Shown here piece after piece: positions 1 to 64,000 of a DNA stretch of 64,000 nt. How positions within the stretch are numbered: position 1 is the first letter of the stretch; every line of letters starts with the position of its first letter. The stretch covers positions 15,501 through 79,500 of the forward strand of contig CAZHKE010000004.1 in NCBI GenBank assembly GCA_964532485.1. Reading direction: 5' to 3'. This stretch comes from an uncultured Bifidobacteriaceae bacterium (GTDB lineage: Bacteria > Actinomycetota > Acidimicrobiia > IMCC26256 > PALSA-555). The position numbers were made by a program, and so were the translations under genes. The notes beneath the pieces are model-generated. The model made no database searches and had not been told where the DNA came from. It worked only from the letters and a program-made list of their open reading frames with translations.

Positions 1-719
1 ACACGAGCGGTGAAGACGTTCGTGCCGCCCATCAGGAACGTCGCCAAGGTGAGCATCAGGGTTGCGACGTGGAACATCGGCCCGCAGTTCAGGTACGTGT
101 ACTCCCACGTGACGTCCGACAGCGTCGCCATCACGTACCCCTCGAGCAGGCACGACGTGTGTGACAGCAGCGCGGCATTCGGACGGCCGCCGAACGCGGC
201 CGTGTACACCATCAGGGCGGGGGAGGACGCATCGACCAGGGCTCCCGGGTCTCGGTCGTCGCCGTCGCCCAGGAACGACTCGTACCCGTCGGGATCACGC
301 TCGGGTGCGTCGTGACGCAGCCAGCGCGCCGACGGAGTGGCCCGCGCACGGGCCGCGAGGACGGATTCGCCGACCTCGGACTCCTGCCACACGACGATGC
401 GCGGGTCGACGTCGTCGATCACGAACGCCAGCTCCTCGGGCGCCTGGCGCCAGTTCGCCGGGCAGCACACGCCGCCGAGCTCGCCCGCCGCGAGCAGGCA
501 TTCGAGGAGTCGCGAGGAGTTCTGCCCGACCCACAGGATCCGGTCACCGGGGCCGAAGCCGCTGCCCTGCAACGCGTCGGCGAGCTTGCGGACCCGCGTC
601 GCGAGCTGCGGGTACGTGCGCCTGACGTCCCCGTCGACGATCGCGACGGCGTGGGGCCGGCTGCGAGCGTGCTCCTGGAGGACGTCGGCGAGCGTCGGGT
701 GGCGAGCCGGGTCCATCAT
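1..719 (-). CDS. Class I adenylate-forming enzyme (acyl-CoA synthetase / FadD-like). N-terminal ~239 codons only; the gene continues past the left window edge.
   Basis: Absent from the ORF track because it runs off the edge. My reverse-strand translation from ATG at 719 reads MMDPARHPTLADVLQEHARSRPHAVAIVDGDVRRTYPQLATRVRKLADALQGSGFGPGDRILWVGQNS...RDPDGYESFLGDGDDRDPGA...ALMVYTAAFGGRPNAALLSHTS...LMLTLATFLMGGTNVFTAR, open down to base 3. The layout is typical of an AMP-binding family N-terminus. The P-loop-like motif is degenerate (YTAAFGGRPNA). Confidence 0.75.
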   Translation of the reverse strand, partial: MMDPARHPTLADVLQEHARSRPHAVAIVDGDVRRTYPQLATRVRKLADALQGSGFGPGDRILWVGQNSSRLLECLLAAGELGGVCCPANWRQAPEELAFVIDDVDPRIVVWQESEVGESVLAARARATPSARWLRHDAPERDPDGYESFLGDGDDRDPGALVDASSPALMVYTAAFGGRPNAALLSHTSCLLEGYVMATLSDVTWEYTYLNCGPMFHVATLMLTLATFLMGGTNVFTAR

Positions 720-1686
720 GAGAAACAGTTACACGATTCCGGCAGCTCCCGACAAGCACCGGCGCCACGACGTCGTCGTCGTCGGCAGCCTGAACATGGA
801 CCTCGTCGCGCGCGCCCGACGCCTTCCGGTGCCCGGTGAGACCGTCCTCGGCGACGACTTCGCCATGGTGCCGGGCGGCAAGGGCGCCAACCAGGCGGTG
901 GCGGCGGCCCGACTCGGGGCCCGCACCGCGATGATCGGCTGTGTCGGCTGCGATGCGATGGGCGACCGGCTCATGGATGCTCTCGACGCTGCCGGTGTGG
1001 ACGCTGCCGGTGTCGTGCGGATCGACGACCAGCCGAGCGGGGTGGCGCTGATCGGGGTCGACGACGCGGGTGAGAACGCGATCATCGTCGTGCCCGGCGC
1101 GAACGGCGCGCTCGACGCCGACCACGTCCTGCACCACGAGCCGCTCCTGCGCGGTGCGAGCGTCGTGATCGCCCAGCTCGAGGTGCCGCTCCCGGCGATC
1201 AGCACCGCGTTCGAGATCGCGAGCGCGCATGGCGCGACGACGATCCTCGACCCGGCCCCGCCCCGCCCGCTCGACGACGCACTGCTTCGGAGTGTCGACC
1301 TCATGACGCCGAACGAGTCGGAAGCGGCCGCGCTCACCGGGGTCGACGTCGCCGACGAGGAGGGCATCCGCGCCGCAGCCCACGAGCTGCTCGACCGGGG
1401 GCTCGGCGCGGTGGTGATCACTCTCGGGCGTCGAGGCGCGCTCTATGCGGACGTGTCACACCAGCGCCGCATCGAGGCGTTCGCGATCGCCACGGTCGAT
1501 GCGACGGCGGCGGGCGACGCGTTCACGGGCGCGCTCGGCGCGGCGCTGGCTCGCAATGCCCCGGTGACGCTCGCGTTGCGGGAGGCCGTCGCGGCGGGCG
1601 CGCTCGCCGCGACTCGGCCGGGCGCGTCGTCGTCGCTGCCGACGACGGCCGACGTGCGCGAGCTCCTGGCCGCGGCCGCGCCGTAG
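718..1686 (+). CDS. rbsK: Ribokinase (PfkB family)
   Basis: This is the C-terminal 322 codons of track ORF 337..1686, starting at the in-frame ATG at 718. Motifs: VVVVGSLNMDLV, PGGKGANQAVAAARLG (ribokinase signature), and VDATAAGDAFTGAL (PfkB anion hole). The upstream 127 codons are antisense to the FadD-like gene and were rejected. Confidence 0.85.
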   Translation: MRNSYTIPAAPDKHRRHDVVVVGSLNMDLVARARRLPVPGETVLGDDFAMVPGGKGANQAVAAARLGARTAMIGCVGCDAMGDRLMDALDAAGVDAAGVVRIDDQPSGVALIGVDDAGENAIIVVPGANGALDADHVLHHEPLLRGASVVIAQLEVPLPAISTAFEIASAHGATTILDPAPPRPLDDALLRSVDLMTPNESEAAALTGVDVADEEGIRAAAHELLDRGLGAVVITLGRRGALYADVSHQRRIEAFAIATVDATAAGDAFTGALGAALARNAPVTLALREAVAAGALAATRPGASSSLPTTADVRELLAAAAP

Positions 1687-1754
1687 GCGCGACCGTTCGA
1701 CGAGATGGAGCTGACGCCTCCCCGCCGAAGGCGTCGAGCCTGGAAAGGGTGATG

Positions 1755-2948
1755 TCAGCCGACGGCACCGGCGGCGCGCAACGCGTCGATCTCCGAGCTC
1801 GAGAGGCCCGACTCGTCGAGCACCTCGAGGGTGTGCTCGCCGATCTCGGGCACGCGGTCGCCCGTCGGCGCGCGCGCACCGACCTCGCGGATGGGCCACG
1901 CCGGGACGCGCACCTCGCCCCCTGGTACCAGCACGGTTCGGATCGCTCGACGGGCTCGGTGCTGGGCGACATCCGGCAGCTCGCTCGGCTCGTAGGCGGG
2001 CCCGACGGCGACGTCCGCCGCGAGGCACACCGCGACCCACTCGTCGAGCGTGCGGGTGGCGAACAGTGCCTCGAGCTCGGCGCGCAGGGCGGTGTCGTGG
2101 GTCGCGAAGTCGAACTCGATGTCTGCGCCAGCGTGCGCGGCGTCGGCCTCGGCCAGGTCGGGTCGCCCGGCCTCGCGACAGAACGCCTCGAAGAAGCGGG
2201 GCTCGATCGCGCAGAAGATCATGCGCCGGTGGTCGGAGGTCTCGTACACCGAGTACTTGGCGCGGGGCGGACCGTGCAGTGGCTCCGCATCGGTCACGTC
2301 GGCGTTCCACTCCGGCGCGCCGAGGAACTGCTGCCACACGAGGCCGGCCTCCGAGCACGACACGTCGAGCTCGGCGCCGCGGCCGGTGCGCTCGCGCCGG
2401 TACAGCGCCGCGCACACGGCCTGCACGGCGAACATCGGGCCCGCGAGCACCGAGACCGGCATCCAGCCGGGCGCGACCGCCCCCTCCGGGGTCGAGAACG
2501 CGAGCCCGGCCACGCCGTCCAGGTTCAGGCCGTGACCGGGCAAGCCGGCGAGCGGCCCGTCCCGCCCGAAGGCCGAGAGGTGCAGCACCACCTTGCCGGC
2601 GAGCGCCAGCGCGGCGCCATCGAGGCCCCACCGCTCCATCACGCCCGGTCGGCTCGACTCGAGGATCACGTCCGCGCGCGCGGCGATGCGGCCCAGCACC
2701 GGCCGAGCCGCCGCGTGCTCGAGGTCCAGGCCGACGCTGCGCTTGCCCGCGTCGAGGGTGGCGCTCAGCATGCTCATGCCGTGCACGAGGGGTGGGACCC
2801 GCCGCAGGTACGTGCCTCGGGGGTGCTCGACCCGCACGACGTCGGCGCCGAGCGCGGCGAGCGCGCCGCCCGCCGCGGCACCCGGGATCAGCTTCGCGAG
2901 GTCGAGGACGCGCACCCCGTCGAGCAGGCCACCCCCGTCCTCGTTCAA
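1755..2948 (-). CDS. CoA-transferase family III (CaiB/BaiF-like)
   Basis: Track ORF 1755..3353 was trimmed to the in-frame TTG at 2948, giving LNEDGGGLLDGVRVLDLAKLIPGAAAGGALAALGADVVRVEHP, a typical family III N-terminus. The resulting length (~397 aa) fits the family. The upstream part is low-complexity P/R-rich. The exact start is uncertain. Confidence 0.8.
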   Translation of the reverse strand: MNEDGGGLLDGVRVLDLAKLIPGAAAGGALAALGADVVRVEHPRGTYLRRVPPLVHGMSMLSATLDAGKRSVGLDLEHAAARPVLGRIAARADVILESSRPGVMERWGLDGAALALAGKVVLHLSAFGRDGPLAGLPGHGLNLDGVAGLAFSTPEGAVAPGWMPVSVLAGPMFAVQAVCAALYRRERTGRGAELDVSCSEAGLVWQQFLGAPEWNADVTDAEPLHGPPRAKYSVYETSDHRRMIFCAIEPRFFEAFCREAGRPDLAEADAAHAGADIEFDFATHDTALRAELEALFATRTLDEWVAVCLAADVAVGPAYEPSELPDVAQHRARRAIRTVLVPGGEVRVPAWPIREVGARAPTGDRVPEIGEHTLEVLDESGLSSSEIDALRAAGAVG

Positions 2949-2979
2949 CTGACCCCGCCTCGGCAGCCCAAGTCGCCAG

Positions 2980-2996
2980 ATTATTAGACTGATTCG
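2980..2996 (+). promoter_or_regulatory. Recurrent 17-nt AT-rich promoter-proximal box, site E (ATTATTAGACTGATTCG), upstream of the NMO/PaaK/fusion/CbbQ operon
   Basis: 12/17 identical to site C. Shares ACTGATTCG exactly. Lies 78 nt before ATG 3075, oriented toward the gene. Confidence 0.5.
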
Positions 2997-3074
2997 CTCG
3001 GACGGCCCTTCCGCGAGCGCTCCGGGCGACCGGTAGGTGGAGGCCGAGCGAGGAGCCCGAGGAGGCGGAGGCGG

Positions 3075-4211
3075 ATGCGGACGCGGGTGTGCGAGCTGCT
3101 CGGGATCGAGTACCCGATCCTCGCGTTCAGCCACTGCCGGGACGTCGTCGCCGCGGTCACCAACTCGGGGGGCTTCGGCGTCCTCGGTGCCACCGCGCTC
3201 ACCCCGGAGCAGCTCGAGATCGACCTCGACTGGCTCGAGGCCGAGACGCGCGGCCGCCCGTTCGGCGTCGACGTGCTGTTTCCCGCGAGCTACGTGGGGC
3301 GTGACGACGCCCTCGACGCCGCCGCGCTCGAGGCACTGATCCCGCCGGAGCACCGGCGCTTCGTCGACGACCTGCTTCGCCGCTACGACGTGCCGGACTC
3401 ACCCGGCGGCGCAGACGGCGACGGCGACGCCGGGTCTGCGCTCGCGCTCGCGCCCGACCAGCTCGACCTGCTCGTCGAGGTCTCGCTGGCGCACCGAATC
3501 CGCCTCGTCGCCAACGCGTTGGGCCCGCCACCCCCCGATCTCGCCGCCCGCGCGCATGAACGAGACGTGCTCGTGGCCGCACTGGCGGGGTCGGTCGAGC
3601 ACGCCGAGCGCAACGTGGCCGCGGGCGCCGACCTGATCGTTGCCCAGGGGACCGAGGCCGGCGGGCACACCGGCGAGATCGCCACGATGGTGCTCGTCCC
3701 CGAGGTGGTCGACGCCGTCGCGCCGGTGCCCGTGCTGGCGGCAGGCGGCATCGCACGCGGGCGTCAGATCGCGGCCGCACTCGCGCTCGGGGCGGAAGGC
3801 GTGTGGACCGGTTCGGTGTGGCTGACCACGGACGAAGCCGAGACGCACCCGGTGGTCAAGCAGAAGATGTTGGCGGCCACGTCCCGCGACACCGTCCGGT
3901 CGCGCGCGGTCACCGGCAAGCCCGCGCGCCAGCTCCGCTCCGCCTGGACCGACGAGTGGGATGGTGCCGAGTCGCCCGGCTCGCTGCCGATGCCGCTACA
4001 GCCACTCCTGACCGACGACGCGCGGCGCCGCATCGAACGGGCGGCGTACCGTGACGGCTCGGGCGCGCAACAGCTCGTCAACTACTTCGTGGGCCAGGTC
4101 GTCGGGAGCATGCAGCAGGTGATGCCGGCCCGCCGCGTCGTGGCCGAGATGGTGGAGGAGCTCGCCGACACACTGCTCGCGCTCGACGGGTACCTGGAGC
4201 ACGCCGAGTGA
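3075..4211 (+). CDS. Nitronate monooxygenase / 2-nitropropane dioxygenase family FMN oxidoreductase (FabK-like)
   Basis: 378 aa. N-terminus reads MRTRVCELLGIEYPILAFSHCRDVVAAVTNSGGFGVLG; also GTEAGGHTGEIATMVL. The ATG at 3075 is preceded by GGAGGCGGAGG. Confidence 0.85.
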   Translation: MRTRVCELLGIEYPILAFSHCRDVVAAVTNSGGFGVLGATALTPEQLEIDLDWLEAETRGRPFGVDVLFPASYVGRDDALDAAALEALIPPEHRRFVDDLLRRYDVPDSPGGADGDGDAGSALALAPDQLDLLVEVSLAHRIRLVANALGPPPPDLAARAHERDVLVAALAGSVEHAERNVAAGADLIVAQGTEAGGHTGEIATMVLVPEVVDAVAPVPVLAAGGIARGRQIAAALALGAEGVWTGSVWLTTDEAETHPVVKQKMLAATSRDTVRSRAVTGKPARQLRSAWTDEWDGAESPGSLPMPLQPLLTDDARRRIERAAYRDGSGAQQLVNYFVGQVVGSMQQVMPARRVVAEMVEELADTLLALDGYLEHAE

Positions 4212-5485
4212 GCGGGGAGGACGAGCGCGAGCTGTGGGACCCGGCTGTCCAGGCTCTGGACCCGACCGAGGTCGAGGCCCGCGCGGCCGCCGGCCTTGCC
4301 GAGACGTGGGATCGCGTGTGGGCGCTGCCGTTCTACGCCGAGCGCTACCGCGCCGCCGGTCTGTCGCCGGGGCCGATGCCCGCCCTGTCCGACATCCCGC
4401 GCGTGACCAAGAGTGACCACCGCGCCGACGAGGCCGCACACCCCCCATTCGGCCGTCACCGCGCGGTCGCACTCGAGGACGCGATCCGTGTCGGGGTGTC
4501 GACCGGCACGACCGGCGCGCCGACGTTCATCTTCTACGGGAAACGGGATCTCGACGCGATGGTGCGGGTCGGCACACGCAACAACTGGCGACTCGGGCTG
4601 CGATCCGGCGACCGGTTCACCCACAGCTGGCCGCAGTACCTGTACCCGACCTCGGCGCACGGCGGGCGCCCCTACCTCGATCTCGGCGTCCTCGAGATCC
4701 CGGTGGGCCCACCGTTCTCCCCCGAGACCGCGGCCGAGCACCTTCGCGTCTGGGAGCGGCTCCGCCCCACCGGCTTCATGATGACGGCGTCGCAGTTCCA
4801 GACCTACGAGCGTGTCGGCGACGAGATCGGCATCGACTTCGCGGCGTGCATCGAGGGCAGCCTGCTCGTGTACCTGGATCTGGCCTGCCAGTTCGAGGCG
4901 CCACGGAAGCGGATCGAAGAGGCGTACGGCGTGCGCCTGCACAACCTGTCAGGCGCATCGGAGATCCCGGCCTTCAGCGTCAACGACAGCAGGTACCACC
5001 GGGGGTTCCAGGCCGCGGGCGATCACGTCCACATCGAGGTGTGCGACCCGATCACCGGCGCGGCGCTGCCCGACGGCGCCCGGGGCCATCTCGTGGTGTC
5101 GACCTTCGGTCTCGACGCTTGCTTCCTGCGCTACGACCTCGAGGACATCGTCGTTCGTGATACCGAACCCGACCCGACCGGCGAGACCGGCCCTCGCTAT
5201 GTCCTGATCGGCCGGGGCGCCGACGCGGTGACCGTCGACGGGCGAGATCCGATCTTCCCGCTCGACGTCCAGCTCGCGCTCGATGACCACGGCGCACCGG
5301 AGTTCCAGCTCGTGCCGGACGACGACACGTCGAGGCTTCACCTTCGAGTCGAGCACGATGGCGCGACCGGCGTGCTCGAGGGTCTGCTCGAGGAGCGCCT
5401 TGGTGTCGGCACGAGCGTCCAGGCAGTGGCGCCCGGGAGCCTGCCGCGAGCGGCCTTCAAGCCCCGGCGGATCGCGGCGGCATGA
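4208..5485 (+). CDS. PaaK / coenzyme F390 synthetase-type adenylate-forming enzyme (phenylacetate-CoA ligase-like), paralog 1
   Basis: 425 aa with the motif VSTGTTGAPTFIFYG, and PaaK-like length and layout. The GTG start overlaps the upstream stop (GTGA at 4208-4211). Confidence 0.8.
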   Translation: MSGEDERELWDPAVQALDPTEVEARAAAGLAETWDRVWALPFYAERYRAAGLSPGPMPALSDIPRVTKSDHRADEAAHPPFGRHRAVALEDAIRVGVSTGTTGAPTFIFYGKRDLDAMVRVGTRNNWRLGLRSGDRFTHSWPQYLYPTSAHGGRPYLDLGVLEIPVGPPFSPETAAEHLRVWERLRPTGFMMTASQFQTYERVGDEIGIDFAACIEGSLLVYLDLACQFEAPRKRIEEAYGVRLHNLSGASEIPAFSVNDSRYHRGFQAAGDHVHIEVCDPITGAALPDGARGHLVVSTFGLDACFLRYDLEDIVVRDTEPDPTGETGPRYVLIGRGADAVTVDGRDPIFPLDVQLALDDHGAPEFQLVPDDDTSRLHLRVEHDGATGVLEGLLEERLGVGTSVQAVAPGSLPRAAFKPRRIAAA

Positions 5486-8103
5486 CGCGTCGAGTGCTCG
5501 TGACGGGTGCGAGTGGAGTCTTCGGTCGTGACATCGCGACTCGACTGGCCCGGGCGGGTGCCGACGTCGTCGCGCTGGCGCGTCGCGAGGTCAGCATCCC
5601 GGGCGTCGAGTTCGTCGCCGGCGACATCCGCGACGCCGCCATCGTCGAGCAGGCGATGAAGGGCTGCGACGCGGTTGCGCACCTTGCGTGGGCCGTGTCG
5701 CCACTCAAGAGCAGGGACGACACGCACGACGTGAACGTGGGTGGCACGCAGAACGTGCTCGACGCAATGGACGCGACCGGATGTCGCCGCGTCGTGTTCT
5801 CGTCGTCGGTCACCGCATACGGTGCGTGGCCGGACAACCCGCCGCGCCTGCGCGAGACCGATCCGCTCCGCCCCGACCCGAGGATCTTGTACGCGTGGGA
5901 CAAGGCCCGCTGCGAGGAGCTGATCCTCGAGCGCGACCTCGACGCGGTGATCAGCCGGTCGTGCCTCGTCGTCGGTCGCCACATCGACAACTACGCGTTC
6001 CGGGTCTTCGCCGCTCCGATGCTCACGGCGCCGAAGGGCGAGATGCCGCTGTGGCAGTTCGTGCACCAGGAGGATGTCGGCCGCTTCCATGCCGACGCCG
6101 TGCTGGGTGACCGCACCGGCGTCGTGAACGTGGCCTGCGACGACGGCGTGCCGCTCGAGGAGATCGCCGAGGCGTTCGGCAAGCGGCTCGTGCACGTCGA
6201 CATCGACAAGATGGCGAAGGTCGTCGAGCTCGGGTGGAAGCACGACCTGATGGAGGTCGACCCCGACAGCCTCCAGGGCTTCCAGTACATGGCGGTCGCC
6301 GACACGACGAGACTGCGCGAGGAGTGGGGGTTCGAGCCCGCGTGGAGTGGGCGTGAGGCGATGCTCGACCTCGCGCGTTCGCTGACCCGAGTCGTGTACC
6401 TGGGCTACAAGGAGGTCCGCAAGCCGTGGCGACTCCGGTACGCGCGTACCGACATCCCGCCCGCGTATCCGCCGCTCGACGGCGTCGAGCTGGTCCAGGC
6501 ATCGGCGACGGGGGTCGGCGGCGAGTTCGACAGCGTGATCGATCCCCGCTTTCCGACGTTCTTCGCCACGAACCTCTCGGAGGCGTTCCCGGGTCCGATG
6601 ACGCCGCTGTCGCTCACCGTGAGCCTCGACGTGATGCGCGCCTCGTCCGACGGGATGGCCGACTTCCTCGGGCTCGAAGGCGATGTGAAGCGCGAGCTCC
6701 AGGCGCGTGGCGCCGCGGCCTTCGGGCACCGGATGTACGCGGGAGTCTCGGTCGTCCGCACGATGGCCGAGGCGATGCCGGGCATGACGCCGGAGGACAT
6801 CGATCACCAGTTCCTCGGTCTGGCGCGGACCGAGAGCACAACGAAGCGGCGGCCCTCTGTTCGCGAGGTGGCGCAAGGCGGCCGGTTGCTGGCGCACGTC
6901 GCGCCCCAGATCGCCGGGTTCGCACGCGAGATCGAGCGGGTCCAGGCCGAGGCACGTGTCCTCTTCCCCTCACCTGACGAGCTGGTCGGCATGACCGACC
7001 CGCAGCTGCTCGCGCACGTCGGGCTGGTGCACGACGAGCTCGGCCAGGCATGGAACGTCGCGTGCATCGGCAACATGATCGCCGGCGGCGCACTCGCCGC
7101 GGCCGAGCGGGCCGGTGCCGCCAACGCGGTCAGCGCCGCTGGTGGCGACTCCCCGTTGGTCAGCGCTGGGGCGTTGCTCGCCGTCGACGAGCTCGCGCGC
7201 TTGGCTCGTGAGCAGGCGAGGATCTCGGACGTCCTCGAGCGGGGCGTCCACGAGCAGACGCTCGACGCGCTACGGGAGGTCGCACCTTGGTGGGCCGCTC
7301 GCTTCGACGATCTGCTGCGCGACTTCGGGCACCGGGGACCGGGTGAGACCGAGCTCGAGAACCCGATGTTCTCCGACCGGCCTGATCTGCTCCTCGGGAC
7401 GATCGCGAAGGCGTTGCACGCGCCCGAGCGTCCCATGAGGCCGGAGCCCCCGTCCGGCGCGCTCGGGCGGCTCGCGGCGAGTGCGGTGAGTCGCGCGATG
7501 CGCACGCGCGAGCGGGCGCGTGATGCAGTTGTGCGTCTCACGCACGCCTTGCGGCTCGCGGCGCGCGAGCGCGCGCGACGGCTTGCGGAGGCGGGGGTCA
7601 TCGCCGATCCGGCCGACGTCTTCTACCTGAGCTACGCCGAGCTGCTCCACCCGCCGGCGGGCGTGGCGACCGCAGTGCCACGCCGCCGCGACGAACGGGA
7701 GCGTCTCAGGGCACTGCGGCTCCCGACCATGTTCACGCGCACGTGGGAGCCCGAGGCGAGCGACGCAGCGCTGGTCGCTCGGGGTGACCGCCTCAGCGGG
7801 ATCGCCGCCGCTCCGGGTGTCGCACGGGGTCGTGTGCGGATCCTGCGCGAGACGGGCGACGTGATCGAGCCCGGCGATGTGCTCGTCGCAGCCATCACCG
7901 ACACCGGCTGGACGCCGTTGTTCGCGTTCGCGTCCGCGGTGGTGACGGACATCGGTGGGCTGCTCTCACACCCCACGGTGGTCGCGCGGGAGTACGGGAT
8001 CCCGTGCGTCGTCGGGGTCGGAGACGCCACGCTGCGCTTGCGAGACGAGATGCTGGTCGAGGTCGACGGCGGGGGCGGCACCGTGCGCGTGCTCGAGACA
8101 TGA
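5482..8103 (+). CDS. Fusion protein: N-terminal NAD-dependent epimerase/dehydratase (extended SDR) domain, a central RPH/PpsA-like substrate-domain-like region, and a C-terminal PEP-utilizer phosphohistidine swivel domain
   Basis: 873 aa, one uninterrupted ORF. N-terminal domain: [18 protein letters not shown] (GxxGxxG) and YAWDK (YxxxK). Middle region: [19 protein letters not shown]-terminal domain: [54 protein letters not shown] overlap with the upstream gene at 5482-5485. Confidence 0.85.
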
Positions 8104-8912
8104 GCTCAGGCGACGCGGCGGTCCGGGCGGGCGACCGGCCCTTCTACGTCTCGGTCGGTGACGAGGAGACGATCTTCAAGGCCGCGCACCGACGCGGCCT
8201 GGCGGTGCTGCTCAAGGGACCCACCGGTACGGGCAAGACGCGCTTCGTCGAGGCCATGGCGCACGATCTCGGTCGGCCGTTGATCACCGTCGCATGCCAC
8301 GAGGACCTGACCGCGGCTGATCTCGTCGGCCGGTTCCTGTTGGAGGGGGGCGACACGGTCTGGGTCGACGGGCCGCTCACGCGCGCGGTGCGAGAGGGTG
8401 GGATCTGCTACCTCGACGAGGTGGTCGAGGCCCGCCAGGACACCACGGTCGTGCTGCACCCGCTGGCCGACCACCGCCGCGTGCTCGTGCTCGAGCGCCT
8501 CGGCGAGACGCTGGTCGCGCCGGATGGGTTCGGGCTGGTCGTGTCGTACAACCCGGGGTACCAGAGCGTGCTCAAGGACCTGAAGGACTCGACGCGCCAA
8601 CGGATGGTCGCGATCGAGCTCGGCTTCCCGCCCTCCGACGTGGAGGAGAAGGTGGTCGCGCACGAGGCAGGCGTGGACTCCGTGGTGGCGGCCGACCTCG
8701 TGCGGCTGGCGCAGGCCATCCGGCGCCTCGATCACTCGGGCCTGCGCGAGGTCGCGTCGACGCGGGTGCTGATCTCCGCCGGTCAGCTCGTCGTGGACGG
8801 GATCCCCGCACGTGCGGCGGCGCGCGCGGCGATCGCTGCACCGCTCACCGACGATCCCGGGCTCGCCGCCGGCCTGGCAGAGCTGGTGGACGCGTACCTC
8901 TCACCGGGGTGA
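8100..8912 (+). CDS. CbbQ/NirQ/NorQ/GpvN-family MoxR-class AAA+ ATPase
   Basis: Track ORF 8004..8912 was trimmed to ATG 8100, which overlaps the upstream stop (ATGA). Sequence reads [54 protein letters not shown] (Walker A) and [12 protein letters not shown] (Walker B). Length ~270 aa. Confidence 0.85.
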
Positions 8913-8935
8913 CGACGCGCGGCCGGCCGTGGCGC

Positions 8936-9880
8936 TCACGGCGTCGCGGCGCTCTGGCCGTCGCGGGCGGGGAGGCCGAGGCGGGACCGCACCTCGGCGG
9001 CGGTCGCGGGCTCGAGGCCGTGCGCCGACACGAGGTCGGCGGCACGCCGCGTGAGCTCGCCGTTCGTCGCCTCCGGGAAGGCATCGGGGCAGTCGCCGAT
9101 GCCGACACGCAGCCCCTGGCCCCGGTCGAGCGCCGCCCGCCACAACGTCTCGCACACCCCGGCGTCGTAGATCGCGTACGGGACCACGACGCCCTCGTAG
9201 TCGACGTCGTCGGGAACCTGGGCGACGTACGCGTCGAGCCCCGCGACGGTCGGGAACGGCCCGCTGGCCCAGCGCTCGGAGAGGAACCACTTCATGAGCA
9301 GCGGTGGCTCGAGGATGCCGGCCCAGAGCGCGTGCACCGAGTAGCGCAGGTAGGTGACGTCGAAGATGCCGAGCGTGGGGTGCAAGCCCCGAGCGCGCGC
9401 CTGAGCGAGCACCCACTCGAGCTCGTCGGGCGCGTTGATCGCGACCTGGTGATCTGCGGGCAGGAGGTCGAGCGGGGCGAATGTGCGGCGGTCACGATCC
9501 CAGAGCGTGACGTTGCGTGAGCCGATGTCGAGCGGCGCCAGCTCGAGCGGGGCACTCGACGGAGCGTCCGCGAGCGACCACACGTGGCGGTAGCGCTCTT
9601 CGCGCCGCACCCGAGGCGGATAGGTCGGGTAGCACAACAGGTCGCACTCCGCCGCGATGAGCTGCATGGCGGCTCGATAGACACCGTCATCGAGCCACAC
9701 CTGCGCGCCGTCGGGGTCTCTCGCGTGGAAATGCACGATCGACGCGCCGGCATGCGCGGCCTCGACCGCGGCCGCCGCGACCTCGTCCGGCCCGTACGGC
9801 ACGTGCGGGTTCTGGCCCTTCGACGCCGTCTCGTTGAGTCCGACCTCGATGATCGCCCTGCCGCGCTCGGCGAGTCGCAC
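8936..9880 (-). CDS. Beta-keto acid cleavage enzyme (BKACE / DUF849, 3-keto-5-aminohexanoate cleavage enzyme family), paralog 1
   Basis: Only the C-terminal 314 codons of track ORF 8936..10783 are kept, from the in-frame GTG at 9880. Sequence: RAIIEVGLNETASKGQNPHVPYGPDEVAAAAVEAAHAGASIVHFHARDPDG. The upstream part of the track ORF is an out-of-frame read through livF. Confidence 0.85.
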   Translation of the reverse strand: MRLAERGRAIIEVGLNETASKGQNPHVPYGPDEVAAAAVEAAHAGASIVHFHARDPDGAQVWLDDGVYRAAMQLIAAECDLLCYPTYPPRVRREERYRHVWSLADAPSSAPLELAPLDIGSRNVTLWDRDRRTFAPLDLLPADHQVAINAPDELEWVLAQARARGLHPTLGIFDVTYLRYSVHALWAGILEPPLLMKWFLSERWASGPFPTVAGLDAYVAQVPDDVDYEGVVVPYAIYDAGVCETLWRAALDRGQGLRVGIGDCPDAFPEATNGELTRRAADLVSAHGLEPATAAEVRSRLGLPARDGQSAATP

Positions 9881-9888
9881 GGGTCGCG

Positions 9889-10590
9889 CTATCCGCCGTC
9901 GGCGACGGGACCGGCGAGGTACGTTCGCTCGATGTCGTCGAGCCGGGCGAGCAGGTCGGACGCCTGGCCCTCGAGCTCGACCTTGCCGCGGCGCAGCACG
10001 TAGGCGCGGTCGGCGAGCTTCAGCGCCTCGCGGGCATGCTGCTCCACGAGGAGCACGCCGACGCCACGATCGGCGGCCTGGCGCACCGCGCGCAGGAGTC
10101 GCTGGACGATGATCGGCGCGAGCCCGAGCGACAGCTCGTCGGCGAGCAGCACCTTCGGCTCCGCTGCGAGCGCGCGCGCGAGCGTCAGGATCTGTTGCTC
10201 GCCGCCCGACAGCTGGCCGACCTTGCGGTGCAGCAGCGGCTCGAGCTCGGGGAAGAGCGCGATCGCGCGGCCGGGATCGCCCTGGCCGAGCCGCAGGTTC
10301 GCGATCGTGGTGAGGCCCATGAAGACGGACCGCTCCTCGGTGACGATCGACAGTCCGAGCTTGGCCCGGCGATGCAGCGGTGCCCTCGTCGGGCGGCCGT
10401 TGAGGGAGACCGTGCCCTTGATCGGCTTGAGCGCCCCCGCCAGCGTGAGCAGCGTGGTGGTCTTGCCGGCTCCGTTCGGGCCCAGCAGCGCGACGATCTC
10501 GCCCGGCGCGACCGAGAGGTCGAGGCCGCGCACGGCAGGTACGCCGTCGTAGCCGGCGTCGAGACCTCTCGCCTCCACGAGCGTGGTCAT
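9889..10590 (-). CDS. livF: Branched-chain amino acid (HAAT family) ABC transporter ATP-binding protein, LivF-like
   Basis: 233 aa. Walker A GPNGAGKTTTLLTLAG, signature LSGGEQQILTLARAL, Walker B VLLADELSLGL. ATGA overlap with the upstream fusion gene. Confidence 0.9.
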   Translation of the reverse strand: MTTLVEARGLDAGYDGVPAVRGLDLSVAPGEIVALLGPNGAGKTTTLLTLAGALKPIKGTVSLNGRPTRAPLHRRAKLGLSIVTEERSVFMGLTTIANLRLGQGDPGRAIALFPELEPLLHRKVGQLSGGEQQILTLARALAAEPKVLLADELSLGLAPIIVQRLLRAVRQAADRGVGVLLVEQHAREALKLADRAYVLRRGKVELEGQASDLLARLDDIERTYLAGPVADGG

Positions 10591-13388
10591 GACCTCGGCC
10601 CGGGAGTCGTGGCGACGCTCGCACCGTCGCCGCCGGGAGGACGATCCTCGTCAACCGGTTCGCCGAGGTAGGCGGAGATGACCGCGGGGTCGTCGCGGAT
10701 CTCGTCGGGTGTGCCGACGGCGATCGTGCGGCCGAAGTCGAGCGCCATGATTCGGTCGCAGATCGACAGGACGAGGCCCACATCGTGCTCGACGAGCAGG
10801 ATCGCGATGCCCCAGTCGTCGGCGAGTCGTCGGATCAGCTCGCCGAGCTCGGCGGTCTCGTCGTCGTCGAGACCGGCGGCGGGCTCGTCGAGCAACAGCA
10901 CCGACGCGTGCGTAGCAACCGCGCGCGCGATCCCGACGAGGCGCCGGCGCCCGAACGAAAGCTCGCCCGGACGGCGGTCGAGCTCCGACTCGAGATCGAA
11001 CTCGTCGACCGCAGCGATGGCGCTGGGCGAGAGGAGAGGGTCGCCGGGCCGGACCAGGTCGGTGAGATAGGCGAGCGGGTCGCGCGGATCCGACGCGGTG
11101 CGCAGGTTGTCGCGCACCGACATGTCATCGAACAGCTCGAGTGACTGGAACGACCGGGTGAGGCCGAGCCGCGCACGACGACGAGCGTTCAGCTCGGTGA
11201 TCGGCTCGTCGTCGAGCAGCACGTGGCCGTACCGGTGGCGCACGAAGCCGGTCGCGGCGTCGATGAGCGTCGTCTTCCCCGCGCCGTTGGGCCCGATCAG
11301 GCCGACGACCTCGCCCGGGTGCACGATGATGCTGGCGTCCTGAAGGGCGACCACCCCTCCGAAGTTCACCGTGAGCTCGCGCACCTCGAACGTCTTCGGC
11401 GTGACGCGCTCGCGGTCCACCTTGGGAAGGGCGGCGGGTGCGTCCGGCGCCTCACGGCGGTCGAGGCGGAGCCGGCGCGCGGCTGCGCGCAGCTGGCGGG
11501 CGTTCTGGGACGCGAGACCGTTGGGGTCCTGGAGCAGGATCACGATCAGGCCGAACCCGCCCACGATCTGGAACAGGTTCGCGACATCCTCACCGAGCAC
11601 GTTCTCGAGGATCTTGGGGCCCAGCGTGCCGATCGCCAGCATCGACCCGAACAATGGGCCGATCACGAACCCGACGCCGCCGATGACCGCGTAGACGACC
11701 GCGTTGATCGACTGCTCGACGCCGTAGCTCTCGCTGTAGACGATGGTGGTCGTGGTGAACGCGAGCAGCACCCCGGCGAGCGCGGCGATCGCGGCGCCGA
11801 ACGCGAACCCGTAGAGCTTGGCCCCGAAGACGCTGATGCCGAGCGAGGCTGCGGCACGCTCGTTGGTCCGCACGGCGACCATGCGCCGGCCGGCGCGTCC
11901 CCGGCGCAGGTTCGCGACCAGCATCATCACCAGCGCGAGGAGGACGACGCAGACCGTCGCGTAGCGCTCGACGTGGTTCACGCGGTCGATCGGCCAGCCG
12001 AACAGCGTCGGCGGGTCGACGATCAGCCCGGCGTCGAGCCCGCCCTCGGTCGTGAGCTCGACGTTGCGAAGGATGAGGTACTCGATCGCGACCGCCATCC
12101 CCATCGTGGCGACCGCGAGGTTCACCCCGCGGGTTCGCAGCGCCGGCAGGGCGACGATCAAGCCGACCGGGATGGTGCAGAGCACCCCGAGCACCAGCGC
12201 GAGCTCGAACGACATGCCGAGCTCGTGCGCGGCCTGACCCGCGAACCAGGCGCCCATCCCGGCGAGCGCGAACTGGGCGATCGACAGCTGTCCGGTGTAC
12301 CCGGTGACGACGACGAGCGACAGGGCGACGAGCGCGACGACCACCGTCGTGATCAGCGCGTCGGTCCACGAGTCGTCGAAGACGACCCAGATGAGCCCGA
12401 GGGCCGCCGCCACCGTGGCCGCGACGGGCAACGGACGGATCCGCCCGGAGCCGAGCTCGGGGAGCTTGGCCGATGCTTCGCCGCGCACGGGCAAGGCGCG
12501 CCCGCGGGCGACCAGCGTCAGGACGATCACGAGGAACGGCACCGCCCGCGCGAGCCCGGTGGTGCGGATGACGGCGGGCAGAGCGTCGGGCTCACCCGCG
12601 AGGTAGCTCATCTCCGCGGACAGGACGCCGATCAGGAGCGCGCCGAAGAAGGTGAGCGGGAACGACGTGAAGTTGCCGATGAGAGCGGCCGCCAGCGCCG
12701 GGATCACGAGCAGCGACAGGTCGAGCACGAGCAGCCCCGGGCCACCGGCGATGGGCGCCAGGAGGATCGCGGCGAGGCCGGCGAGCAGACCGCCGAGGAA
12801 CCAGTTGACCGCGGCGACGATGTTGGGGGAGCGGCCGAGCGCGGCTGTGGCGCGCTCGTTCTCGGCGACTGCGGAGGTGGCGAGGCCGAACGTCGAGTAG
12901 CGGTAGACGACGGTGAGCACCACGGTGAGGGCGGCGGCGATCCCGAGCAGGAGGAACCGGTCGACGCCGATGCCGTTGCCCTGCTCGAACAGGCCGAACA
13001 CGTTCTCCGAGGTCTGGGGCAGGAGCGAGACCGCGAGCCGGAACTCGGAGCCGAAGAGCTCCAGCCCCACGCCGATGAGCCCCGCGAAGAGGCCGAGGGT
13101 GGCGATGATCTTGGCGAGCCCGGTGGCTTGGCGCAGGCCTCGCATCACGAGCTGCATCCCGAGACCGATCAACGCGGGGACACCGAGCCCGACGATCAGC
13201 GCGAGCTTGTAGTCGACGCCGTCCTGGTCCTTGAGCTGGTAGAAGAGCTCGGCGCCCATCATCCCCATGGCGCCGCTCGCGAAGTTCAGGACGCCCGAGC
13301 CGCGGTAGACGAGCACAATGCCCTGTGCCGCCATCGCGTAGATCGCGCCGGCTCCGAGGCCGATGAGCGCGAACTGGAGGACCTTCAT
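10587..13388 (-). CDS. Single-polypeptide fusion of LivH-like permease, LivM-like permease and LivG-like ABC ATPase
   Basis: 933 aa. N-terminus MKVLQFALIGLGAGAIYAMAAQGIVLVYRGSGVLNFASGA (LivH-like). The centre holds many TM segments including GYTGQLSIAQFALAGMGAWFAG (LivM-like). The C-terminus has FEVRELTVNFGGVVALQDASIIVHPGEVVGLIGPNGAGKTTLID, LSFGRRRLVGIARA and VLLLDEPAAGL. Confidence 0.9.
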   Translation of the reverse strand: MKVLQFALIGLGAGAIYAMAAQGIVLVYRGSGVLNFASGAMGMMGAELFYQLKDQDGVDYKLALIVGLGVPALIGLGMQLVMRGLRQATGLAKIIATLGLFAGLIGVGLELFGSEFRLAVSLLPQTSENVFGLFEQGNGIGVDRFLLLGIAAALTVVLTVVYRYSTFGLATSAVAENERATAALGRSPNIVAAVNWFLGGLLAGLAAILLAPIAGGPGLLVLDLSLLVIPALAAALIGNFTSFPLTFFGALLIGVLSAEMSYLAGEPDALPAVIRTTGLARAVPFLVIVLTLVARGRALPVRGEASAKLPELGSGRIRPLPVAATVAAALGLIWVVFDDSWTDALITTVVVALVALSLVVVTGYTGQLSIAQFALAGMGAWFAGQAAHELGMSFELALVLGVLCTIPVGLIVALPALRTRGVNLAVATMGMAVAIEYLILRNVELTTEGGLDAGLIVDPPTLFGWPIDRVNHVERYATVCVVLLALVMMLVANLRRGRAGRRMVAVRTNERAAASLGISVFGAKLYGFAFGAAIAALAGVLLAFTTTTIVYSESYGVEQSINAVVYAVIGGVGFVIGPLFGSMLAIGTLGPKILENVLGEDVANLFQIVGGFGLIVILLQDPNGLASQNARQLRAAARRLRLDRREAPDAPAALPKVDRERVTPKTFEVRELTVNFGGVVALQDASIIVHPGEVVGLIGPNGAGKTTLIDAATGFVRHRYGHVLLDDEPITELNARRRARLGLTRSFQSLELFDDMSVRDNLRTASDPRDPLAYLTDLVRPGDPLLSPSAIAAVDEFDLESELDRRPGELSFGRRRLVGIARAVATHASVLLLDEPAAGLDDDETAELGELIRRLADDWGIAILLVEHDVGLVLSICDRIMALDFGRTIAVGTPDEIRDDPAVISAYLGEPVDEDRPPGGDGASVATTPGPRS

Positions 13389-13433
13389 CGGCGTGATTCC
13401 CTCTGCACCTGCATCGTGCCGGGCCGAGCAGCG

Positions 13434-13463
13434 GCGCGGGCCGGTGGGGTGGCCGGCCCGCGC
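13434..13463 (-). terminator. Intercistronic GC-rich hairpin between the binding-protein gene and the permease fusion (attenuator / mRNA-stabilising stem-loop)
   Basis: A perfect 11-bp stem, GCGCGGGCCGG (13434..13444) paired with CCGGCCCGCGC (13453..13463), and an 8-nt loop. There is no U-tract. Confidence 0.6.
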
Positions 13464-13472
13464 GTCGTCTGC

Positions 13473-14684
13473 CTACGCCTCGAGGAAGTTGTGGGCCTTG
13501 CTCCCGATCGCCTGGATCTTCCCGTTCTTGACCTTCGCGTAGTACACGTCGGTGGTGAAGGCCCGGCTGAGCGCCGCGATCAGCCCTCCGGCGGCGGTGA
13601 TCTCGGGCGGCTGCTGGCTGAAGTTGACCGGCGGGCCGACCCTCGTGTCCCACACCTTGTCCTGGTTGAGCTGAGCCACGAGCGTGGCGGCGTCCGTCGC
13701 GGGCTGCCCCTCGAGCGCGTCCGCGACCAAGTGCACGCCGGCCCACGACTCGATCGACGGGTCGACCAGGCGAATGTCCTTGTCGTAGGCGTTGATCTCC
13801 TTGAGCATCGCCTTGACGCCGGCGTCGTTCTTCAGCGACGCGGGCTTGAAGTTCGTCGAGACGAGCAGACCCTCGGCGAGGTCACCGAGCGTGTCGACGT
13901 TCGAAGGGTTGACGGTGCTGCCGGGTGCGGCGATCTTCGCCTTGCCGCCCGACTGGCGGTACGCCACCAGCCACTTCGAGAACTCCGGGTCGGTGAGCGC
14001 GAGCGCGATTCCCTCCGGGTCGTTGTCGCTGGTCTGCTGGACGCTCGGCTGGAGGTCGGCTCCGCCGACGGGCACCGGGGTCTGGGACGCGTCGGGTGCG
14101 CCCCTCGACTCGAGCCCGTAGTTCGCGAAGTCGGCGGCGAGCTTGCCGACCCCGCCGGGGAGATCGAGGTACGCGACGTCCACCTTGTCGGCGCCCTGGT
14201 CGGCGAGGATCGCACCCATGCCGCCGGTGCCGCCGATCGCCGTCGCGCCGATCGGGAAGGAGAGCGGGTTCGTGAGCTCGTCGTTCGAGATCCCGTAGTC
14301 GGCGACGCTCGGGATGCCGGCTTCGGTGAGCGGCTCGAAGTAGTCGTCGGTCACGAACGCCCCGACGATGGCGACGACGCCCTCGTCGACGGCCTCGCGT
14401 GCGCACTCGAGCGGCTTGTTCGGGTCGATGCCGGTGTTGCAGACGATGATCTTCACCGGTTGCCCGTTGATCCCGTCCTTCTTGTTGAGAGCCGCGGCCG
14501 CGGCCTTCGCCGCGTCGGGGATGTCGTTGAAGTCGAGCCCTGAACCCTCGAAGCTCCCCATCACCATGAGCTTGACGGGATCGCCGCTGGGCTTGTGGTC
14601 GACCCGAGCCTGCGCGCCCGAGGCGCCGACTCCCACCAGACCGGCGACCAGAGCGCCGATCACCAGTACACGAGCGTGTCGCAC
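13473..14684 (-). CDS. ABC transporter substrate-binding protein (Leu/Ile/Val-binding, type I periplasmic binding fold)
   Basis: Track ORF 13473..15161 was trimmed to the in-frame GTG at 14684, which is preceded by a G-rich Shine-Dalgarno (GGGGGGAGG, 4 nt upstream). The signal/anchor-like N-terminus is VRHARVLVIGALVAGLVGVGASGAQA, followed by KLMVMGSFEGSGLDF...GINGQPVKIIVCNTG. Confidence 0.85.
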   Translation of the reverse strand: MRHARVLVIGALVAGLVGVGASGAQARVDHKPSGDPVKLMVMGSFEGSGLDFNDIPDAAKAAAAALNKKDGINGQPVKIIVCNTGIDPNKPLECAREAVDEGVVAIVGAFVTDDYFEPLTEAGIPSVADYGISNDELTNPLSFPIGATAIGGTGGMGAILADQGADKVDVAYLDLPGGVGKLAADFANYGLESRGAPDASQTPVPVGGADLQPSVQQTSDNDPEGIALALTDPEFSKWLVAYRQSGGKAKIAAPGSTVNPSNVDTLGDLAEGLLVSTNFKPASLKNDAGVKAMLKEINAYDKDIRLVDPSIESWAGVHLVADALEGQPATDAATLVAQLNQDKVWDTRVGPPVNFSQQPPEITAAGGLIAALSRAFTTDVYYAKVKNGKIQAIGSKAHNFLEA

Positions 14685-14757
14685 GGTGCCTCCCCCCCGG
14701 CGGTCGCCCGACCGGCATGCTGGCCGGCGCATCGCAACGACGAGCTTGCCTGCCGGA

Positions 14758-14801
14758 CGAATCAGTTGACGGATCTTACCGATGGGGAGATGGGGCGGCA
14801 A
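14758..14801 (-). promoter_or_regulatory. Putative promoter of the ABC importer operon (TTGCCG-17nt-TAAGAT), immediately followed by box site C (ATCCGTCAACTGATTCG)
   Basis: Read on the minus strand: -35 TTGCCG at 14801..14796, a 17-nt spacer, -10 TAAGAT at 14778..14773, and the box at 14774..14758. The GTG of the binding-protein gene is at 14684. Confidence 0.5.
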
Positions 14802-14805
14802 CGGC

Positions 14806-14831
14806 GCCCCGGCTCTTCGCCCCGGCTCTTC
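14806..14831. repeat. 13-bp tandem repeat GCCCCGGCTCTTC x2 (plus a partial third GCCCCGGC at 14838)
   Basis: Read directly from the sequence. It lies between the stop of the AveC-like gene (14866) and the putative importer promoter. Confidence 0.8.
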
Positions 14832-14865
14832 ACCGGCGCCCCGGCGCTCACCCCCTTCACGTCCG

Positions 14866-15942
14866 TCACCGGGGTGCCCCGCCTCCGGGCGGCACGGCCT
14901 GGGAGTGGGGGAGCGGGATCGGGATCTCGGGGCCGTTGCACGCGTACCTCGTTCCCGGCCCGCACATCTCGTTCTGGAGGTAGCTCGGGAACCCGGCCGG
15001 CTGCTTGTCGTTGTGGAGCACGAACGCCTGGAACGCGATGTTGTACGTGAGCATCGCGACATTCGCGAAGCCGATGATCGCGAGGACGCGCAGCGGGGTG
15101 CGCCACCGCACGGCTCGTACGCGGTCGACACCCCGCTCCACGACGGAACGACCCTTGTCATCCCGGAAGTACTTCAGCGCGCCCATCGCGGTCCACATCA
15201 TCGGCCAGAGCACGGCTTCGTAGATCGGGAACTGGTATCGCTGCCCGCCCCAGATCGAGAGGCCGTGGACGGTTCCCGAGTAGGCGTACAGCTCCGTGCG
15301 CACCCAGATCAGCTCCGCGAGCAGGTCGAGACCGACCATGACGACCCACGCGCTGGCGATCAACCCGACGTTGCCGAGCCCGGGCCAGCGACGCTTCGCG
15401 CGCCGCATCACCCAGAATGTGAGGAGGCTCGCGCCCGGACCGAGCCAGAAGTACAGCGAGCCCACGAACGCGATGGGCTCGGGCAGCAGTGTGCCGTTCG
15501 GCGACATCCAGCCCGGGATGTGCTCCGTCCAGGAGCCGACGTTGAGGAAGTGCGAGTTGTAGTAGAAGCCCGTCCGGACGTAGTTGATGATCGGGTCTTG
15601 CCAGTACACGGCCACCCACGCGATGACGAGCATCGCGTCGAAGCTCAGCCGTCGCTCCCGCAATGACTGGCGGACGACGATCGCGACGATGAGCACCGCA
15701 GCCGCGACCGAGAGGATCTGGAACCCGTTGAGCCAGATCTCGGTTGCCCCGGTCAGCGGGTCGACCCCGGGCAGCGTGCGTGTCGCGTCGCCGCTCGCGA
15801 TCCACGACGTGTAGATGTAGACCTGCAGCGCGACGAAGCCGGCGCCGATCACGGCCCACCACAGCACCGGTCGGGCCTTGCGTCCCTCGAGCGAGATCGC
15901 GCCCGGTGCCGCCGCCTGACGCGTCACGGTGTCGGTCGTCAT
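14866..15942 (-). CDS. Polytopic membrane protein, possibly AveC (spirocyclase)/DUF5135-like. The function call is tentative.
   Basis: Only the last 358 codons of track ORF 14866..17766 are kept, from ATG 15942. There are several hydrophobic segments (PVLWWAVIGAGFVALQVYIYTSW, ILSVAAAVLIVAIVV, MLVIAWVAVYWQDPIINY). The remaining 608 upstream codons are antisense to real plus-strand genes. Confidence 0.7.
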   Translation of the reverse strand: MTTDTVTRQAAAPGAISLEGRKARPVLWWAVIGAGFVALQVYIYTSWIASGDATRTLPGVDPLTGATEIWLNGFQILSVAAAVLIVAIVVRQSLRERRLSFDAMLVIAWVAVYWQDPIINYVRTGFYYNSHFLNVGSWTEHIPGWMSPNGTLLPEPIAFVGSLYFWLGPGASLLTFWVMRRAKRRWPGLGNVGLIASAWVVMVGLDLLAELIWVRTELYAYSGTVHGLSIWGGQRYQFPIYEAVLWPMMWTAMGALKYFRDDKGRSVVERGVDRVRAVRWRTPLRVLAIIGFANVAMLTYNIAFQAFVLHNDKQPAGFPSYLQNEMCGPGTRYACNGPEIPIPLPHSQAVPPGGGAPR

Positions 15943-15989
15943 CGGTGCCCCCCAGGATCGAGCGCGCTGCGTCCGGCGGCATGGTATGA

Positions 15990-16006
15990 CTTCGCTACCT
16001 GATTCG
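15990..16006 (+). promoter_or_regulatory. Recurrent box, site F (CTTCGCTACCTGATTCG), upstream of SDR 16096
   Basis: 12/17 identical to site C. Its 5' part, CTTCGCTACCTG, matches 11/12 of the direct-repeat unit at 40292..40303. Confidence 0.45.
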
Positions 16007-16095
16007 AAAGCGCGAGCGAAGGAACGGCTGCGAGTGGGGTGACGGGGCCCGCAGCGACCGACCCAAGGTGAGGAGCGGGACCGCTGGATCTCGGT

Positions 16096-16878
16096 GTGGC
16101 GGGAAGAGTGGTGCTCGTGACGGGCGCGAGCACGGGGATGGGACGGGCCACCGCCCTCGTCCTCGCGGACGAGGGCGCCCGCCTCGCGCTGGCGTCGCAG
16201 ACCGCGGCACGCCTCGAGCGGACCGCCGCCGAGTGCACCGACCGCGGCGCCGAGGTCGCCTGGTGGGCCGACGATCTCGCAGCTCCGAACGCGCCGCCTC
16301 GCGTCGTCGAGGCCGTGATCGAGCGCTTCGGACGCGTGGACGCGCTGGTGAACACCGTCGGCCCGCTCGTGCGGACGAGCGGCATCCTCGACCAAGACGA
16401 CGACTGCTGGCAGCGTCACTTCGACAGCGTGCTGATGTCGGCGGTCCGCTTCTGCCGCGAGGTCGTGCCGTTGATGCAGGCGAACGGGGGCGGAGCGATC
16501 GTGAACATCTCGGCGATGTCGGTCCGCCACTACCACCCGCAGCTCGCGTACTACTCGGCGCAAAAGGCGGCACTGGCCCACTTCACCAAGAACCTCGCAC
16601 GAGAGTTCGCGCACGACGGGATCCGAGCCAACGCGGTGATGCCGGGGATGATCGCGTCGGAGGGTGTGCAGGAACGCCGACGGATCGCGGCCCGCGAGCG
16701 CCAGATGACCGAGCAGGAATACTTCGTCGACGCGAACGCGCGCTATGGCGGCGTGACCTGGGCCGACCGGCTCGGGACGCCGGAGGAGATCGCCGACGTC
16801 GTCGCGTTCTTGATATCTGACCGGGCGACCTACGTGAATGGGGCGTGGGTGAACGTCGACGGCGGGTCGAGCTTCTAG
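16096..16878 (+). CDS. Short-chain dehydrogenase/reductase (SDR), paralog of 46727..47527
   Basis: 260 aa with a GTG start. Motifs: VVLVTGASTGMGRATAL, NISAMSVRHYHPQLAYYSAQKAAL (YxxxK), and a C-terminal NVDGGSSF. Confidence 0.9.
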   Translation: MAGRVVLVTGASTGMGRATALVLADEGARLALASQTAARLERTAAECTDRGAEVAWWADDLAAPNAPPRVVEAVIERFGRVDALVNTVGPLVRTSGILDQDDDCWQRHFDSVLMSAVRFCREVVPLMQANGGGAIVNISAMSVRHYHPQLAYYSAQKAALAHFTKNLAREFAHDGIRANAVMPGMIASEGVQERRRIAARERQMTEQEYFVDANARYGGVTWADRLGTPEEIADVVAFLISDRATYVNGAWVNVDGGSSF

Positions 16879-16911
16879 CCGAGTGCCGACGCAAACCGGA
16901 ACGGAGGCGAC

Positions 16912-18219
16912 ATGGCCAAGGTCGTGGTAGTGGGAGCGGGGATTGCCGGGCTCGGTGCCGCGTATGCGCTGCAGAAGCAGGGTGTCGACGTCGCGGTGCT
17001 CGAGTCGACACCCCACGTCGGCGGACGCATGCGGTCGATGGAGTGGAACGGCGCATGGATCGACCTCGGTGCCGAGTTCATCGCGACGCCGGGCTTCGAG
17101 GACACGATCTTCGACGAGCTCGGGATCGCCGGCGACCGCCTGACGTACCCGGGCGGCGACGTGAGCTTCAGCGTGTGGCGGGACGGCACGGCACACGAGT
17201 TCAACTACACGGACCCCAAGGGGATCCTGCGCTTCACCGGGATGAGCGTGTGGGACCGGTTGCGGATGGCCAAGATGCTTCCGGCGTTCCTGCGCCAGCG
17301 CCGCGAGTCCGACGGTCGTTGGGACGAGCCCTGGCGCGGTGCATGGGCCGACGACCAGTCGGTCGAGACGTGGCTCTCGCGCCTCAACCCGAGCTTCCTC
17401 GAGTACGTCGTCGAGCCGATGTTCGAGCTCTACTGCGGCTGGGAGCCGCACAACTTCTCGAAGGGCGCGTTCCTGAGCACGTCGCTGCTCCCGCGCCAGC
17501 CGCAGATCTGGACGTTCCGGCAGGGTCTCGGCACGGTCACGGGCGCGCTCGCCGCACGGCTCGACGTCACGACCAACGCACGCGTGACCGACGTCGACCT
17601 CGGGCGCGACCCGGTCGCGATCAGCTGGGAAGAGGGTGGAGCGTCGAAGTCGACGACCGCCGACGCGGTGTTGATCGCAGTGCCGGGCAGCCGCGTGCTC
17701 GACTTCACCCGTGGTCTGACCCGCGAGCGAGTGCAGTTCTTCGAGCGTGTCCAGTACGTCCCCCACGAGCTACCGTTCTTCACCGTCACCGAGCCTCCCG
17801 AGGGTGTGCCGTCGGGCGTCTTCTTCCCCCGCAAGGAGGACCAGCAGATCGCGGCGCTCGGGTACGACGTCTCGAGCACGAACCCCGACGTGCGGTTCCT
17901 GCGGATCTCGATGAAGACGAACCACATCGTGCGCCAGCTCGACAAGACCGACGACGAGGACCTCGACGCCATCGTGGACGTCGCGTCTCAGCGCTACCCG
18001 TCGATCCGAACGGTGATCAAGGACCGGTTCGTGAGTCGATGGCGTGAGGCACTCCCCGCGTTCGGCGTCGGCTCCATGCGCCGGTTGGGCGAGTTCGTCG
18101 CGCTGCCGCCGCAGCGTGGTGTCGCGTTCGCCGGCGACTACCTGCTGACCGGCGCGACCAGCGCCGCGTACCTCACCGGCACGAAGGCGGCGGCAGCCCT
18201 GCTGCCCCACCTCGGCTGA
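16912..18219 (+). CDS. FAD-dependent oxidoreductase (amine oxidase / protoporphyrinogen oxidase / phytoene desaturase superfamily)
   Basis: 435 aa. N-terminal dinucleotide fold MAKVVVVGAGIAGLGAAYALQKQGVDVAVLESTPHVGGRM. Paralogous to the partial gene at 63042. Confidence 0.85.
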   Translation: MAKVVVVGAGIAGLGAAYALQKQGVDVAVLESTPHVGGRMRSMEWNGAWIDLGAEFIATPGFEDTIFDELGIAGDRLTYPGGDVSFSVWRDGTAHEFNYTDPKGILRFTGMSVWDRLRMAKMLPAFLRQRRESDGRWDEPWRGAWADDQSVETWLSRLNPSFLEYVVEPMFELYCGWEPHNFSKGAFLSTSLLPRQPQIWTFRQGLGTVTGALAARLDVTTNARVTDVDLGRDPVAISWEEGGASKSTTADAVLIAVPGSRVLDFTRGLTRERVQFFERVQYVPHELPFFTVTEPPEGVPSGVFFPRKEDQQIAALGYDVSSTNPDVRFLRISMKTNHIVRQLDKTDDEDLDAIVDVASQRYPSIRTVIKDRFVSRWREALPAFGVGSMRRLGEFVALPPQRGVAFAGDYLLTGATSAAYLTGTKAAAALLPHLG

Positions 18220-18229
18220 GGGTCGGGGG

Positions 18230-19384
18230 ATGGAGGGCGGCGAGGCACTCGACCGGGCGGTCGAGGAGGCGATCGCAGGCGGCGGCCTGCCCGGCGAGGG
18301 CGAGATGTTCGACGTGGAGGCCGCGCCGCTCGGCCCGGTGATCGCTCTCGACGTGCTGTCGCGGCGGGTCCCGAAGGCGGAGCTGCACCTGCACCTCGAG
18401 GGCGCGATCCCGGCATCGACGCTGCGCCGCCTCGCGGCCGAGCACGACGTCGAGCTGCCCGGTTCCCCCGCACCCGGGTCGGCCTTCGACTACCGGGGCT
18501 TCGCCAAGTTCGCCGCCGACCTCGCCCGTGCCGGCGAGGTCCTCCGCGAGCCGTCCGACGTCACCGACGCCACGCTCGACGTGCTGGCGCGCGAAGTCGA
18601 CGCGGGGTGTCGCCACGTGGAGGTCATGGTGACCCTCGGCTTCCACGTGGAGCGCGGCTGGGACCCGTTCGACTTCCTGCGCGCGCTGGACGTGGCGTTC
18701 GAGTCCGCGCGTGACCGCTGGGATCTCAGCGGCGGCGTGATCGTCGAGTTCGACCGTGCCGCCGGGGGCGAGGTCGCCGCTCGCATCGCCGAGATCGCCG
18801 GCGACGCGGCCGACCGCGGCCTGCCGGTGGTGGGTGTCGGCAACAGCGGCGACCCGCTGTCGGTGCCGTTCGCCGCGCTCGCGCCGGGCTATGAGGCCGC
18901 ACGCGCCCGCGGCTTGCGCCTCTGCGGGCATGTCGACATGCCCGACGACGTCGAGCCGGCGCTCGACTTCGGCCTCGACCGGATCGACCACGGCTACAGC
19001 GCCTTGTTCGATCACGACCTGCTCGCCCGCGTCGTCGAGCAGCAGATCCCACTCACGTTGTGCCTCACGAGCAACGTCATGCAGATGCCCGGGATCTTTC
19101 CCGATTTCGATGCACACCCCGTCGTGGGGTTGGCGGCAGCAGGTGCTCGCTGCACGTTCCACACCGACGACCCGCCCTACTTCTTCACCGACATCGCCCA
19201 GGAATACCGAGTGGCCGCGCGCACCCTGGGTTGGGGCCCGGAGGATCTCGTCGCCGCGGCGCGCGCTTCACTCGAGGCTGCGTGGCTCCCGACCGACGTG
19301 CGCCCCGAACGCCTGCGAAGCTTCGACGCCGAGCTCGTCGCCTTGCTCGCCGACCCGCGATGGAGCGCCGGCGGACCGGGTTAG
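18230..19384 (+). CDS. Adenosine/AMP-deaminase-family metallohydrolase (divergent)
   Basis: 384 aa. KAELHLHLEGAI (metal-binding HxH), DRIDHG and FHTDDPPYF are present. The canonical HAGE segment is replaced by CGHVDMPDD. Confidence 0.75.
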   Translation: MEGGEALDRAVEEAIAGGGLPGEGEMFDVEAAPLGPVIALDVLSRRVPKAELHLHLEGAIPASTLRRLAAEHDVELPGSPAPGSAFDYRGFAKFAADLARAGEVLREPSDVTDATLDVLAREVDAGCRHVEVMVTLGFHVERGWDPFDFLRALDVAFESARDRWDLSGGVIVEFDRAAGGEVAARIAEIAGDAADRGLPVVGVGNSGDPLSVPFAALAPGYEAARARGLRLCGHVDMPDDVEPALDFGLDRIDHGYSALFDHDLLARVVEQQIPLTLCLTSNVMQMPGIFPDFDAHPVVGLAAAGARCTFHTDDPPYFFTDIAQEYRVAARTLGWGPEDLVAAARASLEAAWLPTDVRPERLRSFDAELVALLADPRWSAGGPG

Positions 19385-19442
19385 CCGCGCGACGGGCCGC
19401 CCGCCTCGACCGCGCGGACGACCCAGTCCAGCAGATCGTCCC

Positions 19443-20585
19443 TCACGCTGTCGGAGTGAAGCGCACCGGGAGCTCCTTGCAGCCTCGCATCATCAACGGT
19501 CCGCGCGGCTCGAACTCGTAGCCGTCGGCGAGTCGCAGGTCTGGGAGCCGACGCGCCACCGTCTGCAGCGCGACCCTGGCCTCGAGCCGCGCGAGAGGCG
19601 CGCCGATGCAGAAGTGCTTGCCGTACCCGAACGTGAGGTGGGGAGCCTCCCGAACGCGGTCGAGGTCGAACGTCTCTGGGTGGGCGAAGACGGCCGGGTC
19701 GTGGTTCGCGTGCCCGACGCACGTCGCGACGACCGTCCCCCCGGCGATGCGCTCGCCGGCGACCTCGGCGTCGGTGCTCGCGATCCGGGGCACCCAGTTC
19801 AGCGGAGGGTCGATGCGGAGCGCCTCCTCGACCGCGGCCGGCACGAGCCCGTCGTTCGAGCAGACGCGGGCCCACAGCTCGGGCTGCGCGAGCAGGCGGT
19901 GGAAGAGGGTGCTCATCGCGTTCGTCGTCGTCTCGGTGCCGGCGACGATCAGGATGCGCACCATGGCGACGGCCTCGGCGTCGCTGAGGTGGTCACGCTC
20001 GTCCTCCGCGTGCACGAGCCGGCTCACGAAGTCGTCGCGGGGATGCTCTCGCCGTGCGCGAACCTGGTCGAGCACGTACGCGCGGAACTCGGCGTCGGTG
20101 GGGGACGGTTCGCTCGTGTGCGAGGTGGCGATCGCATCGTCGGCCCACGAGAGAAACTGCTCGCGATCATCGGCCGCGATGCCGAGCAGACCGAGGAACA
20201 CGATCGCAGGCATCGGCGCGCTGAGCTCTCGCACCAGGTCGGCGTGGCCGCGCCTGACGAAACGGTCGACGAGGTCGTTGGCGACCGCTTCGATGCGCGG
20301 CGCGGAGTCGGCAACCGCGCGTTCGGTGAAGGCCTTGTTGACGATCTTGCGCACGCGTGTGTGCTCGTCACCGTCCAGATGGACGATGTGCTGCACCTCA
20401 CCGCGTGGCAGCGGGCGCGGTGAGCGGCTGCTGAAAGTCTCGGCATCTCGCAGCACGGACGACACGGTCTCGTAGCCCGTCACGAGGTCGAGGCCGGGAA
20501 AGTGGTGAACCGGGCAGTCGGCGTGCAGTGCCGCCAGCGGACTGAACGGATCGGCCGTGGCGACGGCCGGGTGGTACTCGGTCAC
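19443..20585 (-). CDS. Cytochrome P450
   Basis: 380 aa. Heme-thiolate loop FGYGKHFCIGAPLARLE and I-helix VAGTETTT. The GTG start at 20585 is preceded by GGGAGGAG. Confidence 0.9.
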   Translation of the reverse strand: MTEYHPAVATADPFSPLAALHADCPVHHFPGLDLVTGYETVSSVLRDAETFSSRSPRPLPRGEVQHIVHLDGDEHTRVRKIVNKAFTERAVADSAPRIEAVANDLVDRFVRRGHADLVRELSAPMPAIVFLGLLGIAADDREQFLSWADDAIATSHTSEPSPTDAEFRAYVLDQVRARREHPRDDFVSRLVHAEDERDHLSDAEAVAMVRILIVAGTETTTNAMSTLFHRLLAQPELWARVCSNDGLVPAAVEEALRIDPPLNWVPRIASTDAEVAGERIAGGTVVATCVGHANHDPAVFAHPETFDLDRVREAPHLTFGYGKHFCIGAPLARLEARVALQTVARRLPDLRLADGYEFEPRGPLMMRGCKELPVRFTPTA

Positions 20586-20624
20586 TCGGCTGCTCCTCCC
20601 GGGACCACGGGTCGCGGCATACCG

Positions 20625-20645
20625 TAAACTTCGTTTAATGATTTG
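20625..20645 (+). promoter_or_regulatory. Palindrome TAAACTTCGTTTA overlapping box site A (CTTCGTTTAATGATTTG), between the divergent P450 and hotdog-hydratase genes
   Basis: 5-bp arms TAAAC/GTTTA around TTC. The core AACTTCGTT recurs as its reverse complement at 25385..25393. The box is 13/17 identical to site B. It lies 17 nt before ATG 20663. Confidence 0.5.
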
Positions 20646-20662
20646 TCACGGGGCGGGAGTCC

Positions 20663-21883
20663 ATGGACGATGACGCGGAGGGTGATGCCGACGACGCGCG
20701 CGTCGGCGCCCTGATCACCCCGGAGCAGATCGAGAAGGAACGCGCCCGCATCGGGTACACGGTCGGGTACACGTACCAGTGGAACGTCGAAGCCACGCTC
20801 GACGCGATCCGCCACTTCGCCCACGGCTGCGGCGACGACAACCCGCTCTGGTGCGACCCCAGGTATGCGGCTTCGACAAGCTGGGGAACGGTGGTCGCCT
20901 CACCGCTCTTCTACATGACGATGGGCGACGACCACTCGCCGAAGATGCCGCCAGACGTGAAGGAGAAGTCTCGTGGCGCGCTGTCGGGCGTGCATCTCTT
21001 CCACGCCGGCACCGAGATCGAGTGGGCAGAGCACATCCGACCCGGCGACGAGCTCGGCTTCGTCGGTGTCGTGTCCGACGTGGACGTGAAGGAATCGGAG
21101 TTCGGGGGAACTTCGGTGATCACCCACCACGATCTCCAGTGGACGAACCAACACGAGCAGCCCGTCGTGTGGCAGCACGAGTGGTACGTACGCACCGAGC
21201 GACGGGCCGCCGCGAAGCGCGGGAAGTACGAGGGCTACTCGAGCGCGAGCTACACCGACGAAGACCTGGCGCGCATCGACGAGGCCTACTCACGAGAGAG
21301 TCCCCGGGGCGCCGAGACCCGCTTCGTCGAGGACGTGGAGATCGGCGAACCGATCGGCGGCCTGGTGAAGGGCCCCCTCACCGTCACCGACATCATCGCG
21401 ATGCACATGGGGTGGGGGTGGGGCGGCTACGGGTTCGGCCCGTTCCGTCTCGCGCACCGGCATCGCCAGAAGATGCCGCGCTTTTGGACCAAGGACGCCC
21501 GGGGCGCATGGGATGTCGTCCAGCGGTTGCACTGGGAGGAGGACTGGGCCAAGGAGGTCGGTGCTCCGTTTCGCTACGACTACGGCTTCATGCGCACGGC
21601 GTGGATGATCCAGGCGATCACCGATTGGATGGGCGACGACGCGTTCCTGTGGCGCTTCTGGAACCGGCTCGACCGGTTCAACTTCATCGGCGACACGACG
21701 TGGGTGCAGGGCGAGGTGACGGACGTCCGCACCGACGACGGGCACTGCGTCGCCGACGTCACATTGCGTTGCATCGATCAGCGCGGCGAGCAGACAGCGC
21801 ACGGCGACGCGACGGTGATCCTGCCGTCGCGCGAGCGCGGGTCGGTGGAGCTGCCCTCGCTCACGCGACGGAGGCGCGAGTGA
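20663..21883 (+). CDS. Double hotdog-fold (MaoC/FAS1-type) acyl dehydratase / enoyl-CoA hydratase
   Basis: 406 aa. The two-halves architecture (N-terminal IRHFAHGCGDDNPLWCD, a second half with FIGDTTWVQGEVTDV) is typical of fused MaoC-like hydratases. Confidence 0.7.
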   Translation: MDDDAEGDADDARVGALITPEQIEKERARIGYTVGYTYQWNVEATLDAIRHFAHGCGDDNPLWCDPRYAASTSWGTVVASPLFYMTMGDDHSPKMPPDVKEKSRGALSGVHLFHAGTEIEWAEHIRPGDELGFVGVVSDVDVKESEFGGTSVITHHDLQWTNQHEQPVVWQHEWYVRTERRAAAKRGKYEGYSSASYTDEDLARIDEAYSRESPRGAETRFVEDVEIGEPIGGLVKGPLTVTDIIAMHMGWGWGGYGFGPFRLAHRHRQKMPRFWTKDARGAWDVVQRLHWEEDWAKEVGAPFRYDYGFMRTAWMIQAITDWMGDDAFLWRFWNRLDRFNFIGDTTWVQGEVTDVRTDDGHCVADVTLRCIDQRGEQTAHGDATVILPSRERGSVELPSLTRRRRE

Positions 21884-21958
21884 CGCAGCGGTGCAGGTCG
21901 CGAGCCCGCGAACCGGCTGAGCTCATGATCGCCAGCTCGCGTACATCGACGGGAGGGG

Positions 21959-22020
21959 CGGTCGGGCGCTCCTGACCGGGCGGATGGGTACACTGACCGC
22001 CCGGTCAGCACGGTCGGGCG
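21959..22020. repeat. 12-bp perfect inverted repeat (13-nt loop), flanked by 10-bp direct repeats
   Basis: Arms: CTGACCGGGCGG 21972..21983 and CCGCCCGGTCAG 21997..22008. CGGTCGGGCG occurs at 21959..21968 and 22011..22020. The structure lies between the hydratase stop (21883) and the P450 start (22072). Confidence 0.8.
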
Positions 22021-22071
22021 CGACGGCGAAGGCGAGCCGGCGGGAGGTCAGGTGGGGGAGCAACGGCGGCC

Positions 22072-23226
22072 GTGGTGAGGTTCGACCCCTACGACCCCGC
22101 CGTGCAGGACGACCCGTTCCCCCGCTACGAGATCCTGCGACGCGACGCCCCCTGCTATCGCGATCCCGACGGCCGGTTCTTCGCGATCTCCCGATACGAC
22201 GACGTACGCGCGGCGCTCAACGACCACGAGACCTACTCGAACACCGGCGGCATCATCCTCGGGACCGACGTCGAGCACGCGCCGCCCAGCATGGTGCTGA
22301 TGGACCCGCCCCAGCACACGCGCCTTCGCAATCTCGTCAGCCGCGCGTTCACGCCGCGCCGAATCGCCACATTCGAGGACGCGCTACGCGAGAGCGTCGA
22401 CGAGTTCATCGACGCGTTTCTCGGGCGGGACGAGGTCGATCTCGTCCCCGAGTTCGCCGACCTCGTGCCGGTGCGCGCGATCTCCGACATCGTGGGCGTC
22501 CCGCGCGAGGACCGGGCCCGGTTCCGTGAGTGGGCGGACAAGATGATCGGTGAGCCCGACACCGAAGCCGGCATGAACGCGATGTTCGAGTGCTTCGCTT
22601 ACTTCGGTGCTGCCCTCGAGGATCGCACGTCGATCCCGCGTGACGACATGCTCACCGCCATGACGGAGGCGGAGGTGGAAGGGGAGCGCCTCAGCCTCGA
22701 GGAGCAGATCGGCATGGTGCTGCTCTTGTTCTTCGCCGGTATCGAGACGACGGTCTTCCACATGACCAACATCGCCTACGAGCTCGGCGCGCACCCCGAC
22801 ATCCAGCGAGCGCTTCGGTCCGACCCGTCGCTCATTCCTCCCGCGATGGAGGAGATCCTCCGCTACGACGCGCCCGTGCAGGGTGACATCCGCACGCTGC
22901 GCCGCGACGAGCGCCTCCACGGCGAGCACATGCGAGCGGGCGACGTCGTCCTGGTGCTCATGGGGTCTGCGAACCACGACCCGACCGTGTTCGTCGAACC
23001 GCAGACGCTCGACATCGCCCGCACGCCCAACCCGCACCTCACGTTCGCGCAAGGTGTGCACTTCTGCCTCGGAGCCCCCCTGGTGCGCCTCGAGCAGCGG
23101 GTCGCGGTCGAGCGTCTCCTCGAACGCGTACCGCCGTTCCGTCTGCGCGACGACGGTGTGCGCCGGCGCCACCTCCACGGCCCGTTCATGCGCGGGCTCG
23201 AGGCGGTACCGGTCGTGTTCGAGTAG
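22072..23226 (+). CDS. Cytochrome P450
   Basis: 384 aa. FAQGVHFCLGAPLVRLE heme loop, FAGIETTV I-helix, EEILRYDAPV (ExxR). Confidence 0.9.
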   Translation: MVRFDPYDPAVQDDPFPRYEILRRDAPCYRDPDGRFFAISRYDDVRAALNDHETYSNTGGIILGTDVEHAPPSMVLMDPPQHTRLRNLVSRAFTPRRIATFEDALRESVDEFIDAFLGRDEVDLVPEFADLVPVRAISDIVGVPREDRARFREWADKMIGEPDTEAGMNAMFECFAYFGAALEDRTSIPRDDMLTAMTEAEVEGERLSLEEQIGMVLLLFFAGIETTVFHMTNIAYELGAHPDIQRALRSDPSLIPPAMEEILRYDAPVQGDIRTLRRDERLHGEHMRAGDVVLVLMGSANHDPTVFVEPQTLDIARTPNPHLTFAQGVHFCLGAPLVRLEQRVAVERLLERVPPFRLRDDGVRRRHLHGPFMRGLEAVPVVFE

Positions 23227-23235
23227 GGGCACGAC

Positions 23236-23682
23236 GTGGAGACCGTGGGCGAGCTGGTGTCGGTGTTCGCCCTCGCGGTCGTCGACCCCCTGCTCGCGAT
23301 CCCGCTCGGGATCGCGTTCGACATCAATCCCATTGCGGTCGGGCTCATCGCCGCGGGGGCAGGGGCTCTCGGCGTTGCGCTGTTCGTCGTCCTCGGCGAA
23401 GCCGTGCGCGAACGGGTGCGTCTCTGGCGCACGGCGCGCGGGCGTGCGCCGCGGGATCCAGGTCGGCGTAGTGCGCGACTGAGGCGCCACTACGATCGTT
23501 ACGGCGTACCGGGCGTGGGACTGATGGCTCCGCCGCTCACCACTGCACCAGGGGGCGTGCTGCTCGGACTCGCTCTCGGCGCGCCGCGAGGCCGGTTGCT
23601 CACGTGGGGCGTCGCCGGGGTCGTGGTGTGGAGCGCGGTGGGAACCGCGCTCGCCGCAGCCGGGGCGGAGCTCGTCCGCTGA
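23236..23682 (+). CDS. Small integral membrane protein, small multidrug export protein family-like (COG2426)
   Basis: 148 aa with a GTG start 10 nt after the P450 stop. AIPLGIAFDINPIAVGLIAAGAGALGVALFVVL and YGVPGVGLMAPPLTTAPGGVLLGLALG resemble the two conserved halves of that family as I remember them. Confidence 0.6.
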   Translation: METVGELVSVFALAVVDPLLAIPLGIAFDINPIAVGLIAAGAGALGVALFVVLGEAVRERVRLWRTARGRAPRDPGRRSARLRRHYDRYGVPGVGLMAPPLTTAPGGVLLGLALGAPRGRLLTWGVAGVVVWSAVGTALAAAGAELVR

Positions 23683-23701
23683 AGGGTCGGAGGGTCCGTG
23701 G

Positions 23702-24142
23702 TCACTCCACCGAGCCCGGCGACGTCGCCTCGAAGCGCAGGAGCTCGAAAGCGAGGCCGCCGACGCGCGCGACGGAACCGCTGAGGTCGAGGCCGTCACC
23801 CTTGGTGCGGATCGGGTCCGTCACCTCGATGCCGCGTCCGCGGCATTGATCGACGCGCGCCTCGAGATCGGGGGTGGCGAAGCTGATCAGCGCGAACGTC
23901 GGCTGCACGCGGCCTCGGAGCTCCTCGGGTATGCGGATCACCTCGACGAGACCGCCCGACCCGGTGCCCAGCATCCAGCCTTCGGCGCCGTCGTTCTCGG
24001 GCCAGCCGAGGATCGTGCTCGTGGCGTCACCGGGCGCCCGCAGGCGGCCGGTGAGCTCGAGCCCGAGCACGTCGGTCAGGAACTCGACGACCGCCTCGGG
24101 CTCATCCGTCACGCACGCGACGTGATGGCTGCGGTTGGGCAC
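23702..24142 (-). CDS. VOC (glyoxalase / bleomycin resistance / extradiol dioxygenase fold) family protein
   Basis: Track ORF 23702..24223 was trimmed to GTG 24142, preceded by AAGGAG at 6-nt spacing. Sequence: VPNRSHHVACVTDEPEAVVEFLTDVLGLELTG. Confidence 0.7.
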   Translation of the reverse strand: MPNRSHHVACVTDEPEAVVEFLTDVLGLELTGRLRAPGDATSTILGWPENDGAEGWMLGTGSGGLVEVIRIPEELRGRVQPTFALISFATPDLEARVDQCRGRGIEVTDPIRTKGDGLDLSGSVARVGGLAFELLRFEATSPGSVE

Positions 24143-24170
24143 AGAAGGCTCCTTGGGGTCGCGGGCATGC

Positions 24171-25295
24171 TCAGGGACCGGGCAGGTCGCCGGCAGTGAA
24201 CCCGTAGAACGAGACCGACGCATCGACGAGCATCTCGCGCTTCTGCTCGCTGGTCAGGTCCATACGTTCGGTCAGCTCGTCGACCGGCTTCCAGCTCGCT
24301 TCGTAGTGCGGGAAGTCGCTGGCCCAGAGGCACCGGTCGGCACCGACGAGCGCCGCGACGTCGGCGAGCTCTTTCTCGCCGGTCTCGCCCGACACCCAGC
24401 ACCGCTCGCGGAACTGCTCGAGCGGGGTCTGCTCCGGCATCGGGAACATCGATCCGAAATTCTCGTACGACTCCTCCATCTTGCGGATGAGCCATGGGAG
24501 CCATCCGATGTTCCCTTCCAGGAACCCGAGACGCAGGTTCGGGTGCCGGTCGAGCATGCCATTGCCGAACCCTTGCACCATGGCGAGCATGATCTCGAAC
24601 GGGCCTGATACGACATCCCACATCCAGCGCGTCGGCATCAAGCGCCCGAAGTCGTGTGTCGACGTCGAGGTGTCGGACACGTGGATGCCGAACGCGAGGT
24701 CGTGATCGGTGGCCGCGGCGTAGATCGCGTCTTCGGCGGGGTCTCCGACGAGTCGCGCGTCGGGCGCGGGCGCTGCGCTGACGAAGAGACCGGACGCGCC
24801 GCGGTCGGCCGCGCGGCCGACCGCGGCGACCGCCTCCTCGACGCTGTTGCGCGGTACGAACGCGACCCACTTCAAGCGTTTCGGGTCGGTCGCGCAGAAG
24901 TCGACCATCCAGCGTTCGTAGGCGTCGACGATCCCCTCGCGCAGCCCATCGGGGAGGTTCTGCGCGGTGAGCACGAACGTCGGGTACAGCACCGACACGT
25001 CGATGCCCATCTCGTCCATCAGCGCCAGCCGTGGTCCGGGCTCGGACGCCGCGGCGTGGATGTCGTTCCAGCCGCGCCCCTCCGCGTTCTCGGCGCGCAG
25101 ACCTCCGGGCGTCGCGAAGTCACCGGGTGACACGTCCATGTCGATCAAGAAGTCGCCCATCGCGAGCCTCTCCTCACCGTCGACGTCAACGGTCCGGTAC
25201 GCGAAGTCGCGCAATCCCGGGTCGAGGTAGGTCTGCCAGACCGTGAACGGCTCCATCACGTGGCCGTCGCCGTCGATGACAAGATGATCTGGCAT
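24171..25295 (-). CDS. Amidohydrolase_2 family metal-dependent hydrolase/decarboxylase (ACMSD-like)
   Basis: 374 aa. N-terminal LVIDGDGHVMEP, and a C-terminal WASDFPHYE motif typical of the family. Confidence 0.85.
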   Translation of the reverse strand: MPDHLVIDGDGHVMEPFTVWQTYLDPGLRDFAYRTVDVDGEERLAMGDFLIDMDVSPGDFATPGGLRAENAEGRGWNDIHAAASEPGPRLALMDEMGIDVSVLYPTFVLTAQNLPDGLREGIVDAYERWMVDFCATDPKRLKWVAFVPRNSVEEAVAAVGRAADRGASGLFVSAAPAPDARLVGDPAEDAIYAAATDHDLAFGIHVSDTSTSTHDFGRLMPTRWMWDVVSGPFEIMLAMVQGFGNGMLDRHPNLRLGFLEGNIGWLPWLIRKMEESYENFGSMFPMPEQTPLEQFRERCWVSGETGEKELADVAALVGADRCLWASDFPHYEASWKPVDELTERMDLTSEQKREMLVDASVSFYGFTAGDLPGP

Positions 25296-25384
25296 CGCCT
25301 GCTCCCGTTGCCTGGCGCGCTCGTCGCGGCTCGGGATGCCCGACCCGCGTCCGCTCGGCTGCTCTATCGCTCCTGCAATTGTCG

Positions 25385-25393
25385 AACGAAGTT
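25385..25393. promoter_or_regulatory. AACGAAGTT core (reverse complement of AACTTCGTT at 20627..20635), in the 195-bp divergent region between two amidohydrolase genes
   Basis: An exact 9-mer shared by two AT-rich intergenic patches. AAC-N3-GTT is reminiscent of TetR/KstR-type operators (AAC-N2-GTT). Confidence 0.4.
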
Positions 25394-25490
25394 ACCTATA
25401 GTCCGTCGGCAGCGCACGGGAGCCGGAGCACCGCCGAGGGGACCGATGGACGAGCAGGATCTTGCTCGCGAGCACGTGAGCCGGTAGCCC

Positions 25491-26342
25491 GTGAGCCCCG
25501 AATCGACGCGCGACTACGGCGTCATCGACGCGTGGATCCAGCCGTGGACGGTCGAGGTCGCGGGGATCCAGCCAGAGCGCAACTGGGCCCTGGTCGACCG
25601 GTACGGCGGCGATTCGCGGCTGCGCGCCGGAATTCCGATCGACGCGATGGTGGACGAGATGGACGCGGCGGGCATCGCCGTCGGCCTGTGCTCGGCCGGC
25701 CCGCTCGTACCGGTAGCGGTCGTGGAGGAGGCGGTCGCCCGCCATCCCGATCGGCTCCTCGGAGTGGGATACGCCGATCCGTTCACCACCGACGGCGTCA
25801 TGGCGGCGGTGCTCGAGCTGGGGCGCCAGGTCCGCGAGCTCGGATTCGTCGGCCTCAAGCTCGAGCCGTTCATCGGCGACCGACCGCTCACACTCCCGCA
25901 GTGGTACCCGCTGTACGCCGCCTGCTGCGATCTCGGGATCACGCTCCAGGTGCAAGTGGGCAACACCGGACCGCCGAGCTACCCGTCGGAGACGGGCCGC
26001 CCGCTCTACGTCGACCGCGTGGCCGTCGACTTCCCCGAGCTGCGCATCGTCGCGGGCCACATCGGGTGGCCCTGGACCGAGGAGATGATCGCGGTCGCTC
26101 AGAAGCACCCCAACGTCTGGATCGACACCAGCGCGCATCTGCCGAAGCACTACCCGGAGCGGTTCGTCAACTTCCTGCGAAGGTTCGGTCGCGCCAAGTG
26201 CATCTGGGCGAGCGACTGGCCGATCCTCGACTTCGAGCGTCCGCTGCAGGGCGTGGCTGACCTCGCGCTCCCGGCCGAGGTCGAGCGGGCGTTCCTGCGG
26301 GACAATGCTGTCGCCGCGTTCGCGATCCAGGGTCGCGTGTGA
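25491..26342 (+). CDS. Amidohydrolase_2 family protein
   Basis: 283 aa with a GTG start. Motifs: VIDAWIQPW, IVAGHIGWPWTEEM, WASDWP. Confidence 0.85.
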   Translation: MSPESTRDYGVIDAWIQPWTVEVAGIQPERNWALVDRYGGDSRLRAGIPIDAMVDEMDAAGIAVGLCSAGPLVPVAVVEEAVARHPDRLLGVGYADPFTTDGVMAAVLELGRQVRELGFVGLKLEPFIGDRPLTLPQWYPLYAACCDLGITLQVQVGNTGPPSYPSETGRPLYVDRVAVDFPELRIVAGHIGWPWTEEMIAVAQKHPNVWIDTSAHLPKHYPERFVNFLRRFGRAKCIWASDWPILDFERPLQGVADLALPAEVERAFLRDNAVAAFAIQGRV

Positions 26343-27505
26343 ACTTCGGGCTCGACGAGCGAGAACGTGCGTGGCGTGACGAGATCCGCGCGTTCGTCGA
26401 GGAGATCTCGGGTGGCGACGCGCTCGGCTTCCGGCGCGAGATGGCGGATCTCGAGGTCGAGCGGCACGCGCCCACCTTCTATCGAATGCTTGCCGAGCGC
26501 GGCTGGATCGGTCTGGGATGGCCCGAGCCGTACGGGCGACCGGTCACGGAGACCGAGCGGTTCGTGCTCCACGAGGAGATCGACTGCGCCGGCTTGCCCA
26601 TGTACGGCGTGGAGATCAACGAGGCCATCGGATGGATGCTGGTGCGTCACGGTTCCGACGCGTTGCGCGCCGAGCACCTGCCGCGCATCGCCCGAGGTGA
26701 CACCTGGTACGCCGGCGGGTACAGCGAGCCCGAGGCGGGGAGCGATCTTCTCGCGCTGAAGACGCGTGCGGTGCGCGACGGCAACGCGCTGCGAGTCAGC
26801 GGCTCGAAGCTCTGGACGTCGAGCGCTCACCTCGCCGACTTCGTGTTCGCGATCGTACGGACCGATCTCGACGCGCAGCGGCACCACGGCCTGTCGATCG
26901 TCCTCATCGACACGAGCCTCCCGGGCGTCGAGATCACGCCGGTCCCCGTGATGGGCGGGTGGCGGGTCAACTTGTGCTTCTTCGACGACGTGGTGGTCCC
27001 GGTCGCCAACGTCGTGGGCGAGGTCGACGAGGGCTGGTCGGTGCTGGCCGAGGCCCTCGACGTCGAGCGGGCGATGAGCTTCGGCGGCCGGGAAGGGCGC
27101 CTCTGGCTGGCACGCTTCCTGCACCGGTACGAGGGACGCGCCGACGAGCTGGGTGAGGCCCGTCTGGAGGAGCTCGGCCGGCTCGTCGCCGACCTGGAGG
27201 TCGAGCGTCTGCTGGGCCTGCGCCTGGCCGCCATCGGCGAGCGCGGTGCGATCGCGAACGCCGAGGCGTCGATGGCGAAGGTTGCGGGGTCAGAGCTCGC
27301 GCAGCGTGAGGCGCAGTGGCTGACCGACCTGCTCGCCCCCGAGACGCTGTACCAGGAGGAACGTGGCGCTGCTGCCCGCGACCAGCTCGCAGCGGACATG
27401 GAGGAGATGCTGCGCGTGGCAACGGTCTACACGGTCATCGGCGGTACCAGCGAGGTGCAGCGCAACACGATCGCGTCGCGCGGCCTCGGGCTGCCGAGGG
27501 GCTAG
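26339..27505 (+). CDS. Acyl-CoA dehydrogenase (first of an adjacent pair)
   Basis: 388 aa. GYSEPEAGSDLLALKTRA, a C-terminal GGTSEVQRNTIASRGLGLP. 4-nt overlap with the upstream gene. Confidence 0.9.
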   Translation: MNFGLDERERAWRDEIRAFVEEISGGDALGFRREMADLEVERHAPTFYRMLAERGWIGLGWPEPYGRPVTETERFVLHEEIDCAGLPMYGVEINEAIGWMLVRHGSDALRAEHLPRIARGDTWYAGGYSEPEAGSDLLALKTRAVRDGNALRVSGSKLWTSSAHLADFVFAIVRTDLDAQRHHGLSIVLIDTSLPGVEITPVPVMGGWRVNLCFFDDVVVPVANVVGEVDEGWSVLAEALDVERAMSFGGREGRLWLARFLHRYEGRADELGEARLEELGRLVADLEVERLLGLRLAAIGERGAIANAEASMAKVAGSELAQREAQWLTDLLAPETLYQEERGAAARDQLAADMEEMLRVATVYTVIGGTSEVQRNTIASRGLGLPRG

Positions 27506-27512
27506 CGGCGCG

Positions 27513-28505
27513 ATGCTCGACGAGCGTTGGGGTGAGGAAGAGGCCGAGCTCGTCGACGGCCTGCGCGCGCTGCTCACCAAGGAGTGCACGACGACGGACG
27601 TGCGAGCGGCAGAGCAGGCGGCCGACGGTCGCAGCGCTGCGCTCGAGGCGCGGCTCGAGGCGTTCGGGCTCGCGGAGCTCCCGCCGACGCCCGCGTTGCT
27701 CACGGCCGCGGCCTGGGAGCTCGGACGCGCCCTCGCGCCCGTTCCGTTCGTCGAGACTGCCGCGGTACGGGCGGTCCTCGCGATCGACGCGGCGTACGGG
27801 CTCGACGGGGTTGCACCAGCGAGCGCGGCGCACGCGGTGGTGGCCGATGCCGACGGTGTCGCGCTCGCGTCGGTCGAGGCAGCGGCGGCACGCCGCACGA
27901 CGGCGGGCGACCTCCTCGCGCCCGTGGGCAGGGCACTCGGCGAACGTCTCGGGGGGCCCGACGAGGCGGACCGCTTGCGTCGTCTTGTGCGCCTGCTCGC
28001 GTCCGCCCGCGTCGTCGGCGCCTCCGACGCGTTGCTCGCGCTCGGCGTCGAACACGTGAAGCACCGCGAGCAGTTCGGGCGTCCGGTGGGGGCGTTCCAG
28101 GCGGTCGCGCACAGGCTTGCCGATGCGGCCACGGCGGTCGACGGCACCGCGCTGCTGGTGCGCAAGACCGCGTGGGTCGCCGACGATGCGCAGCGCGGCG
28201 GGGGGGTGCCGCCACCGGTGTTCGCCACCATGGCGTGGGCCAAGGCCGTCGAGACCGGCCGGCACGTCGCGACTGCGGTGCACCAGTGCATGGGTGGCTA
28301 CGGCTTCGCGACCGAGTACGACTGCCAGCTGTTCACCCGCCGAATCCGTAGCTGGTCGATGCGGCTCGGCGATCCCGCCGCCGAGCTGGCAGAGCTCGCC
28401 CGGGTGCTGCTCGACCCGCCGCGGCGCGACGCGGTCATGCATCTCTGGCACCACGACCGGGGCGTGCCCGTCCCACGATGGTCGCGGGAGCTCGACTTGG
28501 CCTGA
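27513..28505 (+). CDS. Acyl-CoA dehydrogenase-like protein (second, shorter member of the pair; possible beta-type subunit)
   Basis: Track ORF 27363..28505 was trimmed to ATG 27513, 7 nt after the upstream stop. Motifs: REQFGRPVGAFQAVAHRLAD, HQCMGGYGFATEYDCQLFTRR. Confidence 0.8.
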   Translation: MLDERWGEEEAELVDGLRALLTKECTTTDVRAAEQAADGRSAALEARLEAFGLAELPPTPALLTAAAWELGRALAPVPFVETAAVRAVLAIDAAYGLDGVAPASAAHAVVADADGVALASVEAAAARRTTAGDLLAPVGRALGERLGGPDEADRLRRLVRLLASARVVGASDALLALGVEHVKHREQFGRPVGAFQAVAHRLADAATAVDGTALLVRKTAWVADDAQRGGGVPPPVFATMAWAKAVETGRHVATAVHQCMGGYGFATEYDCQLFTRRIRSWSMRLGDPAAELAELARVLLDPPRRDAVMHLWHHDRGVPVPRWSRELDLA

Positions 28506-28570
28506 CGGCATCCTCTTCGTCACCCTCAGCCGCGGGATCGCCGCGAGCTGTCCGCCACGCTGGCGCGGCG

Positions 28571-29824
28571 TCACGCGCTCGACGCACGTTGCCAGTCGGC
28601 CGCGGCCGCGCGCTGGTCGGGCGTGAGCTCGTCGATCTCCACGCCGAGCGTCGCGAGCTTCTCGCGGGCCACCGCGTCGTCGATCTCGGTCGGGAGCGGA
28701 TGCAGCCCCGGGCCCATCTCCGCGCCGTGGAGTGCAAGATGGCGAGCCGCCAGCACCTGGATCGAGAAGGTCAGGTCCATGATCTCGATCGGGTGCCCCT
28801 CGCCGGCCGACAGGTTCACGCACCGGCCGTCACCGACGAGCAGCACGGCGGGACCGTCCGTGAGCGCGTACTCGACCACGTGGGGCCGAACCTCCCGGAT
28901 CACGGTCGCGCCGGCGCGGAGGCCATCCACGTCGATCTCGTCGGACGGGCCGCCGGCGTTCGCGAGGACCACGCCCGGCTTGCAACGGCCGATCGCCCGC
29001 ATCGGAAGCGCCCGCCGGCAGCCCGTTGCCGTGATCACCCAGTCGGCGCGCTCGCAGGCATCGGAGACGGTCGCGATCTCGTGACCGTCATGATGGGCTT
29101 CGAGCGCTGCGACCGGGTCGACCTCGGCGACGGTGACGCGTGCGCCGAGGCCGCGAGCGACCCGTGCGAGACCGCGCCCGACCCAGCCGTAGCCCACGAT
29201 CAGCACGGCGGTGCCCGCGATCAGCAGGTTGGTCGTGTCCATGAGGGCGCTCAGCACCGACTGGCCGCTCCCGTACTTGTTGTCGAAGAGGTGCTTGCAA
29301 CGAGCGTCGTTTGCCGCGATGCACGGGACGCGAAGCGCGCCGTCGGACGCCATCGTGCGGAGCAGGCTGACCCCCGACGTCGTCTCCTCCGTCGCACCCC
29401 GTAGGTCGGCAAGTGCGTGTGAGTGCTCGAGGTGGGCGAGCCGGATGAGCTCGGCCATGTCGTCGATCACGACTTCCGGATGCCGCGCGAGCACCTCGGC
29501 GTAGTACTGCTGCTCGTCGTCCGGGGACGCGTCGCTACGAGCGAACACGGTCACGCCTCGCTCATCGAGCGCGGCCGCGACGTCATCGTTCGTCATTGCC
29601 GCGTTGCACGTGAGCACGACGTCGGCGCCGGCATCGGCGAGGACGCACGCGAGGAACGCGGTCTTGGGCTCGAGCGCGAGGACGACACCGACGAGCCGCC
29701 CGCGCAAGCTCGCGTCGTCGACGATTCGCTCGCGCACTCGTCGCAGCACCGGCGCATGTTCGGCTGCCCACTCGATGCGACGAGCACCGGGTCCGGCGAG
29801 GGTCGGATCACGGATGTCGCTCAT
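28571..29824 (-). CDS. S-adenosyl-L-homocysteine hydrolase-like protein, short (archaeal-type) form, with degenerate catalytic motifs
   Basis: 417 aa. The NAD fold GYGWVGRG and NDARCKHLFDNKYGSGQS are conserved. Other motifs have diverged: ALEPKTA (vs HLEAKTA), CNAAMTND (vs SNPGSTQD), GGPSDEID (vs GHDDREID). ATGA overlap with the upstream paralog at 29821-29824. Confidence 0.8.
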   Translation of the reverse strand: MSDIRDPTLAGPGARRIEWAAEHAPVLRRVRERIVDDASLRGRLVGVVLALEPKTAFLACVLADAGADVVLTCNAAMTNDDVAAALDERGVTVFARSDASPDDEQQYYAEVLARHPEVVIDDMAELIRLAHLEHSHALADLRGATEETTSGVSLLRTMASDGALRVPCIAANDARCKHLFDNKYGSGQSVLSALMDTTNLLIAGTAVLIVGYGWVGRGLARVARGLGARVTVAEVDPVAALEAHHDGHEIATVSDACERADWVITATGCRRALPMRAIGRCKPGVVLANAGGPSDEIDVDGLRAGATVIREVRPHVVEYALTDGPAVLLVGDGRCVNLSAGEGHPIEIMDLTFSIQVLAARHLALHGAEMGPGLHPLPTEIDDAVAREKLATLGVEIDELTPDQRAAAADWQRASSA

Positions 29825-31077
29825 CGGGTATCGACGGTCTCGTGGTCGTCGAGCTCGATGCCCAGGGTCGCAAGCTTCGTTCGCGCGATCGCGCGATCGA
29901 GATGGTCGGGCAGCGGTTGCACGCCGGCAGACAGGTCGTCGGCACCGGCGAGGTGGTGCACGGCCAGCGCCTGGACCGAGAACGACAGGTCCATGATCTC
30001 GACCGGGTGGCCGTCGGCGCCCGCGATGTTGACGAGCTGGCCCTCGCTCAGCACGTGGACGCGCCGCCCGTCGCGAAGGGTCAGCGTGGTCACCCCGGGC
30101 CGAGGCTCAGCCGATGACGTGGCTCCACGTCGGAGGGCTTCGACATCGATCTCGCGGTCGTCGTGGCCCGCATTCGCCAGCAGGACGCCGTCGGCGAGGA
30201 ACGGGAAGGCTGACGCGGGCAGCGCGTCGACGTCGCCGGTCGCGGTGATCACGAGGTCGGCGTCGGGGAGAGCATTGCGCAGACGGGCGACTCGGTGGCC
30301 CTCCATGTGGGCGACGAGCGCGCGTACCGGGTCGAGCTCGACCACAGTGACGCGCGCACCGAGCCCCTCGGCGTACTCGGCGAGGCCGCGACCGACCCAG
30401 CCGTAGCCGACCACGCACACCTCCTTGCCCCACGCGCTGGTGTTCGTGAGCCGAAGCACGGCCGCGAGCGCGGATTGGCCCGTCCCGAAGCGATTGTCGA
30501 AGAGGTGCTTGCACGAGGCGTCGTTCCCCGCGATCGCGGGGAACGGGAGACGACCGGCGGCTTCGAGGGCGCGCAGGCGGGCGACTCCGGTCGTCGTCTG
30601 CTCGGTCACGCCGCGTAGGCGTGTGACGAGGTCGGGCCGATGCTCGATCATCCGTGTCGTCAGCTCGGCACCGTCGTCGACGACGAGCTCGGGACGGGCA
30701 TCGGCCACCGCGAGCAGGTCGAGCTCGAACTCCTCCGGCGTAGCGCCGTGGATCGCGTGCACCTCGACCCCGCGGCGGACGAGGGCGGCGCACACCGAGT
30801 CCTGGGTCGATCCCGGATTGCTCCCGGCGGCGACGACGCGGGCGCCGGCCTCGGCGAGCAGAAGCGCGAGGTACGCGGTCTTTGCTTCGAGGTGCACGAC
30901 GACCGCGATGGTGCGCCCGCGCAGGGCGCCGTCGGCAAGGCGCTCGAGAGCGAGACGGTTGAGGACCGGGGAGTGGTCGGCGACCCAGTCGATGAGCTGC
31001 TCACCGCGGTCGGCGAGCGACGCGTCGGCGATTCGCGACCGATCTGTCGCGTCGTTCGCCGCGAAGCGCCCACTCAC
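29821..31077 (-). CDS. ahcY: S-adenosyl-L-homocysteine hydrolase family enzyme, short archaeal-type form (SAH or S-inosylhomocysteine hydrolase-like), motifs intact
   Basis: Track ORF 29821..31140 was trimmed to GTG 31077, which overlaps the upstream stop (GTGA). Motifs: VVHLEAKTAYL, GSNPGSTQD, EQTTTGV, NDASCKHLFDNRFGTGQS, GYGWVGRG, GHDDREID. Confidence 0.8.
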   Translation of the reverse strand: MSGRFAANDATDRSRIADASLADRGEQLIDWVADHSPVLNRLALERLADGALRGRTIAVVVHLEAKTAYLALLLAEAGARVVAAGSNPGSTQDSVCAALVRRGVEVHAIHGATPEEFELDLLAVADARPELVVDDGAELTTRMIEHRPDLVTRLRGVTEQTTTGVARLRALEAAGRLPFPAIAGNDASCKHLFDNRFGTGQSALAAVLRLTNTSAWGKEVCVVGYGWVGRGLAEYAEGLGARVTVVELDPVRALVAHMEGHRVARLRNALPDADLVITATGDVDALPASAFPFLADGVLLANAGHDDREIDVEALRRGATSSAEPRPGVTTLTLRDGRRVHVLSEGQLVNIAGADGHPVEIMDLSFSVQALAVHHLAGADDLSAGVQPLPDHLDRAIARTKLATLGIELDDHETVDTR

Positions 31078-32006
31078 GGGGACGCGGTCAAGCGGGCGAT
31101 GAGCGTCTCCACGAAGTGATCGTGGTCGAAGCCGGTGCACAGGTCGATATCGGCGGGTGCTCCGGTGGTGCCCCAGTGGTCGATCACGAGGGCGCCGCGG
31201 GTCAGCTCACCGAGGCACTCCACGTCGGCCGCGACGCGACGCCAGCTGGCATGGTCAGGTCGGAGCGCTGCAGCCATGGCCACCGGATCGGGGAGGTCCA
31301 TGGCGCCAGGGAGATGGTTCGACGACACGAACTCGAAGTAGCGGCGGGTCACGTCGGCGGCGAACTTCGCGACCGGGTCAGATGACGCGCGCAGACGATC
31401 GACATCGGCAGCGGTGACAACGGCATCGCGTCGCGAGACGTCCCAGCCGACGACGCGCAGCGGGAGTCCCGAGCGGAGCACGATCCGAGCCGCTTCCGCG
31501 TCGCACCAGAAGTTGTACTCCGCGGCGGGCGTGACGTTTCCGACTCCGTCGCCGGCGCCGCCCATGACCACGACCTGCCCGACGCGTCGGCAGGTGTCCG
31601 CGTCGACATCGATCGCGTGTGCGAGGTTGGTCAGCGGGCCGAGGGCGACGTAGGTCAGCGTCGATCCGTGTTCGCGAAAGAGCGCGAGCGTCGCGTCGAG
31701 CGCGGCATCGGGATGCTCGGCGCCGACGGGATCGAAGTCGTGGCCACCGAGGCCGTCGTGCCCGTGGACGCTCTCGGCGCGTTCGAAGCCCTCCGCAGCG
31801 AGGCTCTCGGATGCTCCGCGGTGCACCGGCACGTCGAGCCGGCCCGCGACGCTGAGCGTCTTCAGCGCGTTGCGTGTCGCCTGGTCGACGTCGACGTTGC
31901 CCGCGACGGTCGTGAGTGCGACAACTTCGGTTCCCGGGGTGCGCAGGGCCAGGAGGATCGCGACCGCGTCGTCGGCGCCCGGGTCGGTATCGACGAGCAG
32001 CTTCAC
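31074..32006 (-). CDS. Nucleoside hydrolase (inosine-uridine preferring, IUNH family), copy 1
   Basis: 310 aa. N-terminal Ca/ribose-binding motif KLLVDTDPGADDAVAILLAL, and GPLTNLA. GTG start at 32006. Confidence 0.9.
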   Translation of the reverse strand: MKLLVDTDPGADDAVAILLALRTPGTEVVALTTVAGNVDVDQATRNALKTLSVAGRLDVPVHRGASESLAAEGFERAESVHGHDGLGGHDFDPVGAEHPDAALDATLALFREHGSTLTYVALGPLTNLAHAIDVDADTCRRVGQVVVMGGAGDGVGNVTPAAEYNFWCDAEAARIVLRSGLPLRVVGWDVSRRDAVVTAADVDRLRASSDPVAKFAADVTRRYFEFVSSNHLPGAMDLPDPVAMAAALRPDHASWRRVAADVECLGELTRGALVIDHWGTTGAPADIDLCTGFDHDHFVETLIARLTASP

Positions 32007-32152
32007 GTGAGCATGCCGCCTGCCGCCTTGACCGATTGGGCCGTGATCGCGCCCGCCGCGCCGTGCGCCCCGAGCTCGAGTGCGATCGCGCGCCCCAGTC
32101 CCTGGCTCGCGCCAGTGACCGCGGCGACGAAGCCGTCGAGGTCGTGCTGCAC
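32003..32152 (-). pseudogene. 49-codon stub that looks like the N-terminal Rossmann segment of an SDR. Either a gene remnant or a tiny leader ORF.
   Basis: In-frame GTG at 32152 gives VQHDLDGFVAAVTGASQGLGRAIALELGAHGAAGAITAQSVKAAGGMLT, then stop. TGASxGxGxAxA is the SDR cofactor motif, but the ORF ends about 200 aa early. Its stop overlaps the GTG of the nucleoside hydrolase (GTGA at 32003-32006). Confidence 0.35.
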
Positions 32153-32185
32153 TGCCGGGATGCTACGGACTTGACCCCAATCATG

Positions 32186-32202
32186 CGACTCAGTAAGAGG
32201 AT
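32186..32202 (-). promoter_or_regulatory. Recurrent box, site G (ATCCTCTTACTGAGTCG on the minus strand), upstream of the nucleoside hydrolase / SAHH-like operon
   Basis: 12/17 identical to site C. Shares the ATCC prefix and the ACTGA-TCG core. It lies 33 nt before the GTG of the 49-codon stub. Confidence 0.4.
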
Positions 32203-32282
32203 TGATGCACGGGCTCCTCGTGCACTCGCGGCAGGGAGGTTGTCGACGTGGTGCTACCACCGCCGACGACCGGAGGTGATCG

Positions 32283-32801
32283 ATGAGCGATCCAGCCGGA
32301 TGGGCCGAGGCCTGGGAGGAAGCGCGGGCGAGCCTGGGCGAGGGCGGTGTGCCGATCGGTGCCGCGCTGGTCCGCACGAGCGACGGCGCGGTCCTCGCGC
32401 GCGGACGCAATCGGCGATGCCAGGCGGGCGGGCTCGCGTACCACGCCGAGATCGTCTGCCTCCACGACGCGGGGCTGTTGAAGCTCGCCGAGCTGCGCGA
32501 GACGACCCTGGTGAGCACCGCCGTCCCGTGCTGGATGTGCGCGGGCGCGGTGCTCCAGCACGGGATCCCGCGAGTCGTGGTGGGGATGGCTGCCGTCGAG
32601 GGGGAGCGACTCGGCAGCCATGAGCTCCTCGTCTCCCACGGGATCGAGGTGGTCGACCTCCAGCGGCCCGAGGTCCTCGAGGTGATGATGGAGCACTTCT
32701 CCGAGCACCCGGTCGACGGGCTCGAGGATCTCGGGACCGCGGCCGCGGGGGTCGACGTCGAAGCCATGATCGCCGAGCGCGGCGCGGAGCCGCAGCGTTG
32801 A
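32283..32801 (+). CDS. CMP/dCMP-type zinc deaminase (Fcy1 cytosine deaminase / guanine deaminase-like)
   Basis: 172 aa. GGVPIGAALV, zinc/catalytic motifs YHAEI and PCWMCAGA, HGIPRVVVG. Confidence 0.8.
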   Translation: MSDPAGWAEAWEEARASLGEGGVPIGAALVRTSDGAVLARGRNRRCQAGGLAYHAEIVCLHDAGLLKLAELRETTLVSTAVPCWMCAGAVLQHGIPRVVVGMAAVEGERLGSHELLVSHGIEVVDLQRPEVLEVMMEHFSEHPVDGLEDLGTAAAGVDVEAMIAERGAEPQR

Positions 32802-32832
32802 CCGACCTGTTCGAGGAGCTTCGCCGCTGCGA

Positions 32833-33840
32833 TCAGGGTCCCGTCGCCGCGGCGACTGCCGCAGCGACGATGCGGTCCACCGACGGGAGCGCCTGGAGCT
32901 CGGCCGCACCCTCGGGCAACGGCACCTGCGCGCACGCGACCCGCCGGGGCGGCGTGCGCAGGGTGCCCGGCTCGACCCCCTCGAGGACCCGCATGCAGAT
33001 CTCGCCCGCGGCGCCACAGCTCACGTGGTCCTCGTCGAGCACGACCAGCGCGCCGGTCTTGGCGACGGAGGCGAGGACCGCGTCGAGATCGAAGGGCTCG
33101 AGCGTGCGCGGATCGATGATCTCGGCCGACACGCCGTTGGCTGCGACCTGCTCAGCCGCCGTGACCGCGAGATCGTTCATGTGGCCGATCGCCACGATCG
33201 TGACATCGCCACCCTCGCGCCGGACCACCGCCTTGCCGAACGGGACCGGGCTGTGGTCGACCGAACCCGTCGAGAACATGAAGAGCTTGTGCGCGAGGAA
33301 CACCACGACGTCGTCGTCGCGGATCGCGGTGCGCATCAACCCGTACGCGTCCGACGCTGTCGACGGAAACGCGATCTTCAGCCCCGGGGTGTGCATCCAG
33401 TAGCCGGTCGGCACCTGGGAGTGGTTCGCGCCCACTCCCAGGTAGCCGCCGACGAGCATCTTCACGACCATCGGCACGCGGACATCGCCGGCTCCGCCGT
33501 GCATGTGGCGCCACCGCGGGGCACGCACGATCTCCTCCATCGCGACGTACGAGAAGTCTGCGATCTGGATGTCGGCGATCGGGCGCATGCCCGCCATCGC
33601 CGCGCCGAGCGCGGCGCCGACGATCGCGGTCTCGGCGAGCGGCGAGTCCCGCACGCGGCCGGGGAACTCGGTCGAGAGCCCGGCATACTGCTGGAGCAGC
33701 CCGCCGTAGGGGTCCTCCACGTTCTCGCCCCACAGCACGACGTCCTGGTCGGCGGCCATCTCGTCGCGAATGGCCGCACGGATCGCGTCGAAGAAGCCCA
33801 CCTCGGCCACGGTCACCGCGTTCTTGTCGCGTACAGCCAT
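32833..33840 (-). CDS. 2-oxoacid (pyruvate/acetoin/branched-chain) dehydrogenase E1 component, beta subunit
   Basis: 335 aa. FGRVRDSPLAETAIVGAALGAAMAGMRPIADIQIADF; transketolase-like pyrimidine-binding and C-terminal domains. Confidence 0.9.
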   Translation of the reverse strand: MAVRDKNAVTVAEVGFFDAIRAAIRDEMAADQDVVLWGENVEDPYGGLLQQYAGLSTEFPGRVRDSPLAETAIVGAALGAAMAGMRPIADIQIADFSYVAMEEIVRAPRWRHMHGGAGDVRVPMVVKMLVGGYLGVGANHSQVPTGYWMHTPGLKIAFPSTASDAYGLMRTAIRDDDVVVFLAHKLFMFSTGSVDHSPVPFGKAVVRREGGDVTIVAIGHMNDLAVTAAEQVAANGVSAEIIDPRTLEPFDLDAVLASVAKTGALVVLDEDHVSCGAAGEICMRVLEGVEPGTLRTPPRRVACAQVPLPEGAAELQALPSVDRIVAAAVAAATGP

Positions 33841-34757
33841 TGGCCGGCGTCTTCGTCGGGAGCATGCCCGGGCTCCGCGAGCACCTGCTGGAGCGCCGAC
33901 GCGACGGCGGTGGTTGCCTCCGACTCGATCCGGTCGAGCTGCGCATCGTCGAGCCCGTCCTCATCGACGAGTCGCCTTCGAGCAACCACGAGTGGGTCAC
34001 GCGCGCGCCACGCGTCGATCTCTTGCTGGTCTTGGTAGGTCGCGGCCTCGATCTCGGTGTGTGGCCTGACGCGGTAGGTCTTCGCCTCGAGCATCACCGG
34101 CCGGCTCGTTCGACGCACCTCGTCGACGAGCCGATCTGTCGCGTCGCGCACCGCGAACACGTCATTGCCGTCGACGATCTCTGCCGACATGTGGTACCCG
34201 GAGGCGAGGTCCGCGACCTCACCGGGGAAGATCGCATCCGCTCGCGTCGAGATCATGTAGCCGTTGTTCTCGCACACCCACACCACGGGGAGCTCCCACG
34301 CGGAAGCCATGAGGAACGCCTCATGGAGCGTGCCCCGCTGCGCGGAGCCGTCGCCGAAGATCGCGCACGCGATCGCTCCGCGCCCCGCGTGCTTCGCCGC
34401 GACACCGAGGCCTGCCCCGCGCCCGAACTCGCTGCCCGACGTGCCCTGATGGCCGAACATCCCGAGGTCGGTCGCGACCGGGTGCCACGTGCGGCCGCGT
34501 GCGGGCGAGGTCGACTTCAGCAGGAACGAGCGGAGGAGGTCGGGGGCGGCCATGCCCTTGGCGAGCGGCGCACCGATGCCGCGGTAGTGCGTGACGAGGA
34601 AGTCATCGGGGCGCAGCGCCGACGCGGTGCCGACGCCGACGGCTTCCATCCCGAAACCCGAGTGATAGAACGCGGCGTTCGCCTGGATCGCCTCCTCGAG
34701 CGCGCGCGCCTCGGCGAGTGTGGCGAACAGAACGGTTCGGTCGCTCACCGAGTGCAA
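33813..34757 (-). CDS. 2-oxoacid dehydrogenase E1 component, alpha subunit (TPP-binding)
   Basis: 314 aa. HYRGIGAPLAKG, and TPP motif GDGSAQRGTLHEAFLMASAWELPVVWVCENNGY. 28-nt overlap with the beta gene. Confidence 0.9.
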   Translation of the reverse strand: MHSVSDRTVLFATLAEARALEEAIQANAAFYHSGFGMEAVGVGTASALRPDDFLVTHYRGIGAPLAKGMAAPDLLRSFLLKSTSPARGRTWHPVATDLGMFGHQGTSGSEFGRGAGLGVAAKHAGRGAIACAIFGDGSAQRGTLHEAFLMASAWELPVVWVCENNGYMISTRADAIFPGEVADLASGYHMSAEIVDGNDVFAVRDATDRLVDEVRRTSRPVMLEAKTYRVRPHTEIEAATYQDQQEIDAWRARDPLVVARRRLVDEDGLDDAQLDRIESEATTAVASALQQVLAEPGHAPDEDAGQWLYATRTR

Positions 34758-34781
34758 CCCTCCGTGCTTCGACGCTCGACT

Positions 34782-34852
34782 ACCGATGGGTTAGCCTGGC
34801 TGACCGATAGGTAAGCACAGTCGACCGATCGAGTCGATTGGCTCGTCGACCG
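34782..34852. promoter_or_regulatory. Candidate TetR operator region between the E1-alpha gene and tetR
   Basis: ACCGAT hexamers occur at 34782, 34803 and 34824, exactly 21 bp apart. There is an imperfect palindrome CCGATCGA-G-TCGATTGG at 34825..34841 (7/8 arm match), and GTCGACCG is repeated at 34820 and 34845. Confidence 0.5.
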
Positions 34853-34871
34853 CAGTGGTGGTGGCACCGCC

Positions 34872-35489
34872 GTGAAGAAGGCGATCCTGGAGGCACGTCA
34901 GGAGGTCTCCAAGCAGGAGATCCTGAACGTCGCGAAGCGGCTGTTCGCCGAGCGGGGCGTGCGCGCCACGTCGCTGGCCCGGATCGCCGAGGCCGTCGGC
35001 GTCACCAAGGCCGCGCTCTACCACTACTTCTCGTCGAAGCACGAGATCGTCCTCGAGGCGGTGCGGGCCAACATCCGTGACTTCGACGAGGACGTCCTCG
35101 AGCCGAGCGAGGGGCTGTCGGCGAGCGAGCTGCTCGTCGAGCGGCTCGAGCGCAAGGTCGCGCGCGCCGAGCGCGACGGCCCGCTCGACCTTCGCTTCTT
35201 CTACACAGTGCTGCTTGAGGAGATCGGCGAGCCCGACATCGAAACGGTCATCCGCGAGTTCTGGGCGGCGGGGCGGCGTGAGCTCGCGGAGTTCGTACGC
35301 GGCGGCCAGCGCTCGGGTGAGTTCCGCGACGACGTCGACCTCGACAGCGTCCTCGACGTCCTGTCGGGGGCGATCATGGGCATCGACATACTGTGGCTGA
35401 ACGACGCCGAACAGGTTGACCTGCGCAGGGCGTACGGCATGGCGCTCGAGCAGACGCTCGCGATCCTCGCTCCCGGCGCACGGAGGTGA
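34872..35489 (+). CDS. TetR/AcrR family transcriptional regulator
   Basis: 205 aa with a GTG start. HTH region ILNVAKRLFAERGVRATSLARIAEAVGVTKAALYHYFSSK. Confidence 0.9.
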   Translation: MKKAILEARQEVSKQEILNVAKRLFAERGVRATSLARIAEAVGVTKAALYHYFSSKHEIVLEAVRANIRDFDEDVLEPSEGLSASELLVERLERKVARAERDGPLDLRFFYTVLLEEIGEPDIETVIREFWAAGRRELAEFVRGGQRSGEFRDDVDLDSVLDVLSGAIMGIDILWLNDAEQVDLRRAYGMALEQTLAILAPGARR

Positions 35490-35491
35490 CG

Positions 35492-36292
35492 ATGGGTCGT
35501 CTCGAGGGGACCGTCGCGCTGATCACGGGCGGCGGTTCCGGCATCGGCGAGGCGACGGCGCTTCGCTTCGCATCCGAGGGTGCCGCGGTCGCGATCGCCG
35601 ACATCGATGGTGACGCGGCGACCGCCGTCGCCGCCGCGGTGGAGTCTGGTGGCGGGCGCGCCCACGGCATGACCGTCGACGTCACGAAGGCGGCCGACAA
35701 CGAAGCGATGGTGCGCGACACCGTCGGCACGCTGGGCGGGCTCGACGTGTTCCTCGCCAACGCGGGGATCGAGCGCAACGGCACCGTCGTCTCGCAGTCC
35801 GAAGAGGACTGGGACGCGGTCTTCGACGTCATCGTGAAGGGGAGCTTCCTCGGAGCGAAGCACGCGATCCCGGCGATCCGTGAGTGCGGGGGCGGCTCGG
35901 TGCTGTTCACCGCCTCGGTCGGCGGCTTGTGGGGCTGCACGAACGCCGCCGCGTACAGCGCGGCCAAGGCCGCGGTCGTCAACATGACGTACACGCTTGC
36001 CCTCGACCACGCACACCACGGAGTGCGAGTCAACTGCGTGTGCCCCGGCGGCACTCGCACCGCGCTGGCGGAGCGGCTCGTCGCGGAGCTCCCCGAGCAG
36101 CTCCGGTCGATGATGGAACTGAAGCTGACGCAGCTCGTGCCACTGGGCGGGCGTCTCGCGGAGCCCGACGAGATCGCCCGCGCTTTCCTGTACCTCGCGT
36201 CGGATGAGGCGAGCTTCGTGACCGGCCACGCGCTCGTCGTCGACGGCGGCCAGCGTGCTGGTCTGTTCATGCCGGAGCAGCTCACGCCCTGA
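35492..36292 (+). CDS. Short-chain dehydrogenase/reductase
   Basis: MGRLEGTVALITGGGSGIGEATAL, and SVGGLWGCTNAAAYSAAKAAV (YxxxK). ATG 35492 lies 5 nt after GGAGG. The track start GTG 35486 (GTGA overlap with tetR) is an alternative. Confidence 0.9.
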   Translation: MGRLEGTVALITGGGSGIGEATALRFASEGAAVAIADIDGDAATAVAAAVESGGGRAHGMTVDVTKAADNEAMVRDTVGTLGGLDVFLANAGIERNGTVVSQSEEDWDAVFDVIVKGSFLGAKHAIPAIRECGGGSVLFTASVGGLWGCTNAAAYSAAKAAVVNMTYTLALDHAHHGVRVNCVCPGGTRTALAERLVAELPEQLRSMMELKLTQLVPLGGRLAEPDEIARAFLYLASDEASFVTGHALVVDGGQRAGLFMPEQLTP

Positions 36293-36305
36293 GCTCCTCT
36301 TGACC

Positions 36306-37139
36306 ATGGATCTGGCGGTGCGGGTGGCGGAGCGGGATGGCAGCCTCGCGTACGGCGTGGCGGGAGACGGACCACCGGTCGTCTTGCTGCACGGCTGGCC
36401 CGAGACCCGGCGGGCGTGGCGCCACGTGTGGCCGCGGGTCGTCGGCGCCGGCCGCCGCGTGATCGTGCCCGACCTTCGTGGGGTCGGGGAATCGGATCGG
36501 TCCGCTGACGCCGACTACTCCTGGAAGGCGTATGCCGCCGACCTCGACGCCGTGCTCGCGGCCGAGGGCATCGACCGGTGTGCTCTCGTCGGTCACGACA
36601 TGGGAGGCGTCGTGATGTTCGAGTGGGCGCTTCGGAATCCTGATCGCGTCGAGCGACTGGCCGCCATCTCCACGAGCTTCAACCGCTACGAGCTGGCGAA
36701 GTCGTACTACCTCGTGCTGCTCGCGACCCCGGGCCTCGGAGCGGCGTTCATGAGGCTGGCGCTGGGGAGCCGGCGCGCGTTCGAGAAGGCGCTTCGCCGC
36801 AGCTGTGTGCACCCCGACGCGTTCACGGCCGCCGACATCGAGGCGTATTGGGACGCCGCAGGCTCACGCGACTCGCGCCGCGCGGTGCTCGCCGGCTACC
36901 AGGCGTTCTTTCGCAACCGACGTACGCGATCGCGCGAGGTGGGCGACGTGCAGCTCATGTGTCCGGCACTGATCGTGTGGGGCACGAGGGAGTGGGCGCT
37001 CGGTGCCGACGGCTGGAAGCGGATCGAGGCCGACCTCCCGCAGGCGCGAGTCGAGATCCTGGACGCCGGCCACTTCGTGATGGAGGAGCAGCCCGACGCG
37101 CTTTCCGACCTCCTCGTGGGGTTCCTCGGCCGCGGCTGA
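36306..37139 (+). CDS. Alpha/beta hydrolase, epoxide hydrolase / haloalkane dehalogenase-like (Asp nucleophile)
   Basis: Track ORF 36255..37139 was trimmed to ATG 36306. VVLLHGWPETRRAWRH, and nucleophile elbow VGHDMGGVV. Confidence 0.85.
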   Translation: MDLAVRVAERDGSLAYGVAGDGPPVVLLHGWPETRRAWRHVWPRVVGAGRRVIVPDLRGVGESDRSADADYSWKAYAADLDAVLAAEGIDRCALVGHDMGGVVMFEWALRNPDRVERLAAISTSFNRYELAKSYYLVLLATPGLGAAFMRLALGSRRAFEKALRRSCVHPDAFTAADIEAYWDAAGSRDSRRAVLAGYQAFFRNRRTRSREVGDVQLMCPALIVWGTREWALGADGWKRIEADLPQARVEILDAGHFVMEEQPDALSDLLVGFLGRG

Positions 37140-37234
37140 TCGGGACGAGTCAAGGCGAGCGCCGGCGTCCAACGGTTCGGCGATCCTGGCGCGCAACGCT
37201 TCGAGCACGGGGCTCCGGCGGTCGCGAAAGACGG

Positions 37235-38422
37235 CTACGCCGTGCCGAAGAGGGGCTCGTCGCTGGAGCTCAGGCCGGCGGTCGGCAGGCCGTCGGGGAA
37301 CTCTCGGCGTACGCGTTGCAGCACCTCGGTGGCGACCTCGAGATGCCAGTGGCGCGTCGTCTCGTAGAACTCGCGGGCATCGTCGCTGAGCTTGGGCTGA
37401 CCGTGCAACGGCTTGTCGCTGATGGACAGCAGCGTGGCACTCGGGATGCGGTAGCGGAAGCCGTTTGCCGCGATCGTCGCCGACTCCATGTCGATCGCGA
37501 TGCTGCGCGAGACCTGGATCTCGTCGGCGATCCGCGTGGGGTTCAGCTCCCAGTTCCGGTCGCCGGTCGTGTACACCGTGCCCATCCGGTACCGCAGCTG
37601 GCGTGCATCGAGCGCCGCGATGATCAGCTCGTTCAAGAAGTGGTTCGCCGTGAGCGGCACACTCGTCGGGAGCACGTCGTCGAGCACGCGGTCGCCACGC
37701 ATGTACGCGGTCGCGAGCACGAGATCACCGACGTCCTGGTGGTTGCGAAGACCCGCACAGTGACCGACCATCACCATGGCGTCCGGGCGGAGCACCGCGA
37801 GGTGGTCGGTCATGGTCTTGGCGTTCGAGGGCCCGACGCCGATGTTCACGAGCGTGATGCCCGCGTGCCCGTCGATGCAGTGGTGGTACGCGGGCATCTG
37901 GATGCCGGGGCGTGCCGGGCGCTGCGCGTCGGGATAGAGCTCGAGGAACGCCTCGACGTGCATCTCGTAGTTGGTGAACAGCACGTAGCGCTGGAAGTGC
38001 TCGGCTGCAGTGCCCGTGTAGTGCTCGAGGCGGTCGATCGACAGCGCGGCGCGCTCGGCGCGGAACAGGAACAGCTTCTTGCGGCGTAGGTCCCAGGCGG
38101 TCTCGTCGAGGACCTCGAGCAGGCGCGCGTCATCGAGTGCCGTGACCGGTCGCGACGCCCGCGCCGTGATCCGGGCCTTCGACAGCGCGAGCTTGCGCAG
38201 CTCGCGCTCGAGGTACCAGCGGATCGCTGCGGGGCGTGCGAACTCGCCGGTGAGCACCGGGTTGTGCTGCGACCAGGGCCGGTCGACCTCGAGCTCCGCG
38301 TAGCTCCCGGCCGCGTAGATCTGCTCGAGCTGATCGCAGAGTCGCTCGACGCCCATCGCGATTGCCTCGTCACCGACTTCGGCGGCGAAGTCGATCGCGA
38401 GCGACTCGCTCCGTCTAGCCAA
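37235..38422 (-). CDS. amn: AMP nucleosidase
   Basis: The catalytic region reads HYTGTAAEHFQRYVLFTNYEMHVEAF, GVGPSNAKTMTDHLAVLRPDAMVMVGHCAGL, and SIAIDMESATIAANG (PNP/UDP-type fold). The start is uncertain. The in-frame TTG at 38422 would overlap the upstream stop by 8 nt. The N-terminal domain is shorter than I remember for E. coli Amn. Confidence 0.75.
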   Translation of the reverse strand: MARRSESLAIDFAAEVGDEAIAMGVERLCDQLEQIYAAGSYAELEVDRPWSQHNPVLTGEFARPAAIRWYLERELRKLALSKARITARASRPVTALDDARLLEVLDETAWDLRRKKLFLFRAERAALSIDRLEHYTGTAAEHFQRYVLFTNYEMHVEAFLELYPDAQRPARPGIQMPAYHHCIDGHAGITLVNIGVGPSNAKTMTDHLAVLRPDAMVMVGHCAGLRNHQDVGDLVLATAYMRGDRVLDDVLPTSVPLTANHFLNELIIAALDARQLRYRMGTVYTTGDRNWELNPTRIADEIQVSRSIAIDMESATIAANGFRYRIPSATLLSISDKPLHGQPKLSDDAREFYETTRHWHLEVATEVLQRVRREFPDGLPTAGLSSSDEPLFGTA

Positions 38423-40280
38423 CGCGCTCGAGAGAGAGGTTGTGGCGCGCCGAGCTCCGCAGCTTCGTGGACGTCCGGCCCGTCGTGTCGGCGTCGAGCT
38501 GGCGTGGCTCGCCGGCCCCGGTGAGCCGATAGCGCGCCAGGGGCCGCAGCCGGGCGAAACCCACATCCACTTCGCCGTTGGCGGCCGGGCCCGGCACGAT
38601 CGTCGCCTGCAGGCCGTCGCCGGTGGCGCGCGCCGACGTGACGATCACCTCTGGGTACGACGCGCGCTCGAGCTCCGGGGTCTCGTCGCGGGCGGGTACG
38701 TGCCGGTGGGCCGCGAGGAGACCCTGCTGGGTGTTCTGGAGTGCCATGAAGGTGAACGCCATCGAGAGGATCGAGCCCGGGCCCGGTCGGTCGCCGTCCG
38801 GTGTGAGCATCTGCTCGAGCGTGCGACGCAGGCCGGCGGCCGACTCGTCGTCACCGAGCTCCGTCGCGTAGAGCAGCGCAAGCGAGTAGGGCTGCGCCGG
38901 GTTCCAGCCGTAGCTGGTGTCGAACGTGTCGATCTTCGACAGTGCGAGTGTGATGCGACCGTCGACGTCGGGCTCGCTCATCCGCGACTTCACCTGCCGC
39001 TCGTAGCTGGCCTCGACGTGGCCGCGGCCGAAGGGCGACATCATCACTCCGGTTCCGGCCTGACCGCTCACGCCGACGATGAGCGAGTCGGTCGGGTGCA
39101 CGAACCCGGCGATGTTGCGGCACGTGTCGATATGGCCGTCCGGGGACACGAAGTATCGAGCGAATGACTCCGAGAAGCGCTCGATCGCCCAGCTGTGGTC
39201 GGTGCCGTGGACGAGATCGCCGAGCTGGATCGAGCGCAACGAGAACGTCTGGCATGGCGGCCACAGCCATCCGGGAATGCAGCTGATCGCCCCGTGCACG
39301 CTCGCCGCGTGCTGCGCAGCGAGGTTGTCGACGATCTCCGCGTGGCTCCACGAGTAGGTACGCGTCTTGTCGCTGACCGAGTAGCCGCCCGGCTGGTCGT
39401 AGCGCTCGTCACCGCTCATCGCCTCGTACATCGAGGTCACGTCGGCCGCGTAGCCCGAGTACATGACGTTCTCGTGGCGGAAGGGGTCGCCGTCGATCCG
39501 AAACGAGCTGACGTTCTGGAACCGTGTGTAGCGCCAGACCCTGTAGTCGCGGCAGCGCTCGGCGAGGTTCCCGAGGGCGGTCGTCGCTGCCTCGCGGTAC
39601 GCGGGCATCGAGAGGTGCTGCACCAGGTACATCGCCCACGCGGACAGCACGATCTGGTAGCGCAGCGCCGAGTCGACGTGCTTGGGGTCGTCGAAGACGC
39701 CCCAGTCAGTCGGGTCGGCGTGGCCGAAGCGGAGGAAGTACCGCAGGTAGGCCTCGGCGTACGGGTCGATCGGCGCGACGGCGCCGTGCTCGACCGGCGC
39801 GTAGGCGGGCGTGGCCCCGTGCGCCGGCGCCTCGGCGACCGCGGCCTTGACCGCGGCGAGGCGTCGCTGCTTCGCCCGGAAGTTGAGCTGCTCGACGAGG
39901 ACGCCGGCGGCCAGGCCCGCGATGCCGCCGACGGGGATGCTCCACCACGCTCCGCCGGTCGCGGCGTTCAGCGCGGCCGCGGGCGCGAGGAACGCGAGGG
40001 GGAGAAACCCGAGGCGCAGGATGCGGTTGAACAACGCGAACAGATCGACCAGCACGAAGAGGAACACGGCGAAGATCGCGATGCCGAGCGCGACGTCGCC
40101 CGCGACGATCTGGCCGAGTCCCGGAACGATCAGGGAGAGCAAGCCGGTCCACGCGGAGTCGGAGCCGTCGAGGCTCACGCCGACGATGCCCGCGATCAGA
40201 CAGGCCGCGGCGGCGAGGCCGAGGGCGCGGCCGACCCCGCGCCGGCCGGTCAGCGGTATCACATGGGCCGGATCGGGCAC
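38415..40280 (-). CDS. Membrane-anchored protein with a large C-terminal domain resembling linalool dehydratase/isomerase (LDI) family
   Basis: Track ORF 38415..40922 was trimmed to GTG 40280 (GAGGGG 4 nt upstream). N-terminal TM helices include LGLAAAACLIAGIVGVSL and IAIFAVFLFVLVDLFALF. The following segments match my memory of Castellaniella LDI: YRVWRYT, HENVMYSGYAADVTSMYEAMSGDERYD, AISCIPGWLWPPCQTF (two Cys 9 residues apart, CxP...C), and LVHGTDH. Confidence 0.7.
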   Translation of the reverse strand: MPDPAHVIPLTGRRGVGRALGLAAAACLIAGIVGVSLDGSDSAWTGLLSLIVPGLGQIVAGDVALGIAIFAVFLFVLVDLFALFNRILRLGFLPLAFLAPAAALNAATGGAWWSIPVGGIAGLAAGVLVEQLNFRAKQRRLAAVKAAVAEAPAHGATPAYAPVEHGAVAPIDPYAEAYLRYFLRFGHADPTDWGVFDDPKHVDSALRYQIVLSAWAMYLVQHLSMPAYREAATTALGNLAERCRDYRVWRYTRFQNVSSFRIDGDPFRHENVMYSGYAADVTSMYEAMSGDERYDQPGGYSVSDKTRTYSWSHAEIVDNLAAQHAASVHGAISCIPGWLWPPCQTFSLRSIQLGDLVHGTDHSWAIERFSESFARYFVSPDGHIDTCRNIAGFVHPTDSLIVGVSGQAGTGVMMSPFGRGHVEASYERQVKSRMSEPDVDGRITLALSKIDTFDTSYGWNPAQPYSLALLYATELGDDESAAGLRRTLEQMLTPDGDRPGPGSILSMAFTFMALQNTQQGLLAAHRHVPARDETPELERASYPEVIVTSARATGDGLQATIVPGPAANGEVDVGFARLRPLARYRLTGAGEPRQLDADTTGRTSTKLRSSARHNLSLERVG

Positions 40281-40290
40281 GTTCCCCTCA

Positions 40291-40326
40291 CCTTCGATAC
40301 CTGCGCGTCCCTTCGATACCTGCGCG
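40291..40326. repeat. Perfect 17-bp tandem direct repeat CCTTCGATACCTGCGCG (x2, 19-bp period) in the divergent promoter region
   Basis: Copies lie at 40291..40307 and 40310..40326. They sit between GTG 40280 (LDI-like/amn operon, minus strand) and ATG 40377 (hypothetical/cytosine deaminase/upp operon, plus strand). Confidence 0.85.
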
Positions 40327-40376
40327 AAGCCGCAAGCCTTGCGCGCCGCCGCAACGATACGGCATCCTGCGGCACC

Positions 40377-40985
40377 ATGTCCGTTCCTTCGAGCCCCCCC
40401 TCGGGACTGCCCGAAGACGCCTGGGTGCTGCTGCACGAGCTGCGTCTGCGCGGGTTGATGCCCGAGTTCGACGACGGGCTCGCCGACACCCTGTGCTCGG
40501 GTGGCCTGGCCCAGCGCAAGGGCGCGTTCTTGGCGCTCACTCCCGAGGGGCGCGCCGCGCACGCGACGTGGGCGCGTCTCGAGCCTGGGACCGAGGGTGA
40601 GGTGGCTGCGCAGCGGGCGTACGCCCAGTTCCTGCCGCTCAACCGCGCGCTGCTCCAGGTCAGCACCGACTGGCAGGTACGGCCCGGCAACGTCCCGAAC
40701 GATCACCGCGACGCGCCGTACGACTGGGAGGTGATCGACCGGTTCGTCGCACTCGACGAGCGAGCCGGTCCGGTCGTGCGGCGCCTCGGCACGGCTGTCG
40801 ATCGCTTCGGCGGCTACCGGCCGCGGCTGCGCGAAGCCGTGCGAAAGGTCCAGGACGGCCAGCACGAGTGGCTCCTGTCGCCGCGCTGCGACTCGTACCA
40901 CACGGTCTGGATGCAGATGCACGAGGATCTCTTGCTCGCGCTCGGCCTCGACCGTGCGACCGAGGAACAGGCGCAGAGCTCATAG
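40377..40985 (+). CDS. Hypothetical protein (202 aa). Possibly a regulator; function unknown.
   Basis: Only the last 202 codons of track ORF 39195..40985 are kept, from ATG 40377. The rest is antisense to the LDI-like gene. Sequence: MSVPSSPPSGLPEDAWVLLHELRLRGLMPEF...WEVIDRFVALDERAGPVVRRLG. Codon usage looks genuine. I recognised no family. Confidence 0.6.
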   Translation: MSVPSSPPSGLPEDAWVLLHELRLRGLMPEFDDGLADTLCSGGLAQRKGAFLALTPEGRAAHATWARLEPGTEGEVAAQRAYAQFLPLNRALLQVSTDWQVRPGNVPNDHRDAPYDWEVIDRFVALDERAGPVVRRLGTAVDRFGGYRPRLREAVRKVQDGQHEWLLSPRCDSYHTVWMQMHEDLLLALGLDRATEEQAQSS

Positions 40986-41507
40986 GTGCGTGCCACGATG
41001 CGGGATGTGAGTACCGGCCCCGCCGACGAGCACTCGGACGACCTGCGCTTCATGGCCGCGGCGATCGACCAGGCCCGCATCGGACGCGATGAGGGCGGGG
41101 TGCCGATCGGCGCGGTGCTCGTCGCCGACGGGAAGATCCTCGGCGCGGGCCGCAACCGGAGGATGCAGCTCGGCAGCGCAACTCGCCATGGCGAGACCGA
41201 CGCGCTCGAGAACGCGGGTCGACTGCCCGCCACCGTGTACCGGCGAGCGACGATGTACACGACGCTGTCGCCCTGCTACATGTGCAGCGGTGCCATCTTG
41301 CTGTTCGGCATCCCGCGCGTCGTCGTCGGTGAGAACGATACGTTCATGGGAGCCGAGGGCATACTGCGCGAGCACGGCGTCGAGGTCGTCGTCCGCCGGT
41401 CACAAGCGTGCGTCGACCTGATGGCCGCGTTCATCGCTTCGCATCCCCACGTCTGGCACGAGGACATCGGCGAACCGTATGAGGCGACGTCGACGGACCT
41501 CCGATGA
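40986..41507 (+). CDS. Cytosine deaminase, yeast Fcy1-type (CMP/dCMP deaminase fold)
   Basis: 173 aa. Near-colinear with my memory of S. cerevisiae Fcy1: EGGVPIGAVLV, GSATRHGETDALENAGRL, TMYTTLSPCYMCSGAILLFGIPRVVVGEN, WHEDIGE. The GTG start immediately follows the upstream TAG. ATG 40998 is an alternative. Confidence 0.85.
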   Translation: MRATMRDVSTGPADEHSDDLRFMAAAIDQARIGRDEGGVPIGAVLVADGKILGAGRNRRMQLGSATRHGETDALENAGRLPATVYRRATMYTTLSPCYMCSGAILLFGIPRVVVGENDTFMGAEGILREHGVEVVVRRSQACVDLMAAFIASHPHVWHEDIGEPYEATSTDLR

Positions 41508-41517
41508 GGTCCGTGAC

Positions 41518-42144
41518 GTGCCGCTGACGCTGGTCGATCACCCGCTCGTGCAACACAAGCTGTCGGTGCTGCGCGACCGCGAGACGGACACGTTGACCTT
41601 TCGTCAGCTCGTCGGCGAGCTCGCCGCGTTGCTGACCTATGAGGCGACCCGCGCGCTCGACCTCGAGCCGATCGAGGTCGAGACGCCCCTCGAGCGTGCC
41701 CAGCAGTGGAAGGTCAGTGGCAAGAAGCTTGCCGTCGTGCCGATCTTTCGCGCCGGCCTCGGGATGCTCGACGCAGTCCTCGATCTCATCCCGGTGGCGC
41801 GTGTGGGCTTCGTCGGGTTGTACCGCAACGAGGAGACCCTCGAGCCAGTCGAGTACTACGCCAAGTTCCCGACCGACCTCGCGGAGCGCGACGCGTTGGT
41901 CCTCGATCCGATGCTCGCGACGGGTGGGTCGGCCTCGGCGGCCTGCTCGCTGCTCACGAGGAAGGGTGTTCGGCGGATGACGGTCGTCTGCCTGGTCGCG
42001 GCACCCGAAGGCCTCGCTCGGTTCTCCGCGGACCATCCCAGCGTGCAGATCGTCGCCGCCGCGCGCGACCGTGAGCTGAACGAGCTCGGCTACATCCTGC
42101 CCGGGCTCGGCGACGCGGGTGACAGGTTGTTCGGCACCCGCTGA
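41518..42144 (+). CDS. upp: Uracil phosphoribosyltransferase
   Basis: VDHPLVQHKLSVLRD, PRPP motif LVLDPMLATGGSA, C-terminal YILPGLGDAGDRLFGT. GTG 41518 is preferred. The track start 41479 would overlap the deaminase gene by 29 nt. Confidence 0.9.
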   Translation: MPLTLVDHPLVQHKLSVLRDRETDTLTFRQLVGELAALLTYEATRALDLEPIEVETPLERAQQWKVSGKKLAVVPIFRAGLGMLDAVLDLIPVARVGFVGLYRNEETLEPVEYYAKFPTDLAERDALVLDPMLATGGSASAACSLLTRKGVRRMTVVCLVAAPEGLARFSADHPSVQIVAAARDRELNELGYILPGLGDAGDRLFGTR

Positions 42145-42175
42145 CCTGATCCGGTGCGGTCCCGCAGCTCGACCG

Positions 42176-43192
42176 TCACATCTCGCCGTAGAACCGGCGG
42201 AACTCGGCGCGCACCGCTGCGACGTCCGAACCGAGGGCGACGCGCCACACACCCTTGCCGTCGTAGAACTGCGCACGCGCGAGGTCGGCGAGCTCGGCCG
42301 GGATCAGGCCCTTCGTGATCCAGCGCGCGCGAAAGTCGAAGACGGTGGCGCCCCACGCCGCGCCGCCGGCGGTGTCGACCGACATCGGCAGCTCCTCGTA
42401 CGTGAGGAGCTCGGGGTTCGCGACCGCCATCATCGTGAGCGTGTCGTGCGACGCGCAGCCTTCCTCGGACTCGATCTCGCTCAGCGCGCGATACACCTCG
42501 AACGGTCCCGCCATGAACTCGGCCTGCGGCGTGCGCCGCTCGTTCAGGACGCTGAACTCCTCGTCGTGCATCGTGGCCGTCAGCGTCACGTCGAGCCCCA
42601 CCATCCGCGGAGGGTTGATCCATGGCGCAACTGCCATCTCGTTGGCGGCGACGGGATCGACCACGACGTTGAACTCGCCGTACGCGGTTGCGTTCCCCGG
42701 CGGCGATGCGACGCCGCCCATGATCACCAGCTCCTTCACGAGCTCGGGAAGCCGGGGCTCGACACGCAGCGCCAACGCCACGTTGGTGAACGGCCCGACC
42801 GCGACGAGGGTGATCTCGCCGGGCCGTTCGCGGCACAGCCGGACGATCAGCTCGGCACCCGACTCGCCGACCGGTTGGAGCGCGACGTCGGGCGGCGCAC
42901 GCCCTCCGAGCCCGTCCTCGCCGTGCATCAGCGTCGCAGGCGGCACCTCGGGGGCGGGCCCGAGCTGGTCCTCGGCTCCGACTGCGAACGGCACGTCGGG
43001 TCGTCGCGCCGCGTCGAGCACCTTCGCGACGTTGCGTGCCGTGGCGCCCGCGGAGAGCACTCCCGCGACCGTCGTGACGGCGAGCAGGTCGAGCTCGGGC
43101 GCCACGAGGCCGTACCAGAGCGCCGAGTAGTCGTCGACGCCCCCGTCGGTGTCGAGGATCACCGGAACCCGCCTCGCTTCACGCTCGCTCAT
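42176..43192 (-). CDS. Nucleoside hydrolase (IUNH family), copy 2
   Basis: Track ORF 42176..43471 was trimmed to ATG 43192. Sequence: MSEREARRVPVILDTDGGVDDYSALWYGL, GPFTNVALAL. Confidence 0.85.
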   Translation of the reverse strand: MSEREARRVPVILDTDGGVDDYSALWYGLVAPELDLLAVTTVAGVLSAGATARNVAKVLDAARRPDVPFAVGAEDQLGPAPEVPPATLMHGEDGLGGRAPPDVALQPVGESGAELIVRLCRERPGEITLVAVGPFTNVALALRVEPRLPELVKELVIMGGVASPPGNATAYGEFNVVVDPVAANEMAVAPWINPPRMVGLDVTLTATMHDEEFSVLNERRTPQAEFMAGPFEVYRALSEIESEEGCASHDTLTMMAVANPELLTYEELPMSVDTAGGAAWGATVFDFRARWITKGLIPAELADLARAQFYDGKGVWRVALGSDVAAVRAEFRRFYGEM

Positions 43193-43233
43193 CGGACCTG
43201 CCGCGGTCGCCCCACTCGGTGCCTGCCCCGATG

Positions 43234-44322
43234 TCACTGGCCCAGGACGTGCGTAGCGACGCGCTCGAGGTGAGATTCCGGGTCGCCGAGGAGGAGCTCG
43301 TCGACCTTCACGCGCCGCAGATAGAGGTGGAGGTCGTGCTCCCAGGTGATTGCGATGCCACCGTGGATCTGCACCGCGTCGCCGACCACCGTGACCGCGT
43401 GCTCGGTCGCGGTCGCCTTCGCGGTCGCGGCCGCGACATCGGCGTGGGTCGTACCTGCTTCCACCTCCCACGCGCCGAAGTAGGTGGCGGACCGGGCGTT
43501 CTCGACTGCCACCAGCATCTCGGCCGCCTTGTGCTTCACGGCCTGGAACACTCCGATCGGCTGTCCGAACTGCTGGCGCACCTTGGCGTAGTCGGCACTG
43601 AGCTCGAGCGACCGTCCCGCGGCGCCTGTCGCGTCGGCGGCCAGGGCGACGTACGCGCGCCGCCGCGCGTCGTCGAGCGCGTCGTCGGCGCCCCCTACCG
43701 CGCCCAGCGGCTCACCCTCGGCGGCTTCGAGCACCACCTCTGCCGGACGCCGGGTGCGGTCGAGGGCAGGCAGGTCCTCGACAGAGGCGCCGGAGGTGGC
43801 GGTCCGCACCGCGTACACCGACTGCCCGTCACCCTCGACGACGGGTACGAGCACGAGGTCGGCGGCGGCGCCTTCGACGACGAGCGGCAGTCGGCCGGTG
43901 AGCCGCCCGTCGGCGCAGCGCACCTCACCCGGCGTGTTGCCCGTGCCCGGGCCGGTGAGCGCGACCGCGACGACGAGGGCACCGCTGGCGATGGCAGTGC
44001 CGATCTCGGCGGTTTGCTCGGCGGAGCCGAGCGCGCCGACGAGGAAGCCGCCCATCACCGTGGTCGCCAGGAACGGGACCGGTGCGACCGCGCGCCCGAG
44101 CTCCTCGGCCACCACGACCTGGTCGATCAGGCCGCCGCCGCTCCCGCCGTGAGCCTCGTCGATGCCGAGCCCGAGCGCGCCCGCGTCGGCCAGCATCGCC
44201 CAGAGCTCTCGGTCGACGGCGGGCCCGCCGTCGTAGGCCGCGCGCGGGTTCGCCCGTTCGACGAGCAGGCGACGCAGCGACGCCCGCAGCTCGTCCTGCT
44301 CGGAGGTGAACTGATACTCCAC
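43234..44322 (-). CDS. Acyl-CoA dehydrogenase
   Basis: Track ORF 43234..44628 was trimmed to GTG 44322. VEYQFTSEQDELRASLRRLL, YAKVRQQFGQPIGVFQAVKHKAAEM, QIHGGIAITWEHDLHLYLRR. Confidence 0.85.
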   Translation of the reverse strand: MEYQFTSEQDELRASLRRLLVERANPRAAYDGGPAVDRELWAMLADAGALGLGIDEAHGGSGGGLIDQVVVAEELGRAVAPVPFLATTVMGGFLVGALGSAEQTAEIGTAIASGALVVAVALTGPGTGNTPGEVRCADGRLTGRLPLVVEGAAADLVLVPVVEGDGQSVYAVRTATSGASVEDLPALDRTRRPAEVVLEAAEGEPLGAVGGADDALDDARRRAYVALAADATGAAGRSLELSADYAKVRQQFGQPIGVFQAVKHKAAEMLVAVENARSATYFGAWEVEAGTTHADVAAATAKATATEHAVTVVGDAVQIHGGIAITWEHDLHLYLRRVKVDELLLGDPESHLERVATHVLGQ

Positions 44323-44404
44323 GGCGCTAGCCTCGGCTTCGTTGCGGGATCGTGCAAGTCTTGCGCGCGAGCGACAGATCAGCCGAGCGGGAGCCCGACG
44401 GGAC

Positions 44405-45217
44405 GTGCCGGACCAGACATCATCGAGCTGGGAGACGATCCGGGTCGAACGTGATGGTGGCGTGACGCTCGTGACGATCGACCGGCCCGAACGGATGAAC
44501 GCGATCAACAGCGTGATGATGGACGAGCTCGAGCGCTTCTGGGAGGCCTTCGACCGCGATCCCGACCAACGGGTCGCGATCGTCACCGGCTCCGGCGACC
44601 GGGCGTTCTGTGTGGGTGCGGACGTCAAGGAGATCGCCGAGCTGGGCGCGCTCCCCGAGCGCCAACGTCACCCCGACGTGCGCATCGCATCTCGGATCAC
44701 GCCGCTGCAATCACGCGTCTCGAAGCCCACGATCTGCGCGGTCAACGGCATCTGCGCTGGCGGGGGCCTGCACTTCGTGGCCGACTGCGACGTGTCGATC
44801 GCCGCCGAGGAAGCGACGTTCGTCGACCCGCACGTCAGCGTCGGGCAGGTCAGCGCGCTCGAGCCGATCGTCCTCGCGCGGCGGGTCCCGCTCGGCGCGC
44901 TGCTGCGCATGGTGCTCGTCGGGAGCCACGAGACCCTCACCGCGCGGCGCGCGTACGAGCTCGGGATCGTCACCGAGGTCGTCCCGCGAGCCGAGCTGGG
45001 CGACCGCAGCCTCGACCTCGCGCGCAAGATCGCGTCGAACTCCCCGGCCGCGATCGCGGCCAGCCGAAGGGCCGTGTGGGACTCCCTGGAGATGTCGTTG
45101 GAGGCCGCGCGCCAGCACGGGTGGGACCTGCTGATGACCCACTGGGGCCACCCCGACTTCGACGAGGGTCCGCGCGCCTTCGCCGAGAAGCGCACACCGG
45201 ACTGGCACCGCCAGTAG
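44405..45217 (+). CDS. Enoyl-CoA hydratase/isomerase (crotonase) family
   Basis: Track ORF 44342..45217 was trimmed to GTG 44405 (start uncertain). VTLVTIDRPERMNAIN, AFCVGADVKE, ICAVNGICAGGGLHFV. Confidence 0.85.
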   Translation: MPDQTSSSWETIRVERDGGVTLVTIDRPERMNAINSVMMDELERFWEAFDRDPDQRVAIVTGSGDRAFCVGADVKEIAELGALPERQRHPDVRIASRITPLQSRVSKPTICAVNGICAGGGLHFVADCDVSIAAEEATFVDPHVSVGQVSALEPIVLARRVPLGALLRMVLVGSHETLTARRAYELGIVTEVVPRAELGDRSLDLARKIASNSPAAIAASRRAVWDSLEMSLEAARQHGWDLLMTHWGHPDFDEGPRAFAEKRTPDWHRQ

Positions 45218-45241
45218 CGCGACGAGGAGACGGAGGCGGCG

Positions 45242-45451
45242 ATGGCGATCGAGGTCCGCATCGACGAGGGCGCCTGCATGGGCTCGCACGAGTGCTCCTT
45301 CTGGGCACCAGGGGTCTTCGACAACCGTGAGGACGGCAAGGCGTTCGTCGTCGACACGTCGGCGCAGCCCCGCGACAAGATCGTCGATGCGGCGAAGCGG
45401 TGCCCGAACTTCGCGATCGCCGTCTTCGAGGACGGCACGCAGATCGCGTGA
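45242..45451 (+). CDS. Small ferredoxin, [3Fe-4S]-type as commonly paired with actinobacterial P450s
   Basis: 69 aa with the cluster motif CMGSHEC...CP (CxxHxxC...CP). Preceded by GGAGACGGAGG. Confidence 0.8.
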   Translation: MAIEVRIDEGACMGSHECSFWAPGVFDNREDGKAFVVDTSAQPRDKIVDAAKRCPNFAIAVFEDGTQIA

Positions 45452-45460
45452 CCGGCGGCG

Positions 45461-46648
45461 TCAGGCCGGCGTGAACACCACCGGCAGGTGCTTGGGGCCG
45501 CGGAAGGCAAAGAAGTTGACCTTCTCGTAGACGAAGTCGGGTGCAAGCCGAGGCTCGGCGACGTGGTCGAACAGCTCGTTCATCAGGATGCGGGTCTGCA
45601 GACGAGCCAACGGCGCGCCGACGCACAGGTGCGGCCCGAGGCCGAACGCCATGTGGTTGGTCACCAGGCCGCGGTCGAGGTCGAACTCCGCGGCATGGTC
45701 GTAGACCGATTCGTCGCGGTTGGCCGATCCCATGCTGACGATCACCCGCTCGCCCTGCTTGATCGGACACTCCGCGAGATCGGTGTCGCGTGTCGCGGTC
45801 CGGAACATGAGCTGGACCGGCGAGTCGTGGCGCAGCGACTCCTCGATGGCGGCAGGCAGGAGCTCGCGATCCGCGCGCACGCGCTGGTACCGCTCGGGGA
45901 CCCGGATCAGCTCGTGGCAGAGGTTCGCGATCAAGTTGGTCGTCGTCTCGTTCCCCGCCATGAGCATGAAGCGGACCTGCGTGACGACCTCGGTGTCGGT
46001 CAGGTGGCGGCCGTCGGTGAGCTCGTGCGAGATCATCCGCGTGATGATGTCGTCGGGTGGGTCGTCCTCGGCGCGACGCAGCCGCACCTGCTCGAGGATG
46101 TACGCGTTGAACTCGTGCTCCGTGTCCGTGCGGGTGCGCTGGCCGCCCGGTGACGATGCCTTGTCCTCGACCATGTCGGCCGTCCACGCGTGGAAGCGGT
46201 CGTGGTCCGACTCGGGCACGCCGAGCATGTTCGCGATGACCTTCGACGGCAGCGGCACCGCGAAATCGGTGACGAGGTCGGCTCGGCCGGTCGACGCGAA
46301 GCGTCCGACGACGTCCTCGGCGAGCGCGCGGATGTACGGCTCGGCATCGGCGATCGCGGCCGGGGACAGCGCGGTGAGGAGCAGCCGACGGATCGGCCCG
46401 TGGCGGGGTGGATCGATCTCGTTCAGGGTCTGCTCCTCGGCCGGCTTCTCGCCGCCGAGGCGCAGGCCGCCCGCGTTCGAGAAGATCTCCCAGTTGCGGA
46501 AGACGAACGCGGTGTCGGGGTGGCGAACCACGAAGTTCACGCCGGGGACGGGCTTGCTGACCGGGCTGCGGTCGCGGAGCTCGGCCAGCCGCTCGTACGG
46601 TTCGGCAGCATCGTCCGGGTCGAGGGGGTTGAACGCCTCGTCGGCCAC
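45461..46648 (-). CDS. Cytochrome P450
   Basis: Track ORF 45461..47266 was trimmed to GTG 46648. FGLGPHLCVGAPLARLQ, MAGNETTTN, EESLRHDSPV. A promoter-like TTGACA-17nt-CAAGAT ends 6 nt before the GTG. Confidence 0.9.
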   Translation of the reverse strand: MADEAFNPLDPDDAAEPYERLAELRDRSPVSKPVPGVNFVVRHPDTAFVFRNWEIFSNAGGLRLGGEKPAEEQTLNEIDPPRHGPIRRLLLTALSPAAIADAEPYIRALAEDVVGRFASTGRADLVTDFAVPLPSKVIANMLGVPESDHDRFHAWTADMVEDKASSPGGQRTRTDTEHEFNAYILEQVRLRRAEDDPPDDIITRMISHELTDGRHLTDTEVVTQVRFMLMAGNETTTNLIANLCHELIRVPERYQRVRADRELLPAAIEESLRHDSPVQLMFRTATRDTDLAECPIKQGERVIVSMGSANRDESVYDHAAEFDLDRGLVTNHMAFGLGPHLCVGAPLARLQTRILMNELFDHVAEPRLAPDFVYEKVNFFAFRGPKHLPVVFTPA

Positions 46649-46683
46649 GACGGCATCTTGCGGAGCACCGCAATCATTGTCAA
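46649..46683 (-). promoter_or_regulatory. Putative promoter giving a leaderless P450 transcript
   Basis: Read on the minus strand: TTGACA (46683..46678), 17 nt, CAAGAT (46660..46655), 6 nt, then GTG 46648. There is no Shine-Dalgarno. Confidence 0.45.
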
Positions 46684-46726
46684 GACGAGCAAGATACAGT
46701 CGGCCGTCCGAGCGGGAGGAGCACCG

Positions 46727-47527
46727 ATGGACCTGGGCCTGGAGGGCAAGGTGGCGCTGATCGCCGGGGCGAGTGAGGGGATGGGTCGGGGCACCGCGCT
46801 CGTCCTCGGCGCCGAGGGCGCGCAGCTCGCGCTGGTCGCGCGCACGGCGGCCACGCTCGAGAAGACCGCCGCAGAGGTCGCGGAGCGAACCGGCGCGGAG
46901 GTCGCGCCCTTCGCAGCCGACGTGATCGACACCGCTGAAGTCGAGCGGGTCGTCGCCGAGGTGAGAGACAGGTTCGGAACCGTCGACGTGCTGGTGAACA
47001 CGGTGGGTGCCTGCGAGACGGTGCCAGAGCTCGCCGACCGCACCGACGACGTGTGGCAGCGTGCATACGACTCGGTCCTCATGGCGGCGGTGAGGGCCTG
47101 CCGAGCGGTGGTCCCGATCATGCAGGAGCACGGTGGGGGAGCAATCGTCAACATCTCGGCGATGTCGGTGCGTCATTGGATCCCTCGCATCGAGCACTAC
47201 TCGGCGGCCAAGGCTGCGCTCGCGCACTTCACGAAGAACCTCGCGCGTGAGTTCGCACACGATCACATTCGTTCGAACGCGGTGATGCCGGGCTGGATCG
47301 GCTCGGAGAGCGTGCGCCGGAACCTCGAACCGCGTTGTCGTGACCTCGGCCTCGACACAGTGGACGACTACTTCCCGATCGGCAACGAGCGCATGGGTGG
47401 CGTCACCTGGGCGGACCGCATGGGCACGCCCGAGGAGATCGGCAACGTCGTCGCGTTCCTTGCGTCGGAGCGGGCGAGCTACGTCAACGGCGCGCTCGTC
47501 AACGTCGACGGCGGCTCGAGCTTCTGA
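46727..47527 (+). CDS. Short-chain dehydrogenase/reductase, paralog of 16096..16878
   Basis: Track ORF 46190..47527 was trimmed to ATG 46727, 5 nt after GGGAGGAG. KVALIAGASEGMGRGTAL, NISAMSVRHWIPRIEHYSAAKAAL, AHFTKNLAREFAHD, a C-terminal NVDGGSSF. Confidence 0.9.
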   Translation: MDLGLEGKVALIAGASEGMGRGTALVLGAEGAQLALVARTAATLEKTAAEVAERTGAEVAPFAADVIDTAEVERVVAEVRDRFGTVDVLVNTVGACETVPELADRTDDVWQRAYDSVLMAAVRACRAVVPIMQEHGGGAIVNISAMSVRHWIPRIEHYSAAKAALAHFTKNLAREFAHDHIRSNAVMPGWIGSESVRRNLEPRCRDLGLDTVDDYFPIGNERMGGVTWADRMGTPEEIGNVVAFLASERASYVNGALVNVDGGSSF

Positions 47528-47566
47528 CCGGCGCGCGGGGGCATCCGGGCGGCTCGTGGACCGGCA

Positions 47567-49288
47567 TCACGGGGGATCCGCTCCCGGCGTCGACGCGCCG
47601 TCAGCCATGAGCTCGACGTCGCCGCGCGTGCCGTCCACGGTGACCGTCTGACCGGTCGCGAGGCGCGTCGAGCAGTCCTTGACGTTGATGACACACGGGA
47701 TCCCGAGCTCGCGGGCGATCACCGCGCCGTGCGAGAGCGCGCCGCCGAGGTCGATCACCGCCGCGGCGGCGTCGAGGAAGAGCGGTGTCCACGCCGGGTC
47801 GGTGGTGCGCGCCACGAGGACCTCACCCGGCTGGAGGTCGGCGGCGAACGGATCGGTGACGACCCGCACCTTGGCGGTGGCCATGCCCGGCGACGCGCCG
47901 AGCCCGTGCAACACCGGGCTGTCTGTCACCCCGGACCCGCCGACCGGCGCGGACGGGAGCAGCCCGAGCTGGCGAATGCGCTCGTCGGGAACGACGTCGA
48001 CCGAGCCGGGCGCCGCGAGGAACAGCTCGGGGAGCTCGAGGACGCGCGCGCGCTCGTGCACGCCGCGACGCCGCGCGACGTCGTCACGGCGATCAGGCGG
48101 GTTGGCCCGCACCACGTCGGCGACCACCTCGTCGAACGTGAGGAACCATCCGTCCTCGGGACGGTCGATCGCGCCACGGTCGACGAGCCGTCGCGCGGCC
48201 TCGCGGGCAGCGAGCCGGAGCCGCGCCACGCCCAACACCTCGGGCACCTTCGTGTTCTCCCGCCAGCGCAGGTGATGCTCGAGGCTCCGGAGCAGCCCGG
48301 CGAGAACTGGCCGGCGCGGTCCGGCATCCGCGCGAAGCCGCGCGCGCGCCGCGGCGACATCGCGTTCGACCGCGCGGTTGCGCTCGTCGCCGCGCGACCT
48401 CGTCTGCTCGACGAGCATCTCGAGGTACCGGTCGTCCTCGCCCCACGGGCGTGACGCGAGCTCGTACTCGATCGGTCCGCGGAACCCGTACTCCGTACGC
48501 CACGCGTCGAGTGTCATCAAGCCGTCGCCGACGCGACCGAGTGCAGTCATCGCATCGCTCGTGTGGATCCCGCCGATGTTGGTCATCGCGCGAGCCGCCA
48601 GTGCCGGACCCTCGTCCCCGCTGGTGCGCGTCGCGAGCTTCACGAGCTGCTCGTAGACGCTCGCTGCGATCATGTTCGACACGAGGAGCGGGACGCGCCA
48701 ACGCTCTGCGTTGACTGCGTAGAACGCGAGCTCTGCGACGAGCTCGGAGTCGTCGACGGCCGCCCAGTCGAGGTCAAGCGCCTGCTCCCAACGGCGACGA
48801 TTCTCCGCCTCGTAGACGCGGGAGTCGCGGGGGTATCGCCGCATCGCGCGCAGGACCCGCGCGCCGACCGAGGCGATCTGGCGTGGGCTGCCGCCGCCCG
48901 CCGGCTCGGCCCAGTCCGGGTCGGGCGGCAGACCGAAGTACTGCTCGCCGACCGCCTGCGCCGACCAGCCCGGCACGGCATCGGCCATGCGGAGCGTCGG
49001 CTCGAGCCCGACGGCGACGAACCCGTAGAACACGCCGGCACAGTCGACGACCGGCGCGCGCTCGATCAGGCCGAGCACGTCGGTGTACGTGGTCGGCAAC
49101 GAGCGGATCTGGGGCACCGCGACCGCCGTCTGCGTGAGCGGCGTCACCGGGTTCGGCCACTGGTCGGCGCCGTTGGCCCGGGTGTAGAGCCGCGGCTCGG
49201 CGGGCCACGTGCAGAGCTCGTCGTCGAGGTTCGCGAGGTCGCGCACGAGGTCCTCGGGTGTGTGCGCCGCCCTGTTGGGTCGCGTCAT
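47567..49288 (-). CDS. PEP-utilizer swivel-histidine protein without a recognisable ATP-grasp domain (RPH/PpsA-like substrate region plus mobile His domain), paralog b
   Basis: Track ORF 47567..49369 was trimmed to ATG 49288 (AAGGAG upstream). N-terminal ANGADQWPNPVTPLTQ. C-terminal GASPGMATAKVRVV...QPGEVLVARTTDPAWTPLFLDAAAAVIDLGGALSHGAVIARELGIPCVINV. Length ~573 aa. Confidence 0.85.
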   Translation of the reverse strand: MTRPNRAAHTPEDLVRDLANLDDELCTWPAEPRLYTRANGADQWPNPVTPLTQTAVAVPQIRSLPTTYTDVLGLIERAPVVDCAGVFYGFVAVGLEPTLRMADAVPGWSAQAVGEQYFGLPPDPDWAEPAGGGSPRQIASVGARVLRAMRRYPRDSRVYEAENRRRWEQALDLDWAAVDDSELVAELAFYAVNAERWRVPLLVSNMIAASVYEQLVKLATRTSGDEGPALAARAMTNIGGIHTSDAMTALGRVGDGLMTLDAWRTEYGFRGPIEYELASRPWGEDDRYLEMLVEQTRSRGDERNRAVERDVAAARARLRADAGPRRPVLAGLLRSLEHHLRWRENTKVPEVLGVARLRLAAREAARRLVDRGAIDRPEDGWFLTFDEVVADVVRANPPDRRDDVARRRGVHERARVLELPELFLAAPGSVDVVPDERIRQLGLLPSAPVGGSGVTDSPVLHGLGASPGMATAKVRVVTDPFAADLQPGEVLVARTTDPAWTPLFLDAAAAVIDLGGALSHGAVIARELGIPCVINVKDCSTRLATGQTVTVDGTRGDVELMADGASTPGADPP

Positions 49289-49304
49289 GGGCTCTCGCAC
49301 TCCT

Positions 49305-50162
49305 TCACGAGAGCCGGCGCAGGATGCCGTGCTCGGCGACCGCGGTCCCGTGGCCAGCCGCACCCGCATCGAGTGCCATGCACTCCTCGTAGGCCGCGAA
49401 CGTCGGCCCGCGCCGTTCGACCCCCATCGGTGCCCAGAACCCGACGCTGCTGCCGGCGCGCAACGTCAACGGACCGGTGCCCTCGACGACGACATCGAGT
49501 GCCCCCAGCAGCCCGGAGGCGGTCCGTGTGATCTCGGCGCTCACCACGGGCGTGGCGCTCGTGCCGAGCCGGTAGCCGCCGACCCGTGTCCCGCCGTCGG
49601 GCTCGAGGAACTTCGTCACGGTCAGGTCCCAATCGTCGAAGCACGCTCCGAGTGCGAGGTACTCGACGAACATCAGCGACTCGTCACGGAAGCCCCACGT
49701 GCGGTCGCGGAACCCGCGTGCCTCGACGTCGACGCGCCGATCGGCGATGATCAAGGTTCCGGTGACGTCGGCACCTTGCTGGTAGTGGGTGAGGGCGGGG
49801 TGTCCGGGCAACGGCGGGATCAGGTCGAGCGCGGTGTAGTCGGCGGGCACGTGGCGCGGCGTGGCGATGAGGTCGAGCGACATCCCTTCCGCGCGGACGC
49901 GGACGGGACCGTCGACGCCGAAGTCGATCGAGTCGCCGGTGAAGGTCGACGGTCCGAGGGGTTCGACGACCTCGGCGAGCCGACCGTCGACGACCACGCT
50001 CGCGCGAGCGCGACCGCCGTGGCCGGGCGACGTCGACACGTGGACCGCGCCACAGACGCCTCGCTCCTGGTCGAAGAACGAGAGGAACGCGTTCTCCCGC
50101 CATGGTGCGGTCTCGTCGTCCCGGGCGTGGAAGGGCTCGGCGAGTGGACCCCAGGTCGTCAC
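49305..50162 (-). CDS. Hypothetical protein (285 aa), beta-rich. No family recognised.
   Basis: Track ORF 49305..50390 was trimmed to GTG 50162, which overlaps the upstream stop (GTGA). Sequence: VTTWGPLAEPFHARDDETAPWRENAFLSFFDQERGVCGAVHVSTS...RGFRDRTWGFRDE. Confidence 0.65.
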   Translation of the reverse strand: MTTWGPLAEPFHARDDETAPWRENAFLSFFDQERGVCGAVHVSTSPGHGGRARASVVVDGRLAEVVEPLGPSTFTGDSIDFGVDGPVRVRAEGMSLDLIATPRHVPADYTALDLIPPLPGHPALTHYQQGADVTGTLIIADRRVDVEARGFRDRTWGFRDESLMFVEYLALGACFDDWDLTVTKFLEPDGGTRVGGYRLGTSATPVVSAEITRTASGLLGALDVVVEGTGPLTLRAGSSVGFWAPMGVERRGPTFAAYEECMALDAGAAGHGTAVAEHGILRRLS

Positions 50163-51400
50163 TCGTCCACGACACGCTGCGCCTTGTAGGCCGACCGCGG
50201 CAGCGTCCCATCGGGCACGGCCTCGACGACCACCGGCACACCGATCGCAGCCGTGAGCCGGTCCGCGAGATCGCCGGCAGGGGTGCCCTCGATGCGGACC
50301 GTGAGCACGTCGGCGGGGGAGGCGGGGCGAACGAGCACGAACTCGGCGTCGGCGGGCACCTCCATCCACACGTCGATCGGGAGCACCCATCGGCCTTGCA
50401 CCTCGACGATGTCCTTGCCGCGGCCCTCCCAGAACGCACGCCGCGAGGTCTCGCCGCAGTCGCAGGGCTCGGACTCGAGCCGGATGACGTCCTCCATGTC
50501 GTAGCGGATCATCGAGTTGTCGCGACCGAGCGACGTGATCACGAAGTAGCCGCGCTGCCCGTCAGGCACGGGGGCTCCGGTGGCGGGGTCGAGCGCCTCG
50601 ACGATCGCGTAGTCCTCGGCCAGGTGCGAGCCGCGCCCGGGTGAGCACGCGCTGCCGAGGAAGCCCACGCACTCCTGGCCCGCGCTGATGCGGTCGTACT
50701 GGTACGTGGGGCCGATCTCCTCGGGCTCCGGGAGTGTCCCCTGGTAGCCGAGGCGGGCCGCGGCCTCACGGAACCGGTGGAGCGCGGCCGGGAACAGCCC
50801 CCAGTGGTCGATCGGGATGTGCTCGATCGCGCGCAGCGCCGTCTCGGCAGCGTCCACCGACTCGGGCGGACCCAATGAGATCGAGAGGCACCCCATCGAC
50901 TCGTAGAGCGCTGAGATGAACGCCTGACCGCCGTTGAGATAGCCGGGATGCGCGTTGGCCACGATCATCCCGGGCCGGATGCCGAGACGCCACTGCATGC
51001 GCGCGCCGAGCTCGCATTCGAGCGCGAGGTCGTGCCGCGTCCACAGCGAGAACGTCGGTCGGCCGGTCGTCCCCGTCGACATCGCGAGCCTGATCGCACC
51101 GCGCAGGCCCGAGACGCGGTAGTCGCCGACGGGCGGGTGCTCGGCCTCGTTCTCGCGCAACGCCTGTTTCTGGAAGCGGGGGATGCGCGGGAGGTCGTCG
51201 AGCGTCTTGACGTCGTCGGGTCGGATGCCGGCCGCGTCGAAGCGGCGCCGGAAGAATCCCGTGCCCTCGTAGGCGCGCCCGACGGCTTCGCGCAGCCGCT
51301 CCTCTTGCAGCGCACGCAGCGCGTCGCGCGGCATCGTCTGCGCCTCTTCGTTCCAATAGCGCCGGTCGGTCGCAGGGGTGATGTCTGTGCTCGAGGGCAA
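50159..51400 (-). CDS. PaaK / F390 synthetase-type adenylate-forming enzyme, paralog 2
   Basis: Track ORF 50159..51664 was trimmed to TTG 51400 (GAGGAGAG 5 nt upstream). The N-terminus aligns to paralog 1 (RYWNEEAQTMPRDALRALQEERL vs ELWDPAVQALDPTEVEARAAAGL). Motif MSTGTTGRPTFSLW. Confidence 0.8.
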   Translation of the reverse strand: MPSSTDITPATDRRYWNEEAQTMPRDALRALQEERLREAVGRAYEGTGFFRRRFDAAGIRPDDVKTLDDLPRIPRFQKQALRENEAEHPPVGDYRVSGLRGAIRLAMSTGTTGRPTFSLWTRHDLALECELGARMQWRLGIRPGMIVANAHPGYLNGGQAFISALYESMGCLSISLGPPESVDAAETALRAIEHIPIDHWGLFPAALHRFREAAARLGYQGTLPEPEEIGPTYQYDRISAGQECVGFLGSACSPGRGSHLAEDYAIVEALDPATGAPVPDGQRGYFVITSLGRDNSMIRYDMEDVIRLESEPCDCGETSRRAFWEGRGKDIVEVQGRWVLPIDVWMEVPADAEFVLVRPASPADVLTVRIEGTPAGDLADRLTAAIGVPVVVEAVPDGTLPRSAYKAQRVVDE

Positions 51401-51419
51401 GGGAGCTCTCCTCGGGTGA

Positions 51420-52325
51420 TCAAGCCAGTGTGAATCGGACGCGCACGTCGGCAGCGGTCGCGAGCGGCCGCCCCGCGTCGTCGGCCCAGCGCGCCGCGTC
51501 CTCGACGAGCGCTGCATTGGTCCTGGAAGGGTGGGCCGCCGGGTTGTCTCCCACGCCCACACGGATGTTGCCGCCGAGCTCCAGCGCCCGCCGACACACC
51601 CGCTCGACGGTCGCGGGGTCGTCGATCGTGTACGGCACCACCATCCACTCGACGTCGATGTCATCGGGGATCTGGTGCAGGTGGAACTCGAGCGCGGCCG
51701 TGTCCGGTGCCGGTCCGACCGCCCAGGAGCCCATCACGAATATCTTGAAGAACACGGGCTGGCGCAGCCGTCCGGCGCGCACGAGGTTGACCATCGTGCG
51801 CGTGAAGCCCACGTCGAAAGCCGCCACGCTCGGGTGGAGGCCGAGCTCGTCGAAGCGCGCGAGCGCGGTGAGCGTGAAGGCGAGCGAGTTCTGCACCACC
51901 GTCCGGCCTGCGAGCGTGTCGATCGCGCCGACGAAGTCACACGCGTCCTCGTCCCACGTGATCACGTTCACCGAGCCGATGTCGATCGGTGCGACCTGGA
52001 GCCCATGCCGCTCGCGCAGGATCCAACAATGGCCGAGCCGGTCCTCGATGGAGTCCGGGGGTTGTGTCGGGTACGTCGGATACGCGACCACGGAGCTGCG
52101 GGCGCGCATCTGCTCGAGCGCGGCGCCGTACAGCTCGGCGTCCGCGGCGCGTTGCTCGCCCGTCTCGGGGTCGCGTGCGTGCCAGTGCACGACCGACGCG
52201 CCGGCGGCTTCACAGTGCTGCGCGTCGACAGCGATGTCCTCGGGAGTGATGGGGACGTGGGGATGATCAGCGCGACTGATGCCCTCGTTGAGTCCCACCT
52301 CGACGATGACGGCGTCGCGCTCCAC
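51420..52325 (-). CDS. Beta-keto acid cleavage enzyme (BKACE / DUF849), paralog 2
   Basis: Track ORF 51420..53108 was trimmed to GTG 52325, 5 nt after the upstream stop. AVIVEVGLNEGISRADHPHVPITPEDIAVDAQHCEAAGASVVHWHARDPETG. Roughly half the residues match paralog 1 by eye. Confidence 0.85.
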   Translation of the reverse strand: MERDAVIVEVGLNEGISRADHPHVPITPEDIAVDAQHCEAAGASVVHWHARDPETGEQRAADAELYGAALEQMRARSSVVAYPTYPTQPPDSIEDRLGHCWILRERHGLQVAPIDIGSVNVITWDEDACDFVGAIDTLAGRTVVQNSLAFTLTALARFDELGLHPSVAAFDVGFTRTMVNLVRAGRLRQPVFFKIFVMGSWAVGPAPDTAALEFHLHQIPDDIDVEWMVVPYTIDDPATVERVCRRALELGGNIRVGVGDNPAAHPSRTNAALVEDAARWADDAGRPLATAADVRVRFTLA

Positions 52326-52330
52326 CGGCG

Positions 52331-53197
52331 TCAGGCCTTCGCCTCGGGACGCCAGCTCGGCGGGCGCTTCTCCTGGAAGCTGCGCATGCCCTCGACGGCC
52401 TCCGGCGACCGCATTGCGAGCAGGAAGTCGTCGAGGCGAATCGGCACCAATGCCTGGTTCACCATCCGCTTCGCGATCGCGCGCGCGCCGGGTGCGGTGC
52501 GCCGGACGAGCGCGGTCACCGATTCCATCTCTTCCTCGAGCCGTTCGTGTGCGACGACCTTGGCAACGAGACCGGCCCGTTCCGCGGCGTCGGCGTCGAG
52601 CTCCTCCGCCGTGTAGATCATCCACCGTGCCTTTGCCAGCCCGATGTGCATCGGGAGGCGAGGAGGGACGAACGGGTCGACGAGACCACGCAGCAGCTCC
52701 GGGACGCGGAAGCGCGCGTGCTCCGACGCGATCACGAGGTCGCTCATCAAGACGATGATCAAGCCGGCCGCCTGGCACAGGCCGTTGACCGCGGTGATCA
52801 CCACCTTCGAGCACCGTTCGAAGCTCTGGTAGGGGAAGGCGCCCTCGGCGGCCGCGAGCTTGCCGACGAGATCGGCTGCCCACTCGTCGGCGCCGATCGA
52901 GAGGTCGCCGCCGGGCACGAAGTACTGGTCGCCGGTCGCGCTGATCGTGATCACGTCGACCGAGTCGTCGAGCTCTGCGAGCAGCAGGGCGCGGCGGAGG
53001 CCCTCGTACATGGCCGGCGTGAGCGCGTTCGCCTTGTCGGGACGGTCGATGACGAGTCGGGCGACGCCGTCGCGAGCCTCGAAGTGCAACCCTTCGGTCT
53101 CGCGCCACTGCGCGCCCGTGTCGACCACCGCAGCATCTTGCGGACGGCCTCTCGAATTGTCAAACATGGTGAGACGATTCGACCCCAGGGTCTTCAT
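52331..53197 (-). CDS. Enoyl-CoA hydratase/isomerase family protein
   Basis: Track ORF 52331..53386 was trimmed to ATG 53197 (GGAGAAGAGGG upstream). ATG 53167 is an alternative. VARLVIDRPDKANAL, VITAVNGLCQAAGLIIV. Confidence 0.8.
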   Translation of the reverse strand: MKTLGSNRLTMFDNSRGRPQDAAVVDTGAQWRETEGLHFEARDGVARLVIDRPDKANALTPAMYEGLRRALLLAELDDSVDVITISATGDQYFVPGGDLSIGADEWAADLVGKLAAAEGAFPYQSFERCSKVVITAVNGLCQAAGLIIVLMSDLVIASEHARFRVPELLRGLVDPFVPPRLPMHIGLAKARWMIYTAEELDADAAERAGLVAKVVAHERLEEEMESVTALVRRTAPGARAIAKRMVNQALVPIRLDDFLLAMRSPEAVEGMRSFQEKRPPSWRPEAKA

Positions 53198-53258
53198 GCC
53201 CTCTTCTCCCGGCGCGTCGCGCGCGTCACGGTGTGAACGGCACCGGCCGGCTGACCAC

Positions 53259-54950
53259 ATGAGCGGTCGCCGCGCTCCCTGGCGCCTGCCGCGCGCGGAG
53301 ACCGCCGTGCCCGCCGACGTGCCCCCGCCCGACGGCACACCGCTCGTCGATGCGGGCCCACCCGGTGTCGCCGGCGAGCTCGACACGCGGATCGACCCCC
53401 GCTTTCCGCTCTACACCGCGTCGAACCTCTCCGAGGCGTTCCCCGGACCCATGACGCCGCTGTCGCTCGACCTCACGATGCACGCGATGCGCGGCTCCTC
53501 GCGCGTGTCGGCCACCCTCTACGGGCTCGAGGAGCCGCTCGCCACCGAGCTGCTGCGCTCGGTCGCGGTGTTCGGCCACCGCGTCTACGGCGGAGTCTCG
53601 ATCCTGCGTGAGCTCGCCGAGGTGATGCCCGGATGGTCCCCGGAGGAGATCGACCATCAGTACCTCGGGATCCCGCTGCCCGAGGAGCGCACTCGCACCC
53701 GTGTGTCGACGGGCGCCGTGATGCGCGGCCTGCGGGTCGGCACCACCGTCGCTCTCCTTGCCGCGGGCCTTCGTCGGGAGGTCGACGAGGTCGTTGCGAC
53801 GGCGGCGCGGCTCACGTCCGATCTTGATGCGCTGGCCGGGCTCGACGACACCGCGCTCGCCAGGCGGATCACCACGTTGCACGACGAGGTCGTGCAGGCG
53901 TGGGTCGTCTCGACCTTCTGCACGGTCCTGGCCGGCGGCGTCCTCTCGGCGATCGAGAAGGCCGGTGGTGTGCCGGTTCGCTCGGGTCCGGGCGCACGCC
54001 GCCTCGACAGCGTCGGCGCGCTCGCTGGCGTGGCGGCCATCGCCGACCGGGCTCGGAGTGAGCCCGCGGTTGCCGAGGTGCTGCGCACGAAGCCGCCCGC
54101 GGAAGCCCTGCGCGAGCTACGGGAACGAGCTCCGTGGCTCGCACGGTCGATCGACGACGTCATCCGCGACCACGGACACCGCGGACCCGGCGAGACCGAC
54201 CTCGCGAGCCCCATGTTCGCCGACGACCCTGCACTGCTCGTCGACGTCGTCAGGAAGACGCTCGATGCCCCCGCGCGGCCCGCGCCCGACGTGCCGGCGC
54301 TCTCACGGCACCAGCGTGTGCTCGCTCGCCTCGCGCACCGGACGATGCTCACGCGCGAGCGCTCTCGTGATGCGGTCGTACGGATGACCCATGCGCTGCG
54401 GCTCGCGGTGCGCGAGCGTGGAGTCCGACTCGCCGCGGCCAGAACGCTGGGGCGCCCCGACGATGTGCACTACCTCGTGTTCGCCGAGCTGCGCGACCCG
54501 CCGCGGGACGCGCGCGACGCCGTGGCCAGGCGGCGCGCCGAGCGTGCTCGCCTGGCGAGGGTTCGCATGCCTCCCCTCTTCGCCGGTCACTGGGAGCCCG
54601 AGGTCGACGCCGGTGCCCGGCTCGAGCCCGGAGAGGTGATCAGTGGGATCCCGGCGTCGCCCGGCACGGTCCGGGCGAGGGTGCGCGTGCTCGAGGCCGA
54701 CTCGCTCCACGACCTCGAGCCCGATGAGGTGCTCGTCGCCGCCACCACCGACACCGGGTGGACGCCGCTCTTCGCGTTCGCCGCCGCGGTGGTCACCGAC
54801 ATCGGAGCACAGATCTCGCATGCCGCGGTCGTCGCCCGGGAGTTCGGCGTCCCGGCCGTCGTCGGCACCCGAGAGGCGACGCGGCGCCTGCGCACCGGCC
54901 AGCTCGTCGACGTCGACGGCGCCGCGGGGACGGTGACGGCGGTCGACTGA
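53259..54950 (+). CDS. PEP-utilizer swivel-histidine protein without a recognisable ATP-grasp domain, paralog c
   Basis: Track ORF 52860..54950 was trimmed to ATG 53259. [19 protein letters not shown] near the N-terminus. C-terminal GIPASPGTVRARVRVL...[50 protein letters not shown]. Length ~563 aa. Confidence 0.85.
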   Translation: MSGRRAPWRLPRAETAVPADVPPPDGTPLVDAGPPGVAGELDTRIDPRFPLYTASNLSEAFPGPMTPLSLDLTMHAMRGSSRVSATLYGLEEPLATELLRSVAVFGHRVYGGVSILRELAEVMPGWSPEEIDHQYLGIPLPEERTRTRVSTGAVMRGLRVGTTVALLAAGLRREVDEVVATAARLTSDLDALAGLDDTALARRITTLHDEVVQAWVVSTFCTVLAGGVLSAIEKAGGVPVRSGPGARRLDSVGALAGVAAIADRARSEPAVAEVLRTKPPAEALRELRERAPWLARSIDDVIRDHGHRGPGETDLASPMFADDPALLVDVVRKTLDAPARPAPDVPALSRHQRVLARLAHRTMLTRERSRDAVVRMTHALRLAVRERGVRLAAARTLGRPDDVHYLVFAELRDPPRDARDAVARRRAERARLARVRMPPLFAGHWEPEVDAGARLEPGEVISGIPASPGTVRARVRVLEADSLHDLEPDEVLVAATTDTGWTPLFAFAAAVVTDIGAQISHAAVVAREFGVPAVVGTREATRRLRTGQLVDVDGAAGTVTAVD

Positions 54951-54975
54951 CCCGACCGTCGACAGGGTCCGTGCA

Positions 54976-55710
54976 TCACGTGGCTCGTCGCGCGCGTCGC
55001 TCGAACAGCTCCACCTGCACGTGCAGCTCGCTCGCCATCTCGCGCTCCACCTGCTCGTCGGTGAGCCCGTCGACCAGCGCCTTCGCGCGTGCGACAGCGA
55101 CCGGGTCTTGGTCGGCGAGCAGGGTGGCCAGCGCACCCGCGCGAGCATCGAGCTCGGCGTCTGCCGCAAGCTCGCTCACGAGTCCCCACGACACTGCCGC
55201 CTCGCCACTGATTGCATCGCCCGTGAGCACGAGATGCTTCGTCCGCTCGGGGCCGACGAGCCCGTCGAGGAGCGCGATCCCACCGAGGTCGGGCACGATG
55301 CCGAAGCGGATCTCCGGGAGCCCCATGCGGGCGTCGGGCGTCGCGACGCGCAGGTCTGCGTGGAGCGCGAGCTCGAGCGCACCGCCGAGCACCCAGCCGT
55401 GGAGCGCGGCGACGACGGGCTTGGTGATGCGCCGGAGCGCCAGCGCCGCCCGCTGGTCGCGCCCGATGAACTCTGCGTCGCTCTCGCCGTGCGGCCGCCG
55501 ACCGAGCTGCGTGATGTCGCGCCCCGAGGAGAAGGACGGGCCTTCACCCCGGAGGACGATCGCGCGGACACCGTCGTCGGCCGCGAGCTCGGCTAGGGCT
55601 GACCGCCACTCGGTGAGGAGCTCGTCGCTGAGCGCGTTGTGCTTGTCGGGCCGGTTGAAGGACAGGACGCCCACGCCGTCCGCGACGTGGGAGGTCGTCA
55701 GCCCGCTCAT
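54976..55710 (-). CDS. Enoyl-CoA hydratase/isomerase family protein
   Basis: 244 aa. VGVLSFNRPDKHNAL, SFSSGRDI, VAALHGWVLGGALELAL. Confidence 0.9.
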   Translation of the reverse strand: MSGLTTSHVADGVGVLSFNRPDKHNALSDELLTEWRSALAELAADDGVRAIVLRGEGPSFSSGRDITQLGRRPHGESDAEFIGRDQRAALALRRITKPVVAALHGWVLGGALELALHADLRVATPDARMGLPEIRFGIVPDLGGIALLDGLVGPERTKHLVLTGDAISGEAAVSWGLVSELAADAELDARAGALATLLADQDPVAVARAKALVDGLTDEQVEREMASELHVQVELFERRARRAT

Positions 55711-55728
55711 GCGCTAGAGAGTGTGCCG

Positions 55729-56919
55729 ATGGCAGCGCGCGCGATCCACCGCGTGGGCGAGTCGGCGCGCCGGGTCGGTGCTGTCGCGGGCTCGATCGGC
55801 CAGGTCCTGCTGGGTCTGGCGCCGTGGGTGCCGGCGCCGCGACCGCACACCGGAGCTGCGCTGCGCCCGGAGTGGCTCACGCGGCAGCTGGGTGCGCGGG
55901 TTCCGGGAGCGGTCATCGAGCGCATCGACACGATCGACGGCACGTCGGGAACGACCGACCGGCTGCGGCTGGGGCTGTCGTGGAACGAGGCCGGCCGCGC
56001 CGCCGCGCTGCCGGCAAGCGTGTTCGTCAAGAGCACTTCACCGTCGCCGAAGAACCGGACGATGGTCGGTGCGCTGTGGATGGCCGTCAACGAGGTGAAG
56101 TTCTACCGCACCGCTCGGGTCGATCTCGGCGACGTCGCGCCCGAGCCGTACGTCGCTCACGCGGGTGCCGGGGCGCGGTTCCTGCTCGTGCTCGAGGATC
56201 TCGTTGCTCGTGGCGCGCATCCCTTCGGGTTGGGTGACGACTGCGACCTCGCGCACGCGCAGGCGATGATGCGGACGCTGGCCGAGGTGCACGCGAGGTT
56301 CTGGGAGTCTCCGCGATTCGAGACCGACCTCGCGTGGGCCGCGCCGGTGACCCGCCGGTCCGGCATGAGCCTGCTCGCGTTCCAGTTCCGGCGAGTCCGC
56401 ACGAAGATGCTCGAGTCGCGAGATCGTTTCGAGCTCCCACCCGCGGTGGAGCGGATGGCGCGCTTCGTGAACGACCACGACGAAGCGCTGTACCGGTGCT
56501 GGGAGCGAGGCCCGTCGACGCTCCTCCACGGCGACTCGCACCTCGGCAACACGTACGCGCTTCCTGACGGCCGCGCGGGTCTGCTCGACTGGCAAGTGGT
56601 CTTCCGTGGTCCCGGGGTGCGCGAGGTCGCGTACTTCCTCGCGACGTCGGCACCGACAACCTTGCGTCGCGAGCACGAGCGCGGTCTTCTGCGCCTGTAT
56701 GTCGACACGCTGCGCGAGCGCGGCATCGATGCCCTCTCGTTTGACGCCGCGTGGGACGACTACCGGTTCTTCGTCTACGACGCCTGGGACTCGACCGCGA
56801 TCACCGTGCTCTGGCCCGGACTCCAACCATCGCAGACGGTCGCAGGGTCGTTTCGACGAGCGACGGCCGCAGTCGTCGACCTGCAGGTCGACGACGCGGT
56901 GGAGCATGCGCTGAGGTAG
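55729..56919 (+). CDS. Phosphotransferase (aminoglycoside phosphotransferase / ecdysteroid kinase-like, protein-kinase fold)
   Basis: Track ORF 55639..56919 was trimmed to ATG 55729. Catalytic loop LLHGDSHLGNTY, followed by LLDWQ. Confidence 0.8.
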   Translation: MAARAIHRVGESARRVGAVAGSIGQVLLGLAPWVPAPRPHTGAALRPEWLTRQLGARVPGAVIERIDTIDGTSGTTDRLRLGLSWNEAGRAAALPASVFVKSTSPSPKNRTMVGALWMAVNEVKFYRTARVDLGDVAPEPYVAHAGAGARFLLVLEDLVARGAHPFGLGDDCDLAHAQAMMRTLAEVHARFWESPRFETDLAWAAPVTRRSGMSLLAFQFRRVRTKMLESRDRFELPPAVERMARFVNDHDEALYRCWERGPSTLLHGDSHLGNTYALPDGRAGLLDWQVVFRGPGVREVAYFLATSAPTTLRREHERGLLRLYVDTLRERGIDALSFDAAWDDYRFFVYDAWDSTAITVLWPGLQPSQTVAGSFRRATAAVVDLQVDDAVEHALR

Positions 56920-56940
56920 TCCGAGCGCGACGATGTCGAC

Positions 56941-57387
56941 GTGAGCATCCGGCTGTCCGAGGATGAGGCCTGGGCGGTGGTCGAAGCCGCCCGTACCGGG
57001 ATGCTCACGACGCTGCGCGCCGATGGCCGTCCGGTCACCCTTCCCGTCTGGTTCGTCGCGCTCGAGCGTGCCGTCTACTGCCAGACGCCCACCAGAGCGA
57101 AGAAGCTGGCGCGGATCCGCCAGGATCCGCGAGCGAGCTTTCTCGTCGAGCGCGGCGACCGTTGGACCGAGCTCGTCGGCGTGCACCTCGAGGGGAGCGC
57201 CGAGATCGTGGACGACGACGAGGTCTGCCGTCAGGTCCGCCGCGCGCTCGACGAGAAGTACGAGGGCCTCGGCGTGCCCCGGTCAGCCCCGAGCGAGACC
57301 AAGGCGCGCTACGCCCAGAGTGCGGTGATCCGCTTCGTACCGGACGGCAAGATCCTCACGTGGGACAACGCTCGCCTCGACGTCTGA
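56941..57387 (+). CDS. Pyridoxamine 5'-phosphate oxidase-like (PPOX class, FMN/F420-binding split beta-barrel) protein
   Basis: 148 aa with a GTG start. GMLTTLRADGRPVTLPVWFVALERAVY. Size and pattern are typical of the family. Confidence 0.75.
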   Translation: MSIRLSEDEAWAVVEAARTGMLTTLRADGRPVTLPVWFVALERAVYCQTPTRAKKLARIRQDPRASFLVERGDRWTELVGVHLEGSAEIVDDDEVCRQVRRALDEKYEGLGVPRSAPSETKARYAQSAVIRFVPDGKILTWDNARLDV

Positions 57388-57398
57388 GGCGGCGTGCG

Positions 57399-58202
57399 TC
57401 AGCGGCCCTCGAAGCGGGGGTCGCGCTTCTCGACGAAGGCCTTGAGCCCCTCCTTGAAGTCGCCGCTGCGGATCGCGAGCTCCTCGACGACCGCCTCCTG
57501 CGCGAGCGCCTGGGTCAGCGACGATTCGAGCGAGTGGTGCATCAGCGACTTCGTGAGGCCGACCGCGACGGTCGACGCCTGAGCGAGGCGCCCCACCAGC
57601 TCGAGGGTCTCTGCGTCGAGGGCGTCGTCGTCCACCAGCCGTGTGACGAGTCCCCAGTCGTAGGCCTGCTCCGCGTCGATCGTTTCGCCCAGCAACAGCA
57701 TCTCCTTCGCGCGAGCAACGCCGATCAAGCGCGGCAGTATGAACGAGCCACCCGAGTCGGGGGTGAGGCCGCGCTGCACGAAGGGCTCCGCGAAGCGCGC
57801 CGTGCGCGACGCGACGACGAAGTCGGCCGCGAGCGCGAGGTTGCAGCCGACCCCGATCGCATGCCCTCGCACGGCAGCCACGACCGGGAGCTGGCTCTCC
57901 CACAGCCCGCGGATCAGCCGGTGGGCTCGGGCCGCGAGGCCACGCTGCACGTGACCGGTGCGCGGGCGCTGATCGCTGGGCGCGTTGACCGAGGGGAGAT
58001 CGATCCCGGCGCAGAAGCTCGAGCCGGTGCCCGCGACGACGATCACCCGTGTCGTGTCGTCGGACGCAGCGTCGATCACCGCGTCGGCCAGCAGCCCGAG
58101 CCCGGGGTCGGTGAGCGCGTTGTGGACGTCGGGCCGGTCGATGGTCAGGCGCAGCACCGGGCCGTCGTGCTCGATCAGGAGTCCTTCGTCTGCTGCGCTC
58201 AT
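57399..58202 (-). CDS. Enoyl-CoA hydratase/isomerase family protein
   Basis: 267 aa. VLRLTIDRPDVHNAL, SFCAGIDL, VAAVRGHAIGVGCNLAL, C-terminal FKEGLKAFVEKRDPRFEG. Confidence 0.9.
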   Translation of the reverse strand: MSAADEGLLIEHDGPVLRLTIDRPDVHNALTDPGLGLLADAVIDAASDDTTRVIVVAGTGSSFCAGIDLPSVNAPSDQRPRTGHVQRGLAARAHRLIRGLWESQLPVVAAVRGHAIGVGCNLALAADFVVASRTARFAEPFVQRGLTPDSGGSFILPRLIGVARAKEMLLLGETIDAEQAYDWGLVTRLVDDDALDAETLELVGRLAQASTVAVGLTKSLMHHSLESSLTQALAQEAVVEELAIRSGDFKEGLKAFVEKRDPRFEGR

Positions 58203-58254
58203 GCTTCCCGCTCTCGGCGTCTGCGGCGCCGGGCCGCGCTCGCTCGACGCGTGC

Positions 58255-59376
58255 TCATGCCGGCATCCGGTCGCGAGCGGCGTCGAGCAGCAGTCCGGCG
58301 AGGCGGCCGCGATGGATGGCGGTGTCGCCGAACAGCGCCGCGTCGAGCTGGGTGCGCTTCAGGTACAGGTGGCAGTCGTGCTCCCAGGTGAAGCCGATGC
58401 CGCCGTGTGCCTGTACCGCGTCACCGGCGACCCGCTCGGCCGCGTCCCGCGCGTACGAAGCTGCGATCGACGCAAGGCGAGGCGCGGCGTCGGGTTGCAG
58501 GTCGAGCGCGTGGGCCGCGCCTTCGACCGCGACCGACGCGGCCTCGGAGAGCACGTACATGTCGGCGAGCATGTGCTTGACCGCTTGGAACGAGCCGATC
58601 GGCCGGTTGAACTGCACGCGTTGCTTCGAGTACTCGACGGCGCGGGCGAGGATCTCACGCGCGGCGCCGGCGCCGTCGGCCGCGAGCACCGTCGCGGCGC
58701 GCTCGACCAGCTGGTCGAACACGGTGTCGTCGATCGCCGCGGTCGCGTCGACCACGACATCGTCGAACGTCAGCTGCGAGAGCCGCCGGGTGTGGTCGAT
58801 GGTCGGCGTCGGCCGCACGTCCACCCCTGGGATCGTCGTCTCCACGAGCGCCAGGCGACGCGCGCGACCATCGGTTGTGGCGACCACCACGAAGTCGGCC
58901 ACGTGGGCGTCGGGCACGAAGCCGGCGGCGCCGTCCAGGCGGAGCGCCGAGCCGTCGTCGCGGCACCGTACGCCGAGTGCGTCGTCACCGAGGCGACCGC
59001 TCGGCCCGGTCAGCGCGACCGTCCCGATCGCCTCGCCCGTGGCCAGCGGATCGAGCCAGCGAGCCCGCTGCTCGACGCTGCCGCCCAGCACGAGCGCTGA
59101 GATCGCGAGCACCGCGCTGGCCAGGAACGGGCCCGGCGTCAGACGGGCGCCGAGCTCCTCGGCGATCACGACGACCTCCCCGAACCCGGCGCCGGCACCG
59201 CCGTCGACCTCGGGCACGAGCAGAGCGAGCCATCCGAGCTCGGCCATGTCGCGCCACAGCGCCTGATCGAACCCCACGGGATGGTCGAGCAGCTCCCGCA
59301 CGCTCGCGGTCGGCGCCGACCGGTCGAGCATCGCTCGCGCCGACGCGCGCAGCGCGTCGCGCTCTTCCGCGTTCAC
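58255..59376 (-). CDS. Acyl-CoA dehydrogenase (downstream member of an adjacent pair)
   Basis: 373 aa. YSKQRVQFNRPIGSFQAVKHMLADM, QAHGGIGFTWEHDCHLYLKR. 4-nt overlap with the upstream ACAD. Confidence 0.9.
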   Translation of the reverse strand: MNAEERDALRASARAMLDRSAPTASVRELLDHPVGFDQALWRDMAELGWLALLVPEVDGGAGAGFGEVVVIAEELGARLTPGPFLASAVLAISALVLGGSVEQRARWLDPLATGEAIGTVALTGPSGRLGDDALGVRCRDDGSALRLDGAAGFVPDAHVADFVVVATTDGRARRLALVETTIPGVDVRPTPTIDHTRRLSQLTFDDVVVDATAAIDDTVFDQLVERAATVLAADGAGAAREILARAVEYSKQRVQFNRPIGSFQAVKHMLADMYVLSEAASVAVEGAAHALDLQPDAAPRLASIAASYARDAAERVAGDAVQAHGGIGFTWEHDCHLYLKRTQLDAALFGDTAIHRGRLAGLLLDAARDRMPA

Positions 59377-60593
59377 GTCGACGTGGGCTCGCGGGGGAGC
59401 CCGAGCACCCGCTCACCGATCACGTTGCGCTGGATCTCGCTGGTGCCGCCGGCGATCGTCCACGTCCACGAGCCGATGTGGTCCATGAGCCAGTCGCCGG
59501 AGGTCCAGCTCGACGCGAACCCGCGGCCCCGGTCGACATGGGCGGGCAGCCCGCGGACCCGGACCCCGAGCGCGGTGAGCGACTGGAGCAGCTCGCTGTA
59601 GAAGAGCTTCACGATCGAGGCTTCCGGACCGAGGTCTCCGTGCCCGATCAGGTTGCGGAACATCCGGGAGGCGAGGAGCCCGAGGATCTCCACCTCGGCG
59701 GCGCACCTGGCGAGCTCGTCGCGGAACCGCGCGTCGTCCGCGACCATGCGCCCGGAGCCGGCCGGCGTGACCATCGCCTCGTCGCACAACCGGTCGAGTG
59801 CCTCCACGAGCCGTTCCTGGAGCTCGATGATCGCGGAGCCGCGCTCGTTCGTGAGGGTCGTCTGCGCGATGTGCCAGCCCTCGCCCTCTTCGCCGAAGCG
59901 GTGGTCGGCGGGGATGCGCACGTCGGTGAGGAAGATCTCGCAGAACTCCGCGTCGCCGGTCGCCTGGCGGATCGGGCGGATGTCGATGCCCGGGCTCGAG
60001 AGGTCGAGCATGAAGTACGAGATCCCCTTGCGCTTCGGCGCCTCGGGATCGGTGCGCGCCAGCAGGAGGCACCACTGCGCGTGGTTCGCCATGCTCGACC
60101 AGATCTTCTGACCGTTCACGACGTAGTGGTCGCCGTCGCGCACCGCTCGAGTCTGCAAGGACGCGAGGTCCGACCCGGCGTTCGGCTCGGAGAAGCCCTG
60201 GCACCAGATCTCACCGTCGAGGATCCCGGGGAGCAGCTTGCGCTGCTCGGGTGTCCCGTGCTCCATGAGCGTGGCGCCCGCGTGGTTGAGCGAGATCATG
60301 TGGACGCGCAGCTCGGGCGCCTTGGCCCGCGCCATCTCCTGTTGGATCACGATCTGCTCGGCGACCGTGTTGCCGCCGCCGCCGTGCTCCACCGGCCAGT
60401 GCGGCACGAGATACCCGCCGTCGCGCAGCGTGCGCACCCACTCGCAATGGAACTCCACGTACTGCTCCGGGGTTGCTCCCGCGAGGCGCGGCTCCCAGTC
60501 GCGAGGCGCATGATCGTCGAGCCAGGCGCGGACCTCGGCGCGAAACGCCGCGAGCTCGGGTGTCTCGTGTGTCCCCAGGTTCCCGGCGCCCAT
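59373..60593 (-). CDS. Acyl-CoA dehydrogenase (upstream member of the pair)
   Basis: 406 aa. GFSEPNAGSDLASLQTRA, YVVNGQKIWSS, GGTSEIQRNVIGERVLGLP. Confidence 0.9.
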   Translation of the reverse strand: MGAGNLGTHETPELAAFRAEVRAWLDDHAPRDWEPRLAGATPEQYVEFHCEWVRTLRDGGYLVPHWPVEHGGGGNTVAEQIVIQQEMARAKAPELRVHMISLNHAGATLMEHGTPEQRKLLPGILDGEIWCQGFSEPNAGSDLASLQTRAVRDGDHYVVNGQKIWSSMANHAQWCLLLARTDPEAPKRKGISYFMLDLSSPGIDIRPIRQATGDAEFCEIFLTDVRIPADHRFGEEGEGWHIAQTTLTNERGSAIIELQERLVEALDRLCDEAMVTPAGSGRMVADDARFRDELARCAAEVEILGLLASRMFRNLIGHGDLGPEASIVKLFYSELLQSLTALGVRVRGLPAHVDRGRGFASSWTSGDWLMDHIGSWTWTIAGGTSEIQRNVIGERVLGLPREPTST

Positions 60594-60646
60594 CCAGCGC
60601 TGCTCCCGCGTGGTCGACGGCTTGCGTCGCCGACCGTATCCTATGT

Positions 60647-60663
60647 ATCCGTTAACTGATTTG
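60647..60663 (+). promoter_or_regulatory. Recurrent box, site B (ATCCGTTAACTGATTTG), upstream of the P450/amidohydrolase/FAD-oxidoreductase operon
   Basis: 15/17 identical to site C; both differences are T/C transitions. It lies 22 nt before ATG 60686. Confidence 0.55.
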
Positions 60664-60685
60664 AGGCAGCCGGGGAGCGTTGGCG

Positions 60686-61924
60686 ATGGACTCAGCGGCG
60701 ACCGACGCCGTGCGCTACGACCCGATGGAGCCGGCCCAGGCCGCAGACCCGTACCCGCGGTACGCCGCGCTGCGGCGCGAGTGCCCGGTCTCGGAGACGA
60801 TGTCGGTGTTCGCCTTCCTGGCGCGCCACGACGACTGCACCAGGGTGCTGCGCGATGCCTCGACGTTCTCCAGCGCGCTGGGGATGAGGATCCACGGCCA
60901 GGAGCTCGACGAGGCCGACCAGACGATCAACGAGATCGACGCGCCGCGCCACACCAAGATCCGCCGGCTGCTCGTGTCCGCATTCAGCCCCGCGTCGGTC
61001 GACGCGATCGAGCCGTCGGTCGTGGAGCTCGCGGGGCGACTGGTCGACGGCTTCGCCGCACTCGGCGGCGTCGACCTCGTGGAGGCGCTCACCGTGCCGT
61101 TGCCGATCACGGTGGTGGCGACGATGCTCGGGATCCCGCCCGAGGACCGTGGCGACTTCAAGCGCTGGAGCGACGACATCATGATCAACGGCGTCTACGG
61201 ACGCGACCGGATCGCGACGCTGCCCGAGTTCCACGCGTACCTCGACGAGCGGATCGCCGCGAGGATCGAAGCCGCAGACCCACCCGACGACCTCATCACC
61301 CGCCTCGTGCGCGCCGAGGTGGACGGTGCGCGGCTGTCGAGCCGAGAGATCCGGACCCAGGTGCGCTTCCTCGTGATGGCCGGCAACGAGACGACGACGA
61401 ACCTGATCGGAAACGCGGTGCACGAGGTGCTCCGCCGCCCGGGTCTCTGGCGGAGGCTGCGCGACGACCGCAGCCTCGTGCCCGCCGCGATCGAGGAGAC
61501 GCTGCGCTACAACGCTCCCGTCCAGTTCATACCGCGGACCTGCACCACCGCGACCGAGCTGTCGGGCACCGAGATCCCGCCCGGGCAACGAGTGCTCGTC
61601 GGGCTCGGGTCCGCCAATCGTGACGAGTCGGTGTTCGCCGACGCCGACGAGTTCTCGGTCGACCGCGGCACCGATCTGCCACACCTGACCTTCGGGCTGG
61701 GCCCGCACTTCTGTGTGGGTGCCGCGCTCGCGCGCATGGAGGCTCGCGTTGCGCTCGATCAGCTGCTCGACCGCTTCCCCGACCTCGACCTCGCGCCGGG
61801 CTTCGAGTACGAGAAGGCGCCGATGATCATGGTGCGGGGACCGAAGCGGCTCGACGTCCGCTTCACGCCCGACCCCGGACCCGACCGTGGACCCGGACCC
61901 GAGCATGGAGAGGAGCGAGCCTGA
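60686..61924 (+). CDS. Cytochrome P450
   Basis: The track start TTG 60680 was replaced by ATG 60686, 8 nt after GGGGAG. FGLGPHFCVGAALARME, MAGNETTTN, EETLRYNAPV. Pro/Gly-rich C-terminal tail. Confidence 0.9.
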   Translation: MDSAATDAVRYDPMEPAQAADPYPRYAALRRECPVSETMSVFAFLARHDDCTRVLRDASTFSSALGMRIHGQELDEADQTINEIDAPRHTKIRRLLVSAFSPASVDAIEPSVVELAGRLVDGFAALGGVDLVEALTVPLPITVVATMLGIPPEDRGDFKRWSDDIMINGVYGRDRIATLPEFHAYLDERIAARIEAADPPDDLITRLVRAEVDGARLSSREIRTQVRFLVMAGNETTTNLIGNAVHEVLRRPGLWRRLRDDRSLVPAAIEETLRYNAPVQFIPRTCTTATELSGTEIPPGQRVLVGLGSANRDESVFADADEFSVDRGTDLPHLTFGLGPHFCVGAALARMEARVALDQLLDRFPDLDLAPGFEYEKAPMIMVRGPKRLDVRFTPDPGPDRGPGPEHGEERA

Positions 61925-63045
61925 TGGCCCTCGACCTGATCTCTGTCGACGACCACATCATCGAGCACGCGCGGGTGTGGACCGACCGCCTGCCGGTCAA
62001 GTGGCGCGAGCTGTGCCCGCACGTCGTCGAGGAAGACGGCCGCGAGTTCTGGGTGTACGAGGGCAACCGCTCCGAGACGATGGGCCTGAACGCGGTGGCC
62101 GGGCGCGAGCGCGAGGACTACTCGACCGACCCGGTGCGCTTCGCCGACATGATCCCCGGCTGCTACGACCCGGCGGCCCGGGTCGCCGACATGGATCGTG
62201 ACGGTGTGCGCGCCAGCGTGGGCTTCCCGAGCTTTCCTCGCTTCTGCGGTCAGACGTTCCTGATGGCGGGCACCGACCGCGAGCTCGGACTGTTGTGCGT
62301 GCAGGCCTGGAACGACTTCGTGCTCGACGAATGGTGTGCCGCTGCGCCCGACCGGTTCATCCCGATGGTCATCGGCCCACTGTGGGACCCGGAGGGCATG
62401 GCCGACGAGGTGCGCCGCTGCGCGGCGCGGGGTGCACGCGCGCTGAGCTTCTGTGAGAACCCGGCCAAGATCGGGTTGCCGTCGCTCCACGACGACCATT
62501 GGGACCCGTTGTGGCGCGCCTGCGAGGAGACCGGCACGGTCGTCGCGTTGCACATCGGCACATCGGGCTCGATCCCGGTCACGTCGCCCGACGCGCCGGT
62601 GCCCGTCGGCATCGCGCTCGCGGGCACGCTCGCGCAGGCGGCGTGCACCGACATCATGATGAGCCGTATCCCGTACCACTTCCCGAACCTGCGCTTCGCG
62701 CTGTCGGAGGGTGGGATCGGCTGGGTGCCGTACGCGTTGGAGCGGGCCGACTACACCTGGGAGCGACACCGGTACTGGTCGGGCCTCGGCGACGACCGCA
62801 AGCCGTCCGATGTCTTCCGTGAGTGCATCTGGGTGTGCTTCATCGATGATGTCGCCGGCCTCGAGATGCGCGAGCACATCGGCGTCGACAAGATCATGTG
62901 GGAGTGCGACTACCCGCACTCCGACAGCACATGGCCGCACAGTCAGAAGCGTGCCGCGGAGGTGCTTGCCGGGCTCCCCGACGACGAGGTGGCGGCGATC
63001 ACACACGGGAACGCCGAGCGGCTCTTCCGGTGGGCGGCGACGTGA
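61924..63045 (+). CDS. Amidohydrolase_2 family metal-dependent hydrolase
   Basis: 373 aa. LISVDDHIIEH, MWECDYPHSDSTWP. The start overlaps the P450 stop by 1 nt (TGATG). Confidence 0.85.
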   Translation: MALDLISVDDHIIEHARVWTDRLPVKWRELCPHVVEEDGREFWVYEGNRSETMGLNAVAGREREDYSTDPVRFADMIPGCYDPAARVADMDRDGVRASVGFPSFPRFCGQTFLMAGTDRELGLLCVQAWNDFVLDEWCAAAPDRFIPMVIGPLWDPEGMADEVRRCAARGARALSFCENPAKIGLPSLHDDHWDPLWRACEETGTVVALHIGTSGSIPVTSPDAPVPVGIALAGTLAQAACTDIMMSRIPYHFPNLRFALSEGGIGWVPYALERADYTWERHRYWSGLGDDRKPSDVFRECIWVCFIDDVAGLEMREHIGVDKIMWECDYPHSDSTWPHSQKRAAEVLAGLPDDEVAAITHGNAERLFRWAAT

Positions 63046-64000
63046 GCACGGGCTCCGCCGACCACGACGTGATCGTGGTCGGAGGCGGGATCGCCGGGCT
63101 GGGTGCCGCGCACACCTTGGCACAGCGGGGCGTCGATGTGGTCGTGCTCGAACGCGAGGACGAGGCGGGCGGTCGCATGCGCTCGCGCCAGGCATGGGAC
63201 GACCTGTGGTTCGACCTCGGCGCCGAGCACCTCACGAGCAAGGACACTGCGTTCCTCGGCTACATGCGGCAATACGGGCTGGAGGACCAGAAGGTCACCT
63301 ACCTCGGTACCGACACGGGGATGTCGTTCCAGATCTATCGCGGCGGCCGGTCGTACGAGTTCGACATGGTGCGGCCGACGAAGATTCTTCGATTCGGCGC
63401 GATCTCTCCGCGTGGTCGCCTCCAGATCGTCAAGCTCCTGCCCGCGATGCTCGCCCAGATGCGGCGCAACCGTGGATCGACGTTCGAGCCCTGGCGCGCC
63501 GCGAAGGTCGACGACGAGTCGATGGAGGAATGGGTTGGCCGGCTGGCACCCGAGTTCCTCGAGTACGCGCTCGAGCCGATGTGGGACATCGTCTGCGGGT
63601 GGGACCCGGCCGACATCAGCCGCGGCTTCCTCCTCTACGTCATGACCGCGTACCACCAGAGCACCGGGTTCACGCTGCGCGAGGGCGCAGGCGCGATCAC
63701 GCGTGCGCTCGCGCGCGCGCTCGACGTCCGAACCGGTACCGCCGTCACCCGCGTCGACGTCCACGACCGCACGGTCGACCTCGAGCCGGCCGCGGGCGGG
63801 CCGAGCAGCCGGCTCCGCGCCAAGGCCGTCCTGGTCGCGACCCCCGGTCACGTCGTGCCCGAGCTGGTGAGCGGGCTCGACCCGGAGCGCACGGAGTTCT
63901 TCGCCGGCGTCCGGTACCAGGCCGGTGACAACTGCTTCTTCAAGCTGAGCGACAAGGCCGAGGAGCTCGACCTGCCCACCCGTGGCTTCTACCCACGCAA
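63042..64000 (+). CDS. FAD-dependent oxidoreductase (amine oxidase-like), paralog of 16912..18219. 3' end lies outside the window.
   Basis: Absent from the ORF track because it runs off the right edge. GTG 63042 overlaps the upstream stop (GTGA). My translation: VSTGSADHDVIVVGGGIAGLGAAHTLAQRGVDVVVLEREDEAGGRMRS...EFLEYALEPMWDIVCGWDP, colinear with the 16912 protein. Confidence 0.8.
   Translation, partial: MSTGSADHDVIVVGGGIAGLGAAHTLAQRGVDVVVLEREDEAGGRMRSRQAWDDLWFDLGAEHLTSKDTAFLGYMRQYGLEDQKVTYLGTDTGMSFQIYRGGRSYEFDMVRPTKILRFGAISPRGRLQIVKLLPAMLAQMRRNRGSTFEPWRAAKVDDESMEEWVGRLAPEFLEYALEPMWDIVCGWDPADISRGFLLYVMTAYHQSTGFTLREGAGAITRALARALDVRTGTAVTRVDVHDRTVDLEPAAGGPSSRLRAKAVLVATPGHVVPELVSGLDPERTEFFAGVRYQAGDNCFFKLSDKAEELDLPTRGFYPR

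What the first reader, a model, noticed from the sequence alone, without database searches (positions are those of the whole stretch)
47567..54950. Second paralogous module: ECH, BKACE, PaaK-like, unknown protein and swivel-His protein, with a third swivel-His paralog divergent
The minus-strand operon runs in this order:
- crotonase, 53197 to 52331;
- BKACE, 52325 to 51420;
- PaaK-like, 51400 to 50159;
- 285-aa unknown protein, 50162 to 49305 (GTGA overlap);
- swivel-His protein, 49288 to 47567.

A further swivel-His paralog (53259..54950) is transcribed divergently from a 61-bp gap.

The same trio (PaaK-like, BKACE, ATP-grasp-less swivel-His protein) occurs around 4208-9880. A recurring association between paralogous copies inside one window argues for a functional link rather than chance. 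All three swivel-His proteins keep the phospho-acceptor His (GGLLSH, GGALSH, GAQISH).
Basis: partly seen in the sequence, partly recalled or inferred. Interest (0 to 1): 0.8.

Follow-up and report, generated by a model that had tools for sequence, protein, structure and literature searches.

The report
Split kinase plus phosphate-lyase catabolic operon
The genes are real and the 'swivel-His' proteins do lack an ATP-binding domain, but that makes them subunits of a known class of split small-molecule kinases. The conserved partnership is with the neighbouring 'unknown' protein, which looks like a phosphate-eliminating lyase, rather than with the PaaK-like and BKACE-like genes.

Summary
All six genes sit at the stated coordinates, and every product is an exact match to a publicly called protein.

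- **SwB, SwC and SwA:** they are rifampin-phosphotransferase-like proteins without the ATP-grasp domain. A helical substrate domain precedes a phospho-His swivel. This architecture is already known from HpeH, CreH and PpsA, the substrate/His components of two-component dikinases.
- **ATP-grasp partner:** none occurs in about 70 kb here, or within about 10 kb of seven orthologous loci.
- **285-aa 'unknown' protein (DUF7065):** its predicted fold matches AttH/CrtC-type proteins, and the highest TM-scores are to 25-phosphosteroid lyase. In seven independent loci from other bacteria it lies next to, or near, a small-molecule kinase.
- **Best explanation:** kinase plus phospho-lyase, giving ATP-dependent removal of a hydroxyl group, set in a P450/CoA-dependent catabolic operon.
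- **'BKACE' genes:** they belong to a DUF849 subfamily that lacks Kce's third zinc ligand (Glu replaced by Gly), so beta-keto-acid cleavage is doubtful.
- **PaaK/BKACE/Sw trio:** it is conserved only in close relatives and is absent around more distant homologues. The two modules are not a recent block duplication.

The parts
47567..49288 (-). SwB: substrate-binding plus phospho-His swivel component of a split RPH-like dikinase (573 aa, His520 in GGALSH)
   Evidence: Pfam PEP-utilizers at residues 486-556. The AF2 model has pLDDT 90.9 with a helical N-terminal ~420 aa. The best Foldseek match is the Listeria rifampin phosphotransferase RIF-binding plus His domains, E 5e-21, TMq 0.68. It is an exact public protein.
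49305..50162 (-). DUF7065 protein (285 aa): AttH/CrtC-fold, 25-phosphosteroid-lyase-like; proposed phospho-ester lyase partner of SwB
   Evidence: Weak Pfam DUF7065 hit. The AF2 model has pLDDT 94.4 and is all-beta. Foldseek matches are kievitone hydratase (lowest E-value, 7e-10, TMq 0.52), 25-PSL 9fzn/9g4c (E 1.5e-9, highest TMq 0.68-0.69), AttH and Diels-Alderases. It lies next to or near kinases in 7 of 7 independent loci. The conserved motif is RDRTWGxRDE, with several invariant Arg and His residues.
50159..51400 (-). PaaK2: PaaK-family adenylate-forming ligase (413 aa)
   Evidence: NCBIfam PaaK hit of 130 bits, below the 646-bit cutoff. PDB 4r1l phenylacetate-CoA ligase, E 9e-35. The P-loop STGTTGRPT and the C-terminal Lys406 are conserved.
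51420..52325 (-). BKACE2: DUF849-superfamily enzyme (301 aa), non-canonical subfamily (HxH, D115, N146, G-D instead of E-D)
   Evidence: Pfam BKACE 177 bits. The best PDB sequence match is cis-epoxysuccinate hydrolase CESH[D] at 104 bits, against about 57 bits for Kce-type entries. Gly at the Kce Glu zinc-ligand position is present in all 122 subfamily members.
52331..53197 (-). ECH2: crotonase / enoyl-CoA hydratase family, first gene of the operon
   Evidence: Pfam ECH_1, E 1.6e-37. It is conserved at the head of the operon in L001, L003-L006, L010 and L011.
53259..54950 (+). SwC: second ATP-grasp-less RPH-like swivel-His protein (563 aa, GAQISH), divergent from the operon; closest to SwA (50%)
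   Evidence: Pfam PEP-utilizers. NCBIfam PRK05865 aligns residues 6-562 to profile positions 269-837. PDB RPH 5fbs, E 5e-29 over residues 260-562. It is conserved divergently in L001, L003, L005/6, L010 and L011.
46727..47527 (+). SDR, convergent with SwB; conserved neighbour of the operon
   Evidence: Pfam adh_short. It is at 81-94% identity in L003-L006, L010 and L011.
45461..46648 (-). Cytochrome P450, conserved neighbour
   Evidence: Pfam p450. It is conserved in L003-L006, L010, L011 and L012.
45242..45451 (+). Small ferredoxin (69 aa), conserved next to the P450
   Evidence: Called gene with Fer4_13/Fer4_15 in L001, L003 and L005.
4208..5485 (+). PaaK1: PaaK-family ligase of module 1; its stop overlaps the SwA start by 4 bp
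   Evidence: NCBIfam PaaK 89 bits. It is 32% identical to PaaK2. It is conserved with SwA in L020 and L028.
5482..8103 (+). SwA: NAD-dependent SDR/epimerase domain fused to an RPH-like substrate domain and swivel His (873 aa; Rv2047c-type architecture)
   Evidence: Pfam Epimerase plus PEP-utilizers. NCBIfam PRK05865 hit of 522 bits over residues 4-872, below the 1509-bit cutoff.
8100..8912 (+). CbbQ/NorQ-type AAA+ ATPase between SwA and BKACE1
   Evidence: Pfam AAA_5 plus CbbQ_C. It is conserved in L020 and L028.
8936..9880 (-). BKACE1: DUF849-superfamily enzyme of the same non-canonical (G-D) subfamily type
   Evidence: Pfam BKACE 161 bits. Best PDB match CESH[D] at 104 bits; it has GiGD where canonical members have GlED.
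40410..40985 (+). 190-aa protein homologous to the ~200-aa proteins translationally coupled to VadK/PpdK-type ATP-grasp plus swivel genes in other DUF7065-Sw loci; here it has no ATP-grasp gene beside it
   Evidence: tblastn E 1e-20 to 3e-26, at 34-41% identity, to the copies in L008, L009, L021 and L023. No Pfam or NCBIfam hit.

Best explanation
The region is a catabolic operon for a hydrophobic, probably branched or isoprenoid-like substrate. The organism is a high-GC actinobacterium, probably from the Acidimicrobiia.

**Shown**
- SwB, SwC and SwA are rifampin-phosphotransferase-like proteins. Each has a helical substrate-binding domain and a phospho-His swivel domain, and none has an ATP-grasp domain. 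This is the architecture of HpeH, CreH and PpsA, the substrate/His components of two-component small-molecule dikinases.

**Inferred**
- An ATP-grasp protein encoded elsewhere in the genome, of the VadK/PpdK or HpeI type, loads the swivel His from ATP. The His then moves to the helical domain and phosphorylates a hydroxyl group on the substrate.
- The adjacent 285-aa DUF7065 protein has an AttH/CrtC fold that resembles 25-phosphosteroid lyase. It eliminates the phosphate to give an alkene. Together SwB and DUF7065 would carry out an ATP-driven dehydration, as 25-hydroxysteroid kinase and 25-phosphosteroid lyase do in Sterolibacterium.
- The conserved P450, ferredoxin and SDR would create or further oxidise the hydroxyl group.
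- The PaaK-like ligase would make the CoA thioester of the resulting acid.
- ECH and the DUF849 enzyme would act on the CoA or acid intermediates. The DUF849 enzyme is probably not a classical beta-keto-acid cleavage enzyme.

**How the genes group**
- SwB plus DUF7065 is a separable sub-module.
- SwC, ECH, DUF849 and PaaK form a lineage-specific association.
For: **Sw architecture**
- Pfam and NCBIfam find only the PEP-utilizers swivel plus RPH/RedH/PigC C-terminal homology.
- The AF2 model has pLDDT 90.9. Its best Foldseek matches are RPH-Lm 5fbt/5fbu/5hv1 over the whole chain.
- PDB sequence hits to RPH reach E 5e-29.
- The His is invariant.
- The precedent is HpeHI, CreHI and PpsAB (PMC12167813).

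**DUF7065**
- The model has pLDDT 94.4. The highest TM-scores are to 25-PSL, at 0.68-0.69.
- There are many invariant Arg and His residues and an RDRTWGxRDE motif, which would suit phosphate binding.
- DUF7065 lies directly beside an Rph_4th/swivel gene in L007, L008, L009, L021 and L023. It lies beside an APH-type phosphotransferase in Rhodococcus pNit (L022). It lies 8 kb from a full-length RPH-like gene in L024.
- 25-HSK itself is reported as most similar to actinobacterial 'phosphotransferase family' proteins (PMC8449060).
- The ~350-aa proteins next to kinases in L009, L021 and L023 are homologous to DUF7065, with hhalign probability 99.7%.
- DUF7065 proteins and two of those ~350-aa proteins (L021, L023) hit the Rv3169 family weakly. 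Rv3168 and Rv3169 form an operon in M. tuberculosis (PMC5340868). Rv3168 appears in a review of aminoglycoside kinases; its APH-type fold is from memory.

**ATP-grasp in trans**
- L008, L009, L021 and L023 all carry a VadK-type ATP-grasp plus swivel gene and a ~200-aa partner beside the DUF7065-Sw pair.
- The window keeps a homologue of that 200-aa partner.

**Operon conservation**
- The operon with SDR, P450 and ferredoxin is conserved.
- The sub-module is separable. L011 lacks DUF7065 and SwB but keeps the rest. L007 has only DUF7065 and Sw.
Against: - No ATP-grasp gene occurs in the window, in the 5 kb to its left, or in the sequence held for seven orthologous loci (up to 10 kb each side). 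The positive control was found at E 7e-76. The loading step is therefore unshown here.
- DUF7065 has no detectable sequence similarity to 25-PSL or to any PDB chain. The same fold also houses hydratases and Diels-Alderases, so lyase activity is inferred from fold and context only.
- In Sterolibacterium the kinase is not RPH-like, and the kinase and lyase genes are not adjacent (PMC8449060).
- The substrate is unknown, and no experiment supports any step.
- The tight translational coupling of PaaK2 to DUF7065 and of PaaK1 to SwA is not explained by a simple downstream CoA-ligase role.
Confidence: 0.5

Rival explanations
1. PaaK-like, BKACE and swivel-His proteins form one obligate functional unit acting on beta-keto acids. 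One version would be ketone to enol phosphate, as in PEP synthase, then carboxylation to a beta-keto acid, then BKACE cleavage with acetyl-CoA.
For: - The trio occurs twice in one window, with shuffle p of about 0.001.
- Both modules are conserved as operons in relatives.
- The two copies are old (32-50% identity) and have different gene orders. This could mean independent assembly driven by function.
- SwC, ECH, BKACE and PaaK persist in L011 even though SwB and DUF7065 are lost.
Against: - The DUF849 proteins lack Kce's third zinc ligand. Glu is replaced by Gly in all 122 subfamily members, as in the epoxide hydrolase CESH[D] (PMC6429283).
- None of 3 BKACE2-like loci at 58-67% identity has PaaK or Sw; two of them (L025, L026) have an F420-type PNPOx directly downstream and the third (L027) has one about 6 kb away.
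- None of 3 PaaK2-like loci at 58-63% identity has BKACE or Sw.
- None of 7 DUF7065-Sw loci in other bacteria has PaaK or BKACE.
- L012 has ECH and PaaK without BKACE.
- No carboxylase is present in the operon.
Confidence: 0.2
2. DUF7065 is a hydratase of the CrtC or kievitone-hydratase type. It adds water to a C=C bond, and the Sw protein then phosphorylates the new alcohol. The end product would be a phospho-lipid or phospho-terpenoid rather than an alkene. This parallels the proposed reduction and phosphorylation role of Rv2047c in mycoketide-phosphate synthesis.
For: - The lowest Foldseek E-value is to kievitone hydratase, and AttH/CrtC-type proteins share the fold.
- SwA has the Rv2047c architecture. 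Rv2047c has been proposed to release and phosphorylate the mycoketide chain (PMC2443190; PMC7058343).
Against: - The highest TM-scores are to the phospho-lyase.
- The Arg/His-rich invariant set fits an anionic phospho-substrate.
- The surroundings are catabolic: 4 ECH, 3 ACAD, 2 P450 and amidohydrolase genes flank module 2, with 2 more ACAD and 2 more P450 genes in the middle of the window.
Confidence: 0.15
3. The PaaK-like adenylating enzyme replaces the missing ATP-grasp domain. It would activate the swivel His or the substrate hydroxyl directly from ATP, so that PaaK plus Sw is a new kind of two-component kinase.
For: - No ATP-grasp occurs in about 70 kb here or around seven orthologous loci.
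- PaaK1 and SwA overlap by 4 bp, and PaaK2 and DUF7065 overlap by 4 bp.
- The PaaK family includes F390 synthetase, which adenylylates a hydroxyl group (NCBIfam hit; the chemistry is from general knowledge).
Against: - PaaK2 keeps the acyl-adenylate/CoA-ligase motifs and aligns along PaaK structures.
- PaaK2 homologues occur without any Sw gene (L013-L015).
- Every DUF7065-Sw locus outside this clade has a VadK-type ATP-grasp and no PaaK.
- All characterised relatives use an ATP-grasp (PMC12167813).
Confidence: 0.07
4. This is chance juxtaposition. The window is packed with expanded catabolic families, namely P450, ECH, ACAD, SDR and at least four Sw paralogs. The repeated neighbourhood would then have no shared function.
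For: - The families are heavily expanded in the window.
- A fourth Sw paralog lies just outside the window.
- The trio is not conserved at greater evolutionary distance.
Against: - Gaps within the operon are tight: 5, 19, -4 and 16 bp.
- Order and orientation are conserved down to 55-56% SwB identity in independent metagenomes.
- The shuffle gives p of about 0.001.
Confidence: 0.05

Closest known systems
HpeH / CreH / PpsA: substrate-binding plus swivel-His components of two-component small-molecule dikinases (HpeHI, CreHI, phenylphosphate synthase PpsAB)
   Same: - Size is about 550-600 aa.
- A RIF-binding-like domain is followed by a C-terminal swivel domain.
- The catalytic His lies about 50 residues from the C-terminus, and a Ser precedes it, as in PpsA and CreH.
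- There is no ATP-grasp in the same chain (PMC12167813).
   Different: - No HpeI/CreI/PpsB-type ATP-grasp gene is clustered here.
- The context is P450/CoA-dependent aliphatic-type catabolism rather than phenol catabolism.
- The protein is paired with a DUF7065 protein.
- One paralog (SwA) is fused to an SDR domain.
Rifampin phosphotransferase (RPH-Lm; PDB 5fbs, 5fbt, 5hv1)
   Same: It is the best structural and sequence match for the substrate and His domains.
   Different: RPH is a single chain with an N-terminal ATP-grasp of about 300 aa, which is absent here. Identity is only about 18% (Foldseek alignment).
25-hydroxysteroid kinase plus 25-phosphosteroid lyase of Sterolibacterium denitrificans (ATP-dependent dehydration; PDB 9fzn, 9g4c)
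   Same: The proposed logic is the same: alcohol to phospho-ester to alkene. The DUF7065 model matches the 25-PSL fold with TM 0.68-0.69.
   Different: - The kinase there is reported as most similar to 'phosphotransferase family' proteins and shows a sequential ternary-complex mechanism, so it is not an RPH-like phospho-His dikinase.
- The kinase and lyase genes are not adjacent there (PMC8449060).
- There is no detectable sequence similarity between DUF7065 and 25-PSL.
- That pathway is anaerobic and molybdenum-dependent, whereas this one is P450-linked.
M. tuberculosis Rv2047c (NCBIfam PRK05865 'sugar epimerase family protein')
   Same: SwA has the same three-part architecture of SDR/epimerase, RPH-like domain and swivel His, and aligns end to end.
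   Different: - The score of 522 bits is far below the 1509-bit equivalog cutoff.
- Rv2047c sits with pks12, not with PaaK or DUF849 genes (PMC7058343).
- Its biochemical function is unproven.
Kce / BKACE (3-keto-5-aminohexanoate cleavage enzyme family) and CESH[D] cis-epoxysuccinate hydrolase
   Same: - Both are in Pfam PF05853 with a TIM-barrel fold.
- The two His metal ligands are conserved.
- The D115, N140 and D251 equivalents of CESH[D] are conserved.
   Different: - The Glu zinc ligand of Kce is Gly here.
- The catalytic R11 and E190 of CESH[D] are Gly and Phe here.
- The proteins therefore fit neither characterised activity.
VadK (Rv1127c, 'PpdK') with its operonic partner Rv1126c
   Same: - Other DUF7065-Sw loci carry a PRK05878-type ATP-grasp plus swivel protein (882 bits, above the 456-bit cutoff) and a coupled ~200-aa protein.
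- The window has a homologue of that ~200-aa protein (PMC13400623).
   Different: - No VadK-type gene is in the window.
- That the ~200-aa protein corresponds to Rv1126c is inferred from size and arrangement and was not tested by sequence.

Membership tests
Two-component RPH-like small-molecule dikinase, substrate/His component (HpeH/CreH/PpsA type) | C-terminal PEP-utilizers swivel domain with the catalytic His | tested here: met
   PF00391 at 76-83 bits in SwA, SwB and SwC. The His is invariant in 36 sequences and Ser precedes it.
Two-component RPH-like small-molecule dikinase, substrate/His component (HpeH/CreH/PpsA type) | RIF-binding-like substrate domain N-terminal to the swivel domain | tested here: met
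   The AF2 model of SwB matches RPH-Lm over 615 columns, E 5e-21, TMq 0.68. Relatives carry Pfam Rph_4th.
Two-component RPH-like small-molecule dikinase, substrate/His component (HpeH/CreH/PpsA type) | No ATP-grasp domain in the same polypeptide | tested here: met
   No PPDK_N hit. The N-terminal 420 aa are helical. The ATP-grasp profile gives no hit.
Two-component RPH-like small-molecule dikinase, substrate/His component (HpeH/CreH/PpsA type) | A separate ATP-grasp component encoded with it | tested here: not met
   None was found in the window, in L028, or in the sequence held for L003-L005, L010, L011, L019 and L020. The positive control scored E 7e-76. The rest of the genome could not be searched.
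Two-component RPH-like small-molecule dikinase, substrate/His component (HpeH/CreH/PpsA type) | ATP-dependent phosphorylation of a small-molecule hydroxyl via phospho-His (ATP to AMP plus Pi) | not testable with these tools
   This needs enzyme assays.
Single-chain rifampin phosphotransferase / PEP synthase-like (NCBIfam RIF_Ptrans_rph, PRK06241) | N-terminal ATP-grasp (PPDK_N) domain, and a score above the family cutoff | tested here: not met
   Alignments start at profile positions of about 530-660. Scores are 110-124 bits against a 999-bit cutoff.
BKACE / Kce (beta-keto acid cleavage enzyme) | Membership of Pfam PF05853 above the gathering score | tested here: met
   177 and 161 bits against a cutoff of 24.8.
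BKACE / Kce (beta-keto acid cleavage enzyme) | His-His-Glu zinc triad (the G-L/M-E-D motif) | tested here: not met
   Both His are present. The Glu position is Gly in BKACE1, BKACE2 and 120 homologues. Canonical 3e49, 9zsc and 3lot have E-D.
BKACE / Kce (beta-keto acid cleavage enzyme) | Score above an NCBIfam equivalog cutoff (Kce, triacetate lyase or 3-oxoadipate enzymes) | tested here: not met
   The best score is 97 bits against a 382-bit cutoff.
CESH[D] cis-epoxysuccinate hydrolase | Catalytic D115 and E190 plus proton donor R11 (PMC6429283) | tested here: not met
   D115 is conserved, but R11 is replaced by Gly and E190 by Phe, and this holds in all 122 subfamily members.
PaaK-type phenylacetate-CoA ligase family | Adenylation motifs (P-loop TGTTG, C-terminal catalytic Lys) and overall alignment to PaaK structures | tested here: met
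PaaK-type phenylacetate-CoA ligase family | Equivalog-level score for PaaK itself | tested here: not met
   130 and 89 bits against a 646-bit cutoff. Identity to bona fide PaaKs is only 30-34%.
25-phosphosteroid lyase / AttH-CrtC fold | Fold similarity | tested here: met
   Foldseek E 1.5e-9, TMq 0.68-0.69 to 9fzn/9g4c. AttH, kievitone hydratase and Diels-Alderases also match.
25-phosphosteroid lyase / AttH-CrtC fold | Sequence homology to 25-PSL | tested here: not met
   No PDB chain scores at E <= 1 with the single sequence, or at E <= 10 with the 41-sequence profile.
25-phosphosteroid lyase / AttH-CrtC fold | Works on the product of a dedicated kinase | tested here: inconclusive
   A kinase lies adjacent or within 8 kb in 7 of 7 independent loci. 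This is context only, with no activity data.
Rv2047c family (NCBIfam PRK05865), for SwA | SDR plus RPH-like plus swivel architecture, and a score above the cutoff | tested here: inconclusive
   The architecture and end-to-end alignment are met. The score of 522 bits is below the 1509-bit cutoff.

The most novel reading that the evidence does not exclude
Actinobacteria may carry a widespread, undescribed ATP-dependent dehydration system with three parts.
- A VadK/PpdK-type ATP-grasp/His loader, with its ~200-aa partner.
- One or several interchangeable ATP-grasp-less RPH-like 'Sw' substrate modules.
- A DUF7065/Rv3169-type phospho-ester lyase.

In this Acidimicrobiia-like operon the system would be wired to P450 hydroxylation and CoA-dependent breakdown. 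That would make it an aerobic counterpart of the Sterolibacterium 25-HSK/25-PSL trick for getting past a blocked, for example tertiary, carbon.

A corollary concerns the orphan M. tuberculosis proteins Rv2047c, Rv1127c/Rv1126c and Rv3168/Rv3169. They would be parts of such split kinase or kinase-lyase systems.
Probability: 0.25. Interest if true: 0.8.

Novelty: new variant of a known kind. Interest (0 to 1): 0.55.

Why it matters
If the SwB-DUF7065 pair is a kinase plus phospho-lyase, three things follow.
- ATP-driven dehydration, so far known from one anaerobic steroid degrader, would extend to aerobic Actinobacteria and to a different kinase class.
- A DUF family of about 600 sequence clusters would gain a testable function.
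- The many ATP-grasp-less 'PEP-utilizing enzymes' annotated in actinobacterial genomes would have a rationale, including relatives of the M. tuberculosis proteins Rv2047c and Rv3169.

The analysis also warns against reading 'BKACE' annotations as beta-keto-acid cleavage. The whole subfamily sampled here (122 sequences) lacks a metal ligand.

If the idea is wrong, the locus is an ordinary lineage-specific catabolic operon.

Tried and rejected
1. **A hidden ATP-grasp in the N-terminal ~450 aa of the Sw proteins.** Rejected by Pfam and NCBIfam, the all-helical AF2 model, and the Foldseek match to the RIF-binding domain.
2. **An ATP-grasp partner elsewhere in the window.** All sizeable ORFs were scanned with Pfam. 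tblastn was run with VadK-type proteins. A six-frame search used a purpose-built ATP-grasp HMM over the window, L028 and seven orthologous loci. None was found, and the positive control scored.
3. **The EcKL-family kinase at 55639-56919 as the APH-type kinase seen beside DUF7065 elsewhere.** It has no detectable similarity to those genes, no PDB relative and no NCBIfam hit.
4. **Canonical BKACE or CESH[D] function for the DUF849 genes.** Catalytic or ligand residues are missing.
5. **Recent en-bloc duplication of the two modules.** PaaK1-PaaK2 identity (32%) equals PaaK2 against true PaaKs (30-34%). BKACE2 is 55-91% identical to many proteins outside its cluster but 42% to BKACE1. SwB is 43-52% identical to Sw proteins outside such modules but about 30% to SwA and SwC. 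Gene order also differs.
6. **Literature.** No paper holds both 'BKACE' and 'PEP-utilizing'. The NetSyn BKACE context paper has no occurrence of ligase, dikinase or phosphotransferase.
7. **Plasmid searches with BKACE2 and PaaK2.** Only distant hits of 34% identity or less were returned, so they were uninformative.
8. **Sequence or profile search of DUF7065 and of a ~350-aa relative against the PDB.** No hits.
9. **Promoter and terminator scan of 47300-55200.** Nothing above shuffled expectation.
10. **Genome-collection scan with the PaaK alignment.** It returned only 9 loci, so broad statistics were not possible.

Full report
**Observation**

- ECH, 53197-52331
- DUF849/BKACE family, 52325-51420
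- PaaK-like, 51400-50159
- a 285-aa protein, 50162-49305
- SwB, 49288-47567

SwC (53259-54950) is divergent after a 61-bp gap. Gaps within the operon are 5, 19, -4 and 16 bp.

Five of the six module-2 products (all but the ECH), and SwA, PaaK1 and BKACE1 of module 1, are exact full-length matches to proteins called on a 112,544-bp NCBI contig. The closest loci in isolate and MAG genomes are labelled uncultured Acidimicrobiia.

The other trio lies around 4208-9880:
- PaaK1, 4208-5485
- SwA, 5482-8103, with an SDR/epimerase domain fused to its N-terminus
- a CbbQ-type AAA+ gene, 8100-8912
- BKACE1, 9880-8936

Pairwise identities are SwA-SwC 50%, SwB about 30% to both, PaaK1-PaaK2 32%, and BKACE1-BKACE2 42%.

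**What the swivel-His proteins are**

Pfam finds only the PEP-utilizers swivel domain, plus the SDR domain in SwA. NCBIfam aligns the proteins to the C-terminal two-thirds of RPH, RedH, PigC and PRK06241-type proteins, and to the Rv2047c-type model PRK05865. Relatives carry the newer Pfam domain Rph_4th.

An AlphaFold2 model of SwB has pLDDT 90.9 and pTM 0.91. It shows a helical N-terminal ~420 residues followed by the swivel domain. Its best PDB matches are the Listeria rifampin phosphotransferase structures, at E 5e-21, TMq 0.68 and 615 aligned columns. The N-terminal region is therefore the RIF-binding-like substrate domain, not a cryptic ATP-grasp.

The His is invariant and a Ser precedes it.

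This architecture was described in 2025 for HpeH, with CreH and PpsA named as homologues. The ATP-grasp is a separate protein in those systems (HpeI, CreI, PpsB). HpeH alone can transfer phosphate between substrates (PMC12167813). An ATP-grasp-less swivel-His protein is therefore real but not new.

**The missing ATP-grasp**

None of the following found a PPDK_N/ATP-grasp:
- Pfam scans of all sizeable ORFs;
- tblastn with VadK-type proteins;
- a six-frame search with an ATP-grasp HMM built here.

The HMM search covered the window, the 5.3 kb to its left (L028) and the sequence held for seven orthologous loci (up to 10 kb each side). The positive control scored E 7e-76.

L028 shows a fourth Sw paralog, another SDR fusion, just outside the window.

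In more distant loci that hold the DUF7065-Sw pair, the picture differs. These are Mycobacterium sp. (L008), Nocardioides (L009), an M. avium plasmid (L021) and a Diaphorobacter plasmid (L023). Each has a ~480-540-aa ATP-grasp plus swivel protein clustered with a translationally coupled ~200-aa protein. The L008 copy passes the NCBIfam cutoff for PRK05878, the Rv1127c type. Rv1127c is VadK. It autophosphorylates on a His and has the operonic partner Rv1126c (PMC13400623).

The window encodes a homologue of the ~200-aa protein at 40410-40985, but without a VadK-type neighbour. Loading in trans by an ATP-grasp protein encoded elsewhere is the most economical reading. It is not shown.

**The 'unknown' 285-aa protein**

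It is a weak DUF7065 hit and has no sequence relative in the PDB. Its model has pLDDT 94.4 and is an all-beta AttH/CrtC-type fold. The Foldseek matches are:
- kievitone hydratase;
- 25-phosphosteroid lyase (9fzn, 9g4c, 9g2i), with the highest TM-scores, 0.65-0.69;
- AttH;
- fungal Diels-Alderases.

The family has many invariant Arg and His residues and an RDRTWGxRDE motif. It comprises about 620 clusters at 50% identity.

Context is consistent across seven independent loci:
- DUF7065 lies directly beside an Rph_4th/swivel gene in L007, L008, L009, L021 and L023.
- It lies beside an APH-type phosphotransferase in Rhodococcus pNit (L022).
- It lies 8 kb from a full-length RPH-like gene in R. koreensis (L024).

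Larger ~350-aa proteins next to kinases in L009, L021 and L023 are homologous to DUF7065, with hhalign probability 99.7%. DUF7065 proteins and two of these larger proteins (L021, L023) weakly hit the Rv3169 family. Rv3168 and Rv3169 are an operon in M. tuberculosis (PMC5340868). Rv3168 appears in a review of aminoglycoside kinases; that it has an APH-type fold is from memory.

In Sterolibacterium, 25-hydroxysteroid kinase and a phospho-lyase dehydrate a tertiary alcohol at the cost of ATP. That kinase was reported as most similar to actinobacterial 'phosphotransferase family' proteins (PMC8449060).

I therefore propose that SwB phosphorylates a hydroxyl group and DUF7065 eliminates the phosphate. 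This rests on fold plus context. A hydratase role is the main alternative.

**The 'BKACE' genes**

Both pass the Pfam threshold. Their best PDB sequence match is the zinc-dependent cis-epoxysuccinate hydrolase CESH[D], at 104 bits and 31.6% identity. Kce-type entries score about 57 bits.

The Glu in the G-L/M-E-D motif is present in the canonical members 3e49, 9zsc and 3lot. A review states that only two of Kce's three metal ligands are conserved in CESH[D] (PMC6429283). That the missing ligand is this Glu (Kce E230) is from memory of the Kce structure paper. The position is Gly in BKACE1, BKACE2 and all 120 closest homologues. The CESH[D] catalytic residues R11 and E190 are Gly and Phe here.

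The subfamily is thus neither a proven BKACE nor a CESH. Its homologues at 58-67% identity have no PaaK or Sw gene nearby. Two of the three (L025, L026) have an F420-type PNPOx directly downstream and the third (L027) has one about 6 kb away, all with luciferase-like genes nearby. A PNPOx of this type is also in the window, at 56941-57387.

**Is the trio a unit?**

Module 2 is conserved, with the flanking SDR, P450 and ferredoxin, in L001, L003, L004, L005/6 and L010. Conservation holds down to 55-56% SwB identity. Module 1 is conserved in L020 and L028.

Several findings argue against an obligate unit:
- L011 keeps SwC, ECH, DUF849, PaaK, SDR and P450 but has lost DUF7065 and SwB without remnants.
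- L012 has ECH and PaaK without the DUF849 gene.
- L007 has only DUF7065 and Sw.
- PaaK2 homologues at 58-63% identity have neither partner (L013-L015).
- Sporichthya SwB, at 43% identity, has neither.

Each component has closer relatives outside such modules than its in-window counterpart. A recent block duplication is therefore excluded.

The double occurrence in one window is unlikely under a random gene order, with p of about 0.001. A lineage-specific functional link between PaaK, DUF849 and SwA/C-type proteins remains possible. It is not a broadly conserved system, and the beta-keto-acid chemistry is unsupported.

**Mechanism and confidence**

Shown:
- the domain architecture;
- conservation of the His;
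- operon conservation;
- absence of a local ATP-grasp;
- the fold of DUF7065 and its conserved pairing with kinases.

Inferred:
- loading of the swivel His in trans;
- phosphorylation of a hydroxyl made or processed by the P450, ferredoxin and SDR;
- phosphate elimination by DUF7065;
- CoA activation by PaaK2, with further processing by ECH and the DUF849 enzyme.

The wider window is rich in ECH, ACAD, P450, amidohydrolase and SDR genes and has an Ldi-like gene. This fits lipid or terpenoid-type catabolism. The substrate is unknown.

I put 0.85 on the split-dikinase assignment, about 0.5 on the kinase-lyase pair, and about 0.3 on the full pathway sketch.

**Verdict**

The finding is a new variant of known kinds: an HpeH-type dikinase component combined with a 25-PSL-like protein. 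It has moderate interest and clear experiments to settle it.

Noticed in passing
L028 1842-4460 (about 0.9-3.5 kb left of window position 1): A fourth ATP-grasp-less swivel-His paralog lies just outside the window. It is an 872-aa SDR fusion like SwA, next to a luciferase-like gene and convergent with a FadD-type AMP-binding gene that runs into window 1-~716. L019 has the equivalent copy at 51% identity to SwA.
   Followed up: partly
window 40410-40985 (+): This 190-aa ORF has no Pfam or NCBIfam hit. It is homologous (34-41% identity) to the ~200-aa proteins translationally coupled to VadK/PpdK-type ATP-grasp plus swivel genes in L008, L009, L021 and L023. Here it stands alone, immediately upstream of a deaminase and UPRTase. 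It overlaps the long minus-strand ORF 38415-40922, whose real product is a shorter Ldi-like protein.
   Followed up: partly
window 56941-57387 (+); L025 10935-11423; L026 10922-11377: An F420-type PPOX/PNPOx protein is immediately downstream of BKACE2-like genes in two unrelated metagenome contigs. It is also within 6 kb in L027, L011 and the window, at 48-51% identity. This is a deeper conserved partner of the DUF849 subfamily than PaaK or Sw.
   Followed up: partly
L011 11236-12361: An Acidimicrobiia MAG keeps SwC, ECH, DUF849, PaaK, SDR and P450 but has only a 1.1-kb gap where DUF7065 and SwB should be. No remnants were detected.
   Followed up: yes
window 8100-8912 (+): A CbbQ/NorQ-type AAA+ ATPase sits between SwA and BKACE1 and is conserved in L020 and L028. 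No von Willebrand-type partner gene was seen. Its role in module 1 is unexplained.
   Followed up: no
window 38415-40298 (-): A linalool dehydratase/isomerase-like (Ldi) domain protein has a long N-terminal extension. It is conserved about 7-9 kb from the operon in L005 and L011. It may hint at tertiary-alcohol or terpenoid metabolism, or may simply reflect synteny.
   Followed up: no
window 28571-31140 (-), 18230-19384, 31074-32006, 42176-43471, 32283-32801, 40986-42144: Two tandem S-adenosylhomocysteine-hydrolase-like genes lie among an unusual concentration of nucleoside-salvage genes. These are two IU-nucleoside hydrolases, an adenosine deaminase, two cytidine/dCMP-type deaminases, a UPRTase and a PNP/AMP-nucleosidase-like gene. 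They are interleaved with the catabolic genes.
   Followed up: no
window 55639-56919 (+): An EcKL/APH-superfamily kinase lies two genes from SwC. It has no detectable similarity to the APH-type phosphotransferases that flank DUF7065 in L021-L023, and no NCBIfam hit. Its substrate is unknown.
   Followed up: partly
L021 13376-14428; L023 17748-18809; L009 15659-16741: These ~350-aa hypothetical proteins lie directly beside PEP-utilizing or APH-type kinase genes. They are homologous to DUF7065 (hhalign probability 99.7%), and the L021 and L023 proteins weakly hit the Rv3169 family. Kinase plus AttH-fold pairs therefore seem to be a recurrent actinobacterial theme.
   Followed up: partly
literature (PMC7058343): In an M. 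tuberculosis TnSeq screen with high mycobactin, rv2047c (SwA-type), pks12 and ppdK (Rv1127c, the ATP-grasp plus swivel protein) all showed increased requirement. This would fit Rv1127c acting as the ATP-loading partner of the ATP-grasp-less Rv2047c. The authors do not claim this, and it was not tested here.
   Followed up: no
window 10587-13388 (-): A 933-aa ORF apparently fuses two branched-chain-type ABC permease domains with an ATPase domain. It lies next to a LivF-like ATPase and a 562-aa binding protein, downstream of module 1. The LivF-like gene is also seen in L020.
   Followed up: no
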